Assembly: GCA_043817235.1 (NCBI GenBank)
Contig: JBDRHA010000005.1
Location: 1 to 41,594 of the forward strand
Direction of reading: 5' to 3'
DNA from: Candidatus Shapirobacteria bacterium
GTDB lineage: Bacteria; Patescibacteriota; Microgenomatia; UBA12405; BS750m-G30
Length of the DNA: 41,594 nt
Shown here: piece by piece, positions 1 through 41,594 of the stretch
Numbering within the stretch: the stretch's first letter is position 1
Layout: each line of letters opens with the position of its first letter
Notes under the pieces: generated by a model
The model's database searches: none
Told to the model about the DNA's origin: nothing
What the model saw: the letters and a program-made list of their open reading frames with translations, nothing else
Translations under genes and position numbers: made by a program

Positions 1-1
1 T

Positions 2-1636
2 TACTTAGAGGAAGAACAGGGAGAAAGAAGAACTTGCAATACTTCGATGGAGGTATGTGTGAATTCTCCGGCGGCAACTAATACGCCTACGCCAACCAAT
101 ACTCCAAGCCCGACGATTACCCCGACTCCGCCGCCCGGAGCTACAAATACGCCCATACCAACAGCTACACCAACCTCTCCGCCAGCGGCAACTAATACTC
201 CCACTCCGACCAATACCCCGACGCCTGCAGTGGCTTTAACGTGCACGATTACCGGGGACTTGAGTATTGCTGTGGGCCAAACTAAAACTTATACAGCCAA
301 TGTTCAAAATAATCAAACCTCTATGAACTTTACTTTTTCCCAAAGTTTAGGAACTGGCACTTTTACGCCACAAACTTATTTAGAAGATTGGCATGCTTCC
401 CGTACTACCAATTGGCGCTTGACTAGTGCTCCTTCTTCACCAATTGATGTTCAATTATCTATAGTAGAAACCAGATCCCCGTTTAGAACCGCTAATTGTT
501 CACTGCCGGTAAATATTATTGCGCCAACACCAACGCCAACCAGCACCCCAACAAGTGCTCCAACGCCCACACCGCAGGGAACTTTGGAAGGCCGGGTTTG
601 GGAAGATACGGCCAATAATGCAGTTTGCGACGCCGCCGATGATCCGGGCATTGGCGGACTGGAAATTTCCTGGTCAGACGCTTTTGGCGGGTCCGGGTCT
701 TATACTACCGATAGCGGCGGAAATTGCTCTGAAAATAATTATTCTTTTATAGTTCCTGCTAATCGCTCGTTATCAGTAAGCTATGATTTAGCTGACTTGC
801 TCGCTTTAGATGAGGATTATGCCGCGGTTGAAGATCCTTTGCAAACAGTGGTTGTTTCTCCCGATAGCACGGAAACAGTAAACTTTCGGGTGACGAAGCT
901 GAAGCCGGTTTGGTTTCAAATAGCCGGCGGCGGCGCCCAATTTGGAGCGGAACTTTCGGTTGATTTGGGAGGCAATGATTTTATTGTGAGCAATGCCTAC
1001 GGTCCGGCCGGAGCGCTGGTCGTGGCCGATGAAAATGTTTCTGATTACAGCGGCACGATTAGTAATTTAGGCTGGGGAGTAGCTGACTGGAGCTATACCG
1101 GTTTAACTTATAACTTGGACTTTTTTACTCCTCGCCTTAGCTCACTTAGCGAAAGCAGCGTTTTGACCACGACGACGACCCAAAATTTTTCCGACTTGGC
1201 CATTAGCGTAAACGGGCTAAGCTGTGATTCGCAAACCTGCACGCTCGGGGCTAACTTGCAAAGGATTATCCGCTATACTGGCACAATTGATCTTGTTCTT
1301 AATCGGAATATTATAGTTCCCTCGGGAAGCTTTTTGGCAGTACTTAGCAAAGGGGATTTCCTTGTGGAGTCGGAAGTTACCCGGTTAGATGGTATTTATT
1401 TAACTGAAAAGGGGCTTCAGGTTGAAGGCGATGATGATGATAGCCAATTGGTGGTTAACGGGATAGTGGCAGTGGATGTTGATTTTTCTGGTGATACTAT
1501 GATCTTAGAGCGCAATTTAGATCTTGATAATACTACCACCCCGGCTGTGGTTTTTAATTATCGGCCGGATCTGATTATCAATATGCCAGCTTCACTTTGG
1601 AAGCCAAAGTACAATATGGAGGAACTGCTACCATGA
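2..1636 (+). CDS. Large secreted/pilus-associated protein with PT-rich linkers and Ig/SdrD-B-like domain (5'-truncated by window edge)
   Basis: Frame is open from position 2 with no stop before ATG 47. Has TPTPTNTP linkers and a 'LEGRVWED...GIGGLEI' CnaB/SdrD-like segment. Stop overlaps the ATG of a PilX-like gene (ATGA at 1633-1636). Confidence 0.7.
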   Translation, partial: YLEEEQGERRTCNTSMEVCVNSPAATNTPTPTNTPSPTITPTPPPGATNTPIPTATPTSPPAATNTPTPTNTPTPAVALTCTITGDLSIAVGQTKTYTANVQNNQTSMNFTFSQSLGTGTFTPQTYLEDWHASRTTNWRLTSAPSSPIDVQLSIVETRSPFRTANCSLPVNIIAPTPTPTSTPTSAPTPTPQGTLEGRVWEDTANNAVCDAADDPGIGGLEISWSDAFGGSGSYTTDSGGNCSENNYSFIVPANRSLSVSYDLADLLALDEDYAAVEDPLQTVVVSPDSTETVNFRVTKLKPVWFQIAGGGAQFGAELSVDLGGNDFIVSNAYGPAGALVVADENVSDYSGTISNLGWGVADWSYTGLTYNLDFFTPRLSSLSESSVLTTTTTQNFSDLAISVNGLSCDSQTCTLGANLQRIIRYTGTIDLVLNRNIIVPSGSFLAVLSKGDFLVESEVTRLDGIYLTEKGLQVEGDDDDSQLVVNGIVAVDVDFSGDTMILERNLDLDNTTTPAVVFNYRPDLIINMPASLWKPKYNMEELLP

Positions 1637-2448
1637 AAAATGACAGACAACGGGGTCAAGCGACGATTATTATTTTAACAATGATGGTAGCCGCGGCCGG
1701 AGTAGCCTTGTTTTTGACGCGGGGAGTGCAAATAGATTTGCAGATAACCAAGGTTCAGGAAGAATCAGCCCGGGCTTTTTCTGCGGCAGAAGCGGGTATT
1801 GAGTCGGCCCTTTATGATTGGCAGCCCGGAGCAACTACTATTCCCTTGCAAACAGGGACAGTGACTACGGTTTCTTCTAATTTAGGAGAGGGAGAGACTA
1901 GCTTTGTTTTGCCGGGAATTGTTCGGGCCGGAGATTTCGGCGTTGTTTGGCTGGCGGCTCACGATGAAGACGGCCAGATTGATGAAACCGGATATTACAA
2001 TAGTCCGGTTCAAGCCGTATCGGTTTGTTTTGCCAATGATTCAGCCATAGAACTGGTTTTGTTTTATAAGCTTGGTGGTGATTATTTTACTGTGCGGGAA
2101 GCTTATGATGCCAATGAGGCAAGAAGAGAGGAAAATAGCTTTTCCGCTCCTACTTTAGAAAATTGTGCCGGCTTGAGCTGGTCCGGAAACATTAGTTATC
2201 CGGCGGGAGCTATTCCCTTGTTTATGGCCGCCAAAGTGTATTACGAAAATACTAGTTTGGGAGCAAAAGGTATTGGCGAGGGAGCAAGCTTTCCTTCCCA
2301 GGGAAAATTAGTTACTTCTGCCGGTCAAGTGGACAGCCTGAGCAATAAAATAGTTTCCCGCCGGTTGAAAGTTTTGCAAAGCTGGGATATTCCGCCTTTA
2401 ATCTTTTTGGATCCTCTTTTTGCCGGATCTGGCGGCCAGGCTTTCTAA
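1633..2448 (+). CDS. PilX-like type IV minor pilin
   Basis: Basic leader ending in G, then a hydrophobic helix (RQRG|QATIIILTMMV) and the PilX_N motif 'ARAFSAAEAGIESAL'. ATG 1633 is coupled to the upstream stop. Confidence 0.75.
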   Translation: MKNDRQRGQATIIILTMMVAAAGVALFLTRGVQIDLQITKVQEESARAFSAAEAGIESALYDWQPGATTIPLQTGTVTTVSSNLGEGETSFVLPGIVRAGDFGVVWLAAHDEDGQIDETGYYNSPVQAVSVCFANDSAIELVLFYKLGGDYFTVREAYDANEARREENSFSAPTLENCAGLSWSGNISYPAGAIPLFMAAKVYYENTSLGAKGIGEGASFPSQGKLVTSAGQVDSLSNKIVSRRLKVLQSWDIPPLIFLDPLFAGSGGQAF

Positions 2449-4214
2449 TTAGCACCCGTTCCACGCAGGTATACTGCTTGCCAGGGGCGGTACGCAGAAT
2501 AAAAGGTTTGCTTGTTGACGATTTCTCCATTTTTTTCTACTTTCCAGTCAAATGAGGCCTTGGCTCCACCGGCGGCAAAATCAATTTGTTTTAGGGTTCC
2601 GGCCGGCAGAGCAGGATCATCAACATATGAAGCTGGAGGAGGGGAAACAACATCCCAGGTTTTAAAATTGTCTAAGGTAACTATTCTTTCATCCGGGCAG
2701 CCATAAAGATTAAAAGCCAAATAAGAAGAAGCAGGGTCAAATTCAGTTTGAATGAGGAGGTGGCAGGGGTAGTTATTTTTAAATCTTAAGTCTACGCTGG
2801 GCGAAAAAACCGTGGCGTCAATGCCCAGCTTGGAATTTTCTTCATAATAAGAAACTCGGTAAGCATGGGCGTGGCGCTCTAAAATCGGAAGCCCGGCTTT
2901 TAGGGCCGCCCGAAATAAAGTAGTGGAAATTTGGCAGACTCCGCCGCCGTCACCCAAAACTGTTCGCCCTTCTTTAATAATCCAAGCTTGCTGATACCCA
3001 GTTTTGGCGGAAATTTCGCCGATTGCTTTATTAAAAGAAAACTCTTCCCCGGGTTTAATTAAAATTCCATTTAAGCGTTCTGTTCCGGTTTGGATATTGT
3101 GAATGCGAGAAGCAATAGAGTGAAAAAACCAGGATTCGCCTTTGGCTGTTAAGCCGGTAATCCCTAGATTGTTGGCCTGATTGGTAGTTATTTCCGGCTC
3201 TATTTTTTCCAACGGCAATTCCAAAACCGCTTGTGCGCTGGAGCCGGCGAGCATGTTGCTTAAGGTGCGCAAGATCAAGCTGGCAGTCTGCTCTTGACTA
3301 AGCCTAAAGCCCGCCGCGGCGGGCTTAAATTCCGTTACTCGGTTATTTTCAAACTGAAAAAGAGCGTTTTGCGGTTCTTTTTCTAAGCCGACAGCTAAAG
3401 ATTCCGCCCAGGCTTTAATCTTTTCTTTTTGCCAGCCCTGGTTAAAATCCAAAAACTCCACTAACTCTTTGTCCGGTAAAATAAAGTTTTGACTGGAAGA
3501 AGAAAGAATAATGCTTTTGCCTTTAAGCTTTAGAGCTTCGTTTTTGGTGTTCTCAATCTGCCTTTGGTCCGGAAGCCAGCCGGTAATTTTAAAAGAAAGA
3601 TCAATCGGTTCTTGCCAGGAGCCAGCGGATAATTTTTGGTCAATTATTTTTTTTAAGTCTAAAATATCCAGCTCTAAGCCCAGCTGGCCCTCCCTTACTT
3701 GAAGATCCTCATTTTCTAAGCTTAGGACAGTGGGTACGAAAGGCTGGTTAACTTGGGCAGAAATAGTTGCTATGGCCGCTTTAAACTGAGCTTGGTCAAA
3801 ATCAAAAACCAGAGGGATTTTCTGCTCTTGCCGGAAAGCAGTATATTGTTTTTCGATATTTTTTAAAAAATTGTTTTCTCTTCCCCAAGAATAAGCCAAT
3901 AAAGCGGTTTTTTGGGGGAAAAAACGCAAGCCCAGCTTTTCCAGGTCCAACTCGTATTTTTCCTGCTCATTTTTTAGGCTGATGATAAAGCTTTGCTCTT
4001 GAACTTTTTGAGTGAGGAGATTTTCTGCTTCGGTCAGACTAAGTTTATTTAAGCTCCACAGTCCGGCATTTAGCCCGGGGTAAATTTTTTCCTGATAAGC
4101 CAGCTTAAATCCAATCACTGAAAACAAGGGAGCAAAAAGAACACTGATAAAAAAGACGAAAATCACCATCTTTCCTATCTGGATTGCCAAGGCAATGGAT
4201 TTTTTCTTTTCCAT
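2445..4214 (-). CDS. VanW-family protein with N-terminal TM and YoaR-like peptidoglycan-binding region
   Basis: VanW motifs 'RIHNI...LNGILIKPGEEFSFN', 'GGGVCQISTTLFRA', 'ERHAHAYRVSYY', 'DATVF...DLRFKN'. Confidence 0.9.
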   Translation of the reverse strand: MEKKKSIALAIQIGKMVIFVFFISVLFAPLFSVIGFKLAYQEKIYPGLNAGLWSLNKLSLTEAENLLTQKVQEQSFIISLKNEQEKYELDLEKLGLRFFPQKTALLAYSWGRENNFLKNIEKQYTAFRQEQKIPLVFDFDQAQFKAAIATISAQVNQPFVPTVLSLENEDLQVREGQLGLELDILDLKKIIDQKLSAGSWQEPIDLSFKITGWLPDQRQIENTKNEALKLKGKSIILSSSSQNFILPDKELVEFLDFNQGWQKEKIKAWAESLAVGLEKEPQNALFQFENNRVTEFKPAAAGFRLSQEQTASLILRTLSNMLAGSSAQAVLELPLEKIEPEITTNQANNLGITGLTAKGESWFFHSIASRIHNIQTGTERLNGILIKPGEEFSFNKAIGEISAKTGYQQAWIIKEGRTVLGDGGGVCQISTTLFRAALKAGLPILERHAHAYRVSYYEENSKLGIDATVFSPSVDLRFKNNYPCHLLIQTEFDPASSYLAFNLYGCPDERIVTLDNFKTWDVVSPPPASYVDDPALPAGTLKQIDFAAGGAKASFDWKVEKNGEIVNKQTFYSAYRPWQAVYLRGTGAN

Positions 4215-4241
4215 TAGTTAATATAATAGTATCATGGAAAA
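4192..4241. repeat. 50-bp perfect direct repeat, left copy
   Basis: gcaatggattttttcttttccattagttaatataatagtatcatggaaaa is identical to 6480-6529. Confidence 0.95.
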
Positions 4242-4356
4242 TTATTTTTCTTCTGGACAATTAAGTCTTAACTCTAGTCTAGCCGGCATTGACTCAAGGC
4301 TTATGGGGAAATGTAATTTTAATGTTAGTCTTGGAAAGGAGGTGAGTCGTTAAAGA

Positions 4357-4524
4357 ATGACTTCTAAAGAATTTTCTTCTAAAGATATTATCCCTGAGCC
4401 TATTATGCCTAAGCGAGAAGAAAAGGATGTTTACATTGCTCCTAAAATAACTGATTTGCCTGTTAAGGATGTTCGTCGTATAGGCTTGTGTTCTTGCAAA
4501 GCTGGGGAAGATAATCCTTACTAG
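4357..4524 (+). CDS. Putative RiPP precursor peptide, 55 aa (MTSKEFSSKDIIPEPIMPKREEKDVYIAPKITDLPVKDVRRIGLCSCKAGEDNPY)
   Basis: Not in the ORF track. Strong SD AAAGGAGGTGA at 4335-4345. Carries a YxxPx(L/I) RRE-binding motif and a C-terminal CSC core. Lies directly upstream of GNAT, PqqD and rSAM genes. Confidence 0.8.
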   Translation: MTSKEFSSKDIIPEPIMPKREEKDVYIAPKITDLPVKDVRRIGLCSCKAGEDNPY

Positions 4525-4530
4525 TGCTTT

Positions 4531-5040
4531 ATGAAGGGAAAGATTGAGCTTTACAAGCAGCTAAGTAACTTTAATGAGCCTTCTTGGCTTAAATTTTATT
4601 ATTCCTCTCTGGAAAAAAAGGGATTTTGGCTGGAAGTAATTTCTTCAGACGATGATTTTTCCGAATATGTTAGCTATGTTCTAGACAATAAAAAAAGCTT
4701 AAGGCCAGAAAGCAAATATATCAAAAATAATTTACTAAAAGGAGATTCTTGGGGAGAAATTCTAATTCTCAAGCAAAAAAATAGAATTGTGGCTAGCTTC
4801 GGTCCTAATCGGATAGAGAAAGATCAGAAAGGAAAAAAAAGAGCTAGGCCAGGCTATTTTAGCGTTCTACCTAAATTTAGGGGCCAGAAAATAGGAACAG
4901 TGCTTTGGTGGTGGGGAATGAGACGATTGGGGAAGCGCGGAGCAGAATATGTCCAGTGCTTAGTTGAGAAGAAAAACCTAGCTGCCCTGGCTATCTATCT
5001 TAATTTTGGAATGAAACCAGTAAAAAAGCTCTCAAGGTGA
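4531..5040 (+). CDS. GNAT-family acetyltransferase
   Basis: Motif A 'FSVLPKFRGQKIGTVL' and motif B 'NLAALAIYLNFGM'. Confidence 0.85.
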   Translation: MKGKIELYKQLSNFNEPSWLKFYYSSLEKKGFWLEVISSDDDFSEYVSYVLDNKKSLRPESKYIKNNLLKGDSWGEILILKQKNRIVASFGPNRIEKDQKGKKRARPGYFSVLPKFRGQKIGTVLWWWGMRRLGKRGAEYVQCLVEKKNLAALAIYLNFGMKPVKKLSR

Positions 5041-5261
5041 GGAAAATAATTAATAATTTAACCCAAAGATTTATTTTAAGGGAAATTGGCGGCAAAGGTC
5101 TTCTGGTTTCCTTAAAGGAAATTTCCCCCAGTTTAATTTTTCTTAATTCTACCGCCGTTTTAGTCTGGAAAACACTTTCTGCTGATTCCTCGGTTAAGCA
5201 CTGTGCTCAAATGTTGGAAAAAAAATATGATGTTCCCAAAGAAGTGGCAAAAAAGACATAG
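5037..5261 (+). CDS. PqqD/RRE peptide-binding domain (0-frame product; fused to the rSAM domain after a -1 shift)
   Basis: PqqD pattern 'FILREIGGKGLLV...LIFLNSTAVLVWKTL...LEKKYDVPKEVAKK'. The expected final helix 'DIENLFKEI' lies in the -1 frame. Confidence 0.8.
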   Translation: MRKIINNLTQRFILREIGGKGLLVSLKEISPSLIFLNSTAVLVWKTLSADSSVKHCAQMLEKKYDVPKEVAKKT

Positions 5262-6328
5262 AAAACCTTTTTAAGGAAATCGAAAGAAGACGGAAGGACA
5301 AAGTTAAGATAAAAAATTTCGAGCAGGACCTAAAAGCTCAAAATATTCCAATTCAAGGAAGTTTTGAACTGACAGGCCAATGTAATTTAAATTGCTCTCA
5401 CTGTTATGCTCAAGAAGAAAGAAAAAAAGCAAACCTTTCTTTAAGAAAGGTTAAAAATATTATTGACCAGTTAGTTGAGAATGGCTGTTTATTTTTGCAA
5501 TTAACTGGAGGAGAGTGTTTAGTAAGAAAAGACTTTAAGGAAATTTATCTCTATTTAAAACAAGTGGGGATTATTCCCTCTGTTTCAACTAATGCTACTC
5601 TTTTAAATAATGATTTAATTAGGGTTTTTGAACGATATCCTCCTTACCAGATAATTGTGAGCCTTTACGGATCAACTGGCTCTGTTCATGACCAAATCAC
5701 TCGGGTTGATGGGTCTTTCCGAAAGACCTTAATTAATGTTCATAAGCTTAAAAAGGCCAGTCTTTTTGTTTGGTTTTCGGCGATAGTGATGAAAGAGAAT
5801 TTTACCCAAGTTGGGGCAATGGAAAAACTGGCTGAGCGAAATAAAATTCCTATTATTTTTTATCCCTTTTTAATTCCTAGGCTCAATAAAGATCAAAGTC
5901 CTCTGGCTCATTCTCTTAGTGATAAACGATGTGTCTGGATCCTCGGAGTGAGTAAAAAGAATAAGTCTTTTAGACAAACAAAATTACCAAAAAGAACCCC
6001 AGAAGAACTTCTATATCCTTGTAATGCTGGCTGGCACAGTTTTCATATCAATGCTGAAGGCAAAATTTATATTTGTAAAATGGAAAGAGATCTTGGTTAT
6101 TCTTTGATTAAGAATTCTTTTAAATATTCTTGGCCAAGGTTGATTAAAATCAGGAATTTAAAATTGCGTCTTCCCAAAATGTGTCTTGATTGCCAGGAGA
6201 AAAAAGAATGCCGAGTTTGTCCGCCCTTGATTAGGCTGTATCTGTCTTCGAAAACGGGGCCAGTTTTTTGTCGAAGAGTAAAATTAAAACAAAGAGCGGT
6301 TAAAAGTGAAATGCCTTCCGGCTTTTAG
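5249..6328 (+). CDS. Radical SAM enzyme with SPASM domain (RiPP maturase); N-terminal part reachable only via a -1 shift from the PqqD frame
   Basis: CxxxCxxC (CNLNCSHC, 5381-5404) lies upstream of the track's 5495 start in the same stop-free frame. Also 'LTGGE' and SPASM cysteines 'CNAG...INAEGKIYIC...CLDCQEKKECRVCP...FC'. Confidence 0.85.
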   Translation, partial: KKDIENLFKEIERRRKDKVKIKNFEQDLKAQNIPIQGSFELTGQCNLNCSHCYAQEERKKANLSLRKVKNIIDQLVENGCLFLQLTGGECLVRKDFKEIYLYLKQVGIIPSVSTNATLLNNDLIRVFERYPPYQIIVSLYGSTGSVHDQITRVDGSFRKTLINVHKLKKASLFVWFSAIVMKENFTQVGAMEKLAERNKIPIIFYPFLIPRLNKDQSPLAHSLSDKRCVWILGVSKKNKSFRQTKLPKRTPEELLYPCNAGWHSFHINAEGKIYICKMERDLGYSLIKNSFKYSWPRLIKIRNLKLRLPKMCLDCQEKKECRVCPPLIRLYLSSKTGPVFCRRVKLKQRAVKSEMPSGF

Positions 6329-6329
6329 A

Positions 6330-6502
6330 AAACTTGGTTTAGCCTGTTTAATAAAAAGTTTTTCTGCTTGTTGAGAGCTTGCTGATTGGGTAAATAAAGG
6401 CTAACTCTGATAATCGGGATGAGTTTTGTCCTGAAAAGTAAGTTAGGAAATAAAAACCAGCGTTGATAGAGCTAAAAAAGCAATGGATTTTTTCTTTTCC
6501 AT
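6330..6502 (-). pseudogene. Degenerate copy of the 5' end of the vanW-like gene
   Basis: Translates MEKKKSIAFLALSTLVFIS*LTFQDKTHPDYQS*PLFTQSASSQQAEKLF. This aligns in register with VanW 'LAYQEKIYPG...LSLTEAENLL' and contains two stops. Confidence 0.6.
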
Positions 6503-6529
6503 TAGTTAATATAATAGTATCATGGAAAA
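6480..6529. repeat. 50-bp perfect direct repeat, right copy; contains two divergent ATGs 19 bp apart and a TATAAT box
   Basis: Identical to 4192-4241. Confidence 0.95.
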
Positions 6530-7859
6530 GAAAAAGCTTATTTTGGTTATTTTCGGGATTATCTTGCTTGGCTTGTTGGCCTTCGGCGTTTATCAAATTA
6601 TTTTTAAGAAAAAAGTGCCGGTTTTGCCGAAAGGCGAAGAAGTTACGCTAACTTATTGGGGCTTATGGGAGCCGTCGCCGGTAATTAATGCGGTGATTGC
6701 TTCTTTTGAAAAAGATCATCCGGGAATTAAAGTGGATTACAAGATGCAATCTAGCCAAGATTATAAAGCGAGACTCCAAAATGCGCTTGCTTCGGGCCAG
6801 GGTCCGGATATTTTTCGCCTTCACCAAACTTGGGTGCCGATCATGCAAAAGCAACTAGCTCCGGTTCCGGACACCCTGAGCCAAACTTTAGGATTGGAAA
6901 ATAATTATTTTCCGGTGATCAGCAAAGCTATTTCCCGAAGCGGCCGCTATTATGCGCTTCCTTTGGAAATAGATACTTTGGCTCTTTACTATAATAAGGA
7001 TTTATTAGCCGTGGCCGGCGGTCAGCTGCCGCGGACTTGGTGGGGACTGCAACAGCTGGCAAAGCAAATTACTCAGAAAACCGCTGACGGCCGGATTATT
7101 ACTGCCGGGGTAGCCCTGGGAACAACGAACAATGTTGACCATTTTTCCGATATTATTGGCTTAATGCTTTTGCAAAACGACGCTGATCCGGCCGAGCCTA
7201 ATGCTCTTACTCTAGACGTTTTGCAATATTATTTACTTTTTGCCAATAAAGAGGGTGTTTGGGATAAAACCCTTCCTTCTTCCACGCTTCAGTTTGCTTC
7301 CGGCAAACTGGGTTTTTATTTTGCTCCTTCTTGGCGCTATTTTGAAATTAAAAAAGCCAACCCGGGCTTGAATTTTGGAATTGCTCCTGTGCCTCAATTG
7401 CCGGAATCTCGGGAAATTGACTGGGAGGCGGCGGAAGCCGGGGAAGGCGAACTGACTAATATTACTTGGGCTTCCTTTTGGGTGGAGGGGGTATCCGCTG
7501 TCTCTAAAAACCAAGAGGCGGCTTTTGAATTTTTAGGTTATTTGGCCTCTGCTGAAGGGCTTCGCCAGTTTTACCAAGCGGCTTCCCAAACTCGGGATTT
7601 TGGGGAAATTTATCCGCTGACCAATTTAGCTAATGAATTAACGACCATTCCCTATTTGGCTGCCTTTGTTCAACAGGCGCCAATGGCGGACTACTGGTAT
7701 TTGTGTTCGGAAACTCATGATTCTTCTTTAAATGATCTGATGATTAAGTACTATGAAGATAGCTTAAACGCTCTTTCTGGCACAGGGTCAAATGATGAAG
7801 CAGTGCTGGAAACGCTCCAATCCGGCATTTCCCAAGTCCTTTCCCAATACCAGCTTTGA
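6522..7859 (+). CDS. Membrane-anchored ABC-type sugar-binding protein (family 1 SBP)
   Basis: N-terminal TM; 'LTYWGLWE...FEKDHPGIKVDY...GQGPDIF', 'YALPL...LALYYNKDLL', 'FASGKLGF'. No adjacent permease or ATPase. Confidence 0.85.
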   Translation: MEKKKLILVIFGIILLGLLAFGVYQIIFKKKVPVLPKGEEVTLTYWGLWEPSPVINAVIASFEKDHPGIKVDYKMQSSQDYKARLQNALASGQGPDIFRLHQTWVPIMQKQLAPVPDTLSQTLGLENNYFPVISKAISRSGRYYALPLEIDTLALYYNKDLLAVAGGQLPRTWWGLQQLAKQITQKTADGRIITAGVALGTTNNVDHFSDIIGLMLLQNDADPAEPNALTLDVLQYYLLFANKEGVWDKTLPSSTLQFASGKLGFYFAPSWRYFEIKKANPGLNFGIAPVPQLPESREIDWEAAEAGEGELTNITWASFWVEGVSAVSKNQEAAFEFLGYLASAEGLRQFYQAASQTRDFGEIYPLTNLANELTTIPYLAAFVQQAPMADYWYLCSETHDSSLNDLMIKYYEDSLNALSGTGSNDEAVLETLQSGISQVLSQYQL

Positions 7860-7894
7860 GACAATAATTTCTAAATCCTAATTTTCAGAATATT

Positions 7895-8329
7895 CGAGTT
7901 TGATAAATCAAACCCCTACAAAAAAGAAAATTTATAATAATCCTTGCATTCTGTAGGGGCTTAATTTATTTTGCGAGCGGGAAAACCCCGGAGCTTGCTC
8001 CGTGGATGAAAGCTATAATCCTCGCAAAGCAAGCAAAAGAGGAAACTGCGCAAGCAAGCTGCGCAGAGGCTTCATTAAGCCCGAAAATGTCATTGCCAGA
8101 AACAACGTCATCTCGAGCGTAGCCCCGCGAGTCGCGGGGCGCAGTCGAGAGATCTTCGGAATTAAAAGATCCTTCGGCTTCGCTCAGGATGACATTGAGA
8201 ACAGATCCCCGCTTTCGCTCAGGATGACAATAGCCTTCGCAATAGCAACAGATCCCTTATTTTCCTTCCGATCGTGAAGAAAAGGAGTGAATTTCATGTT
8301 TTGTTTCAATGTATCGATACATTGAAACA
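7895..8329. repeat. Composite nested palindromic REP-like element
   Basis: Contains a GTAG-type palindrome (GGG(T/C)TTGATAAATCAAACCCCTAC), GTCAT...ATGAC units, a CGATCG palindrome, and the perfect 28-bp palindrome TGTTTCAATGTATCGATACATTGAAACA (8302-8329). Confidence 0.85.
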
Positions 8330-8361
8330 GAGGATAATTTTGTGCAATTGTCCCATTCTGC

Positions 8362-8390
8362 TTGAAGAAAAGCTATTTTAAGGCTATAAT
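8362..8390 (+). promoter_or_regulatory. Sigma70-type promoter
   Basis: TTGAAG-17bp-TATAAT. Confidence 0.7.
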
Positions 8391-8396
8391 TATCCT

Positions 8397-8856
8397 GTAA
8401 GTAGATCTAGCGCACTTTAAAAGTGATTCCCCTGTCAATTGCGGCAGGTTAAGAATCTTTTTTTCGGCCAGGCTGGAAAAAGGTTAGAGTTGAACTTTGG
8501 CTCCTTAAGCTATTTGGTAGACTAATACTTGAGCCAATAGAGAGTCGCCCAAAGCCAGAGAACTAAGAGAACGCTATGGCATTCCCGACTACAAGGACGT
8601 GTATGTCGGGCTGGACGGAGTGGTCAGAACTACTCCCGGAGAAGCCATAAGGTCGAGTCAGGCACTCGAAGGTGACTTTAGCCGTGGGGCGAGTGGGGGT
8701 TGCTCACAAGACGCTGAGCAAGCGACGGGCAAGCCCTGAGAAACGGAACCAAAACCGAATAAGTGACTAGATCTTAGGGGAAAGGGTGCTCTCGCAGGAG
8801 AGATAAAGCGTATGAGTCACTACGCAAAAGCGGTATGCTTCACCCTTTCTTTTTTT
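8397..8856 (+). ncRNA. Putative large structured RNA of unknown family (may contain a 68-codon frame, 8533-8739)
   Basis: Has its own promoter, a long-range closing stem (8403-8417 with 8761-8774), at least nine internal helices, and a terminal stem GAAAGGGTG/CACCCTTTC followed by a T-run. Confidence 0.55.
8780..8856 (+). terminator. Branched intrinsic terminator-like structure
   Basis: GAAAGGGTG (8780-8788) pairs with CACCCTTTC (8841-8849), followed by T7. Confidence 0.6.
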
Positions 8857-8896
8857 GTATTCTAAAAAATGAACTAGGGGTTAATTTAGAACAATT

Positions 8897-9904
8897 ATGG
8901 TAAAGAAACAGAATTTTAGAAAAGTGAATTTGAAAGGATCAGTCTCCGACCTGTATGAAAAAGCCTTAGTTGGCTTTTTCAGGTTATTGCCGCCTGATTT
9001 GATTCCTCGGCTGCATCATGAAATCTTTAAAGCCCCATTTTTTCAACGAACAAAAATCTGGCAAGATTGGAATCTGCCAATTAAAATAATTGAAAAGAAG
9101 TTTGTCCAGCTGACTATGGCGCGCCAGCAACTTGCCAAAAAACAAGGATATTCTTCTTTTCTTCAATTGATTTTAGAAAAACATAAAATACCCCGGAGAG
9201 ACTATGACGCTTTTATCAAAAGTATTGATCGCCAAATTCTAGTTTTTAATAAACAATTATCGAATAGCAAGCCGTTTCCTTCTTGGTATTATTCCAAATT
9301 TGGCCGGCCTTGCGCAATTTGTTTAGCCAAATCTTTTCCCTTTAATAATTTAAATGAAGTGCTGGATTCAGTGATTGAGAAAGAAAGAATTTTGAAGAAA
9401 TTTGAAAGTCAGATTAAGATTAACTTAGGGAAAAATTCAGCAGTTAATTACAAAAATAAGGCAAATATCTTTGCAATTACTATCGACAAAAATCTTAATA
9501 ACCGCCATCAGATGGCTGATTTGATTCATGAGCTTAGTCATGTCGTGGCCGCCTTAAATAGTTTTCAAAAAAAAGTTGATTATTTCCAAAAAGGAGCTTA
9601 CTGGCGGGAAAAAGAAGCGTTGAAAGTCGAAATGAGGGTCTTAAAAAAACAACAGGATATTTTCTGGCAGAATCTTATTATCGAATGCTTACTTGTTTGG
9701 CGAAGAGAATTATTTGAAATTGAACTTTACCGGGATCCTAATCAGGATTTAAGCAAACTTTATGCTCAAACTTTTAATCGTTGTTTTCCAGGGGCAAAGC
9801 AAAAAAGCAATCCTTTATATCTCTTAGACGAAAGAATTATTCTTGCGCCCTTTTCTTCCTTACCTCATGCCCTGGCTCAATTTCAGGTATTCGTATCAAG
9901 TTAA
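8897..9904 (+). CDS. M3 (oligoendopeptidase F-like) zinc metallopeptidase, short form
   Basis: M3-like segments 'RQQLAKKQGYSSF', HExxH 'LIHELSH' with downstream E ('REKEA'), and 'LFEIELYRDPNQDLSKLY'. Confidence 0.6.
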   Translation: MVKKQNFRKVNLKGSVSDLYEKALVGFFRLLPPDLIPRLHHEIFKAPFFQRTKIWQDWNLPIKIIEKKFVQLTMARQQLAKKQGYSSFLQLILEKHKIPRRDYDAFIKSIDRQILVFNKQLSNSKPFPSWYYSKFGRPCAICLAKSFPFNNLNEVLDSVIEKERILKKFESQIKINLGKNSAVNYKNKANIFAITIDKNLNNRHQMADLIHELSHVVAALNSFQKKVDYFQKGAYWREKEALKVEMRVLKKQQDIFWQNLIIECLLVWRRELFEIELYRDPNQDLSKLYAQTFNRCFPGAKQKSNPLYLLDERIILAPFSSLPHALAQFQVFVSS

Positions 9905-9910
9905 TGTAAG

Positions 9911-9955
9911 ACCTTACCTCATTTTCTTCACGATCGGAACAAGACCGATGCAAAT
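9911..9955. repeat. CGATCG-centred palindromic repeat copy
   Basis: accttacctcattttcttcacgatcg is nearly the reverse complement of 11868-11893 and resembles 11621-11657. Confidence 0.7.
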
Positions 9956-9975
9956 GATCCCATTCTTTATGCAAT

Positions 9976-10566
9976 TCAGGAACGATCTGGGTTGTTTTTC
10001 TTGTTCGTTTGCTTTCGAAGATAATTAAAATATTTTTCCAGCTCTTGACCAGCTAAATATTTTTCCGCGTTATCCCAAAATTCTTTAAACCAATTGGCCG
10101 GATAACCTTCTTTCTCATACTCTAATGACTCTAATGACTGAATAGCCATTTCTAGTTTATCAAGTTGCTTGATGATTTTTGCTTCTTTAGTTCGCCCGGC
10201 GTTAAATTCTTCCCAAAGACGAAAATACTCTTGGAATTTAGGATTATCGGCAAACATTTTCTTAAGAACTTGGCGTTCGTCTTGGTGTTTTTTCTTTTGT
10301 GAGCCAATAACTTTTTTCCCAGACTCCCATTTGATATCGCCAATACCAATTTCGCCTAAATCATGAATTAGGGCCATTTTTACCATTTTCAAAGGATCCA
10401 GTTTTAGTTGGGGAGCAAACATTAGCGCCAGCATGGCTACTCGCCAAGTATGCTCGGCGACTGATTCAACATCTTTAACCCCTTTTAAAACCCAGCCGGT
10501 GCGTTGAATCTTTTTTAATAGACCAATTTCCAAGCTTAAATTCGTTAACTCTTCAGGCGAGATCAT
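9976..10566 (-). CDS. HD-domain phosphohydrolase (YfbR/HDDC2-like 5'-deoxynucleotidase)
   Basis: 'LKKIQRTGW...ESVAEHTWR', 'ALIHDLGE', 'EAKIIKQLDKLE'. Confidence 0.88.
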   Translation of the reverse strand: MISPEELTNLSLEIGLLKKIQRTGWVLKGVKDVESVAEHTWRVAMLALMFAPQLKLDPLKMVKMALIHDLGEIGIGDIKWESGKKVIGSQKKKHQDERQVLKKMFADNPKFQEYFRLWEEFNAGRTKEAKIIKQLDKLEMAIQSLESLEYEKEGYPANWFKEFWDNAEKYLAGQELEKYFNYLRKQTNKKNNPDRS

Positions 10567-10862
10567 TTTTTAATTTTCCTTTCTATAGCACTGACTCTTT
10601 TTAAGATCAGGTCTAATTTAGCCTTAATTTCCCTAGCTTGCTTGTCTTCAAAACTAGATTCTTCTAAAAATTCTTCAGTTGGTCTTTGGGTGATTTGGGC
10701 AATTTTTTGGAGGGTGGGCAAAGGAGGGATGGCTCGGCCAAGCTCGTAAGCGCTAATAGTTTTATCAGAAAGATTCAATTTTGCCCCCAACTCTTTTTGG
10801 GAAAAGCCAGCTAAAATTCTTGACTTTTTTATTTTTTGGGATAATTCAAAGAGGTGTTTCAT
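10563..10862 (-). CDS. XRE-family HTH transcriptional regulator
   Basis: 'FSQKELGAKLNLSDKTISAYELGRAIP'. Translationally coupled to the HD gene. Confidence 0.88.
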   Translation of the reverse strand: MKHLFELSQKIKKSRILAGFSQKELGAKLNLSDKTISAYELGRAIPPLPTLQKIAQITQRPTEEFLEESSFEDKQAREIKAKLDLILKRVSAIERKIKK

Positions 10863-10871
10863 CAGATTTTC

Positions 10872-10942
10872 ATTATAGCAAATCTATTTTTATTAGAAAA
10901 ACTCTTGACAACGATATAATAATGGTGTACTAATTCTAATAA
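10872..10942. promoter_or_regulatory. Divergent promoters with a candidate XRE operator
   Basis: Minus-strand TGcTATAAT before the XRE ATG; plus-strand TTGACA at 10905; inverted pair TTATTAGAA (10890-10898) / TTCTAATAA (10934-10942). Confidence 0.5.
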
Positions 10943-11050
10943 GACTAGATAGACGAGTCTGGCACTTTAACGAAAAGTGGGCGGAGAGAGTAATCCTTTT
11001 TAATCGCGAAAAGGAATAACTCTCTGGAGTATAGACTAAGGAGGTGTGAG

Positions 11051-11215
11051 TTGAGCAGAGAGATTGATCTTTTCTCTCGCGATCATTTCTCCGGGGCAGA
11101 AGGGCATGGAGGTGCCATCGGCTTTGAAGATGATGGAAGCGCCCATGTCACTCATTGGGGGCAGTACGAAGATCATGCTGATGTTAGTATCTTTATGATA
11201 GACGAAAAGCAGTGA
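11051..11215 (+). CDS. Small His/Gly/Asp-rich protein, 54 aa (MSREIDLFSRDHFSGAEGHGGAIGFEDDGSAHVTHWGQYEDHADVSIFMIDEKQ)
   Basis: Not in the ORF track. SD AAGGAGGTG precedes a TTG start, and the stop overlaps the next gene's GTG (GTGA). Confidence 0.65.
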   Translation: MSREIDLFSRDHFSGAEGHGGAIGFEDDGSAHVTHWGQYEDHADVSIFMIDEKQ

Positions 11216-11610
11216 AAAAAACCAAAATTATTCCAAATATGGAAGCTGGTGTGGTGCGAAAATATTTTAGCTTAGCCCAAGTGGACAAAAAGAAAGCTAA
11301 TTACGAAGATTATAAACTAGTTTTTATGCTGGCTTTGGATGATTTTTTCAATGATAAGTTAAAAGTTGACGATCTAGAGGACTTGGCTGGAGCAATCTAT
11401 TATAGTACTCGAGAACGATCTCCTGTTTGGTTTGATAGTTTTCCTGATCGAATTGGCAATGCTCTTTATTGGGCTTCAGATTTGTCTTACTATTACCACA
11501 AAGGAAAGAGAGATAAAGAAACTAATCGTAAATATCAGGATTATTTAAAGGAAGTTAAAGAGTATTATGAAGCGAATACAAGCTGGCTGAGAAGAAGATT
11601 GGAAAAATGA
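11212..11610 (+). CDS. Hypothetical protein (helical, Tyr/Asp-rich)
   Basis: 132-aa ORF coupled to the upstream small ORF; no motif recognised. Confidence 0.7.
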   Translation: MKKTKIIPNMEAGVVRKYFSLAQVDKKKANYEDYKLVFMLALDDFFNDKLKVDDLEDLAGAIYYSTRERSPVWFDSFPDRIGNALYWASDLSYYYHKGKRDKETNRKYQDYLKEVKEYYEANTSWLRRRLEK

Positions 11611-11620
11611 AGATATTTCG

Positions 11621-11973
11621 CATCATTTTTTTCACGATCGTAACAAGATTGATGCAAGTTTTATTTTGCGAGCGGAAAACCCCGGAACTCGCTTTGTGGA
11701 TGAAAGCTATAAATCCTTGTAAAGCCAGGTATCAGATGGTACTTGGCAAAGCGAGCAAAAGAAGAAACTGCTAGCTTGCTGCGCAGAGACTTCGTTTTTA
11801 TAGATCCCCGCCTTCGCTCAGGATGACAATAGCTTTCGCAATGACAGCAATTCCCTCGTTTTTCTTCCGATCGTGAAGAAAACGAGGTAAGCTTTATCTT
11901 TTCTGACCCAATCTATTCACGATCGTGAACGAAATGAGTCTGATTTGTCTTAATGTTTTAAAACATTGAGACA
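11621..11973. repeat. Composite palindromic element; degenerate direct repeat of 7965-8329
   Basis: Shares three blocks in the same order: 'tttattttgcgagcgg(g)aaaaccccgga...gtggatgaaagctata', 'agatccccgc..tcgctcaggatgacaatagc..ccgatcgtgaagaaaa', and a 28-bp palindrome (11946-11973). Confidence 0.85.
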
Positions 11974-12029
11974 AGAAAAAGCATTTTTTCTTGACTTTTT
12001 ATTTAATAAGGTTATATAAAGAGAGGTGA

Positions 12030-12350
12030 ATGGAGAGATCAAAGAAGAGCGGAGAAGAAAATGAGCCATCCATTGGTTCCCTCTCGCCAGAGGCAATAGA
12101 AAAAATTTTTGAAGTTGCTGACCGCTGTCGGCGAGACTCGGACTTTAATGCTTTATATGAGACTTTGAGAGAAGAGGGCTCATGTTGGTCTAAAAGACGT
12201 CGCGATTGTGGTTTAAGTCGCTCTGATGTGGCCAAGCGGTTAGGAATTGAACGGGAAAAGCTTCTTTTATTCGAGGGTGGTTTTCTTAGCCCAGAAGAGA
12301 TGCCTCCTGATTTTCTTTCCCAGCTGGCGGGAATTCTAGGACTCAACTAA
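12030..12350 (+). CDS. Small HTH (XRE-like) protein
   Basis: 'RRDCGLSRSDVAKRLGIEREKLLLFEGG'. SD GAGGTG and an upstream TTGACT promoter. Confidence 0.7.
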   Translation: MERSKKSGEENEPSIGSLSPEAIEKIFEVADRCRRDSDFNALYETLREEGSCWSKRRRDCGLSRSDVAKRLGIEREKLLLFEGGFLSPEEMPPDFLSQLAGILGLN

Positions 12351-12351
12351 A

Positions 12352-12375
12352 AAAGGCGCGAGAACTCGCGCCTTT
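12352..12375. terminator. Bidirectional intrinsic terminator
   Basis: AAAGGCGCGAG-aa-CTCGCGCCTTT between the convergent HTH gene and groEL. Confidence 0.75.
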
Positions 12376-12426
12376 CTGAATTTCTTTTCTGGCTTTAAGC
12401 TTTTCGCTTTTAGCTTTATGCTATTT

Positions 12427-14100
12427 TTACATCTCTCCCATGCCGCCCATACCACCCATACCGCCCATACCGCCGGGCATTCCTCCGGGCATTCCGCCCG
12501 AACTTTTCTCTTCTTCCTTTTCCGGAATGTCGGCAATCAGAACCTCGGTTGTTAAAACCATGGCCGCGACTGAGGCGGCATTTTGCAAAGCGGATCGGGA
12601 AACTTTGACCGGATCCAAAACCCCGCTTTTAACTAAGCTTTCAAACTGGTCAGTTAGGGCATTATAGCCAAAATCCGGACTGGCTTTAATTTTTTCCTCA
12701 ATTTTATTTAGAATAAAACCGTCGTCTCTGCCGGAATTTTTGGCTAACCAGCGGGTGGGCTGTTCTAGAGCCAGGCGAACAATGTCAAAGCCGATTTTTT
12801 CTTCAGCGTTTTGGGCTTTTAAGTCGATCAGCGCTTTTTTAGCCTTTAAGAAAGACACGCCGCCGCCAGGCAAGATTCCCTCTTCAACCGCCGCTTTGGT
12901 AGCTTCCACCGCGTCTTTGACCCGCTCCTGCTTTTCTTTAAGCTCTACCTCGGTGGCCGCGCCAACATTAATGACCGCCACTCCGCCGGAAAGTTTGGCC
13001 AAACGCTCTTGTAGTTTTTCTTTGTCATAGTCTGAGTCCGCAAGCTCAACTGCTCTTTTAATTTGGGCGATTCTTCCCTTTATTTCCCCTTTACTGCCTA
13101 AGCCGCCGATAATTTGGGTATTATCTTTGTCCGAAATTACTCTTTCGGCCTGCCCGCAGTCGGTAACCTCGACGGATTCCAGCTTTTGGCCGGTGTCTTC
13201 GGAAATTACTTTGCCGCCGGTTAAAACCGCAATATCTTCCAGCACTTCTTTTCTCCGGTCACCAAAGCCAGGCGCTTTGATGGCCAGACAATTGAAAGTG
13301 CCTCGCAATTTATTGACGACCAGGGTAGCTAAAGCCTCGCCCTCAATTTCTTCGGCAATAATGACAAAGTTTTTAGTTACTTTGACCAGATTTTCCAAAA
13401 AGGGGAGAATTTCCTGAACAGAGGAAATCTTCTTATCGGTAATTAAAATATAAGGTTTTTCCGAAACTGCTTCCATAGATTCCGGGTCGGTGACAAAGTA
13501 AGGGGAGGCAAAACCCTGATCAAATTCCATCCCTTCCTTATAGTCAATTTCCAGCTCCAGCCCGCGGCCTTCTTCTACGGTAATCACGCCATCCCGGCCG
13601 ACTTTTTCTAAGGCTTCGGCAATTTTAGAGCCAATTTGAGAATCAGCTGCGGAAATTGTGGCTACTTGAGCAATCTCTTTTTCTCCCTTAATGGGCTTGG
13701 CTAGTCTTTTTAGCTCCTCAACAACAGCTGCCGTGGCTTTTTCAATGCCTTTTTTAATAAGCATTGGGTTAGCGCCGGCCGTGACGTTTTTTAAGCCGTT
13801 GCTGATCATGGACCAAGCAAGCAAAGTAGCGGTTGTAGTTCCGTCGCCGGCTACGTCATTGGTCTGGGAAGCTGCTTCCTTAACCAGCTGAGCACCCATA
13901 TTTTCCCAAGGATCAGAAAGTTCAATTTCTTTAGCTACTGTTACTCCGTCGTGTACCACATTTGGAGAGCCCCATTTGCGCTCCAAAGCAACGTTGCGAC
14001 CGCGAGGGCCCAAGGTAGTGACTACGGCTTTAGATAAAGTTTCTGCACCTTTTAAGATTTTTTGCCTGGCTTGTTCGCCAAAAAGTAGTTGTTTTGCCAT
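12427..14100 (-). CDS. groEL: Chaperonin GroEL
   Basis: 'TLGPRGRNV', 'DGVTVAKEI', 'GDGTTTAT', '[10 protein letters not shown]' and a GGM tail. Confidence 0.99.
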
Positions 14101-14130
14101 TTTATTTATTGCTCCTTTTTTAAATAATTA

Positions 14131-14433
14131 TTATTTTATAACTGCTAAAACTTCGTCAAATTTGACAAAAAGAAATTCGTTTTCTTCCCCTTCGGGCTTA
14201 TATTCTGACCCGGCCCATTTTTTAAAGATAATTAAATCTCCTTTTTTACAAGGAGATTCCAGCTTATTGCCATATTCGTTAATTAAAGTAGGGCCGAGAA
14301 CAACGACTTTTCCTTCTTGGGGTTTTTCTTCATGTGATTCAGGGAGCACTATTCCGGAGGCAGTGGTTTTTTCGCAGGCCAGGGGTTTAACTAATAAGTA
14401 GCCGGGAGCAGGAAGAACTTTTGCTTTGACCAT
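14131..14433 (-). CDS. groES: Co-chaperonin GroES
   Basis: 'KTTASGIVLPE...EKPQEGKVVVLGP'; directly upstream of groEL. Confidence 0.96.
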   Translation of the reverse strand: MVKAKVLPAPGYLLVKPLACEKTTASGIVLPESHEEKPQEGKVVVLGPTLINEYGNKLESPCKKGDLIIFKKWAGSEYKPEGEENEFLFVKFDEVLAVIK

Positions 14434-14480
14434 TTAAATATCTCCTTTAAAAATTATTGAAAATAATAAAAAGTAACAAA

Positions 14481-14523
14481 CTATCAGTAACTCTATATTA
14501 CTGCTAAGGAAAAAAATTGTCAA
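14481..14523 (-). promoter_or_regulatory. groES promoter overlapped by a CIRCE-like inverted repeat
   Basis: Minus-strand TTGACA at 14518-14523; TTAGCAGTA-N9-TACTGATAG at 14481-14507, versus CIRCE TTAGCACTC-N9-GAGTGCTAA. Confidence 0.6.
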
Positions 14524-14532
14524 GAGGAAAAT
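14517..14532. repeat. 16-bp direct repeat flanking the TA module (second copy at 15241-15256)
   Basis: TTGTCAAGAGGAAAAT occurs at both sides. Confidence 0.85.
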
Positions 14533-14919
14533 TTAGGAAAGAATAGTAATGTCTTTCATTGGGTAATCGGATCGATTGAAAGTAACCAGTGTTGCCTGAT
14601 AATACTTGGCCGTAGCCGCGATTAAACAATCAGGTAATTTTAAATTTCGACCTTGACGCAAGAATTCTTTCCGATATTCAGCAGCTAGTCGGGCGGTGCT
14701 CGTTTCTACCGGAAGGGTACCAAATTCGTCTAAAAAAAGCTCAAATTTTTTGGCTTCTTGGGGAGAAGCGCCGGTTAAAAACTCGGCCGCCGTAATCGCA
14801 GAGATTGCCGCTTGTTTATCTTTAATCCACTTTCTAAAGCGAGAAGCCCAAGGCTTTTTATTGGCCAAAGCGTAAATTAAAATATTGGTATCAAGTAAAT
14901 AGAGTTTCATTTTTCCCAT
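14533..14919 (-). CDS. vapC: VapC-like PIN-domain toxin
   Basis: 'YLLDTNILI', 'SAITAAEF', 'LPDCLIAATA...LVTFN.SDY'. Confidence 0.9.
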   Translation of the reverse strand: MGKMKLYLLDTNILIYALANKKPWASRFRKWIKDKQAAISAITAAEFLTGASPQEAKKFELFLDEFGTLPVETSTARLAAEYRKEFLRQGRNLKLPDCLIAATAKYYQATLVTFNRSDYPMKDITILS

Positions 14920-15212
14920 TCTTGACGTAAGTTTTTCAGCCAGCGGTCAAGATTGCGGGGTGTTTTCCATTCCGGGTGACTTTTCAAAGAAACACTACCG
15001 ATTAGCTGATTAGCCAGCCCCTCTAATTTTTGATTGATTGCCTTTTCGGAAACGATTCTCAAGTAAGCAGCTTTGCGTAGATATTCCGAAAGGCTTTCGT
15101 CGGTGGTTTTCCTTTGAGCATCAATAATTTTTTTTAAAAGACGAGTTAAAATTACTTGGGTTCTTATTTTCGGGCTGTTTAGAACTTCAGTCCATCGACT
15201 GTTTATATTCAT
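14907..15212 (-). CDS. Putative antitoxin (RHH-like) of the PIN toxin
   Basis: Overlaps the toxin start; 'IRTQVIL...ESLSEYLRKA' RHH-like pattern; C-terminal 'WLKNLRQEW'. Confidence 0.7.
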   Translation of the reverse strand: MNINSRWTEVLNSPKIRTQVILTRLLKKIIDAQRKTTDESLSEYLRKAAYLRIVSEKAINQKLEGLANQLIGSVSLKSHPEWKTPRNLDRWLKNLRQEWEK

Positions 15213-15213
15213 G

Positions 15214-15247
15214 GTGTAATTTTATTACACACTAGTATTCTTGTCAA
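15214..15247 (-). promoter_or_regulatory. TA promoter with palindromic operator
   Basis: Minus-strand TTGACA-17bp-TAAAAT; GTGTAAT-ttt-ATTACAC (15214-15230) overlaps the -10 box. Confidence 0.7.
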
Positions 15248-15286
15248 GAGGAAAATCATAGGGAAAAAGCGTGATAAACTAGTTTT

Positions 15287-15568
15287 ATGGGAAAAATTGA
15301 AAGATTATTCTCGTCTATCTCATCTATAAAGGAATACTTGAGGGAAGAAAAATTAGCCAGAAAATCCCGCGCTTGGGGGATGGAGCTTTACGAGCGAAAA
15401 GTTGAGGAAGGGCTTAGCCCACAGGAAGTGCATGAACAGGTTTGCCGGGGGGTTGAGGAAGAGGGTCTTTTAGAAGTTGAAATTAATGCTGGCTATTTTG
15501 AGGGCGTTTACGAGCTAGAAGATCAAATGGCGAGGTTTTCGGGCGAGGATGGAAAAAGGCTTGGGTGA
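15287..15568 (+). CDS. Hypothetical acidic protein
   Basis: 93-aa ORF with plausible composition; overlaps the convergent gene by 86 nt. Confidence 0.5.
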   Translation: MGKIERLFSSISSIKEYLREEKLARKSRAWGMELYERKVEEGLSPQEVHEQVCRGVEEEGLLEVEINAGYFEGVYELEDQMARFSGEDGKRLG

Positions 15569-16376
15569 GAGTAATTTTTTCTTTAGTTTTCTTGGGAAAC
15601 ATATATAGGCGCTGAATGAGGTAGGCAAGATAGTTGCTAAACACACCCCAGGGGTGTGCGAAGGCCACACTTCTGGGGTGTTGACCCCGCAGTGGCGGGG
15701 TAAAGGCATTGGGCAAGTACTTGGCTGCCCAAGAATTAGATGCCAAAAATTTTTCGTAAGTTCTATTTTTAGAATAAAGCGGTTTAATTAAGGCAATTTG
15801 ATAAGCATTAAATAAGTTTTGCTTGTATTTGGGTAAAGTTAAATTAGAAAAGTCTAGATATAAATTTAAACAAAGCTTATTTTTGGCGTCTTTTTTTCCG
15901 GGTTGGCGTACTGGGAATTTTGAGCTTTTGAGCAAGTAATAAATTTTTAGGCGGGCTATCCATAAGCTATTTGGGGCGGTGATGATTAGTAGATCTATGT
16001 CGTCTTTCGGTTGAGCTATGCCTAAGCTTAAGTTTCCGCTCAAGCCAACAAAAAAGACTTCGGGAATTTTTTTTAAAATCTGGGCTGATTTTTTGGCGAG
16101 CTCAAATTTATCCGGCCAGTTTTTTTCAAGTTTTTTTCTCCTGGCGATTAGGCTAAAAGCACCGGGCAAGAAATAATAACCGCAAGTTTGGCCGATCTTT
16201 TTTTGCTTTACCCGGTAATTTAATTTTCTGCAAAAAGAAGAAAAAGAGGAATAAGAATTAGGCGGGGGAGAAATTAATCTTTGATAAAGCTCTTTTTGGG
16301 TTAGAGGAAAAGAATATACTTTGGCATAAGCAAGGGTTTGAAGAAGGCAGGCAAGTAAGGAGTTTTTTTTGGCCAT
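15483..16376 (-). CDS. Nucleotidyltransferase-fold protein (pol-beta-like motif)
   Basis: 'FVGLSGNLSLG...KDDIDLLIIT' (G-S/N...DxD) preceded by a winged-helix-like N-terminus. Confidence 0.65.
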   Translation of the reverse strand: MAKKNSLLACLLQTLAYAKVYSFPLTQKELYQRLISPPPNSYSSFSSFCRKLNYRVKQKKIGQTCGYYFLPGAFSLIARRKKLEKNWPDKFELAKKSAQILKKIPEVFFVGLSGNLSLGIAQPKDDIDLLIITAPNSLWIARLKIYYLLKSSKFPVRQPGKKDAKNKLCLNLYLDFSNLTLPKYKQNLFNAYQIALIKPLYSKNRTYEKFLASNSWAAKYLPNAFTPPLRGQHPRSVAFAHPWGVFSNYLAYLIQRLYMFPKKTKEKITLTQAFFHPRPKTSPFDLLARKRPQNSQH

Positions 16377-16415
16377 CAGTTGATTTTACCATTGCTTTCT
16401 ATCTAAAATGGATTG

Positions 16416-17753
16416 ATGAAAAAAGGATTTTGGCTAATAATTTTATTTTTTCTTTATACTCCCAAAAGCGCTCGGGCCGAATTATCCAGCACTCAGGGCA
16501 TAGGTATTTGCCATTCGGCTGCCAGCCTAGACGAACAATTTAGCTGGTCTTATGAAGCCGGGCCAAGTGTTCAGTGGAAATATTTAGAGCCTAGTGCCGG
16601 AGTTTATAATTTTTCTGCTCTTGATGAGTTGATTAGAAGCTATCAAGGTCGAGGAGTAAAAATTTGGCTTTCTCTTCAAACTGTAGCTGGCAACCACGCC
16701 GCTCCGGCCTGGCTGGAGTCAATGGGAGCCAGGTGGTTTAAAATCGTTCGTTCAGATGGCCGAGATCATGGCCTGCTTGCCCCCTGGGATCAGGTTTATT
16801 TAGAGAGGCTGGCTATTTTTTTAAATGCGGTAAACGAGCACTTGGAAAGTCAATCTTCGGCTTACCAGCAAACCATTGGGGGAATTATGATGATGTCTGG
16901 CGGAATGTACGGAGAAATGCAGCTTTGGTCTGGGGGAGCGGAGGGAATTCTTATTAGCTCTTTAGGCTTAAATCCTGATAACTTAAATCAGGTTTATACT
17001 TTTCGGGCTGCTTACTATAATTCAGTTTTAAATTTGGTAGATCTTTATTTAGAAACCTTTAAGCGCTGGCCGGTTGCCCTGCAATTGGGCTATAACTCTC
17101 TTTTTATTCACCCGGAAACCAGGGCGCTTATTTCTTTAGATCAGGCGGTGGTAGAGAAAAAGGTGCCGGAGTATGGGGCCAGGCTGTTTTTAAAATATAA
17201 CGGCTTAGACCCCACTAATGTGGGCGATGGACTGGATAGTGCTCGCCAAAAAATCGCTAATTATTACCGTGATCTTTTTTCCAAGTGGTCTTCTCAAGCT
17301 CAGGTTGGCTTTGAAATCGGCCACCCTTGGCTTTTTGCTAATCCTCCGGATCAGGCCAGTTTTTTGGGAGGAAATTACTCTTGGGTAGTAGACAGATTTA
17401 CTAATATTTTTGAAATCGCTAAAGCGGCAAAGGTAAGCTTTGTTTGCTTTCAGACGGAAATGATCAGCGGCTTGCGCAGTGTTCCCGGGTGGCAGAAATT
17501 TGATGAGGATCTTAGGGCAGTTCCGTTGCCGACAACTACCTTAGATTGCTCGTGCTCGAGCTCGGCTGGACGGAGCTTTCTTGCTCAGGCGGATGCTGAT
17601 TGCAACAGCCAAACTGATTTAATTGATTATAACTACTGGTTTGAAGCTTTTGTTCGGAACAGTAGTTTTTATCGTCAGCAGGCAGATTTTGACTGCTCTG
17701 GAAGGGCAGGCATTGACGATTATGAAATTTGGCGGCAGAATTTTGCATTTTAA
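16416..17753 (+). CDS. Secreted clan-A glycoside hydrolase (GH42/GH35-like N-terminus) with C-terminal dockerin
   Basis: Signal peptide; 'WKYLEPSAGVYNFSALDELI', 'APAWL', 'PWDQVY'; paired EF-like repeats 'ADADCNSQTDLIDY...ADFDCSGRAGIDDY'. Confidence 0.75.
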   Translation: MKKGFWLIILFFLYTPKSARAELSSTQGIGICHSAASLDEQFSWSYEAGPSVQWKYLEPSAGVYNFSALDELIRSYQGRGVKIWLSLQTVAGNHAAPAWLESMGARWFKIVRSDGRDHGLLAPWDQVYLERLAIFLNAVNEHLESQSSAYQQTIGGIMMMSGGMYGEMQLWSGGAEGILISSLGLNPDNLNQVYTFRAAYYNSVLNLVDLYLETFKRWPVALQLGYNSLFIHPETRALISLDQAVVEKKVPEYGARLFLKYNGLDPTNVGDGLDSARQKIANYYRDLFSKWSSQAQVGFEIGHPWLFANPPDQASFLGGNYSWVVDRFTNIFEIAKAAKVSFVCFQTEMISGLRSVPGWQKFDEDLRAVPLPTTTLDCSCSSSAGRSFLAQADADCNSQTDLIDYNYWFEAFVRNSSFYRQQADFDCSGRAGIDDYEIWRQNFAF

Positions 17754-17762
17754 ATTTTTAAA

Positions 17763-19133
17763 ATGAAAAACAATAAGGTTTTGCCGAAAGTTCCGGCTTT
17801 AAAAAATATTATCGGGCCATCTTTTGTGCTCTTAGGGCTGGCTCTGGGCTCAGGCGAACTTGTTTTATGGCCCTACTTAGCTTCTCAATTTGGCTTAGGT
17901 TTGCTTTGGGGAGCGGTTTTGGGTATTTCTTTTCAATTTTTGCTAAATGCTGAGGCAATGCGCTACGCTCTTTGCTGGGGCGAATCGGTTTTTGTGGGCT
18001 TTCGGAAGCTAAATAAGTTTCTTCCGTTTTGGTTTATTATTTCTACTTTTATTCCCTGGTCTCTTCCCGGTTTTTCTTCGGGAGTAGCGGAAATTCTCTC
18101 TTCTCTTTTGGGTATTGAAAATAGCGTGTGGATAGCGATTTTCTTTTTGATTTTTGTCGGCCTAATTTTATCTTTAGGAAAAACTTTATATAAAACCCTG
18201 GAGCTTTTTCAAAAAACGGTCGTTTTGCTGGGCTTGCCCTTTATTATTTTTTTAGTGATTTTTTTTGCCAAGGGAGGAGATTGGCTTAAGCTGGCTTTGG
18301 GAATAGTGGGTAAGGGCGAGGGCTGGCGGCTAATCCCATCGGAAAATTCCGGATTGATATTGGCTTCCTTTTTAGGAGCGATTGCTTATGCTGGGGCAGG
18401 GGGAAATTTGAATTTGGCTCAGTCTTACTATATTAAAGAGAAAGGCTTTGGCATGGGCAGGTTTAGCACTAAAATTAGCTCTTTATTTAATAAAAGCTCC
18501 CCTAAGGCCGAGCTTGGCGGCGCTCTTTTTGCTAATACTCCTCAAAATCAAAAACGCTTTTTCTCCTGGTGGAAATTAATTCAAAAAGAGCACCTGCTGG
18601 TTTTTTGGTTTTTGGGCTTAATAACCATATTGCTTTTATCTCTGCTTTCTTACACCCTGGTTTTTGGCCAAGCCGGCCGCCAGGGTTTTGATTTCCTTTT
18701 TAGCGAAAGCCAGGTGGTGGGCCGCTCTTTGGGTGGTTTTGGCCGAGTGGCTTTTTTACTGCTGGCGGCCGGTATGCTTTATTCCACCCAAGTGGGAGTT
18801 TTGGAATCAACTTCTCGGATTATTTCCGAAAACCTGCTTTTGGTTAATTACCAAAAAGGGAAAAAAGTAAACGCTTCTTTATATTTTTATTTAGCTCTTT
18901 GGTTTCAGATTACACTCGGCATTATTGTCTTGCTTTTGGGCTGGACCGAGCCTCGCTTCTTGCTAACGCTCTCGGCAGTGCTTAATGCTTTAAGCATGAC
19001 TATTGCTTTTCCTTTAATCTGGCTTTTGAATAAGAAGAAACTGCCAAAATTTGCCCAAATGCCGCCCTTAAGGCAAGTTTTTTATTGGCTGGGATTTTTG
19101 TTTTTAGCTGTCTTTTTAGTGGTTATAATTTAA
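17763..19133 (+). CDS. Nramp-like (YcsG-type) membrane transporter
   Basis: 'IIGPSFVLLGLALGSGELVLWP' and about 11 hydrophobic segments. Confidence 0.75.
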   Translation: MKNNKVLPKVPALKNIIGPSFVLLGLALGSGELVLWPYLASQFGLGLLWGAVLGISFQFLLNAEAMRYALCWGESVFVGFRKLNKFLPFWFIISTFIPWSLPGFSSGVAEILSSLLGIENSVWIAIFFLIFVGLILSLGKTLYKTLELFQKTVVLLGLPFIIFLVIFFAKGGDWLKLALGIVGKGEGWRLIPSENSGLILASFLGAIAYAGAGGNLNLAQSYYIKEKGFGMGRFSTKISSLFNKSSPKAELGGALFANTPQNQKRFFSWWKLIQKEHLLVFWFLGLITILLLSLLSYTLVFGQAGRQGFDFLFSESQVVGRSLGGFGRVAFLLLAAGMLYSTQVGVLESTSRIISENLLLVNYQKGKKVNASLYFYLALWFQITLGIIVLLLGWTEPRFLLTLSAVLNALSMTIAFPLIWLLNKKKLPKFAQMPPLRQVFYWLGFLFLAVFLVVII

Positions 19134-19587
19134 TTTGGCATTCGGCCATTTCCTCGGCTTCCCGCTGTTGGGCTACTATTTCAGTCAGAGCTTGATAAAG
19201 TTCAGTTAAACGATCTTCTTCTTTAAAGCTTAGAGCGTCTGCTTTTCCCAAAAGAATAAGAATTAAAAATTCTCTAGAATAAGCTTTCATTTCATCAGTT
19301 TCGCTGAAACTAAGCGGTCGGCCGTCTCTGGTTAATTGGGGATTATAAGCAAAGCAACTTGCTTCAAAAGCAACAGAAAATAAAGCCCCCGCTTCTTTTT
19401 CAGTAAAGTACCTGCTTAATAAAAGGAAAGAATCGTTGGAGACAGGGAGCTGATCCACAATCAGACATGCTAATTCCGAAGCGGTTTGTTTATCGGGGGA
19501 ATCTTCAAAATTTCTAATTGCCGCTTCAGTATAATCCTCTCTTGTTATTAGGCCCTTGCATTCTGTTTGCAAATATTCACGGCTCAT
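19123..19587 (-). CDS. Hypothetical protein
   Basis: 154-aa ORF with TGcTATAAT 7 nt upstream of the ATG (leaderless). Confidence 0.65.
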   Translation of the reverse strand: MSREYLQTECKGLITREDYTEAAIRNFEDSPDKQTASELACLIVDQLPVSNDSFLLLSRYFTEKEAGALFSVAFEASCFAYNPQLTRDGRPLSFSETDEMKAYSREFLILILLGKADALSFKEEDRLTELYQALTEIVAQQREAEEMAECQIKL

Positions 19588-19616
19588 AAGAAATATTATA
19601 GCATAAATTTGTTTTG

Positions 19617-19687
19617 AGGCCTGGAGGGGATTTGCACCCCTGTGGACGGTTTTGCAGACCGCTTCCTAGCTACTCGGACACCAGGCC
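19617..19687 (-). tRNA. tRNA-Cys(GCA)
   Basis: GGCCTGG-TGTCCGAGTAGCTAGGA-AGCGGTCTGCAAAACCGT-CCAC-AGGGGTGCAAATCCCCT-CCAGGCC-T folds as a cloverleaf with anticodon GCA and U discriminator; CCA not encoded. Confidence 0.95.
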
Positions 19688-19761
19688 TAATTAGATGTTA
19701 CGCTATATTATAACGTTTTTAACTTGATTTTTTAAATCTAAACTAAGGCTATGAATAGTTT

Positions 19762-19957
19762 CGGGCTTGATAAATCAAACCCCTACAGAAAGACAAATCA
19801 ACCAAATGGCATTGCCAGAAACAATGTCATCTCGAGCGTAGTCGAGAGATCTTCGGAGCTAAAAGATCCTTCGGCTGCGCCCCGCAGCTGCGGGGCTTCG
19901 CTCAGGATGACCAGGGCTCTCGGCCTGCGCGGGGATGACAATACCCTTCGCAACGAC
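19762..19957. repeat. Composite nested REP-like element
   Basis: Near-identical to 22053-22284, 32438-32606 and 34751-34900. Confidence 0.9.
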
Positions 19958-19975
19958 AAATCCCCTCCAGGCCTC
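19957..19975 (+). repeat. Inverted copy of the tRNA-Cys 3' end (att-like)
   Basis: CAAATCCCCTCCAGGCCTC is the exact reverse complement of 19616-19634. Confidence 0.9.
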
Positions 19976-20042
19976 TTAAAACATATTCCTTTCATTTCCT
20001 CTTTTCCTATTCTACTTTTTAGTTTAAGGTAAAATATTGCCA

Positions 20043-20522
20043 ATGCGTATAAAAGTCAAAAGAAGTTTAAGAAGAAGAAAAACAATAAGTGCTCATTTAA
20101 AAGGCGGGATAATGGAATTGCACGTGCCCTATTTTTTATCAGCGGCAAAAATCAATTATTATGCTGATCTTTTTGCCCGAAAACTACGCCAAAAAGATAG
20201 AGGAATAAGTAATACATATTTAAAGAAAAGGGCTGATTTACTGGCTAAAAAGTATTCGTTAAAAAAACTGCCGGACTTCCAGATTAGCTGGTCTTTGCGT
20301 CAGCAGAAAATTTTTGGGGTCTGCGATTCTAAAAATAAAAAAATTAGAATCTCCGCTCGTTTAAAAAAAGCGCCTTCCTGGGTAATTGATTATTTAATTT
20401 TGCATGAAGCGGCCCATCTTATATATTCCGGCCATGGAAAAGACTTTTGGCAAGCGGTAAATAAATATCCTAAAGCCAAAGAAGCCAAGGCCTTTTTAAA
20501 GGGAGTAAACTTTTGCTCTTGA
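20043..20522 (+). CDS. YgjP/DUF45 (SprT-like) metal-dependent hydrolase
   Basis: 'RSLRRRKTISA', 'FGVC...IRISARL...P.WVIDYLILHEAAHL...HGKDFW'. Confidence 0.85.
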   Translation: MRIKVKRSLRRRKTISAHLKGGIMELHVPYFLSAAKINYYADLFARKLRQKDRGISNTYLKKRADLLAKKYSLKKLPDFQISWSLRQQKIFGVCDSKNKKIRISARLKKAPSWVIDYLILHEAAHLIYSGHGKDFWQAVNKYPKAKEAKAFLKGVNFCS

Positions 20523-20546
20523 CCCCGTGCCAGTTTGCACTTCTGA

Positions 20547-20639
20547 GTCATTCCGAGCGAGTCCCGAGTACTCGGGAGGAGTCGAGGAATCTTTGGGAAT
20601 TAGGCAGGGCGAAGATCCCTCGACTTCGCTCGGGATGAC
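20547..20639. repeat. GTCAT...ATGAC palindromic element
   Basis: gtcattccgagcga...gtcgaggaatct...agatccctcgacttcgctcgggatgac. Confidence 0.85.
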
Positions 20640-20690
20640 TGTGGACCTGATTAGTGTCGGGATGATTAAAATGCACATTACATTTTGCTC

Positions 20691-20720
20691 TTGACAAAAA
20701 TTACTAAGCTGGTTTACAAT
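20691..20720 (+). promoter_or_regulatory. rho promoter
   Basis: TTGACA-18bp-TACAAT; SD AAGGAG before ATG 20813. Confidence 0.7.
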
Positions 20721-20812
20721 AATAAAGATTTCGTGCCCTCTTTAGTTTTCCGCGGAAAGATAATGAAAAAAGCTATTTTTAAATAAATTATAAATTTTAA
20801 AGGAGATATTTT

Positions 20813-22021
20813 ATGCCTACACCCACTAATAAAACTTCTTCAGAAAGAGAGCCAGTGAAACAAGATTTCGTGACTGCCGATGATTATTCCCGCTCAATGC
20901 CTGACGCTCACCTGCCCACAGAATTTTCCCAAGGAATTTTAGACATGACTCCGGACGGACATGGCTTTTTGCGGCCTAATTTTATTCCTTCCAATAAAGA
21001 TATTTATATTTCTGCCTCCCAAGTTCATCGTTTTCGCTTACGCGAAGGGGATATGGTTGGCGGCCAAGTTAGATCGCCAAAAGAAAATGAACGTTATTAC
21101 GGCATTTTGAAAATTGAAAAAGTAAACGGTGAGCCGGTGGAAAAAATTCAGTCTCGTCCTTGGTTTAATGACATGACTCCGATTTTCCCCGAGCCCCAGA
21201 TAAAAATGGAAATAGGCAAAGAGCCGGTTTCGCTGCGAATGATTGACCTGGTTTCTCCGGTGGGCTTTGGCCAGCGGGGCTTGATTGTTTCCCCGCCTAA
21301 GGCCGGAAAAACCTGGCTATTAAAAGACATTGCCGCCGGGGTAGCTAAAAATTATCCCAAAATTCACCTTATGGCGGTTTTAATTGGTGAGCGGCCGGAA
21401 GAGGTAACAGATATTCGCCGCAGTGTAAAAGGAGAAGTGATTGCTTCTAATTTTGATGAACCGCCCGATTACCAAACCAGGGCGGCCGAAGTTGCTATTG
21501 AGCGGGCAAAAAGATTAGTGGAAATGGATAAAAATGTTTTTGTAATTTTGGATTCTATTACTCGGTTGGCCCGGGCTTATAACTTGGCGATTCCTACCTC
21601 CGGAAGAACTTTGTCAGGAGGGTTTGACCCGGCGGCTTTATATCCGGCCAAGCGCTTTTTTGGAGCGGCTCGGAATATTGAGAACAGAGGTTCGTTAACG
21701 ATTATTGGTACGGCCCTGGTGGATACGGGCTCTCGGATGGATGATCTAGTTTACGAGGAATTTAAAGGAACAGGAAACATGGAGCTGCATTTAGATCGCC
21801 GGCTGGCAGAAAGAAGAATTTATCCGGCAATTGATATTCAGCGCTCAGGCACCAGAAAAGAGGAATTGCTTTATGATCAAAAAACTTATCCGGCTGTGGT
21901 GCGAATGCGGCGGATGATTGACTTGCTGGGCAAAGAAGAGCGAACCGAAGCCTTTGTGGAGCAATTGGCCAAGACTAAGGATAACAAGGCTTTTTTGAAG
22001 AATTTGAATAATCAGAAATAG
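20813..22021 (+). CDS. rho: Transcription termination factor Rho
   Basis: 'GILDMTPDGHGFLR', 'GQRGLIVSPPKAGKT', 'ERPEEVTD', 'LDSITRLARAYN', 'EEFKGTGNMELHLDR'. Confidence 0.99.
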   Translation: MPTPTNKTSSEREPVKQDFVTADDYSRSMPDAHLPTEFSQGILDMTPDGHGFLRPNFIPSNKDIYISASQVHRFRLREGDMVGGQVRSPKENERYYGILKIEKVNGEPVEKIQSRPWFNDMTPIFPEPQIKMEIGKEPVSLRMIDLVSPVGFGQRGLIVSPPKAGKTWLLKDIAAGVAKNYPKIHLMAVLIGERPEEVTDIRRSVKGEVIASNFDEPPDYQTRAAEVAIERAKRLVEMDKNVFVILDSITRLARAYNLAIPTSGRTLSGGFDPAALYPAKRFFGAARNIENRGSLTIIGTALVDTGSRMDDLVYEEFKGTGNMELHLDRRLAERRIYPAIDIQRSGTRKEELLYDQKTYPAVVRMRRMIDLLGKEERTEAFVEQLAKTKDNKAFLKNLNNQK

Positions 22022-22052
22022 ATAGTAAATCTCAAGTTCCAAATTTCAAACA

Positions 22053-22284
22053 CGGGTTTGATGAATAAAACCCCCTGCAAAAAGACAAATCAACCAAATG
22101 TCATTGCCAGAAACAATGTCATCTCGAGCGTAGTCGAGAGATCTTCGGAACTAAAAGATCCTTCGGCTACGCCCCGCGAGTCGCGGGGCTTCGCTCAGGA
22201 TGACATTGAGAACAGGTCCCCGCCTGCGCGGGGATGACAGAAACTCTCAACCTTCGTCAGGATGACAATATTCCTCGCAATGAC
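22053..22284. repeat. Composite nested REP-like element between convergent rho and radA
   Basis: An outer GTCATTGC...GCAATGAC pair encloses GTCATC...GATGAC units and CCCCGCGAGTCGCGGGG. Confidence 0.9.
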
Positions 22285-22297
22285 AGTTTAAAATTTC

Positions 22298-23632
22298 TTA
22301 GAATATTTTCTTCAGCTCCCTAATATTCCCAATTCGGTTTTGGTTAAAAATCTTTTTTATCCCCAAATTTCGGGCTTGCTTTTTCCTGCCCGTTTCTTGG
22401 GAGGCTTTTCCTACTTCGCCAAGCAAGGAAACTTCGCCCCAAAAACTGCTTAAAGCAGGGAGGGGCTTAGATTTATAAGAAGAATAAAGGCTGGCGCAAA
22501 CCGCCAGATCCACGGCCGGCTCTTTAATCGTTAATCCTCCGGCAACATTTAGAAAAATATCATATTTAAAAAGAGGAAGATAAAGATATTTTTGGGTAAC
22601 GGCAATCAGCATTTCTGCCCGATTCCGGCTCAATCCGGTAATGACTCGTTTGGGGTAGGGAGTAAAGCTTTGAGTGGTTAAGGCTTGAATTTCGCTATTG
22701 AGAAGCCGGCTTCCTTCTTCGGCCACCGTAAAAGCTGAGCCAACTTTCGTGGAGGTGAGATTTTTAATTAATATCTCATTTTCTGCGGGTATTAGGCCCC
22801 TGGCGGTCATTTGAAAAAGGCCGACCTCGTCGGTAGGACCAAAGCGGTTTTTAGTGGTTCGAAGCAAGCGCAAATTCGCTCTTTTCTCTCCTTCAAAATA
22901 AATAACCGTATCCACCGCATGCTCTAAAACCTTCGGCCCGGCAATATTGCCTTGTTTGGTAACATGGCCAACGAGCAAGGTTGGCACATAGTTTCTTTTG
23001 GCAAAGCTAATAAGCCTTTGGGCGGATTCTCTTACCTGGCCAACAGACCCGGCCATGCCCGACAAGTCAGCGGTAGACAAACTTTGAATAGAATCAATGA
23101 TGACCAGAGGTGGCCCGCCCGCCTCCTTGGCGGGCGAGGCGAGAGCGGGGGTTTGATTGAGGTAATCAATAATCTGGTCAACGTTAGTCGCTGGCAGCAA
23201 AAATAAATTAGAGTTTTTCAAAGAGGTTTTTTGCAGCCTTTTGACGCGCAAAAAAACCTGCTCCGGTGATTCTTCGCCGCAAACATAGTAGATGGTCTGT
23301 CGATGAGGCAGACTTAAGGCTAACTGTGTTAGCAAGGTGCTTTTGCCAATACCGGGCTCGCCGGAAAACAAGACAACCTGGCCAGGAACCAAGCCGCCGC
23401 CCAAGACCTGATCTAGCTCTTTAATATTAGTTTCGGTTTTTCCAATTTTCTCTTTTTTAATTTGTTTTAGATTGAAGGCTGATAAAGAAGCGCTATTCTG
23501 GCTTTTTGTTGGCGACTTGATTACGGTTTCCACCAACGTATTCCAGGCACTGCAGTTTGGGCATTGGCCAAGCCACTTGGGAGAAGAGCAGTTGCAGTTT
23601 TGGCAGATAAAACTAGTGCGGGTTTTTGCCAT
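22298..23632 (-). CDS. radA: DNA repair protein RadA/Sms
   Basis: Zn finger 'CQNC...WLGQCPNC', Walker A 'GEPGIGKSTLL', 'KNRFG', Lon-like C-terminus. Confidence 0.98.
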   Translation of the reverse strand: MAKTRTSFICQNCNCSSPKWLGQCPNCSAWNTLVETVIKSPTKSQNSASLSAFNLKQIKKEKIGKTETNIKELDQVLGGGLVPGQVVLFSGEPGIGKSTLLTQLALSLPHRQTIYYVCGEESPEQVFLRVKRLQKTSLKNSNLFLLPATNVDQIIDYLNQTPALASPAKEAGGPPLVIIDSIQSLSTADLSGMAGSVGQVRESAQRLISFAKRNYVPTLLVGHVTKQGNIAGPKVLEHAVDTVIYFEGEKRANLRLLRTTKNRFGPTDEVGLFQMTARGLIPAENEILIKNLTSTKVGSAFTVAEEGSRLLNSEIQALTTQSFTPYPKRVITGLSRNRAEMLIAVTQKYLYLPLFKYDIFLNVAGGLTIKEPAVDLAVCASLYSSYKSKPLPALSSFWGEVSLLGEVGKASQETGRKKQARNLGIKKIFNQNRIGNIRELKKIF

Positions 23633-23679
23633 GATTGATTATAACAGGAGAAATAATAAATCCTAATTGTGAGTTCTTT

Positions 23680-23853
23680 GTCATTCCGAGCGAAGCCCCG
23701 CGAGTCGCGGGGCGAAGTCGAGGCCATGCCCGCCATCCGGCCTGAGCCGTCAGGCGATGGCAGGCGGGAATCTTTGGGATCGATTAGAATATTTTTCTGA
23801 TTTAAGAAAGATCCCTCGGTTACACTCGGGATGACAGGAATCCTCGCAATGAC
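23680..23853. repeat. Composite nested REP-like element
   Basis: gtcattccgagcgaagccccgcgagtcgcggggcgaagtcgagg...ctcgggatgac...ctcgcaatgac, with an inserted TGCCCGCCATC...GATGGCAGGC unit. Confidence 0.85.
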
Positions 23854-24006
23854 AACGAGGTTTTCCACATAAACATATTTATATGTTAACACCCCTCGTT
23901 TTGAACCTAAAATACATAATAACATATACTACAGGGTAGGGGGAAAAGGGGAGTAGAATAATTTATAGGACTTGACAAGTTTTGAAAAAACATGTAAATT
24001 CAGTTG

Positions 24007-24156
24007 ATGAAAGAAAAAATACTTCAGTTTTTGGGCAAGGCTAGAGTCGTTTTTGGGCCTAAGAATAGCAAAAAAGACCGCGCGGGCGACTTAAAAAGAT
24101 CAGGAAAATTAGGGGGAAGACTGATTATTATGCAGGCGACGACAACTTTACTTTAA
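24007..24156 (+). CDS. Possible leaderless small basic protein (49 aa)
   Basis: TTGACA(23972)-17bp-TAAATT lies 6 nt before the ATG; translates MKEKILQFLGKARVVFGPKNSKKDRAGDLKRSGKLGGRLIIMQATTTLL. Confidence 0.35.
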   Translation: MKEKILQFLGKARVVFGPKNSKKDRAGDLKRSGKLGGRLIIMQATTTLL

Positions 24157-24167
24157 CATTATATAAA

Positions 24168-24231
24168 ATGAAAGAGCATCGTTAGCGTCTACACGGGCTA
24201 GGAGTGTGTGCGCATAACAATGCCCCTTCAC
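24168..24231 (-). ncRNA. Candidate small hairpin RNA
   Basis: Minus-strand GTGAAGGGGCATTGTTA pairs with TAACGATGCTCTTTCAT using G-U pairs and is followed by a T-run; upstream TTGACA-17bp-TATTTT. Confidence 0.35.
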
Positions 24232-24318
24232 TTTTAAAAATACACGGGCTTAAAATATTTGTCAAGAAAAAATTTAACCCTTTTTTAGATAAATTTAGGC
24301 CGCGTTAGCCTTGATTTA

Positions 24319-24381
24319 AGACCGTTTTTCTTGGAGGGTGGTATGTGGGGCAGGCATATCACCTTCCACTAAAGATGGTCT
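24319..24381 (+). other. Long imperfect hairpin
   Basis: AGACCGTTTT..TGGAGGGTGGTATG pairs with CATATCACCTTCCA..AAAGATGGTCT, with G-U pairs on the plus strand. Confidence 0.45.
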
Positions 24382-24455
24382 TTTCGCTTCGCGATAATTT
24401 CTAAGCTCCAAACAAATACCAAATTCTAATTCTTAAAATTCTAAACGAAGACGGT

Positions 24456-24527
24456 GTCATTGCGAGGAGTCGGCGACGAAGCAATCCCCTTGGGAAAGCA
24501 AGATTGCCACGCTTCGCTCGCAATGAC
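24456..24527. repeat. GTCATTGCGAG...CTCGCAATGAC palindromic element (RPE-like)
   Basis: gtcattgcgaggagtcggcgacgaagcaatc...gattgccacgcttcgctcgcaatgac. Confidence 0.85.
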
Positions 24528-24557
24528 AAAGTTTACGTTTTTTGTTATCCTGATTTT

Positions 24558-25760
24558 GTGATCAAAAAATTTCTTTTCTCTTTTTTTCTTCTTGCTTTCT
24601 TTATTTTTCCTCCTCCCAGTTTTGCTTCCTCTCCTTTTGGCATGAATGTCGATCTGTTTTGGACCTGGGACCAGCTGCTGCCGCCGGGGAAGTGGGAATT
24701 AATAGTCAGAACCATGGCAGAAGCGGGGGTTAAAAACGTCCGCCTGCCTATTTACTGGCCGGAAATTCAAGGCCTAACTGAATCAAAGGGAACTGACCCG
24801 AGCCTTTGGAAATGGGATAAGCACGATCAGTTTATTAAACTTCTAGTTGATAACGATATCGCGCCCTTGGCTTATTTTATGTTTACCCCCCAATGGGCGT
24901 ACCAAGATCCAAATTGCAACCAAGATGGGACAGTGCGCTGGCAAGGACGCATTTGCGCCCCCAACCCTCAAGTTTTTGCTTATTTTGTGGAAAAAACAGT
25001 TGAACGCTATGGCTGCGGACCGGGCGGAAAATGCCAGATTAAAAATTGGGAAATTTGGAACGAACCGGATTTAAACTCCAATACTTATTTTTATGGCAGT
25101 TTATCCGACTATGGGCAAATGCTTTATCGGGGCTATCGGGCAGTGAAAAAAAGCGATCCTCAAGCAATAGTCGTTTTAGGCGGAATCAGCCAAGCGGGCA
25201 TAGAGCCAGGCGCCTATCTTGACCAACTGCTTAGCAAAACCTACCTAAATAAACCCGCTTCCGCCTACTTTGATGTTTTTAATTTTCACTATTATTATGG
25301 CCATACTAATGACCTGGTTTACGACGGGCTAAAAAGAGTCAAGCAGGTTTTGGCCAAATATGGGCTGGAAAGTAAGCCAGTTTGGATGACAGAAGTAAAT
25401 CGGGGCGGGCAGTGCGTGGACCCGAATTTGGTCGCTGCCGAACTAACTAAAGTTTTTGAGCCGCTAATTGCCGCCGGAGTAGAAAAAATTTATTGGTTTG
25501 AGGTGGCGGCCAAAGATAATTTGAATATTTGCGGGCAAGCTAATCGCTTTCGCCACCCTCCTTTTTTAGCTCGTATCTATGAGGGGGATAAAGTGGTTGA
25601 TTATCGGCTAATTTCGCCAATGTTTAATGCTTATCAAGCGATGACCGAAGCGAGCATAATTGACGAAATGGATTTAGCAAGACTTCTTTCTTCTTGGCCC
25701 TCCGACTCGGAGGGCAAGGCTAAATTACAAAATTTGCTAAGCAATTGGAAAACTAAATGA
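24558..25760 (+). CDS. Secreted clan-A glycoside hydrolase (GH39/GH5-like) with truncated dockerin-like tail
   Basis: GTG 24558 gives a signal peptide; acid/base 'WEIWNEPD'; 'NFHYY'; nucleophile 'PVWMTEVN'; tail 'IIDEMDLARLLSSW...LQNLLSNW'. Confidence 0.85.
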   Translation: MIKKFLFSFFLLAFFIFPPPSFASSPFGMNVDLFWTWDQLLPPGKWELIVRTMAEAGVKNVRLPIYWPEIQGLTESKGTDPSLWKWDKHDQFIKLLVDNDIAPLAYFMFTPQWAYQDPNCNQDGTVRWQGRICAPNPQVFAYFVEKTVERYGCGPGGKCQIKNWEIWNEPDLNSNTYFYGSLSDYGQMLYRGYRAVKKSDPQAIVVLGGISQAGIEPGAYLDQLLSKTYLNKPASAYFDVFNFHYYYGHTNDLVYDGLKRVKQVLAKYGLESKPVWMTEVNRGGQCVDPNLVAAELTKVFEPLIAAGVEKIYWFEVAAKDNLNICGQANRFRHPPFLARIYEGDKVVDYRLISPMFNAYQAMTEASIIDEMDLARLLSSWPSDSEGKAKLQNLLSNWKTK

Positions 25761-27055
25761 TAATCTTACTGCTTTTAACTTTTCTTTTTTTCTTTTTCCG
25801 GCCGGTTTCGGCCGTTTCCGACCGTCCCTTTTTGATCGGCTGGTTTGCCTCGGTAAATGGTCAGCAAAAATTAGCTGAGTTTTCCCAGAAAGGGATGAAT
25901 TTGGTGATGCCCTATCATACTGAATCAGCTGGTTTAAATATTATTCGGGGATATCTGGACGAGGCTCAAGAGCAGGGTATTAAAGTTATGCTTGATTTAG
26001 AAGATAATAGCTACCGAGATGGCACGAGAAGCTTTGAGCAATCAATAGGTTGGGCCAGATCTATTGTGCAGAATTTTAAAGATCATCCGGCTGTTTATGG
26101 CTGGTATCTGGCGGATGAGCCAGAATTGCACCAGCCCCAGACTAGTGCTGAAAATAGGATTGAGTATTACCAGATTATTAAAAGTCTTGACTCTCAAAAT
26201 TACGGGGCGGTGGTGCATTGGGCCCGGCCCTATTCGGAATACACAGAAGCCTATGATATTTTAATGAACGACTGGTACCCGCGGGATTGCAAGCTTCCAA
26301 GTACAGGCAAGTGCAGCGGCAGTAATGATCTTGGCGAGTTTAATTATATGGTTCGCTATTCTTATGATATTTGGAAACAGGGAATCGCCTTTGCCCGCCA
26401 AAACGAAAAAGCAGGCTATATTGCAGTAGCTTGGGCTCAGGATTATACCCGAGGCAACTTCAAAGAAGGTGATAGAGATTTAACCCGGCCGGAATTTCGC
26501 TACCATGTTTATACGGCTCTGGTCCAGGGGGTAGATGGAATTCTTTTTTGGTGGGAGCCCTGGTCTGGCAATTATGTTAAAGATTTGGTTTATGGAATTA
26601 CCAAAGAAATTCAATCTATCGGTGTTCAGATGAACAATGGCTGGACTAATAATCCTCAAATTACAGTAAATCAGTCAGCCGATAATTTGGTTTACCGCTA
26701 TGGCGTTGATGGCAATAGTCACGTTATTCTGGCCGTGAATATTAGCGGTCATAGTAATAATCAGAATGTTCGGCCGGAGACAGTAGGTCAGAAATTAACA
26801 GGAGTTCGTTTTCAGCTGCCGGCCAATTTAAGTACAAACCAAGTAAGGGTTTTGAATGAAAACAGAACGATACCGGTGGTTAATAACAGCTTTGTTGATA
26901 ATTTTGAACGTTACCAAGTTCATATTTATGAGTTTGATTTTGAGCCTGAGCTTATCGACGAAATGGACTTGGCTGCTTTGCTTTTTTCCTGGAATACTTT
27001 GTCCAGCCCTAAAAGCGAGTTGCAAGTTTTGCTAAACAGCTGGACAACTAGATAA
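25757..27055 (+). CDS. Secreted clan-A-like glycoside hydrolase with truncated dockerin-like tail
   Basis: Signal peptide; 'FKDHPAVYGWYLADEPE', 'DILMNDWYP', 'GVDGILFW'; tail 'LIDEMDLAALLFSW...LQVLLNSW'. Confidence 0.75.
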   Translation: MIILLLLTFLFFFFRPVSAVSDRPFLIGWFASVNGQQKLAEFSQKGMNLVMPYHTESAGLNIIRGYLDEAQEQGIKVMLDLEDNSYRDGTRSFEQSIGWARSIVQNFKDHPAVYGWYLADEPELHQPQTSAENRIEYYQIIKSLDSQNYGAVVHWARPYSEYTEAYDILMNDWYPRDCKLPSTGKCSGSNDLGEFNYMVRYSYDIWKQGIAFARQNEKAGYIAVAWAQDYTRGNFKEGDRDLTRPEFRYHVYTALVQGVDGILFWWEPWSGNYVKDLVYGITKEIQSIGVQMNNGWTNNPQITVNQSADNLVYRYGVDGNSHVILAVNISGHSNNQNVRPETVGQKLTGVRFQLPANLSTNQVRVLNENRTIPVVNNSFVDNFERYQVHIYEFDFEPELIDEMDLAALLFSWNTLSSPKSELQVLLNSWTTR

Positions 27056-27083
27056 TTTTTCTGGTATTCTAGATTTTAGGATT

Positions 27084-30056
27084 ATGAAAAAGACTTTTTA
27101 CCTGCTTCCGATTTTCGTTCTTCTTTTTGGTTTGCTTGGCGCTTCTTATTTGGTTCAAAGACAGCAAAATCCGGAAAATAAAGCGGCTGCCGGTGCTCTT
27201 ATTTTAGCGGATGGCCCCCATCTTTTTTTGGACGATTATTTAATTGAAAGCAAAACTAACATCATTCGGAAAACTAATCAGCCAGCGCGTAATGCTGGCA
27301 ACCCCGTGATCCCCAGTATTGAAATGGAAAACGGCAATTTTAACTGCACCAATTTTAATTACGAGGTGGAAGTGGTGTTTGACCCTAAAGATAGTAAATT
27401 TAAGATGTGGTATAGGCAATACGATGAAAGTGTGCCTACTTATCCGGCTCACTCAGTTTATCGGGAATCTAGCGATGGAATTAATTGGGGAGTTTGCCAG
27501 CAGGTGGCTTACAGCGTGCGATTGGATGACACACAAAACAAAGGCTTAAATAGCAACCGCCGGTTTATTTCCAGTGAAACCTATTTTGATCCGGCTAATA
27601 GCGCCAGAAGAGGAATGGATTTATTTTCCTCTGCCAATGGCATTAACTGGCAGGAAGAACCAAATAATCCTGTGCTGACTTATAATAAACTCCTCCCAGC
27701 AATTAAAAATGACATTTGGGATCTTTATTATGACCCTTTGACCCAAAAATATGGTGTTTTGAGCAAGCCGGAAGTGCAGCATAGCTTTACGGACAGTGGC
27801 GGCCGAGCTCAAGACTATCAGGGCCGAACCACCTATCTTAATACTAGCACTAATTTAATCAGCTGGACTAATGGCACGATGTTATTTCCGCCCAGTTCCC
27901 AAGACGAAGGCCAAATCCAATGGTATGGCTGTGCCAACGCTATGCGTCGGGGAGATCACCTGATCTGCTTTAGCAAGGTTTTGCATGATGATTTTAAGTC
28001 TCCTGATACTCCGGATAAAGCAACAACCTATGTTCCTAATCCGGCCCGACCGAATCCTCTTGAGCCGCGAGCAGTTTATGGTATTGGGTATACGGTTTTG
28101 GCATATAGTCACAATGGCATTGATTGGCAGCGTGATCGGGTAGATAAGATTATCACCGGCAATAATCCCAAGGCCACTTCCGCCTCCGGCTATCGCCGGG
28201 GCGCTTATTTGGTGGACTTAAATAAATTAAGCGCTGACAAGAATGTCTTTTTTGCTCCTAATCCGGATTCTGCCGCTTGGGACCATGCCCATGCTTGGAT
28301 AGACAGTGTGGTCGAAGTGGGCGATTTGCTTTATTTTTACTATGGTGGCTACAAGTTTGGCCATAAAGTTTATTCGGATCGGGGATTGGGTTTAGCCATT
28401 TTGAAAAAAGACCGCTATGCCGGCCAGTATGTGGGCAAAGATACTGCCGGCCGCACCGGTATTTTGACTACTAAAACTATTAAAACGGATGCAGACAAGC
28501 TTTATTTAAATTTAGATACCGGGATGAGCTATGATGGCCCGGGTCAAGCACAAATGGAAATTCTTGATGTTAATAATCCTAATCGGAGCCAAGCTTGCAC
28601 TTTGATTGGCCGAGTGGATGAGATTAGAAAGGAAGCAGCTGGTTGCAATATTGCTGACTTTAAGAACCGAGATATTAAACTTAAGTTTACTTTAAAAAAT
28701 GCGATGCTTTATGCGATTTATTTAGACGGCGATAGCACCGGCCCTGCGCCTACCAGTGGGCCTGGTTCGCCTACGCCCACCTTAACTCCTATCCCTACGC
28801 TTACTTTAATGCCTTCGCCCACGGTTAATCCGAGCCCGGGGCCTGATCGCATTTCCGCCAAAAAAGGAGCGGCTACCCTATATGAAGAGTATGCTCAAGC
28901 TAGCGAGCTGGGAGTCAGTAGTTTTTATCGCTACAGCCCTTACAGCGCCAGTCAAAATACTGCTCCTATGCTGAAAAAAAGTCATATTGACAAGTTGAGA
29001 GCTAATCCTGATCCGGAAAACTGCTCTGTCTCCGACAAGCAAGCAATAAATGTTGCTAATGAATGTCCGGCTCGAGGTATTAAGCAAACTGTAGAAAGAC
29101 GAGGCCAAGGCGGCTATTGGTTGATTTTAAATGAACCGGAATGGGAAGAAGATGCGTATTATCACGGCAATGTAAACCAAATGGCGGATGACATAGCTTT
29201 TACGATAAGGTTTATTAAACAGTATGACCCGGGGGGTAAATTTATTGTGGCCTGGTATCATGGTATACCTAATGCCTGGTTTAATATAGCCCAAAATTAT
29301 GGCTTAAGTCGAGACTACCAAAAAGTCTTTGCCGGCTGGCATATTCATCTTTATCATTGGCAAGGCCAGCTTGGCAGCACCAATAATATTGATGCTTATT
29401 TTAATACTTTTAAAAACCAGATTTTAAACCACCGGGTAGTCGCAGATAAGAGTTCTTGGGGAGCGGAGGTCTGGCTCACTGAGTTTGGCACTTTGATGAC
29501 CGATGGCAATTGCAATAGCCTTAGCAATCAAACAGGCTGTGAATGTCGTTTTGACAGAATAGATAATGATCCCAATCAGCTTTGTGTTAATTTCATGCAA
29601 AAGTTAGTGAATTGGCTGGAATCTGACCAGTCGCCAGTAGATCGCTATTTTTGGTGGAGCTTTGGCCGATGTGATCCTTCTGCCTTAAGCGGAAGCGATG
29701 CTGGCAGCCGCAATTTATGTTTTGGTGCTTTAACAAATAAAGAGGGAAATAATATTTCTTTGAACAACTTGGGCAGAGCTTTTGCGGCATTACCCTTCGA
29801 ATCGGAGGGCACTCCTACTCCCACTCCCACTCCCACTCCGGAGGTGGCCTGCCCCGCAGCTGCGGAGGGAAATTTAAACTGCGATTTGGCCGGTATTATT
29901 GATGAGCTGGATTTGGCGATTTTGCTCTCTTCTTGGAAAACAGAGCCGCCCGCGCCCGATCCCCGGCCGGGCCAGGCATCAGCTGATATTAACCACGACC
30001 AAAGGGTAGATTTTGTTGATTTACAAATTTTAATGTCTAGCTGGACAATTAACTAA
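27084..30056 (+). CDS. Membrane-anchored bimodular glycosidase: beta-propeller (GH32/43-like) + GH128-like clan-A domain + dockerin
   Basis: Propeller with Asp-boxes 'HLFLDDYLIE...GNPVI...FKMWY...SSDGINW'; PT linkers; 'LNEPE...HIHLY...VWLTEFG...DRYFWW'; dockerin 'GNLNCD..GIIDELDLAILLSSW...ADINHDQRVDFVDLQILMSSW'. Confidence 0.75.
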   Translation: MKKTFYLLPIFVLLFGLLGASYLVQRQQNPENKAAAGALILADGPHLFLDDYLIESKTNIIRKTNQPARNAGNPVIPSIEMENGNFNCTNFNYEVEVVFDPKDSKFKMWYRQYDESVPTYPAHSVYRESSDGINWGVCQQVAYSVRLDDTQNKGLNSNRRFISSETYFDPANSARRGMDLFSSANGINWQEEPNNPVLTYNKLLPAIKNDIWDLYYDPLTQKYGVLSKPEVQHSFTDSGGRAQDYQGRTTYLNTSTNLISWTNGTMLFPPSSQDEGQIQWYGCANAMRRGDHLICFSKVLHDDFKSPDTPDKATTYVPNPARPNPLEPRAVYGIGYTVLAYSHNGIDWQRDRVDKIITGNNPKATSASGYRRGAYLVDLNKLSADKNVFFAPNPDSAAWDHAHAWIDSVVEVGDLLYFYYGGYKFGHKVYSDRGLGLAILKKDRYAGQYVGKDTAGRTGILTTKTIKTDADKLYLNLDTGMSYDGPGQAQMEILDVNNPNRSQACTLIGRVDEIRKEAAGCNIADFKNRDIKLKFTLKNAMLYAIYLDGDSTGPAPTSGPGSPTPTLTPIPTLTLMPSPTVNPSPGPDRISAKKGAATLYEEYAQASELGVSSFYRYSPYSASQNTAPMLKKSHIDKLRANPDPENCSVSDKQAINVANECPARGIKQTVERRGQGGYWLILNEPEWEEDAYYHGNVNQMADDIAFTIRFIKQYDPGGKFIVAWYHGIPNAWFNIAQNYGLSRDYQKVFAGWHIHLYHWQGQLGSTNNIDAYFNTFKNQILNHRVVADKSSWGAEVWLTEFGTLMTDGNCNSLSNQTGCECRFDRIDNDPNQLCVNFMQKLVNWLESDQSPVDRYFWWSFGRCDPSALSGSDAGSRNLCFGALTNKEGNNISLNNLGRAFAALPFESEGTPTPTPTPTPEVACPAAAEGNLNCDLAGIIDELDLAILLSSWKTEPPAPDPRPGQASADINHDQRVDFVDLQILMSSWTIN

Positions 30057-30068
30057 AAATCGCTGATA

Positions 30069-31106
30069 ATGATAAAAGCAATGACTAAGAAAACAAAGAT
30101 TTTGATTTCTTTTTTGTTTTTAATAGCAGTTCTGCTTATTGCCATTAATTTGGTTGAGCAAAGACAGGAGCTAAGAAGAGGAGCAGCCGGAGGAGAGGGG
30201 CAGGTAGATTTCCGGCTTTCTTTGGTCGATCAGCCAAGAGAAAGGGGAGAGGAATTTACTGTTCAAGTAAATTTAGTAAGCAGCAGTGCCCAAGGCATAA
30301 GAGTTGCCGGAGCGGATTTGGAGTTTGATCCGGCTGTTTTGGAAATAAGCGAAGTAAACTGTGATTCTCAGTTTCCAGCTGCTGGGCCGGAAAATGGCGT
30401 TGACGGCAATAAAATCAACTTAACTTGTTATCGCTATCAGGAAAATACTGGCCCGCAGCCGGCTTTGATTATAGCTCCAGGTGAGCCCTTGGCTTTGGGC
30501 AGTTTTAAAGTTAAAGTTAAGACAGATGCTGTTTTAGGGGAGACTTTACTAGAATTTACCCGCTCTCGCGTGCCAAACGAAAATGGCTCATTAGACATTT
30601 CCTTGTCTGGTCAGGGAGGAACAATTACTGTTGCTGATCTGCCCACTGCCGCACCTTCTCCAACTTTAACTCTGGCTCCGACTTTTACTCCCACGCCTAC
30701 TCTTGCGCCCACTGCTACGCCAACACCAACCTTAATACCGACACCGACCAGTACGCCTTCGCCGACGCCCGTTCCTTTAGGATGCGAAGAGCCCTGCATT
30801 AGCACTGCTCAGTGCGAAAGCGGCTTAACTTGCACGACCAATAATAATCAATTCGAATCCCGCCTTTGCTGGGGTGAGGCGTGTGAGTCTTCCCAAGAGT
30901 GCAGCTGCCAAACTACTTTTGGGCAGACGGCTAAGGCTAGAGGAGATGGGAATTGCGATAATAAAACCGATATTTTGGATTTTGATTTGTGGTTTAATGC
31001 CTTTATCCGAGGTTCTTCCTCTGCTCAAAGCATGGCAGATTTTTCTTGCAATGGCCGGGTTTCTATTGATGACTTTGAAATCTGGAGAGCCCATTTTGAG
31101 TTTTAA
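30069..31106 (+). CDS. Membrane-anchored cohesin-domain protein with PT linker, Cys-rich module and dockerin (mini-scaffoldin)
   Basis: N-terminal TM; cohesin pattern 'GEEFTVQVNL...VAGADLEFDPAVLEISEV...LGSFKVKVK...GETLLEF'; dockerin 'GDGNCDNKTDILDF...ADFSCNGRVSIDDF'. Confidence 0.75.
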   Translation: MIKAMTKKTKILISFLFLIAVLLIAINLVEQRQELRRGAAGGEGQVDFRLSLVDQPRERGEEFTVQVNLVSSSAQGIRVAGADLEFDPAVLEISEVNCDSQFPAAGPENGVDGNKINLTCYRYQENTGPQPALIIAPGEPLALGSFKVKVKTDAVLGETLLEFTRSRVPNENGSLDISLSGQGGTITVADLPTAAPSPTLTLAPTFTPTPTLAPTATPTPTLIPTPTSTPSPTPVPLGCEEPCISTAQCESGLTCTTNNNQFESRLCWGEACESSQECSCQTTFGQTAKARGDGNCDNKTDILDFDLWFNAFIRGSSSAQSMADFSCNGRVSIDDFEIWRAHFEF

Positions 31107-31123
31107 TTAAGTATTTTGTCCTT

Positions 31124-31244
31124 GTCATCCCCGCGCAGGCGGGGATCTGTTCTCAATGTCATCCTGAGCGAAGCCCCGCGACTCGCGGGGCGAAGCCGAA
31201 GGATCTTTTAGCTCCGAAGATCTCTCGACTACGCTCGAGATGAC
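31124..31244. repeat. Composite REP-like element (reverse orientation)
   Basis: Reverse complement of the core of 22118-22238; includes a dRS3-like GTCATCCCCGCGCAGGCGGGGATC. Confidence 0.9.
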
Positions 31245-31288
31245 AATACTTGCTTTTTTAGCTCATTTTCTCTAGAATTGGGAACTCC

Positions 31289-32362
31289 ATGAAAGCGCTA
31301 ATCGCCGAACTTAAAGAGTTTTACCAAGCGTATTTAGGCTTTTTCTTTGGCTGGGGAAAGAGTGCTTTTTGGCGTCTGGATAAAGGAAAAAAGTTTTTTT
31401 CCGGCTTGCTTTACCGTCAGAGAGGCCGGTTTGCTCAGCCTCTTTCTCATCTTTGGCTGGGCTTTTTACTTCTTTTGGGAATCTTTCTTTCTCCCTTAAT
31501 TGAAGAAAAATTACGCGGCGAGGCTATGGGCTGGCAGGAAGCGGCTGAAAGCCTAGAAGTAATGGGGCAGGGAGATTATTTAAGCTCAGCCGATTATGTT
31601 TCCGCTGGTATTCGGGGAGAAGTGGTGGAGTATGTAGTTAAGCTCGGAGATACAATATCTTCTATTGCGCAGAAATATGATATTAGCGTGGATACGGTTT
31701 TATGGGCGAATAATTTGACTAGCAGTGCCAAAATAAAAGAAGGCCAGCGGCTGAATATTCCACCGGTGACGGGGATTATTCATGAAGTGAAAAGGGGAGA
31801 GACGGTTTATTCTTTAGCCGAAAAATATCAGATTTCTGCCCAAAATATCGTCAACTATCCTTTTAATAGTTTTAGCAATGACGAAACCTTTGCTTTACGC
31901 ACTGGCCAAACTTTGATTATTCCGGACGGAGTGATGCCTGCGGCTACGCCGCGCCCGATTGCTGTTTCCCAAACTGTGCAAGCGGGGTCTTTTTCCGGTG
32001 CCAAGGGGACATTTGTCTGGCCGACTTCCGGCCGGATTACCCAGAACTTCGTTTGGTATCATCCGGGCACTGATATTGCCAATAAAAGCGGGCCGGTAGT
32101 GGTGGCGGCGGATGCCGGCCAAGTTGTCTCAGTAATTTACGCTCGCTATGATTACGGCAATCATGTTGTTTTGGATCACGGCAATGGCTACCGCACCTTA
32201 TATGCTCACTTAAGCAGCATAAGTGTTTCGGCTGGCCAAACAGTTTCTCAAGGTCAGCAGATTGGAATAATGGGCTCCACGGGAAGAAGTACCGGCGTTC
32301 ATTTGCATTTTGAGGTGATCAAAAACGGGGTAAAGATCAATCCCTTAAGCGTACTTCAATAA
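31289..32362 (+). CDS. LysM x2 + M23 peptidase (murein endopeptidase)
   Basis: LysM repeats 'YVVKLGDTISSIAQKY' and 'HEVKRGETVYSLAEKY'; M23 motifs 'HPGTD', 'YAHL', 'STGVHLHFE'. Confidence 0.93.
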   Translation: MKALIAELKEFYQAYLGFFFGWGKSAFWRLDKGKKFFSGLLYRQRGRFAQPLSHLWLGFLLLLGIFLSPLIEEKLRGEAMGWQEAAESLEVMGQGDYLSSADYVSAGIRGEVVEYVVKLGDTISSIAQKYDISVDTVLWANNLTSSAKIKEGQRLNIPPVTGIIHEVKRGETVYSLAEKYQISAQNIVNYPFNSFSNDETFALRTGQTLIIPDGVMPAATPRPIAVSQTVQAGSFSGAKGTFVWPTSGRITQNFVWYHPGTDIANKSGPVVVAADAGQVVSVIYARYDYGNHVVLDHGNGYRTLYAHLSSISVSAGQTVSQGQQIGIMGSTGRSTGVHLHFEVIKNGVKINPLSVLQ

Positions 32363-32437
32363 GAACTTGAAGTACTTTAAGTTCTAATTCCTAATTACTA
32401 ATTTCTAAATAATATCTAATATTTAAATTCTAAACCT

Positions 32438-32606
32438 CGGGTTTGATAAATCAAACCCCTGCAAAAAGACAAATCGACCAAGATGTCATTGCGAGAAACA
32501 ATGTCATCTCGAGCGTAGTCGAGAGATCTTCGGAACTAAAAGATCCTTCGGCTTCGCCCCGCAGCTGCGGGGCTTCGCTCAGGATGACAATACTCCTCGC
32601 AGTGAC
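32438..32606. repeat. Composite nested REP-like element
   Basis: Near-identical to 19762-19957 and 22053-22284. Confidence 0.9.
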
Positions 32607-32666
32607 ATCCTTTTAAAGCCAGAACAGGCTATTGATTTTTTTAAAACCTTTAGTTAAAATTACCAG

Positions 32667-34730
32667 GTGAAACAAAAAAGCATTTTGGCCTATTATCTAT
32701 TGGCGATTTTCTTTTTATTCCCGCTTTTCTTTTTTCCTTTCCTTCGGGATGCTTTTATCTTAGGGAAAAATTACTTTCTGGTGCTGGCTGCTTTACTTGG
32801 CTTGGCGATTTGGGCAGTAGAGCTTTTTAAAAGCGGTAAATTTATTATCAGAGTTTCCTTTTTAACCGCTTTATTTTTTCTGCTTTCTTTATTTTTAACC
32901 GCTTATTTATTTTTCTTAGAGTCGGGAAATCGATATGAAGCAATTTTTGGCCAGCCAGCAACAGGTACAGTTTTGGCTTTAGCCATCATCTATTTTCTGG
33001 CGACTCAGGCCCTCCGACTCGGAGGGCAAGCCCCGACAGAAGAAAAACCAAGCTTTTTTATTAAAATTCTGGGCTTTTCGGCCGGTTTACTGGCTCTTTC
33101 TAATATTATTTTATTTATTATTCCCGCTTCTGCTTTCCCTTTAACTGTCGGCGGCCAAAATTCGCCTTTAGTTATTGGCAGCCCCTTATGGTCACCTTTC
33201 GGATCAGTATTGGAATCCCTTTGGCTTCTTGTTCCTGTATTTGTTTATTTAGTAACCGCTTTAGTGCAAAAAGTAAACAAAGAAGGGCGCCTTCAAGACT
33301 TGGTAGGTTTTGGCTTGAGCGTCGTTTTGTTAGTCGGCATTATTGCCGGTGTTTACCAGCTTATTCAAACAGACTTTGCTTTGCTTGATTTTCGGACTAC
33401 CTGGTCAATAGTGGCCGAATCTTTTAAGCGCTCGCCCTTTTTCGGCGTTGGCCCGGGCCGCTTTTCTGAGGCTTTTACTCTTTTTAAATCCGCTTCTTTT
33501 AATTCTTCAGTCTGGTGGAATACCCGCTTTGCTCGTGCTTCAGGCTGGTATTGGCAATGGTGGACGGAAACCGGCTTGATCGGCTTGACTTTTTTAGCTT
33601 GGATAATTTTAATCTTAAACAAAAAAGTAAAAGCGCTGAGCTTGAATGTGCGCCTAAGCTGGGCAGTTTTAATTATTATGCCTTTGTTTATTCCCAGCGG
33701 TCTTGGTTTTTTGTTTATGCTGTTTTTCTTTGCCAGCATTCTTAAGGAAAGAAAAGACACTCGCTTGCCCGCGCCCGAGCGCAGCGATGGCGGGCAGGTA
33801 ATTCTGCCGGCGGAAATTGAAAGAGCCGGAATTTTGACGATATTGGGGGTGGTGGGGGTGATGGTTTTAGCGAGTGGCTATTTTGTTTATCGCTATTTTA
33901 CGGGTGAATATTTGTTTTATAAATTTGTAAGGGGAATTGCCGGCGGAACCGCTCAAGACAATGACTATTATCAGGCGGTAAACAGAAATCCTTATGTAGC
34001 TAGCTTTAGAATGTTTCGCTCTCAAGTAGATATGTCGGTTTTAAATAGCATTTTGACCCAAGCGGCTGATAGCGAAACTCAGCTTGCTCAGGATCAGCAG
34101 GACCAGCTAGGATTGATTTCCCAAGAAGCTATTAATGAGGCTAAAGCAGCGGCCGCTCTCCAGCCTCAGTCGGCTATAGCTTGGGAAAACTTAGCGGTTA
34201 CCTATCGCCAGCTCATTAACCTTGCCCAGGGAGCGGATCAGTGGACGGTAGCGGCCTATCAGCAGGCGGTAGCTATAGATCCGGCTAATCCTCGTTTAAG
34301 AGTGGATTTTGGCGGGGTTTATTATGGATTGGGCGATTATGAAACAGCCGCTCGTCAGTTTGAGCTGGCTGTAAGTTTAAAAGGGGACTATCCTAATGCT
34401 TGGTATAACTATGCCTGGTCTTTGAAACAGCAGAATAAATTGCAGGGATCGGTGCAGGCGCTTCAGCAATCTCTAACCTTAGTGACTGCAGATACGCCGG
34501 ATTATCAGCAAGGCCAAGAGCTTTTGCAGGAATGGCAAAAGGAACTTGATGCCGCTTTGGCCCAGGCCGCCGCCCAGCAGCAGCAACAGCAGGAACAACA
34601 GCAGCCGACCGAGCTAGTGCCGCCTCAACCACTGCCTAGTCCCCAAATAGAAGAACCGATTGAGCTTCCCCAAGAAGCCGCGCCGGAAATTGAGATCACC
34701 CCGACACCGGAAGAACAACAAGCAGAGTAA
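32667..34730 (+). CDS. Polytopic membrane protein, O-antigen ligase/oligosaccharyltransferase-like, with C-terminal TPRs
   Basis: About 12 TM segments; Wzy_C-like 'PFFGVGPGRF...TETGLIGL'; TPRs 'AYQQAVAIDPANPRLRVDFGGVYY'. Confidence 0.75.
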   Translation: MKQKSILAYYLLAIFFLFPLFFFPFLRDAFILGKNYFLVLAALLGLAIWAVELFKSGKFIIRVSFLTALFFLLSLFLTAYLFFLESGNRYEAIFGQPATGTVLALAIIYFLATQALRLGGQAPTEEKPSFFIKILGFSAGLLALSNIILFIIPASAFPLTVGGQNSPLVIGSPLWSPFGSVLESLWLLVPVFVYLVTALVQKVNKEGRLQDLVGFGLSVVLLVGIIAGVYQLIQTDFALLDFRTTWSIVAESFKRSPFFGVGPGRFSEAFTLFKSASFNSSVWWNTRFARASGWYWQWWTETGLIGLTFLAWIILILNKKVKALSLNVRLSWAVLIIMPLFIPSGLGFLFMLFFFASILKERKDTRLPAPERSDGGQVILPAEIERAGILTILGVVGVMVLASGYFVYRYFTGEYLFYKFVRGIAGGTAQDNDYYQAVNRNPYVASFRMFRSQVDMSVLNSILTQAADSETQLAQDQQDQLGLISQEAINEAKAAAALQPQSAIAWENLAVTYRQLINLAQGADQWTVAAYQQAVAIDPANPRLRVDFGGVYYGLGDYETAARQFELAVSLKGDYPNAWYNYAWSLKQQNKLQGSVQALQQSLTLVTADTPDYQQGQELLQEWQKELDAALAQAAAQQQQQQEQQQPTELVPPQPLPSPQIEEPIELPQEAAPEIEITPTPEEQQAE

Positions 34731-34750
34731 AATCCTAAATTCCAAACTTC

Positions 34751-35006
34751 AGGCTTGATAAATCAAACCCCCTGCAAAAAGACAAATCAACCAAATGCCA
34801 TTGCCAGAAACAATGTCATCTCGAGCGTAGTCGAGAGATCTTCGGAACTAAAAGATCCTTCGGCTGCGCCCCGCAGCTGCGGGGCTTCGCTCAGGATGAC
34901 TATTTACAGTGTCATTCCGAGCGAGGCCTCCGAGTCGAGGAATCTTTTGTAGTTAAAGAAGAGATTAGTTAATTCTCAAAGATCTCTCGGTTACACTCGA
35001 GATGAC
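34751..35006. repeat. Composite nested REP-like element between convergent genes
   Basis: Same core as the other copies plus a second GTCATTCCGAG...CTCGAGATGAC unit. Confidence 0.9.
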
Positions 35007-35051
35007 ACAGACTTTAACTTAGATTTTAACTTTAATTTTCAATTAGCTTTG

Positions 35052-36119
35052 CTAATTAATTATCCACCACCTGAAGCTTATTTCATGATCCAAGGGTTGA
35101 GAAATTCCGACCTTGAAGAATCCGGAGGCCTTGGCCTCTACTTTTAGAACTTCATTATTTACTTCGTCTATTGCGGCTAAATATACTTGGGAATTAGCCT
35201 TAAGCTTGTTGCTGTTAATCATTATTTCTTTCTCCCCAGCCGGCAAAATGGCAATTCCGGAAAGAGCATTGGAGTCCAAAGCAGCGCTTATCTCCTCAGC
35301 CTCATCACCCGGCTCGGCAATAATTAGATTCCGGGCTAAGTTTGCTTCCAGCTGAGGGGGCGAATCAGGTAAAACTAGGTCATCTTCAGCTAAGAGCAGA
35401 GTGGAGTTGGCAAAATCAGATTCGCTCATTAATTTTTTTAAGATCTGAATCTCTTTGCTTACTTCCTTTTTTTGATTTTCGTCAATTACTAATGCCAAAA
35501 TCCGCTCATAGCTTTTTTCTGCCTCTTTTATCTGGCCTAATTTAGTTTGCAAATCAGCCAATTCATACCAGGCCTGAGCGCTGGTGGGGTTAAGGTAAGC
35601 GGCATTTTGCCAGCTTGTTAAGGCTCCCGGCAGGTTGTTGAGCTTAACCAAAAGCTTAGCAGCTTCCTCGTAATATTCTATTTGGTTGGGGGCAAGCCGA
35701 GAAGCCATTTGAAAATCTTTTAAAGCCGACTCCAGGGCATTGTCTAAATATCTTTCAATAGTCTTATATATTTTGCCCCGCTGGGCATAGCCGCGGGCGT
35801 CTTGGGGGGCGCTAATTGTTGCTTGGGTGGCTTGGGTGATTGCTTGATTAATCAGTTCTGCGACCTGGTTATTTTTACTGCTGTCTTGGTTTTGGGAAGA
35901 GAGAGAAACAGCCTTAGAAAGCAAAGCCTGGCTTTCTAGTAAATACTGGCTGACAATTTGGCCGGGAACGGTTTGATAGCTGCCTTGGGCGCTGGCTAGT
36001 TTTTCTTCGTACCTGCCGGAGGGAACAACGTGTTCATAAGGACGCAGTAAAATTTGGCCGACAGTCAAGCCGCCGACGATGGGAATTAGTAAAAATATTT
36101 TTTTCTTCATTTTTCTCAT
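35052..36119 (-). CDS. Membrane-anchored TPR protein whose C-terminal beta domain is shared with the fibre protein
   Basis: N-terminal hydrophobic segment; TPRs 'PQDARGYAQRGKIY' and 'PTSAQAWYELA'; ends 'ISFRWWIIN'. Confidence 0.75.
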   Translation of the reverse strand: MRKMKKKIFLLIPIVGGLTVGQILLRPYEHVVPSGRYEEKLASAQGSYQTVPGQIVSQYLLESQALLSKAVSLSSQNQDSSKNNQVAELINQAITQATQATISAPQDARGYAQRGKIYKTIERYLDNALESALKDFQMASRLAPNQIEYYEEAAKLLVKLNNLPGALTSWQNAAYLNPTSAQAWYELADLQTKLGQIKEAEKSYERILALVIDENQKKEVSKEIQILKKLMSESDFANSTLLLAEDDLVLPDSPPQLEANLARNLIIAEPGDEAEEISAALDSNALSGIAILPAGEKEIMINSNKLKANSQVYLAAIDEVNNEVLKVEAKASGFFKVGISQPLDHEISFRWWIIN

Positions 36120-38164
36120 TCTACCTTAACCCCCTCCATTTTCAAACCCTCAAATTTAAATGGCCCGGGCGGAGCGGGTGTGTCGGTGGCATAAGGGGGA
36201 AGGGTAGGGGTGGGAGCAGTATAGACAATGCTTAAACTTGGCCCGTCGGAAACTGAAACATCGTAAGTACGAAAACTGCGCAAATTGCCGGCTGTTGTGC
36301 CGTTATCTTTAGACATAAGCAAGATAGCATAGCCGCTGGACCAGGTCCCTCGGTTGATAATTTCCTGAACAATTGAACTTAAGTCTGGAGCTGCATAGCG
36401 GCTTTGGAAGCTCCAGCTGGCTGAAATATTCCAGTTAACACTAGCAGAAGTTAAAGCGCGGCCGCGAAAGTCAGTACTATTGGTGGGCGCGGCCGGATTA
36501 TCAGCATCATTAGCATAAAAAGTGATATTGGCTGTAGTGGAGTAAGTTCCTCCTGATTCCCATTCTAGGGTGGCACTGCTAATGGTAGAGCCTTGAGGAA
36601 TAGTGACATTGGGAAATCGGTTCCAGGTGCCGTAAGAAGTGCCGCCTGGCAGTTTGCCAAAAACTGCAACTACCAAGCCGCTATCAAAACCATCCCCAGA
36701 AACATCATAGCACCGGCCGTCGTCAGCGCTAGCGCCGGTTTGCAGATTTAGGGTTGTGTCAATATAGAGCGGATAGGTGCGCGCCGAGCTGGCAAGCCAG
36801 ATTAAATTGGCAGAATCTAAAGCTTTCGTGACCTGATATTTCTGGCTTTGGCTGTTAAGTGATTCTATTTGATATTTTAGGATTTGAGGATCAGCAAAAT
36901 TCTCTTCATACATCAAGGGAATCGGGAAAGAAAACAGGGGATCGGTTTGCTCCTGAGCGAAAAAATTAATTGACCCGTCATCTTCTTTTTTCAAACTAAC
37001 GCCGCTAATTTCAATTTGCTGAATAAGTTTGCTGATATTTTTGGCGCTTTGCGGGTTTTTGACTATATATTCTTCCAAAAGCCGAGATTCGGTTAAAGTA
37101 TAGCGCAAATCAACACCCGAAAAAATTTCCGGATAAGTCAAAGTATTATTTTGAGCAATGGCCGCAGATTGGGTATTTAAGGCTCCCAGGCCGGGCTGAT
37201 TATTATTAATTGCCTGCCGAACAACACTATCGTTAATTTGGGTTTTCAAAAAATAATCTTCAGAAAGATCTTTTTTAAAATACACTTTCATCTTATTGGC
37301 CGTCACTTCAAAAGTAAAATTCGGATCATTAGACTTTTTGAAAGTGGTATCAATTTCCTGAAGATCGCCGGAATTATCTAGATGGTGAATATCCCCGGCC
37401 CGAATAATAGCGGTTAATCCGCCCTCGGGATTAGCATAAGTTTTGCTGTTTTCTGTTCTTAAGCTGGCAATTTCGTTGTTTTGGGGCGGGATTTCCAAAG
37501 ACGGGTCAATAATTACCGGATAGGCGCGGCTCGAGTCGGAGAGCCAGTTTTTGTCCGCTTTTACTTCAAAATACTCCTGACTATTTTCTATTAAATAATT
37601 AATTTGTATTTTATCGGAAGTTTTTCCTTGAGCATCAGTCATGGAGGCTTTAGGAATATGAAAAACCGGATTTTTAAATTCCAAATCATCTTTTTGGTAA
37701 AAATACCACAGCCCTTCGAGTCTTTTTTTGACCATTAAGTTATCAAAATTTAAGGCATAAAGAAAGCGGTTATTAATAGCCTCCGGGGTATTGACAATTA
37801 TTTCTTCTTTTAAGCCCTGGCTAGTAATTTTATAGACAATATCCACTTCATTTTGAGCATCCTTAATTTTAATTTCCCGGCTATTTTCTTCGTTAAAGCT
37901 AAATTCTTTGTCGCCAATTTGGGGAGTAAGCAGCAGGCTGGAATTTTTTGAGGCGAACTTAATTTGTGGTTCTTCAGCCTCTTGGCGAAAATAAACCTGA
38001 AACTGGGGAGAAGGGGAGGTAGCCCCATATTGCCAGTCGCCGCTCGCTAATTTTTTTATTTTTGGCGTTTTATTTTTATTTAAGTTTAGAAACAATAAGC
38101 CCAAAAGCGCCCCCGCTCCGATAATAAGCAGATAAAGACCAGTGTTGCCGCGTCTATTTTTCAT
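36116..38164 (-). CDS. Membrane-anchored surface protein with two tandem WapA/RHS-N-like beta domains and a DNRLRE/CBM96-like domain
   Basis: Duplicated motifs 'GLKEEIIVN...RAYPVIIDPS' and 'RLLEEYIVKN...RTYPLYIDTT'; 'IPQGSTISSATL...DLSSIVQEII'. Confidence 0.6.
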   Translation of the reverse strand: MKNRRGNTGLYLLIIGAGALLGLLFLNLNKNKTPKIKKLASGDWQYGATSPSPQFQVYFRQEAEEPQIKFASKNSSLLLTPQIGDKEFSFNEENSREIKIKDAQNEVDIVYKITSQGLKEEIIVNTPEAINNRFLYALNFDNLMVKKRLEGLWYFYQKDDLEFKNPVFHIPKASMTDAQGKTSDKIQINYLIENSQEYFEVKADKNWLSDSSRAYPVIIDPSLEIPPQNNEIASLRTENSKTYANPEGGLTAIIRAGDIHHLDNSGDLQEIDTTFKKSNDPNFTFEVTANKMKVYFKKDLSEDYFLKTQINDSVVRQAINNNQPGLGALNTQSAAIAQNNTLTYPEIFSGVDLRYTLTESRLLEEYIVKNPQSAKNISKLIQQIEISGVSLKKEDDGSINFFAQEQTDPLFSFPIPLMYEENFADPQILKYQIESLNSQSQKYQVTKALDSANLIWLASSARTYPLYIDTTLNLQTGASADDGRCYDVSGDGFDSGLVVAVFGKLPGGTSYGTWNRFPNVTIPQGSTISSATLEWESGGTYSTTANITFYANDADNPAAPTNSTDFRGRALTSASVNWNISASWSFQSRYAAPDLSSIVQEIINRGTWSSGYAILLMSKDNGTTAGNLRSFRTYDVSVSDGPSLSIVYTAPTPTLPPYATDTPAPPGPFKFEGLKMEGVKVE

Positions 38165-41100
38165 CTAATTAATCAGCCACCAATTAAATTCTACCTCATT
38201 TTCCAGAGCCTCATTCAGACTGACGACGAAATACGGATCAGTAATTTCCTCATTTTCTTCCGATTCCTCAATTGGCGCATACTTTTGGCTCACATATAAT
38301 ACTTGATTTTGAGTATCTGAAGTCGGAGTAATATAAACCAATGACTCAGGCGTTAATTGGGTTGTATAAATTATGACCCGAGCCTGGCCGGCTTCCAGGG
38401 TGCCAGCGCCAGCGCTGGCATTGCTAACCAACTGCGCCGAAGCCGTGGCCAGCTGGTCACTTTCAGTGGCTAATTCCGGGCTTTTCACGTTTACCTTGGC
38501 AAAAGTAGCGGAGCCGGAAGCATCAATGCTAGCCACTGTTTCGTTATTTTGGTCTTTAACCAATAGCGCGGCAAATCTACTTTCCTCCTTCTCTCCCAAA
38601 GAGACCACAAAATCGCCATCATTCCCGCTAAACTGAGAGGCAGCCAGCCGGCCATTAACTGTCAAGCTGCCATTAACAATCACTTGGCCAGTATCTTCAA
38701 TGATCAAAATGCCGGCTAAAATATCGACCTTGCCGCCCGTAGGCTGCAAATAAAGAGCATTATCCAAAGAAATTAAGCTATTTCCGGCTAAAACGAGATT
38801 GCCTGCCAGCAGCTGTTTATTGGTTACTAAGCTATCAACAGTGATTCGGCCTTGAATTAATAAATTGCTGGCCAAGATTAATTCTTCTTCGGGATTAGTG
38901 TTTTCCATAAGGCCGGATAAAGCAGGATTAGCAGCAGGTGCGGCAGTGCTCCAATTTTCGGCTTGCCCGGCTAAAGCGGAGCCTGTTGTTTCTCCTGTCT
39001 CGCCGAAGTCCTGCTCCTGCGGGACGGAGGCGGATCTGTTCACTAGTTCCTCCAATTCTTTCTTTACGCCCGCAATTTTGCTGGCCAATACTTCTTTTAA
39101 AGATCCCTCATTAGTAACTATTTCTTTAGCATACAAAGCCGAAAAACTCGCTTCCTGGGCTACTATGCTTTCGGCTTCGATCTGGCCATCGGCGGCCAAA
39201 TCGCCAAACACACTAACCTTCTTTTCTTTCCCATCAATTTCCATAATCTCTTCCTGTTCTTGATTTAATACTTTTAACTCTTCATTTTTAACTATTATCT
39301 GATCGACTTCGACGATTGGCGATTCGATTTTTTCAGCGACTAGTTTTTTCGTCTCCACTCGACCCGCTCGTAAACTACCGATTACGGCTTCGGCGGCGCT
39401 TAGTATTCTTTTGATGGTCTGGCCAGTGCTTTGGTTGACGACTCTCGAGCCGCCCTCCTGGCCAACAATGAGCAAGTCGCCGGTATCAGTAAGCATCAAA
39501 TCTGGATCATGCCAGCCTAAATTCATGTACAGTAAAATTTTGCCTACCCCCGCCGCTGCGGGGTCAATCGGGTCAAGATTAAACTTAGTAATGGATTTAG
39601 TGCGGTTAATTTCCTGCTCGCGTACTCCGGCCGAAACCTTCACTGATCCGTCAAAGCTCTCTAAGGCATAGCCAATAATCTTACCCGGGCCAGTTGCCTT
39701 GACCGCCACCCCGGGAATTTCCGAAGTAGTAAGAGGATCGCCGACTTTGATTGCCCCGTTTTGAGTGCTGACTTTTACCGGCACTTTACCCACTAAGGAA
39801 ATGGCAGTTGGGAAGGAGCCGGCCGGAATCGTGCCGGTGCTAAGGGGTTTGCCAAACTGGCCGACAGGCAGGGTAGAAACTACGCCAAAGGCCTCCGTTT
39901 GGTGCTCAGCGCTGGTTTTAACGGCCACTGCTCGGCCGCTTTGGCCGGCTATAGCGACAACGTCACCCGGCCGCAAATCCGCCTGAGCCCGATAATATTC
40001 GGCAATGTCTCCGGGCGTGCCGTTGCATTCTCTAAAAGCCATGTCTGTGCCCGTGCCGTCCGCCACGCTCTTGCACACCCCGACAGTCGTGTCATTATCG
40101 GTATCAATATTCATTTGAATCCTGCCGCCTACATCCAAATCCCCGCCGGCCGGGTTAATATAAATATCCCCGGAAGTGTTAGAAATGGTAGAGGTAGAAC
40201 CAGCAATGTCTAGCTTGGCGCTGGGAGCAGTTGTTCCGATGCCGACATTCGCTCCGTCAAACCAGAAAGAATTAGAACCGGCCAGAGTATTCGGATCAGA
40301 CCAGTAAGAAATTTGATTTGCGCCTCCCGAGCCATCGACTAAACTAGTGCCCCATACCCGAGAGTCAATTTCATCGGTTCTTAAATACCCGGAAGTATCT
40401 AAAACCAAAACCGAATTATCCGTTCCTGCGCCAATATTCGCCGCATTAATCAAAGAGCTAAAGTTGGCCGTGGATCCTATTCCCAAAGTTCCGCTTACTT
40501 CTAATTTATATCCTGGCCCCGTTGTCCCAATCCCGACGTTGCCGGAAAAAAGTCCGGCAATAGTAGTATTGCCAGGATCAACATAGTAATTAGTCGCGTC
40601 TTTGTCTGTAAATCGGGAAGCAAAAAGATAATTGGAAGAATCAGAATAAATGTTTCCGGAATTAAACGAAACATATCCGGCCACGTTTAGCTTATAGTTT
40701 CCGGGAGCGGTAGTGCCGATGCCGACATTTCCGCTCGTTTGGTAAAGAACCGAGTCTCCTAAGGTAGTTCCTGCGGTCCAAAGAGGCAAGTAGTTAGCGG
40801 TTCCACTGCCGCCTGTTCCCACCGAACTAATGTCTGACCAGGAAGCCAAACCAACACTATCCGAAGTTAATACTTTGTTTGTTCCCGGAGAACCACCTGT
40901 GATTTTCAACTGTCCGGCAACTTCCAGCTTCGCCCCCGGCCCTGTCGTCCCAATGCCGACGTTGCCCGCTGTATTAACCGTCAACACATCTCCTGCATTA
41001 CTTCCTAGAGCTACACCAGCATACCCATGAACCCTTATTCTAGCTGCTCCTTCAGCAGCGAAATCAGTAATATAATAATTCGATGCATCATTGCTCCAAC

Positions 41101-41593
41101 CAATTGTTTGGTCTCCAGAAAAGAGAAGATTGCCTGAACTGTCTACTCTAAAGTTATCAGCTGCACCGACTGTAAGCAACGCACTCGGCCCCGTCGTCCC
41201 GATGCCGACGTTGCCAGTATTTGTATCTACAAACAGCCCACTTGTTGTTGAACCCTCACGACCTATATGGACAATTTTATAAGCGCTGCTGTTGTATGCG
41301 TAAATGTCTCCTATATCTTGACTAAATCTAAGATCACCTGTTGTTATATTTAGGGCATCTCCTGATTTTCCAAGATGTAACGTATCTGAAAAATAACCAT
41401 TACCCGTAACTTCTAGTTTATAACTCGGCCCCGTCGTCCCAATGCCCACATTGCCGGATGCTTGGTAAAGAACCGAATTTCCCAGATTACTGGCATTTGT
41501 CCAGATGGGAAGATAATTAGTCGTGCCACTTCCGGTTATTCCCGCTGAAGTAGCATCATACAAAGCTTGATCAAGAGCATTAATACTGGCAGT
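38165..41593 (-). CDS. Giant fibre/adhesin-like protein with GNVGIGTT repeats and a peptidase G2/S74-type autocleaving chaperone domain (5'-truncated by window edge)
   Basis: Frame is open to the window end; six (G/A)NVGIGTT repeats; 'DIAEYY...GDVV...FGVVST...LVGKVPVKV...IKVGDPLTTSEIPGVAVKA...IIGYALE'; ends 'VEFNWWLIN'. Confidence 0.8.
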   Translation of the reverse strand, partial: TASINALDQALYDATSAGITGSGTTNYLPIWTNASNLGNSVLYQASGNVGIGTTGPSYKLEVTGNGYFSDTLHLGKSGDALNITTGDLRFSQDIGDIYAYNSSAYKIVHIGREGSTTSGLFVDTNTGNVGIGTTGPSALLTVGAADNFRVDSSGNLLFSGDQTIGWSNDASNYYITDFAAEGAARIRVHGYAGVALGSNAGDVLTVNTAGNVGIGTTGPGAKLEVAGQLKITGGSPGTNKVLTSDSVGLASWSDISSVGTGGSGTANYLPLWTAGTTLGDSVLYQTSGNVGIGTTAPGNYKLNVAGYVSFNSGNIYSDSSNYLFASRFTDKDATNYYVDPGNTTIAGLFSGNVGIGTTGPGYKLEVSGTLGIGSTANFSSLINAANIGAGTDNSVLVLDTSGYLRTDEIDSRVWGTSLVDGSGGANQISYWSDPNTLAGSNSFWFDGANVGIGTTAPSAKLDIAGSTSTISNTSGDIYINPAGGDLDVGGRIQMNIDTDNDTTVGVCKSVADGTGTDMAFRECNGTPGDIAEYYRAQADLRPGDVVAIAGQSGRAVAVKTSAEHQTEAFGVVSTLPVGQFGKPLSTGTIPAGSFPTAISLVGKVPVKVSTQNGAIKVGDPLTTSEIPGVAVKATGPGKIIGYALESFDGSVKVSAGVREQEINRTKSITKFNLDPIDPAAAGVGKILLYMNLGWHDPDLMLTDTGDLLIVGQEGGSRVVNQSTGQTIKRILSAAEAVIGSLRAGRVETKKLVAEKIESPIVEVDQIIVKNEELKVLNQEQEEIMEIDGKEKKVSVFGDLAADGQIEAESIVAQEASFSALYAKEIVTNEGSLKEVLASKIAGVKKELEELVNRSASVPQEQDFGETGETTGSALAGQAENWSTAAPAANPALSGLMENTNPEEELILASNLLIQGRITVDSLVTNKQLLAGNLVLAGNSLISLDNALYLQPTGGKVDILAGILIIEDTGQVIVNGSLTVNGRLAASQFSGNDGDFVVSLGEKEESRFAALLVKDQNNETVASIDASGSATFAKVNVKSPELATESDQLATASAQLVSNASAGAGTLEAGQARVIIYTTQLTPESLVYITPTSDTQNQVLYVSQKYAPIEESEENEEITDPYFVVSLNEALENEVEFNWWLIN

Positions 41594-41594
41594 A

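Follow-up and report, generated by a model that had tools for sequence, protein, structure and literature searches.

The window analyzed here is the whole 41,594-nt stretch of Candidatus Shapirobacteria DNA, and all positions are counted from its first nucleotide. The interval at 8362–8856, read in the original prediction as a novel large noncoding RNA (ncRNA) or a fully sequestered small-protein mRNA, holds a promoter, a leader, the remains of a small-protein gene, and a conserved 3′ RNA element, and it is followed by a gene for a predicted peptidase. In our judgment, the interval is very probably a single transcription unit and not a single folded RNA. Its features, except for the parts of the 3′ element, which are given further below, are as follows:

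8362–8390, + strand: sigma-70–type promoter TTGAAG–17 nt–TATAAT, matching 10 of 12 consensus positions
8398–8532, + strand: leader (5′ untranslated region) with nonconserved local hairpins, folding like shuffled sequences
8530–8532, + strand: in-frame TGA where the closest relatives have the start Met (comparison with loci L054 and L055)
8533–8598, + strand: N-terminal coding remnant (..SPKARELRERYGIPDYKD) without in-frame ATG, GTG, or TTG, resembling P0043, P0044, P0040, L054, and L055
8599–8739, + strand: conserved core of 46 codons, from GTG 8599 to TGA 8737–8739, recognized by protein homology
8897–9904, + strand: gene for a HExxH metallopeptidase-like protein of 335 amino acids, recognized from homologues and predicted fold

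The near-consensus promoter had been predicted correctly, and its sequence suggests a transcription start near 8397–8399; there are four promoter-like sites in the region 7800–9100, compared to a mean of 1.7 in shuffled sequences. Two further original claims also hold: the interval is GC-richer than its flanks (0.50–0.54 at 8400–8850 versus 0.31–0.43), and it is distinct from the local REP repeat, since the dispersed repeat lies outside it, at 8095–8262. The segment 8390–8860 occurs once in the genome. A conserved 5′ leader was considered and rejected: the closest loci L054, L055, and L056 have a leader motif in common, and the leader of the window could be aligned with none of the three. RNA-library contigs from another study cover 8200–8267 and 8440–8580 only; the latter contig has zero differences from the window and may come from DNA. 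A DNA contig (X2) spans 8781–8948, a region that the RNA-library contigs stop short of. A radical SAM/SPASM gene lies 2 kb away, at 5495–6328.

The frame at 8533–8739 (+ strand) encodes a small protein belonging to a family of groundwater Patescibacteria that has no name. A profile search recovered 44 clusters at E ≤ 0.01, with E values of 6e-25 to 3e-8 and with records that are all unnamed or “hypothetical.” A search with alignment A4 returned eight metagenome loci and five genome loci, two of the latter being spurious Caulobacter matches to the bare motif. The core reads Y..G....P.EAI......E.DFSRGASGGC.QD., with E, R, G, G, C, and Q invariant across 26 sequences, and a variable Pro-rich tail comes after the conserved part; in relatives, the whole protein has about 50 to 80 amino acids. 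Compared to five neighbors of HExxH genes in relatives, the peptide of the window is 29 to 46% identical. Differences at the three codon positions amount to 0.393, 0.352, and 0.636 (3733 codon pairs), the excess falling on third positions. These comparisons support the middle of the interval as a protein-coding gene of this small-protein family. So far, the family has been seen only in Patescibacteria, where it belongs to the Microgenomates group and occurs in 11 of 401 genomes of the class, and in unnamed environmental records.

The downstream gene encodes a predicted metallopeptidase; inspection by eye shows no Shine-Dalgarno sequence ahead of its ATG. In 26 sequences, H211, E212, H215, E238, C139, and C142 are invariant, and the protein thus has the HExxH motif and the third zinc ligand Glu of the MA clan. 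Its structural model (pLDDT of 90.4) best matched oligoendopeptidase F (2h1n, E 6.6e-05, TMq of 0.63), and all four matches at E ≤ 0.001 were M3B enzymes (TMq of 0.59–0.63). A profile search against solved structures pointed weakly to oligoendopeptidase F as well (2qr4, E 0.018). Since neither Pfam nor NCBIfam models matched the protein, we describe fold-level similarity and not membership in M3; the fold is predicted to be M3B/M2/M32-like.

The two genes are linked in genomes and possibly through their products. Within the order, the small ORF was detected in 7 of 132 genomes, all of which also carry the HExxH gene (present in 17 of 132), and in 15 of 20 distinct small-ORF loci the latter is the next gene downstream. 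When the peptidase and the small protein were modeled as a complex, the score was 0.70, compared to 0.00 for the best of three controls; at least 64% of contacts agreed between runs, and the pLDDT of the partner was at least 59. Of 157 solved complexes, 116 reach the 0.70 mark, as do 2 of 215 mismatched pairs; these counts apply only roughly here because our own alignments were used. The modeled interface involves peptidase residues 139, 142, 199–204, 208, and 211 and small-protein residues 35–47. The prediction supports binding and makes the small protein a likely partner of the peptidase. Six proteins of the two families had 0 matches in PADLOC. As to RiPP loci, a peptidase gene is adjacent, and no modification enzyme is linked across the loci.

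In the genome under study, the gene pair looks damaged, with a small ORF that has no start codon and a peptidase gene that has no counterpart of ~70 N-terminal codons. The N terminus is M-A-K-P-S-P-K-A in L054 and ..V-S-P-K-A in L055, and the corresponding part of the window copy is stop-A-N-R-E-S-P-K-A. A second in-frame stop, TAG, is located at 8518–8520, and both ATG 8576 and TTG 8529 are out of frame. In frame, the earliest possible start is GTG 8599; AAGGA lies just 1 nt upstream of it, which is poor spacing; in relatives, AGAAAGGAG is found by eye 6 to 9 nt upstream of the small-ORF ATG. The window copy therefore does not combine a start codon with a suitably placed ribosome-binding site. 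Since there is no ATG, GTG, or TTG between TGA 8530 and GTG 8599, and the spacing there is poor, the peptide may not be made in this genome, and its translation could at best start at GTG 8599. Of the idea of a fully sequestered small-protein mRNA, the small-protein mRNA is supported for the family but the full sequestration is not, and the start codon has been lost in the window copy. An alternative genetic code with TGA as a sense codon was ruled out, since translation table 11 leaves the long ORFs of the window uninterrupted and the frame is closed by TAG 8518 as well.

One reading of this damage is that the locus is a decaying remnant that yields no small protein and no functional peptidase and in which the promoter and the 3′ element are leftovers. 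We give this reading somewhat less than an even chance. The stops TAG 8518 and TGA 8530 sit in what is the N-terminal region in relatives, the frame past TGA 8737 continues to ..PKPNK-stop and resembles the C-terminal tails of the family, and the contig of another study confirms the sequence letters. The peptidase is N-terminally short compared to 25 of 26 homologues (query P0045 not counted), relatives having 398 to 445 amino acids. However, neither the 46-codon core nor the 335-codon peptidase frame is interrupted and every invariant residue is retained, the promoter is close to consensus, and the 3′ element scores 86 bits, as high as other seed copies. Nor is a short form peculiar to this genome: GTG 8599 is aligned with the Met of the frequent “MYPD,” some members of the family (L035) begin exactly at the equivalent Met, L019 is another short homologue, and P0065 (321 amino acids) and P0071 (241 amino acids), both among the 26 peptidase homologues, are also short. 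The decay reading concerns the window copy alone and is compatible with what is said here of the family.

Comparative evidence strongly supports only one part of the interval as a structured RNA, namely the “branched terminator” of the original prediction, where it was undervalued. The branched hairpin with its tail of seven U residues is indeed present at 8777–8856; together with the bases before it, it constitutes a conserved 3′ element at 8751–8860, about 105 to 110 nt long. Its parts, all on the + strand, are as follows:

8751–8768, + strand: single-stranded motif A(C/A)AAC(U/C)GAAUAAGU(G/A), followed by GUGACU (8763–8768), the 5′ strand of a pseudoknot (17 copies)
8777–8852, + strand: four-way junction (dG −30.4, z −3.80; covariation)
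8777–8788 with 8841–8852, + strand: P1, 12 pairs in the window copy
8789–8793 with 8798–8802, + strand: H1
8803–8807, + strand: linker AUAAA
8808–8812 with 8821–8825, + strand: Hx, with its loop at 8813–8820
8828–8831 with 8837–8840, + strand: H2
8763–8768 with 8815–8820, + strand: pseudoknot, supported by covariation, joining the bases after the motif to the Hx loop
8850–8856, + strand: run of seven U residues that overlaps the 3′ arm of P1 and continues directly past it, terminator-like by sequence

An RNA model built from 6 copies detected 17 copies at E ≤ 3e-05 among the gathered loci. In these, 90.4% of alignment cells in the helices were paired, compared to 67.2% in shuffles and 39.6 to 54.9% in slid controls, and the covariation score was 0.711 versus 0.269 in shuffles, a value reached by 0 of 500 shuffles; the alignment for helices 2–5 was fitted to the model, which favors pairing. 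Changes on both sides were found in 22 of 24 element pairs. The pseudoknot helix, absent from the model used, was 95.6% paired, with 5 to 8 contiguous pairs in 14 of 17 copies and with GC-to-AU double changes in five sequences at each of two positions. P1 is a long purine/pyrimidine stem that closes the junction, and its G-U pairs fit an RNA of the + strand. The columns of the GAAUAAGU motif are invariant or nearly so in the 17 copies. In the consensus, each of three frames of the motif contains a stop codon (UGA, UAA, and UGA/UAG), and two of them are present in the window copy (TAA 8760–8762 and TGA 8764–8766). There is also a three-way variant of the element. A pseudoknot proposed for it (H1 loop CCAG with upstream CUGG) did not gain clear support: it has only 4 to 5 pairs, and shuffled flanks reach this in 3 to 38% of trials.

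The element is present in 1 copy in the genome of the window, at 15 places in 11 of 151 genomes within the class, and, in a sample of the phylum, in none of the 143 genomes belonging to other classes. Model R1, which is blind to the three-way variant, found it in 2 of 132 genomes within the order. The element is mostly located 3′ of small ORFs, including ones unrelated to the family of the window, and also of three larger ORFs. Its role is therefore not tied to the HExxH peptidase. Likewise, among the six four-way copies located after a small ORF of the window’s family, four have no detected HExxH gene downstream. In genome G192, short ORFs alternate with three strong copies and one weak copy of the element, all on the same strand and within 4 kb. 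Full-text literature searches returned no description of such an element or protein family.

Judged by its sequence, the most likely role of the element is that of a terminator or attenuator: the 12-pair P1 is followed by UUUUUUU at 8850–8856, as in an intrinsic terminator. A simple terminator scanner omits it because the scanner limits loops to 3 to 8 nt. A U run of at least four is present in 11 of 17 copies, and the other six have C/U-rich tails with runs of 2 to 3. The element could instead be a sensor, that is, a riboswitch or protein-binding attenuator in which the state of the pseudoknot, and not constitutive termination, sets read-through. A plain terminator would need neither the invariant 13-nt single-stranded motif nor the conserved junction linkers such as AUAAA; the pseudoknot covaries, the downstream genes mostly have no Shine-Dalgarno sequence (by eye), and the leader of the window copy offers an alternative partner for the pseudoknot strand. 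However, no alternative anti-terminator pairing is conserved, and P1, with 10 to 16 pairs, is stable alone. Nor is a ligand logic common to the downstream genes apparent, as these genes are mutually unrelated and for most of them the function is unknown. We consider a sensor unlikely and retain the terminator or attenuator as the preferred reading.

The reading of the whole transcript, 8398–8856, as a novel large structured ncRNA, with an incidental frame and closed by a stem of 8403–8417 with 8761–8774, is largely refuted, and we hold it to be very improbable. Folding z-scores were calculated stretch by stretch against 100 or 200 shuffles. The segment 8395–8860 folds significantly better than shuffles (z −3.04; 0 of 100 shuffles fold as well), but its reverse strand scores as well as the + strand (z −3.35). 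Within it, the hairpin at 8776–8858 is significant (z −3.80; 0 of 200 shuffles), and the leader at 8398–8575 is not (z −0.46; 65 of 200 shuffles as good). Taken together, the folding exceeds chance only in part. The proposed closing stem does appear in minimum-energy folds (dG −19.8, z −2.17 for the duplex), but in eight of nine relatives the duplex between the 5′ and 3′ ends is not above shuffles, and the segment forming its 3′ side is the conserved strand of the pseudoknot. The other helices listed originally are likewise complementary segments in minimum-energy folds, but comparison with 11 homologues shows no conservation of those within the coding part: the 37 predicted pairs in the aligned coding core are formed in 6 of 32 to 18 of 37 cases, the same range as for columns slid by 1 to 3. 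The GC content above that of the flanks and the conserved frame without a canonical start codon in the window copy would fit an ncRNA. Yet the middle of the interval is protein-coding, with a frame kept as protein in the 44 clusters and change in excess at third codon positions, and blastn of 8390–8860 gave no match in 60 relatives. A lone compact 460-nt fold is therefore not supported, although its component pieces are real. In the coding part, an mRNA structure specific to the lineage is possible (8576–8775, z −2.41; 4 of 200 shuffles fold as well).

No known RNA family fits the locus, as had been claimed. Rfam 15 (4227 models), searched as a whole, gave a tRNA at 19617–19687 as the sole match in the 41,594-nt window. 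The best match in 8200–9000 had an E value of 0.94, and nothing was found within 8490–8878 even at E 10; the 14 loci carrying the 3′ element had 0 matches at E ≤ 0.1. The locus is not RNase P, the RNA of which is encoded elsewhere in the genome (contig C11, 127 bits). The stated absence of tmRNA hallmarks is borne out as well: ARAGORN found no tmRNA in the window or in the genome, and a genome search with RF00023 gave only sub-threshold, tRNA-sized matches, none of them in contig C5. Lacking both an acceptor and a T arm, the 3′ element was rejected as a tmRNA candidate.

A recombination site of gene cassettes acting at the DNA level, like integron attC, would explain the tandem small-ORF modules of G192 and the position of the element at the 3′ ends of sequence-unrelated ORFs, but we give it next to no credence, because the opposite strand would have mismatches in place of the G-U pairs of P1, covariation is seen in the pseudoknot, the U run is on one strand only, no recombinase was found among the neighboring genes scanned, and no attC-like core sites are seen at the ends by eye.

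Overall, the best explanation of the locus is, very probably, a promoter, a leader, a small-protein gene, and a conserved 3′ RNA element, with a predicted pairing of the small protein to the peptidase. Coding homology, synteny, RNA covariation with the pseudoknot, the predicted fold, and the predicted binding are the ground from which we infer termination, stabilization, stoichiometry, and cleavage or inhibition. The element may end or attenuate transcription after the small-protein gene and may give the small-protein mRNA a nuclease-resistant 3′ end, so that the small protein would be produced in larger amounts than the protein encoded by the next gene. The latter protein would be a compact zinc metallopeptidase with an oligopeptidase fold, which could hold the FSRGASGGC.QD stretch in or near its active-site cleft, as a substrate or inhibitor. 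Tentatively, and with considerable doubt, the element may be a new class of functional 3′-end RNA of Microgenomates, and the small protein a dedicated substrate or cysteine-switch–like inhibitor of an unrecognised minimal oligopeptidase. The new class could take two forms, a knot that blocks nucleases and so determines how long the small-protein message lasts, or a switch whose pseudoknot is opened by a ribosome or factor, gating the next gene.

To our knowledge, Patescibacteria are uncultivated episymbionts with few characterized regulatory RNAs. What looked like a tempting “giant ncRNA” is the body of an ordinary mRNA, and in small AT-rich genomes, small genes without annotation can lie hidden in DNA that is GC-rich, folds well, and looks intergenic. 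A small-protein family, a compact HExxH peptidase family, and a four-way-junction RNA are nameless in Rfam, Pfam, NCBIfam, and PADLOC, and this RNA, pseudoknotted and with strong covariation, closes many small-ORF units in the class. If true, a lineage-specific 3′-end device on small secreted-looking or regulatory peptides would give a handle on both gene expression and peptide biology.

Several known systems invite comparison. Large bacterial ncRNAs in Rfam, such as OLE, GOLLD, ROOL, HEARO, raiA, RNase P, tmRNA, and 6S, share with the interval a size range, GC richness in an AT-rich genome, and an own promoter; the interval differs in that its transcript body is coding and that 8490–8878 has no Rfam match. 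The peptidase resembles M3B oligoendopeptidase F and Pz-peptidase in its HExxH motif and downstream Glu (2h1n and 3aho, E 6.6e-05 to 8e-04), with M2 (ACE) and M32 carboxypeptidases as the next-ranked folds. However, M3B, M2, and M32 enzymes have 490 to 610 amino acids, compared to ~400 in this family and 335 here, identity is 10 to 13%, and the two invariant Cys residues (C139 and C142) set the family apart.

Like Rho-independent terminators, the element has a G+C-containing stem followed by a U run at a gene end. In those terminators, the loop is 3 to 8 nt, whereas the stem of the element closes a four-way junction of ~50 to 60 nt, and loops of 50 to 60 nt within terminator stems are unusual. 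The element also differs by its invariant upstream motif and covarying pseudoknot, and a clear U run is missing from 6 of 17 copies. The exoribonuclease-resistant RNAs (xrRNAs) of flaviviruses are alike in topology, with a multihelix junction and a 5′ flank paired with an internal loop. The likeness is one of topology only, with no sequence or family relation (Rfam negative); the element described here comes from bacteria and comprises four helices, with a U run after them.

In precursor-peptide operons such as that of the lantibiotic genes nisA-nisB, a hairpin after the small gene passes part of the transcripts on to processing genes. The locus described here is similar in having a small ORF that is presumed to be strongly expressed, a structured terminator, and an enzyme gene. 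It differs in that no modification enzymes, transporter, or leader-cleavage logic are apparent, the partner is a lone oligopeptidase-like protein, and the RNA element also follows unrelated small ORFs.

The promoter claimed in the original prediction is present, and the interval that it precedes is richer in GC than its flanks, as had been noted (0.50–0.54 versus 0.31–0.43). The next gene downstream encodes a protein with an HExxH motif.

8362–8390, + strand: promoter, TTGAAG-17-TATAAT, 10 of 12 consensus positions
8897–9904, + strand: HExxH gene, 335 aa, no Pfam match

The window corresponds to contig C5 in a genome of 912,686 bases (11 contigs, 95% complete); related records are named Patescibacteria group and Candidatus Shapirobacteria, within the Microgenomates group. 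About 35 nt upstream of the promoter lies a 28-nt perfect palindrome (8302–8329), which has copies at 92–93% identity in at least five other places of the genome (contigs C11, C6, and C3); an operator for a global regulator and a bidirectional terminator are both conceivable roles. REP-like dispersed repeats occupy 8095–8262 and recur as 46 or more partial copies on C5, C6, C7, and C11. A 91-aa ORF within these repeats (8002–8277) has no family match; an RNA-library contig matches 8200–8267, and any copy of the repeat may be its source.

No match to the region was found by blastn against 60 relatives. In several relatives, a short ORF lies in the ~500-nt gap upstream of the HExxH gene, behind a strong Shine-Dalgarno sequence; its product is 29–46% identical to frame 8533–8739 of the window. 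Residues Y, G, A, E, R, G, G, C, and Q are invariant in the alignment, and the core motif reads Y-P-D..G.LH.TP..AI..NQR.E.DFSRGASGGC.QDP..VP. A profile search of 5.8 billion proteins returned 44 clusters of 53–99 aa (E 6e-25 to 3e-8), all unnamed or “hypothetical.” Differences fall at codon positions 1, 2, and 3 in proportions of 39, 35, and 64% (3733 aligned codon pairs, 12 loci). At the level of the family, the proposed small-protein mRNA is thus borne out. Its distribution is patchy: the ORF is present in 7 of 132 genomes of the order and in 11 of 401 of the class. The window also encodes a 277-aa radical SAM/SPASM protein (5495–6328) that may be N-terminally short, its Radical_SAM profile match starting only at position 51, with a GNAT acetyltransferase gene (4531–5040) upstream; peptide-modifying enzymes of this sort would bear on a RiPP reading of the small protein.

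The copy of the small-protein locus in the window appears to be damaged. In the closest loci, L054 and L055, whose peptidases are 45 and 43.5% identical to that of the window, the small proteins start M-A-K-P-S-P-K-A-A-E-L-A-R-R-L-G and M-T-K-N-S-L-G-G-V-S-P-K-A-V-D-L-A-R-R-F-G, respectively. The same frame of the window reads TAG (8518) .. TGA (8530) A-N-R-E-S-P-K-A-R-E-L-R-E-R-Y-G. After the TGA, there is no in-frame ATG, GTG, or TTG before GTG 8599; ATG 8576 and TTG 8529 are both out of frame. The stops are no assembly slip, since an independent RNA-library contig from a separate study is identical to the window over 8440–8580; as to transcript coverage, this match is no proof of transcription. 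Because the frequent “MYPD” has its Met at the position of GTG 8599 and the protein of one relative (L035) starts exactly there, a 46-aa product with the entire core might be made. Past TGA 8737, the frame runs to ..PKPNK-stop, like the tails of the family. The window peptidase is without ~70 N-terminal residues present in 25 of 26 homologues of 385–445 aa (the query is left out of the 26; two are also short, 321 and 241 aa). That the copy in this genome is dead is a serious possibility, somewhat short of probable, and a question separate from the reading of the family.

The branched terminator of the original prediction was recovered as a branched hairpin with a seven-U tail at 8777–8856. In small-ORF loci, the spacer before the next gene contains a purine-rich/pyrimidine-rich stem of 9–16 pairs enclosing small hairpins. 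Six loci, the window included, have a four-way form, preceded by the invariant motif A(C/A)AAC(U/C)GAAUAAGU(G/A); other small-ORF loci have a simpler three-way form, in which a pseudoknot is not established. In the four-way form, the bases directly 3′ of GAAUAA form a helix with the middle hairpin's loop, and its two strands covary:

Pseudoknot pairing in the window and in other copies
GUGACU/AGUCAC, window
GUGAUCU/AGAUCAC, other copy
GUGACCUA/UAGGUCAC, other copy
GUGGUAA/UUACCAC, other copy
GUAGCA/UGCUAC, other copy
GUGGCAA/UUGCCAC, other copy
GUGGG/CCCAC, other copy
GUGAG/CUCAC, other copy

A covariance model (R1), built from the six four-way copies with the pseudoknot left out, found 17 copies at E ≤ 3e-05 among the collected loci. 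In their alignment, 90.4% of 405 cells are paired, the figures for helices 2–5 being somewhat inflated by fit to the model, compared to 67.2% in shuffles and 39.6–54.9% with slid partners. The pseudoknot helix, free of this bias, is 95.6% paired, with GC-to-AU exchanges. Both sides change in 22 of 24 pairs, and none of 500 shuffles scores as high on any of five measures. A run of at least four U follows the closing stem P1 in 11 of 17 copies; the remainder have C/U-rich tails. The element might be a sensor or attenuator, which we consider unlikely; we think a terminator-type 3′ element more probable.

As we read the sequences, in 9 of 13 mutually related loci the invariant motif lies in the small-ORF frame (..CUG AAU AAG..) past its stop (window 8740–8766). 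The last codons of the L056 peptidase gene are the invariant motif itself (..Q-K-L-N-K-stop), and a second element lies behind that gene. The in-frame position may reflect a former C terminus, read-through, or a spacing rule. L054:1390–1490, L055:1375–1455, and L056:1385–1490 have a leader motif in common before the small ORF. It consists, in order, of a GC-rich hairpin, another hairpin whose loop is AGGUCAA and whose stem varies (UUUG/CAAA, UCUG/UAGA, CCUG/CAGG), and GGG; it is absent from the window and may represent an RNA motif distinct from the 3′ element.

The complementary segments listed in the original prediction were found in minimum-energy folds. Folding compared to shuffles was as follows:

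Fold z-scores
8395–8860, + strand: whole interval, z −3.04
8395–8860, − strand: whole interval, z −3.35
8398–8575, + strand: leader, z −0.46; 65 of 200 shuffles fold equally well
8576–8775, + strand: z −2.41; 4 of 200 shuffles fold equally well
8776–8858, + strand: 3′ hairpin, z −3.80; 0 of 200 shuffles fold equally well
8398–8775, + strand: z −2.68

The leader shows no excess over shuffles, and the whole interval has it on the reverse strand too; the main source of the excess is the 3′ hairpin, with contributions from long-range closure and the coding part. The 37 predicted pairs of the aligned coding core did not hold up as conserved structure: in 11 homologues, from 6/32 to 18/37 are formed, no different from columns slid by 1–3. 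The 5′–3′ closing duplex (dG −19.8, z −2.17 in the window) exceeds shuffles in only one of nine relatives (L066, z −2.03). With coding conservation and unconserved helices and closing duplex, the reading as a large ncRNA therefore fails: the evidence does not support a new class of 460-nt ncRNA, which we regard as very improbable. No known RNA family accounts for the interval either, as had been claimed. The sole Rfam match in the window at gathering thresholds is a tRNA elsewhere, nothing in 8200–9000 scores better than E 0.94, and 14 loci with the 3′ element gave no match at E ≤ 0.1. RNase P RNA is located on contig C11, outside the window, and a tmRNA gene was not detected genome-wide by ARAGORN or RF00023. 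That the 3′ element is a DNA recombination site is barely credible; G-U pairs in P1 point to an RNA of this strand.

R1 finds one copy in this genome and copies in 2 of 132 genomes of the order (strict filters). In a class sample, it matched 11 of 151 genomes at 15 places, with as many as three in a single genome. In a phylum sample, a refined model (R2) matched 3 of 151, all in the same class, and none of 143 genomes from outside that class. Thirteen of the 17 aligned copies follow an ORF of 46–92 aa (six of the SRGASGGC family, one divergent relative, and six unrelated in sequence), one follows an uncertain 76-aa ORF, and three follow larger ORFs (482-aa GH26-like, 307-aa, and one unnamed). 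In genome G192 (L074, G192:C1:54000-70000, 6020–9640, minus strand), the element is present as three strong copies and a weak fourth (E 0.011), all on one strand within 4 kb, directly after an M16 (insulinase-type) peptidase gene. The copies alternate with ORFs of 82, 83, and 138–307 aa without Pfam matches, an arrangement that resembles a cluster of small-ORF modules. At L059 (G059:C6), the element (20969–21067) follows a different ORF, which encodes 64 aa rich in Pro and Gly and has a strong Shine-Dalgarno sequence, and precedes an 87-aa ORF weakly matching a ribosome-associated-complex head domain.

The HExxH gene, with homologues in 17 of 132 genomes of the order, lies downstream of the small ORF in 15 of 20 distinct loci. 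Its product and the small protein match no Pfam, NCBIfam, or PADLOC model. The predicted peptidase fold (pLDDT 90.4, pTM 0.87; 26 sequences) is closest by Foldseek to M3B oligoendopeptidase F and Pz-peptidase (E 6.6e-05 to 8e-04, TMq 0.59–0.63), followed by ACE-type M2 and M32 carboxypeptidases; a sequence profile matched 2qr4 (oligoendopeptidase F) at E 0.018. H211, E212, H215, E238, C139, and C142 are invariant. Modeled with the small protein, the peptidase scored 0.70 (best of three controls, 0.00). Of 157 solved complexes, 116 attained this mark, as did 2 of 215 mismatched pairs; these counts are rough, because our own alignments were used. At least 64% of contacts are shared between runs, and the partner pLDDT is at least 59. 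The predicted interface joins the FSRGASGGC.QD stretch (residues 35–47 of the 54-aa query) to peptidase residues 199–204, 208, 211, 139, and 142, among others. The model supports binding of the small protein by the peptidase.

The analysis establishes a conserved small gene with a promoter-like site, a conserved four-way RNA that contains a pseudoknot and is followed by a U run, and linkage to an oligopeptidase-like gene; binding between the two proteins is predicted. In the mechanism we propose, the 3′ element would terminate or attenuate transcription and protect the end of the transcript, so that more small protein than peptidase would be made; the peptidase would take the small protein as a substrate or be blocked by it. 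By our own reading, the stops of the invariant motif in three frames (consensus UGA, UAA, UGA/UAG) may keep ribosomes out of the fold. A surface-level literature search found no description of the 3′ element or the protein families. What remains is a transcription unit for a small protein, which ends in an RNA motif that Rfam 15 lacks, and two unnamed protein families; we rate the finding as a terminator-type 3′ element with a peptide-peptidase pair.

Follow-up and report, generated by a model that had tools for sequence, protein, structure and literature searches.

Here, we describe four consecutive genes of a Shapirobacteria-like Microgenomates (CPR) bacterium that probably serve to display enzymes within a surface-assembly system built on cohesins and dockerins. 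This reading draws on domain identities, the cohesin fold, tail homology, order-wide distribution, and synteny, all of which are observed. The genes lie in a stretch of 41,594 nucleotides, hereafter called the window; according to the original prediction they are co-oriented and closely spaced, three coding for exported glycosidases with dockerin tails and the fourth for a membrane-anchored cohesin-PT linker-dockerin protein. The layout holds from 24558 to 31106: P1 to P4 are all on the forward strand, P1 and P2 overlapping by 4 nt, with gaps of 28 nt between P2 and P3 and 12 nt between P3 and P4. Their features, with those of a fifth gene of the window, P5, are as follows:

24504-25760, forward strand: P1 open reading frame, whose putative start is the GTG at 24558, giving MIKKFLF...
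24558..25760, forward strand: P1, secreted GH5-like (clan GH-A) glycosidase-like protein with a type-A mini tail
25653..25757, forward strand: P1 mini tail, two type-A dockerin helices (alignments A2 and A3, relatives-only HMM)
25757-27055, forward strand: P2, secreted TIM-barrel protein resembling glycosidases but assigned to no family, with a type-A mini tail
26948..27052, forward strand: P2 mini tail, loop-less type-A dockerin remnant (alignments, relatives-only HMM)
27084-30056, forward strand: P3, two-domain putative enzyme of 990 aa with a full type-A dockerin
27195..28763, forward strand: P3 N-domain, predicted 5-bladed beta-propeller plus beta-sandwich, glycosidase/phosphorylase-like fold
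28851..29798, forward strand: P3 C-domain, clan GH-A barrel, GH128-like (Glyco_hydro_cc)
29856..30053, forward strand: P3 type-A dockerin, two F-hand repeats
30069-31106, forward strand: P4, TM helix, cohesin, PT linker, Cys-rich stretch, and type-B dockerin
30240..30632, forward strand: P4 cohesin domain (PF00963, AF2 fold, Foldseek)
30924..31103, forward strand: P4 type-B dockerin, with a Cys in each calcium loop (alignment A7)
16413-17753, forward strand: P5, secreted GH35/GH42-like glycosidase with a type-B dockerin
17571-17750, forward strand: P5 tail, a type-B dockerin of the same type as the P4 tail

The predicted architecture of the fourth gene is corroborated by Pfam and by its modeled fold. 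Residues 58-188 of P4 match Pfam Cohesin PF00963 at 31.6 bits with hmmscan and at 33.9 bits in a six-frame search (cut-off 24.1), and the AF2 model, with pLDDT 97-98 over residues 42-184, displays the nine-stranded beta-sandwich (jelly-roll) of cohesins. With Foldseek, 143 matches had E <= 0.001; the top ones listed are cohesins from solved cohesin-dockerin complexes (E 1.2e-9 to 1e-5; TM by target 0.64-0.78), led by 6kgf_C (E 1.2e-9; TM by target 0.74). Thus, the domain that was expected near 30190-30630 has, in the model, a cohesin fold. The dockerin part is helical in the AF2 model (pLDDT 94-98), and the best PDB match of the whole P4 sequence is the CipA cohesin-X-dockerin II chain 3kcp_A, at E 0.1. 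Both domains are well folded in the full-length model, whose pTM of 0.56 indicates no confident intramolecular docking.

P2 and the N-domain of P3 are recognized as glycosidases only through fold or weak matches. Translated from the GTG at 24558, P1 begins with a stretch resembling a signal peptide; it matches Pfam Cellulase/GH5 (PF00150) at 35.5 bits (cut-off 23.5) and carries the NEP acid/base motif WNEPD and the nucleophile Glu motif MTEV, and its sequence finds no significant match among solved structures (best 5jvk, E 0.0084). In P2 all Pfam matches are sub-threshold (DUF4434 at 26.4, below 30; GH99; GH2_C); the GH158 structure 9oro is matched at E 3.2e-4, its structural neighbors in the Atlas have barrels like those of GH42, and the feature cluster closest to it is 100% Dockerin_1. 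The catalytic motifs noted earlier are also present beyond P1, as ADEPE in P2 and, in the C-domain of P3, as LNEPE and LTEF. P3 consists of an N-terminal anchor or signal, a beta-propeller, a PT linker, a GH128-like barrel, a second PT linker, and the type-A dockerin. Its N-domain, the N-terminal 523 residues, appears as the fourth glycosidase-like domain at the fold level: the AF2 model (pLDDT 84.5, pTM 0.89) has GH32, GH130, and BT_0996 as top Foldseek matches, and VIA-align places BT_0996 first (5mt2; Z 23.6, rmsd 3.7 A, 294 residues); GH130 has a Z of about 23, and GH43 and GH62 score 20-22. The match to this 5-bladed propeller group (GH137, GH130, GH43, GH62, and GH32) is one of fold; the domain has no Pfam family and no family-level sequence match. 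Its 252 homologues are mainly unnamed proteins of Planctomycetes and Verrucomicrobia, and two of the four scanned gave sub-threshold GH32N and BT_1020-propeller matches. In the C-domain, residues 781-859 match PF11790 Glyco_hydro_cc at 22.6 bits (cut-off 21), covering just profile positions 151-209 of 237, and the domain is 63% identical to domain one of a relative's enzyme. Elsewhere in the window, the orphan sugar-binding protein reported at 6522 is real: the solute-binding protein at 6522-7859 (SBP_bac_1, 112.8 bits) is the sole such protein of the genome, which is 95% complete and yielded no BPD_transp_1 permease.

Two types of dockerin can be told apart, type A on P1, P2, and P3 and type B on P4, P5, and two proteins elsewhere; in alignments, the tails of P3 (type A), P4, and P5 (type B) each comprise two loop-helix repeats. 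The cut-off of Dockerin_1 (PF00404, 22.9 bits) is reached by no protein in the window: the P3 tail gives 15.5 and 20.2 bits, the P4 tail 13.5, and P1, P2, and P5 have no match. For a 701-aa protein encoded on another contig, C6, the six-frame search gives 26.3 bits and hmmscan 21.7, and 7 of 20 sampled type-B tails of relatives pass. Against the PDB, seven of the eight matches of the type-A tail profile are dockerins (E 0.05-0.63, none significant), as is the single match of the type-B profile (E 0.16, below significance). The expectation that all three operon enzymes end in dockerins is borne out in full for P3, the only one with both repeats; the P1 and P2 tails, about 35 aa each, retain both dockerin helices but neither calcium loop. 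Canonical dockerins require calcium loops for folding. An HMM built solely from the tails of other genomes, run over the 5197 ORFs of the present one, nonetheless finds P3 at E 8.5e-20, P1 at 7.7e-10, and P2 at 6.7e-7, followed by Q701 (E 0.002) and Q650 (E 0.018), with unrelated ORFs from E 2.2 up. The mini tails form the very C-terminus of two proteins whose catalytic domains are unrelated, and they share 60 of 105 bases, the differences within the helices being synonymous and the linker unrelated; an intermediate one-loop form is present in alignments of same-family genomes. At the level of sequence, the P1 and P2 tails are significantly related to dockerins despite the loss of both calcium loops.

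The contact between cohesin and tail, central to the original prediction, was modeled for one pair, the P4 cohesin and the P3 tail with two calcium ions, in three runs with three controls. The ipSAE values (0.83, 0.88, and 0.90; median 0.88; best control 0.46) passed a mark that 116 of 157 solved complexes attained, as did 2 of 215 mismatched pairs. Such a pass may reflect resemblance to the many cohesin-dockerin complexes already solved. When the tool was calibrated, pairs with close cousins of a true partner passed as well, and self-made alignments and riding calcium lay outside that calibration. The runs share at least 96% of contacts, with partner pLDDT of at least 90. Contacts fall on strands 75-81, 111-117, 129-131, and 153-163 of the cohesin (DSSP) and on residues 22-33 and 59-72 of the dockerin, where the predicted interface is formed chiefly by the first helix (DELDLAILLSSW) and the C-terminal one. 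The putative binding of the P3 tail by the P4 cohesin is supported by this model, and the capture of dockerin-tagged glycosidases by an anchored cohesin finds backing in silico from HMM, fold, and complex, but two of the three tails are loop-less.

The system is larger than the minimal one first proposed. A second locus, on contig C6, carries five further cohesins and three to four further dockerin proteins. The fifth dockerin-bearing glycosidase is confirmed as P5 (Glyco_hydro_42, 25.7 bits in Pfam; GH35 structures at E 1.4e-6), which has an orthologue of like architecture in G002 (L048); given that the P5 and P4 tails are both of type B, P5 need not use the cohesin of P4. Across the order, cohesins occur in 57 of 61 genomes, and the tail HMM finds type B in 42 of the 61. 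Relatives of the TM-cohesin number 75 in a library of 1.8 billion proteins, many with type-A or type-B tails, and a conserved motif follows the TM helix in these TM-cohesin-linker-dockerin proteins. Twenty hand-picked type-B proteins of relatives comprise three subtilases, one BNR_4 plus CBM_4_9 protein, single GH42-like, WbsX-like, and Bsp-like proteins, four with Dockerin_1 only, and nine with no family at E <= 1e-4; type-B tails are borne not just by glycan enzymes but also by proteases and by proteins of unknown kind. Glycosidases like those of the operon are rare (2/132 genomes). The closest named locus, in a Candidatus Shapirobacteria MAG, has the order radA, two-domain GH with a type-A tail, P4 orthologue, M23/LysM peptidase, and TPR protein. 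Seen as a docking kit, cohesins and type-B dockerins span the order and are probably ancestral. Their cargo varies, and the glycosidases at the P1-P3 locus would be a rare accessory part of it, to which tails have been added.

Such widespread cohesins beside so few glycosidases, nine of the 20 type-B proteins without a Pfam family, and two enzymes whose tails lack both calcium loops are also what one would expect if the kit served general surface architecture or adhesion, with only the P3 dockerin functional, the P1 and P2 tails decaying, and the enzymes secreted free. We consider this unlikely: the helices of the two tails are conserved at the protein level while their DNA has diverged and the linker is unrelated, they cap unrelated catalytic domains exactly at the C-terminus, they are found by an independent HMM, and the predicted interface uses precisely the helices retained. 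Nor do we expect, beyond a very slim chance, that the cohesin-like and dockerin-like folds serve something other than mutual binding, such as glycan or host binding, with their adjacency incidental. Non-cellulosomal cohesin and dockerin-like modules of unclear role are widespread, and the Dockerin scores are below cut-off; yet this genome of 0.9 Mb has two loci in which cohesins are found together with dockerin tails, synteny with the Shapirobacteria MAG is conserved, and the complex model passed its mark.

The partners might, however, be paired otherwise. If the P4 cohesin recognized type B, then P4, the 550-aa C6 protein, P5, and the beta-helix protein could chain, type A would go to the C6 cohesins, and the earlier suggestion of polymers would be right. 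Both P4-type cohesins of the genome do belong to proteins that have a type-B tail, this type is the usual dockerin in the order, and cousins of a true partner can pass the complex tool; against this, the operon joins P4 with type-A enzymes both here and in the Shapirobacteria MAG, the P4 cohesin scores with a type-A tail far above the best control, and the full-length P4 model, as weak evidence, docks to itself without confidence, so that this pairing seems improbable to us. P4-like cohesins of other organisms carry type-A tails themselves, which would imply self-association there if specificity were the same. For P4, self-polymerization is not favored.

Among known systems, the adaptor-scaffoldin cellulosomes of Ruminococcus flavefaciens, Acetivibrio cellulolyticus, and C. 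thermocellum (CipA) likewise combine enzyme-borne C-terminal dockerins with a non-catalytic cohesin protein ending in a dockerin of another type, and the top fold matches of P4 are cellulosomal cohesins. P4 differs in having one cohesin rather than an array and an N-terminal TM helix rather than SLH or sortase anchoring; the host has a 0.9-Mb CPR genome, Dockerin_1 scores fall under the cut-off, and the cargo is GH5-like, GH128-like, beta-propeller, and GH35/42-like rather than the GH9/GH48 set. By Pfam, P4 has no CBM, and neither it nor the 650-aa C6 protein (two cohesins, no CBM) is a scaffoldin in the strict sense of several cohesins plus a CBM; the only cellulase-type cargo found is the GH5-like P1, the remainder being GH128-like, GH35/42-like, beta-propeller, or beta-helix. 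Non-cellulosomal cohesin-dockerin pairs join glycosidases or surface proteins outside cellulose degradation, as in the glycosidase complexes of Clostridium perfringens and with the cohesin of Archaeoglobus fulgidus, and 2jh2, 2w1n, 2vo8, and 2xdh are among the fold matches of P4; the present kit differs from these in being order-wide and in its TM-cohesin-linker-dockerin architecture with a motif after the TM helix. For the mini tails, the nearest parallel is the naturally truncated group-2 dockerins of R. flavefaciens, which have lost part of the duplicated F-hand, still bind cohesin, and are functional in experiments (PMC12270676). Those keep one loop, comparable to the form in same-family genomes here, whereas the P1 and P2 tails lost both; no functional precedent for a loop-less two-helix dockerin was met in literature searches aimed at other topics.

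The original prediction knew of no characterised CPR example, but expressed proteins with type I/II cohesins and type III dockerins, together with glycoside hydrolases, were already described in a Shapirobacterales (Microgenomates) genome, and "cellulosomes" cited in a Roizmanbacterium, in bioRxiv 10.1101/2021.08.21.457207 (PMC9123182). In the passages concerned, these are one-paragraph annotations in which architecture, dockerin types, truncated tails, pairing, and distribution are not described, and the literature searched held no biochemically characterised CPR cohesin/dockerin system.

Overall, we suggest that P4 is held in the membrane through its N-terminal hydrophobic helix, exposing one cohesin that would capture the type-A tails of the enzymes encoded directly upstream. 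As P1 and P2 keep exactly the two interface helices, their mini tails are proposed to dock in the same way as that of P3, possibly without calcium. The type-B dockerin of P4 would most likely plug it, like an adaptor scaffoldin, into another cohesin from C6, or else might present a further docking point; the substrates may be beta-glucan or beta-mannan-like glycans. It is conceivable, though we put it forward tentatively, that an entire CPR order generally mounts exoenzymes and surface proteins on its ultra-small cells through a cohesin-dockerin kit, in which dockerins reduced to loop-less, two-helix tags of about 35 residues still bind cohesin. If true, these would be the smallest natural dockerins, possibly calcium-independent. 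The enzymes are probably assembled on the cell surface as in cellulosome-forming bacteria, by a docking kit common to the whole order.

P4, a protein made of a transmembrane helix, a cohesin, a PT linker and a dockerin, is probably a membrane-anchored adaptor that displays glycosidases bearing one kind of dockerin tail (type A) within a docking kit, the cohesins and dockerin tails, found throughout the order. The original prediction, a cellulosome-like surface complex of dockerin-tagged glycosidases and an anchored cohesin scaffold, is partly supported in its interpretation, and its observation of the operon as a whole was confirmed. On C5, the contig that forms the window, in a genome of 912,686 bases (11 contigs, 95% complete), four ORFs are arranged head-to-tail, the first two overlapping by 4 nt and the gaps after them measuring 28 and 12 nt:

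24504/24558-25760, + strand: P1, ORF, GH5-like
25757-27055, + strand: P2, ORF, TIM-barrel protein
27084-30056, + strand: P3, ORF, two-domain enzyme with a type-A dockerin
30069-31106, + strand: P4, ORF, cohesin plus type-B dockerin

P1 likely starts with the GTG at 24558, which would give a signal-peptide-like N-terminus (MIKKFLF...). In Pfam, P1 matches Cellulase/GH5 (35.5 bits, cut-off 23.5) and P3 matches Glyco_hydro_cc (GH128) with partial coverage (22.6 bits, cut-off 21); P2 has clan GH-A matches only, all sub-threshold, together with a weak GH158 match (E 3.2e-4) and GH42-like structural neighbours. Every member of the nearest ESM Atlas feature cluster of P2 bears Dockerin_1 (score 0.92, no more than a lead), and an NCBIfam scan of P1-P3 gave no family. 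The N-domain of P3 was modelled as a 5-bladed beta-propeller plus beta-sandwich (pLDDT 84.5, pTM 0.89), its closest fold being BT_0996 (Z 23.6, rmsd 3.7 A, 294 residues aligned), with further matches to GH130 phosphorylases (Z about 23) and GH43 or GH62 (Z 20-22); its 252 homologues are mostly Planctomycetes and Verrucomicrobia proteins, most without a name. The four catalytic domains first counted in the operon are plausible, one being firm, one marginal and two assigned by fold or weak matches, and the NEP/DEP and TE motifs are present in the translations. For P1-P3 and the GH35/GH42-like P5 (16413-17753), one can only infer substrates, the families pointing to beta-glucans, beta-mannosides, arabinofuranosides or galactosides. 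Between 23600 and 31400, promoter-like sites (22 vs 13.0 +/- 3.8 when shuffled) and terminator-like sites (13 vs 9.8 +/- 3.3) were near expectation and added nothing. Small contigs of one groundwater metatranscriptome run match parts of P2, P3 and P4 free of mismatches, with 17 of 30 bins uncovered, contigs from an RNA library not being proof of transcription. A short repeat, GCTTCGCTCG[C/G]AATGACAAAG, lies with its complement at 23676-23697, 24443-24540 and 34911-34928 (three matches with at most three mismatches vs 0.01 expected), placing it in intergenic sequence before the operon and a further time near 34.9 kb; inverted repeats occur around 23.7-24.5 kb.

That the domain in P4 has a cohesin fold was borne out at several levels. 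Pfam places Cohesin above its cut-off (31.6 bits vs 24.1), and AlphaFold2, supplied with an alignment of 68 sequences out of 75 P4 relatives from a 1.8-billion-protein library, predicts a beta-sandwich (pLDDT 97-98), a disordered middle of PT and Cys-rich linker and a helical C-terminal module (pLDDT 94-98). Foldseek returned 143 PDB matches at E <= 0.001, and the best among those listed are cohesins of solved cohesin-dockerin complexes (6kgf_C, with E 1.2e-9 and TM 0.74 by target; 4dh2, 4fl4, 1aoh, 2xdh); since the top matches are solved cohesins, the alternative of a different fold is removed.

The dockerin side is more varied than had been proposed. When tail HMMs were searched against the genome's 5197 six-frame ORFs, two families emerged: type A, borne by P1, P2, P3 and a 701-aa Cys-rich/FN3 protein on another contig, C6; and type B, with a Cys within each Ca loop as its hallmark, borne by P4, P5 and two further C6 proteins, a 550-aa cohesin protein and a 526-aa right-handed beta-helix protein (Beta_helix 33.1 bits) newly picked up by the type-B HMM (E 1.1e-26). 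The predicted fifth dockerin-bearing glycosidase, P5, thus does carry a dockerin, but of type B, unlike the type-A operon enzymes. While the expected Cohesin hit was obtained, Dockerin_1 stayed below its Pfam cut-off of 22.9 in both P3 (15.5 bits) and P4 (13.5 bits), and NCBIfam returned for the eight system proteins dockerin_GC matches only, all sub-threshold. In the alignment, both loop-helix repeats are intact in P3 and in the 701-aa protein; the tails of P1 and P2 consist of two helices only (IDEMDLAxLLxSW ... LQxLLxxW), without either Ca loop. Of the three enzymes described as dockerin-tailed, P3 therefore has a full two-repeat module, whereas P1 and P2 are dockerin-related by HMM but lack both loops.

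Such short tails could be chance low-complexity matches, or recent copies of one another. An HMM built solely from other genomes' tails nonetheless recovers P3 (8.5e-20), P1 (7.7e-10) and P2 (6.7e-7) among the 5197 ORFs, followed by the 701-aa protein (0.002) and a 650-aa C6 protein (0.018), with unrelated ORFs from E 2.2; because foreign tails find P1 and P2 significantly, chance resemblance is ruled out. Recent duplication is likewise ruled out by the tail DNA, identical at only 60 of 105 bases (57%), and by the unrelated linkers; the helix differences are synonymous, which with those linkers argues that the two helices are under conservation. Two genomes of the same family have tails of an intermediate kind, in which the second loop is lost but the first kept. 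We know of no described two-helix, loop-less dockerin. According to the available part of PMC12270676, one-loop truncated dockerins of R. flavefaciens are functional by experiment; those keep one loop, whereas the conserved helices of P1 and P2 have none.

Complex prediction with the P4 cohesin, a check already suggested, gave a predicted contact. The input comprised residues 36-192 of the modelled P4 protein (which begins four residues past the first codon of the 345-aa ORF), the 72-residue P3 tail with its type-A alignment, and two Ca. Three runs scored 0.83, 0.88 and 0.90 (median 0.88) vs 0.46 for the best of three controls. In the calibration of this score, 116 of 157 solved complexes reach the mark, as do 2 of 215 mismatched pairs; our own alignments and the riding Ca ligand fall outside that calibration. 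Contact agreement was at least 96% and partner pLDDT at least 90. The model supports binding of the P3 tail by the P4 cohesin, although the pass may stem from likeness, since cohesin-dockerin complexes have already been solved. The dockerin contacts are predicted at residues 22-33 (DELDLAILLSSW) and 59-72 (the last helix), exactly the segments retained by P1 and P2. On the cohesin they lie on strands 75-81, 111-117, 129-131 and 153-163 (DSSP), which, going by strand order, would correspond to the surface engaged in type I complexes of known structure.

The enzyme-display system is not minimal, as had been supposed, but larger. A second cohesin/dockerin locus lies at C6:125876-133685 (about 125.9-133.7 kb; 5877-13685 in our extract L009), with six genes in a row:

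701-aa protein: type-A tail, Cys-rich/FN3
550-aa protein: TM, cohesin, Cys-rich modules, type-B dockerin
650-aa protein: two cohesins and a weak dockerin-like tail of a third kind (dockerin_GC 20.9 bits, below 29)
207-aa protein: TM-cohesin
255-aa protein: cohesin, PT linker, C-terminal TM helix
222-aa protein: FN3

A P4-type cohesin HMM built without the 550-aa protein finds it at 1.3e-21 and the other C6 cohesins more weakly (1.3e-6, 6.5e-6 and 0.014). Counting the window genes, the 0.9-Mb genome thus encodes some six cohesins together with eight tails of dockerin type. A side-by-side pair of ~200-aa and ~230-aa cohesin proteins, like the last two C6 cohesins, recurs in many genomes of the order. 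The 701-aa and 550-aa proteins (L009 5877-9642) repeat Cys-rich modules of ~40 residues (DGSxCxxxGGxCSAxxC...LDCPxD...HCC), for which no family was found; P4 has a shorter Cys-rich stretch, flanked by its PT linker on one side and its dockerin on the other. After the N-terminal hydrophobic helix, system proteins carry the motif LVQ-x-x-QE-x-R-[RK]-x-A-A-G, seen in P4 (window 30069-30200), at C6:125876-131604 and in relatives' loci L031, L033, L034, L039, L049 and L050. As a regular expression over the genome, it picks out, among real-looking ORFs, only P4 and the 701-, 550- and 650-aa proteins, looser versions adding P3 and the beta-helix protein. In the 68-row alignment, one Ala is conserved to at least 90%. 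NCBIfam gave no known N-terminal signal family for the eight system proteins, and the motif may be a processing or sorting site.

Elsewhere in the window, the orphan sugar-binding protein was confirmed (6522-7859, SBP_bac_1 112.8 bits) and is the genome's sole protein of this kind; a genome-wide look for a BPD_transp_1 permease came back empty (95% completeness), so that it stands without an ABC importer. P5 is followed after 9 nt by a 456-aa membrane protein with multiple passes (17763-19133); a role as sugar importer is unsupported, since Pfam gives it no match up to E <= 1. On the - strand, a PIN-domain protein (14533-15212, 70.1 bits) overlaps a 101-aa upstream ORF, the two together resembling a toxin-antitoxin pair.

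In a species-genome collection, P4 alone retrieved no relative and a 3-row alignment one locus, L028, in a Candidatus Shapirobacteria MAG, which holds the only named P4 relative found there (42% identity, E 4e-73). Its gene order (radA, a 974-aa enzyme, the P4 orthologue, an M23/LysM peptidase, a TPR protein) is syntenic with the window. Both domains of P3 (27084-30056) recur in the 974-aa enzyme (4053-6977) in swapped order, one 63% identical across 338 residues and the other 32% identical across 585, and a one-loop type-A tail closes the 974-aa enzyme. To judge from the sequences, the two enzymes, at orthologous positions of a syntenic locus, differ by a domain swap. Directly after P4, as in L028, comes an M23 peptidase (31289-32362) that carries two LysM domains. 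Across the order, and with our genome included, Cohesin occurs in 57 of 61 genomes (54 above cut-off), type-B tails in 42 and type-A tails in 9; the P3 N-domain was found in 2 of 132 genomes, P2 likewise. A non-random sample of type-B cargo, 20 ORFs from 16 relatives hand-picked for strong scores and long frames, comprised three subtilases, one BNR_4 + CBM_4_9 protein, one WbsX-like, one Bsp-like repeat and one GH42-like P5 orthologue, four ORFs with Dockerin_1 as sole family and nine with no Pfam family (E <= 1e-4); seven of the 20 passed the Dockerin_1 cut-off. Given the wide spread of cohesins and type-B tails, the varied cargo and the rarity of the glycosidases, the docking kit appears to be old and general in the order, and the glycosidases its recent, rare cargo.

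Our literature searches turned up no CPR cohesin-dockerin system that had been studied structurally or biochemically, in line with the original claim, but passing reports do exist, and the finding is thus not a new category. In the parts available, PMC9123182 records, for a Shapirobacterales genome, expression of proteins with type I/II cohesins and with type III dockerins, and it refers to Geesink et al. 2020 for 'cellulosomes' in a Roizmanbacterium; PMC10633639 describes an essential dockerin-domain protein in a cultivated Saccharibacterium. By a term search of its accessible text, PMC11557425, a genomic survey from 2024 of bacteria that display cellulosomes, contains no mention of Patescibacteria, candidate phyla or Microgenomates. 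What is new is the TM-cohesin-linker-dockerin family, the two dockerin types, the stepwise loss of Ca loops ending in two-helix tails, the order-wide distribution and the cargo enzyme with swapped domains. Should the loop-less tails prove functional, they would build on the recent evidence that truncated dockerins work, and designer enzyme assemblies would gain a set of very short tags. The genomes of CPR bacteria are tiny and their surfaces poorly understood, and how enzymes or adhesins are held on the cell bears on feeding and on attachment to partners, the possible ecological readings being polysaccharide scavenging or attack on the host envelope. A kit present in 57 of 61 genomes that takes on rare, horizontally acquired glycosidases by the addition of a tail would be a compact mechanism to that end.
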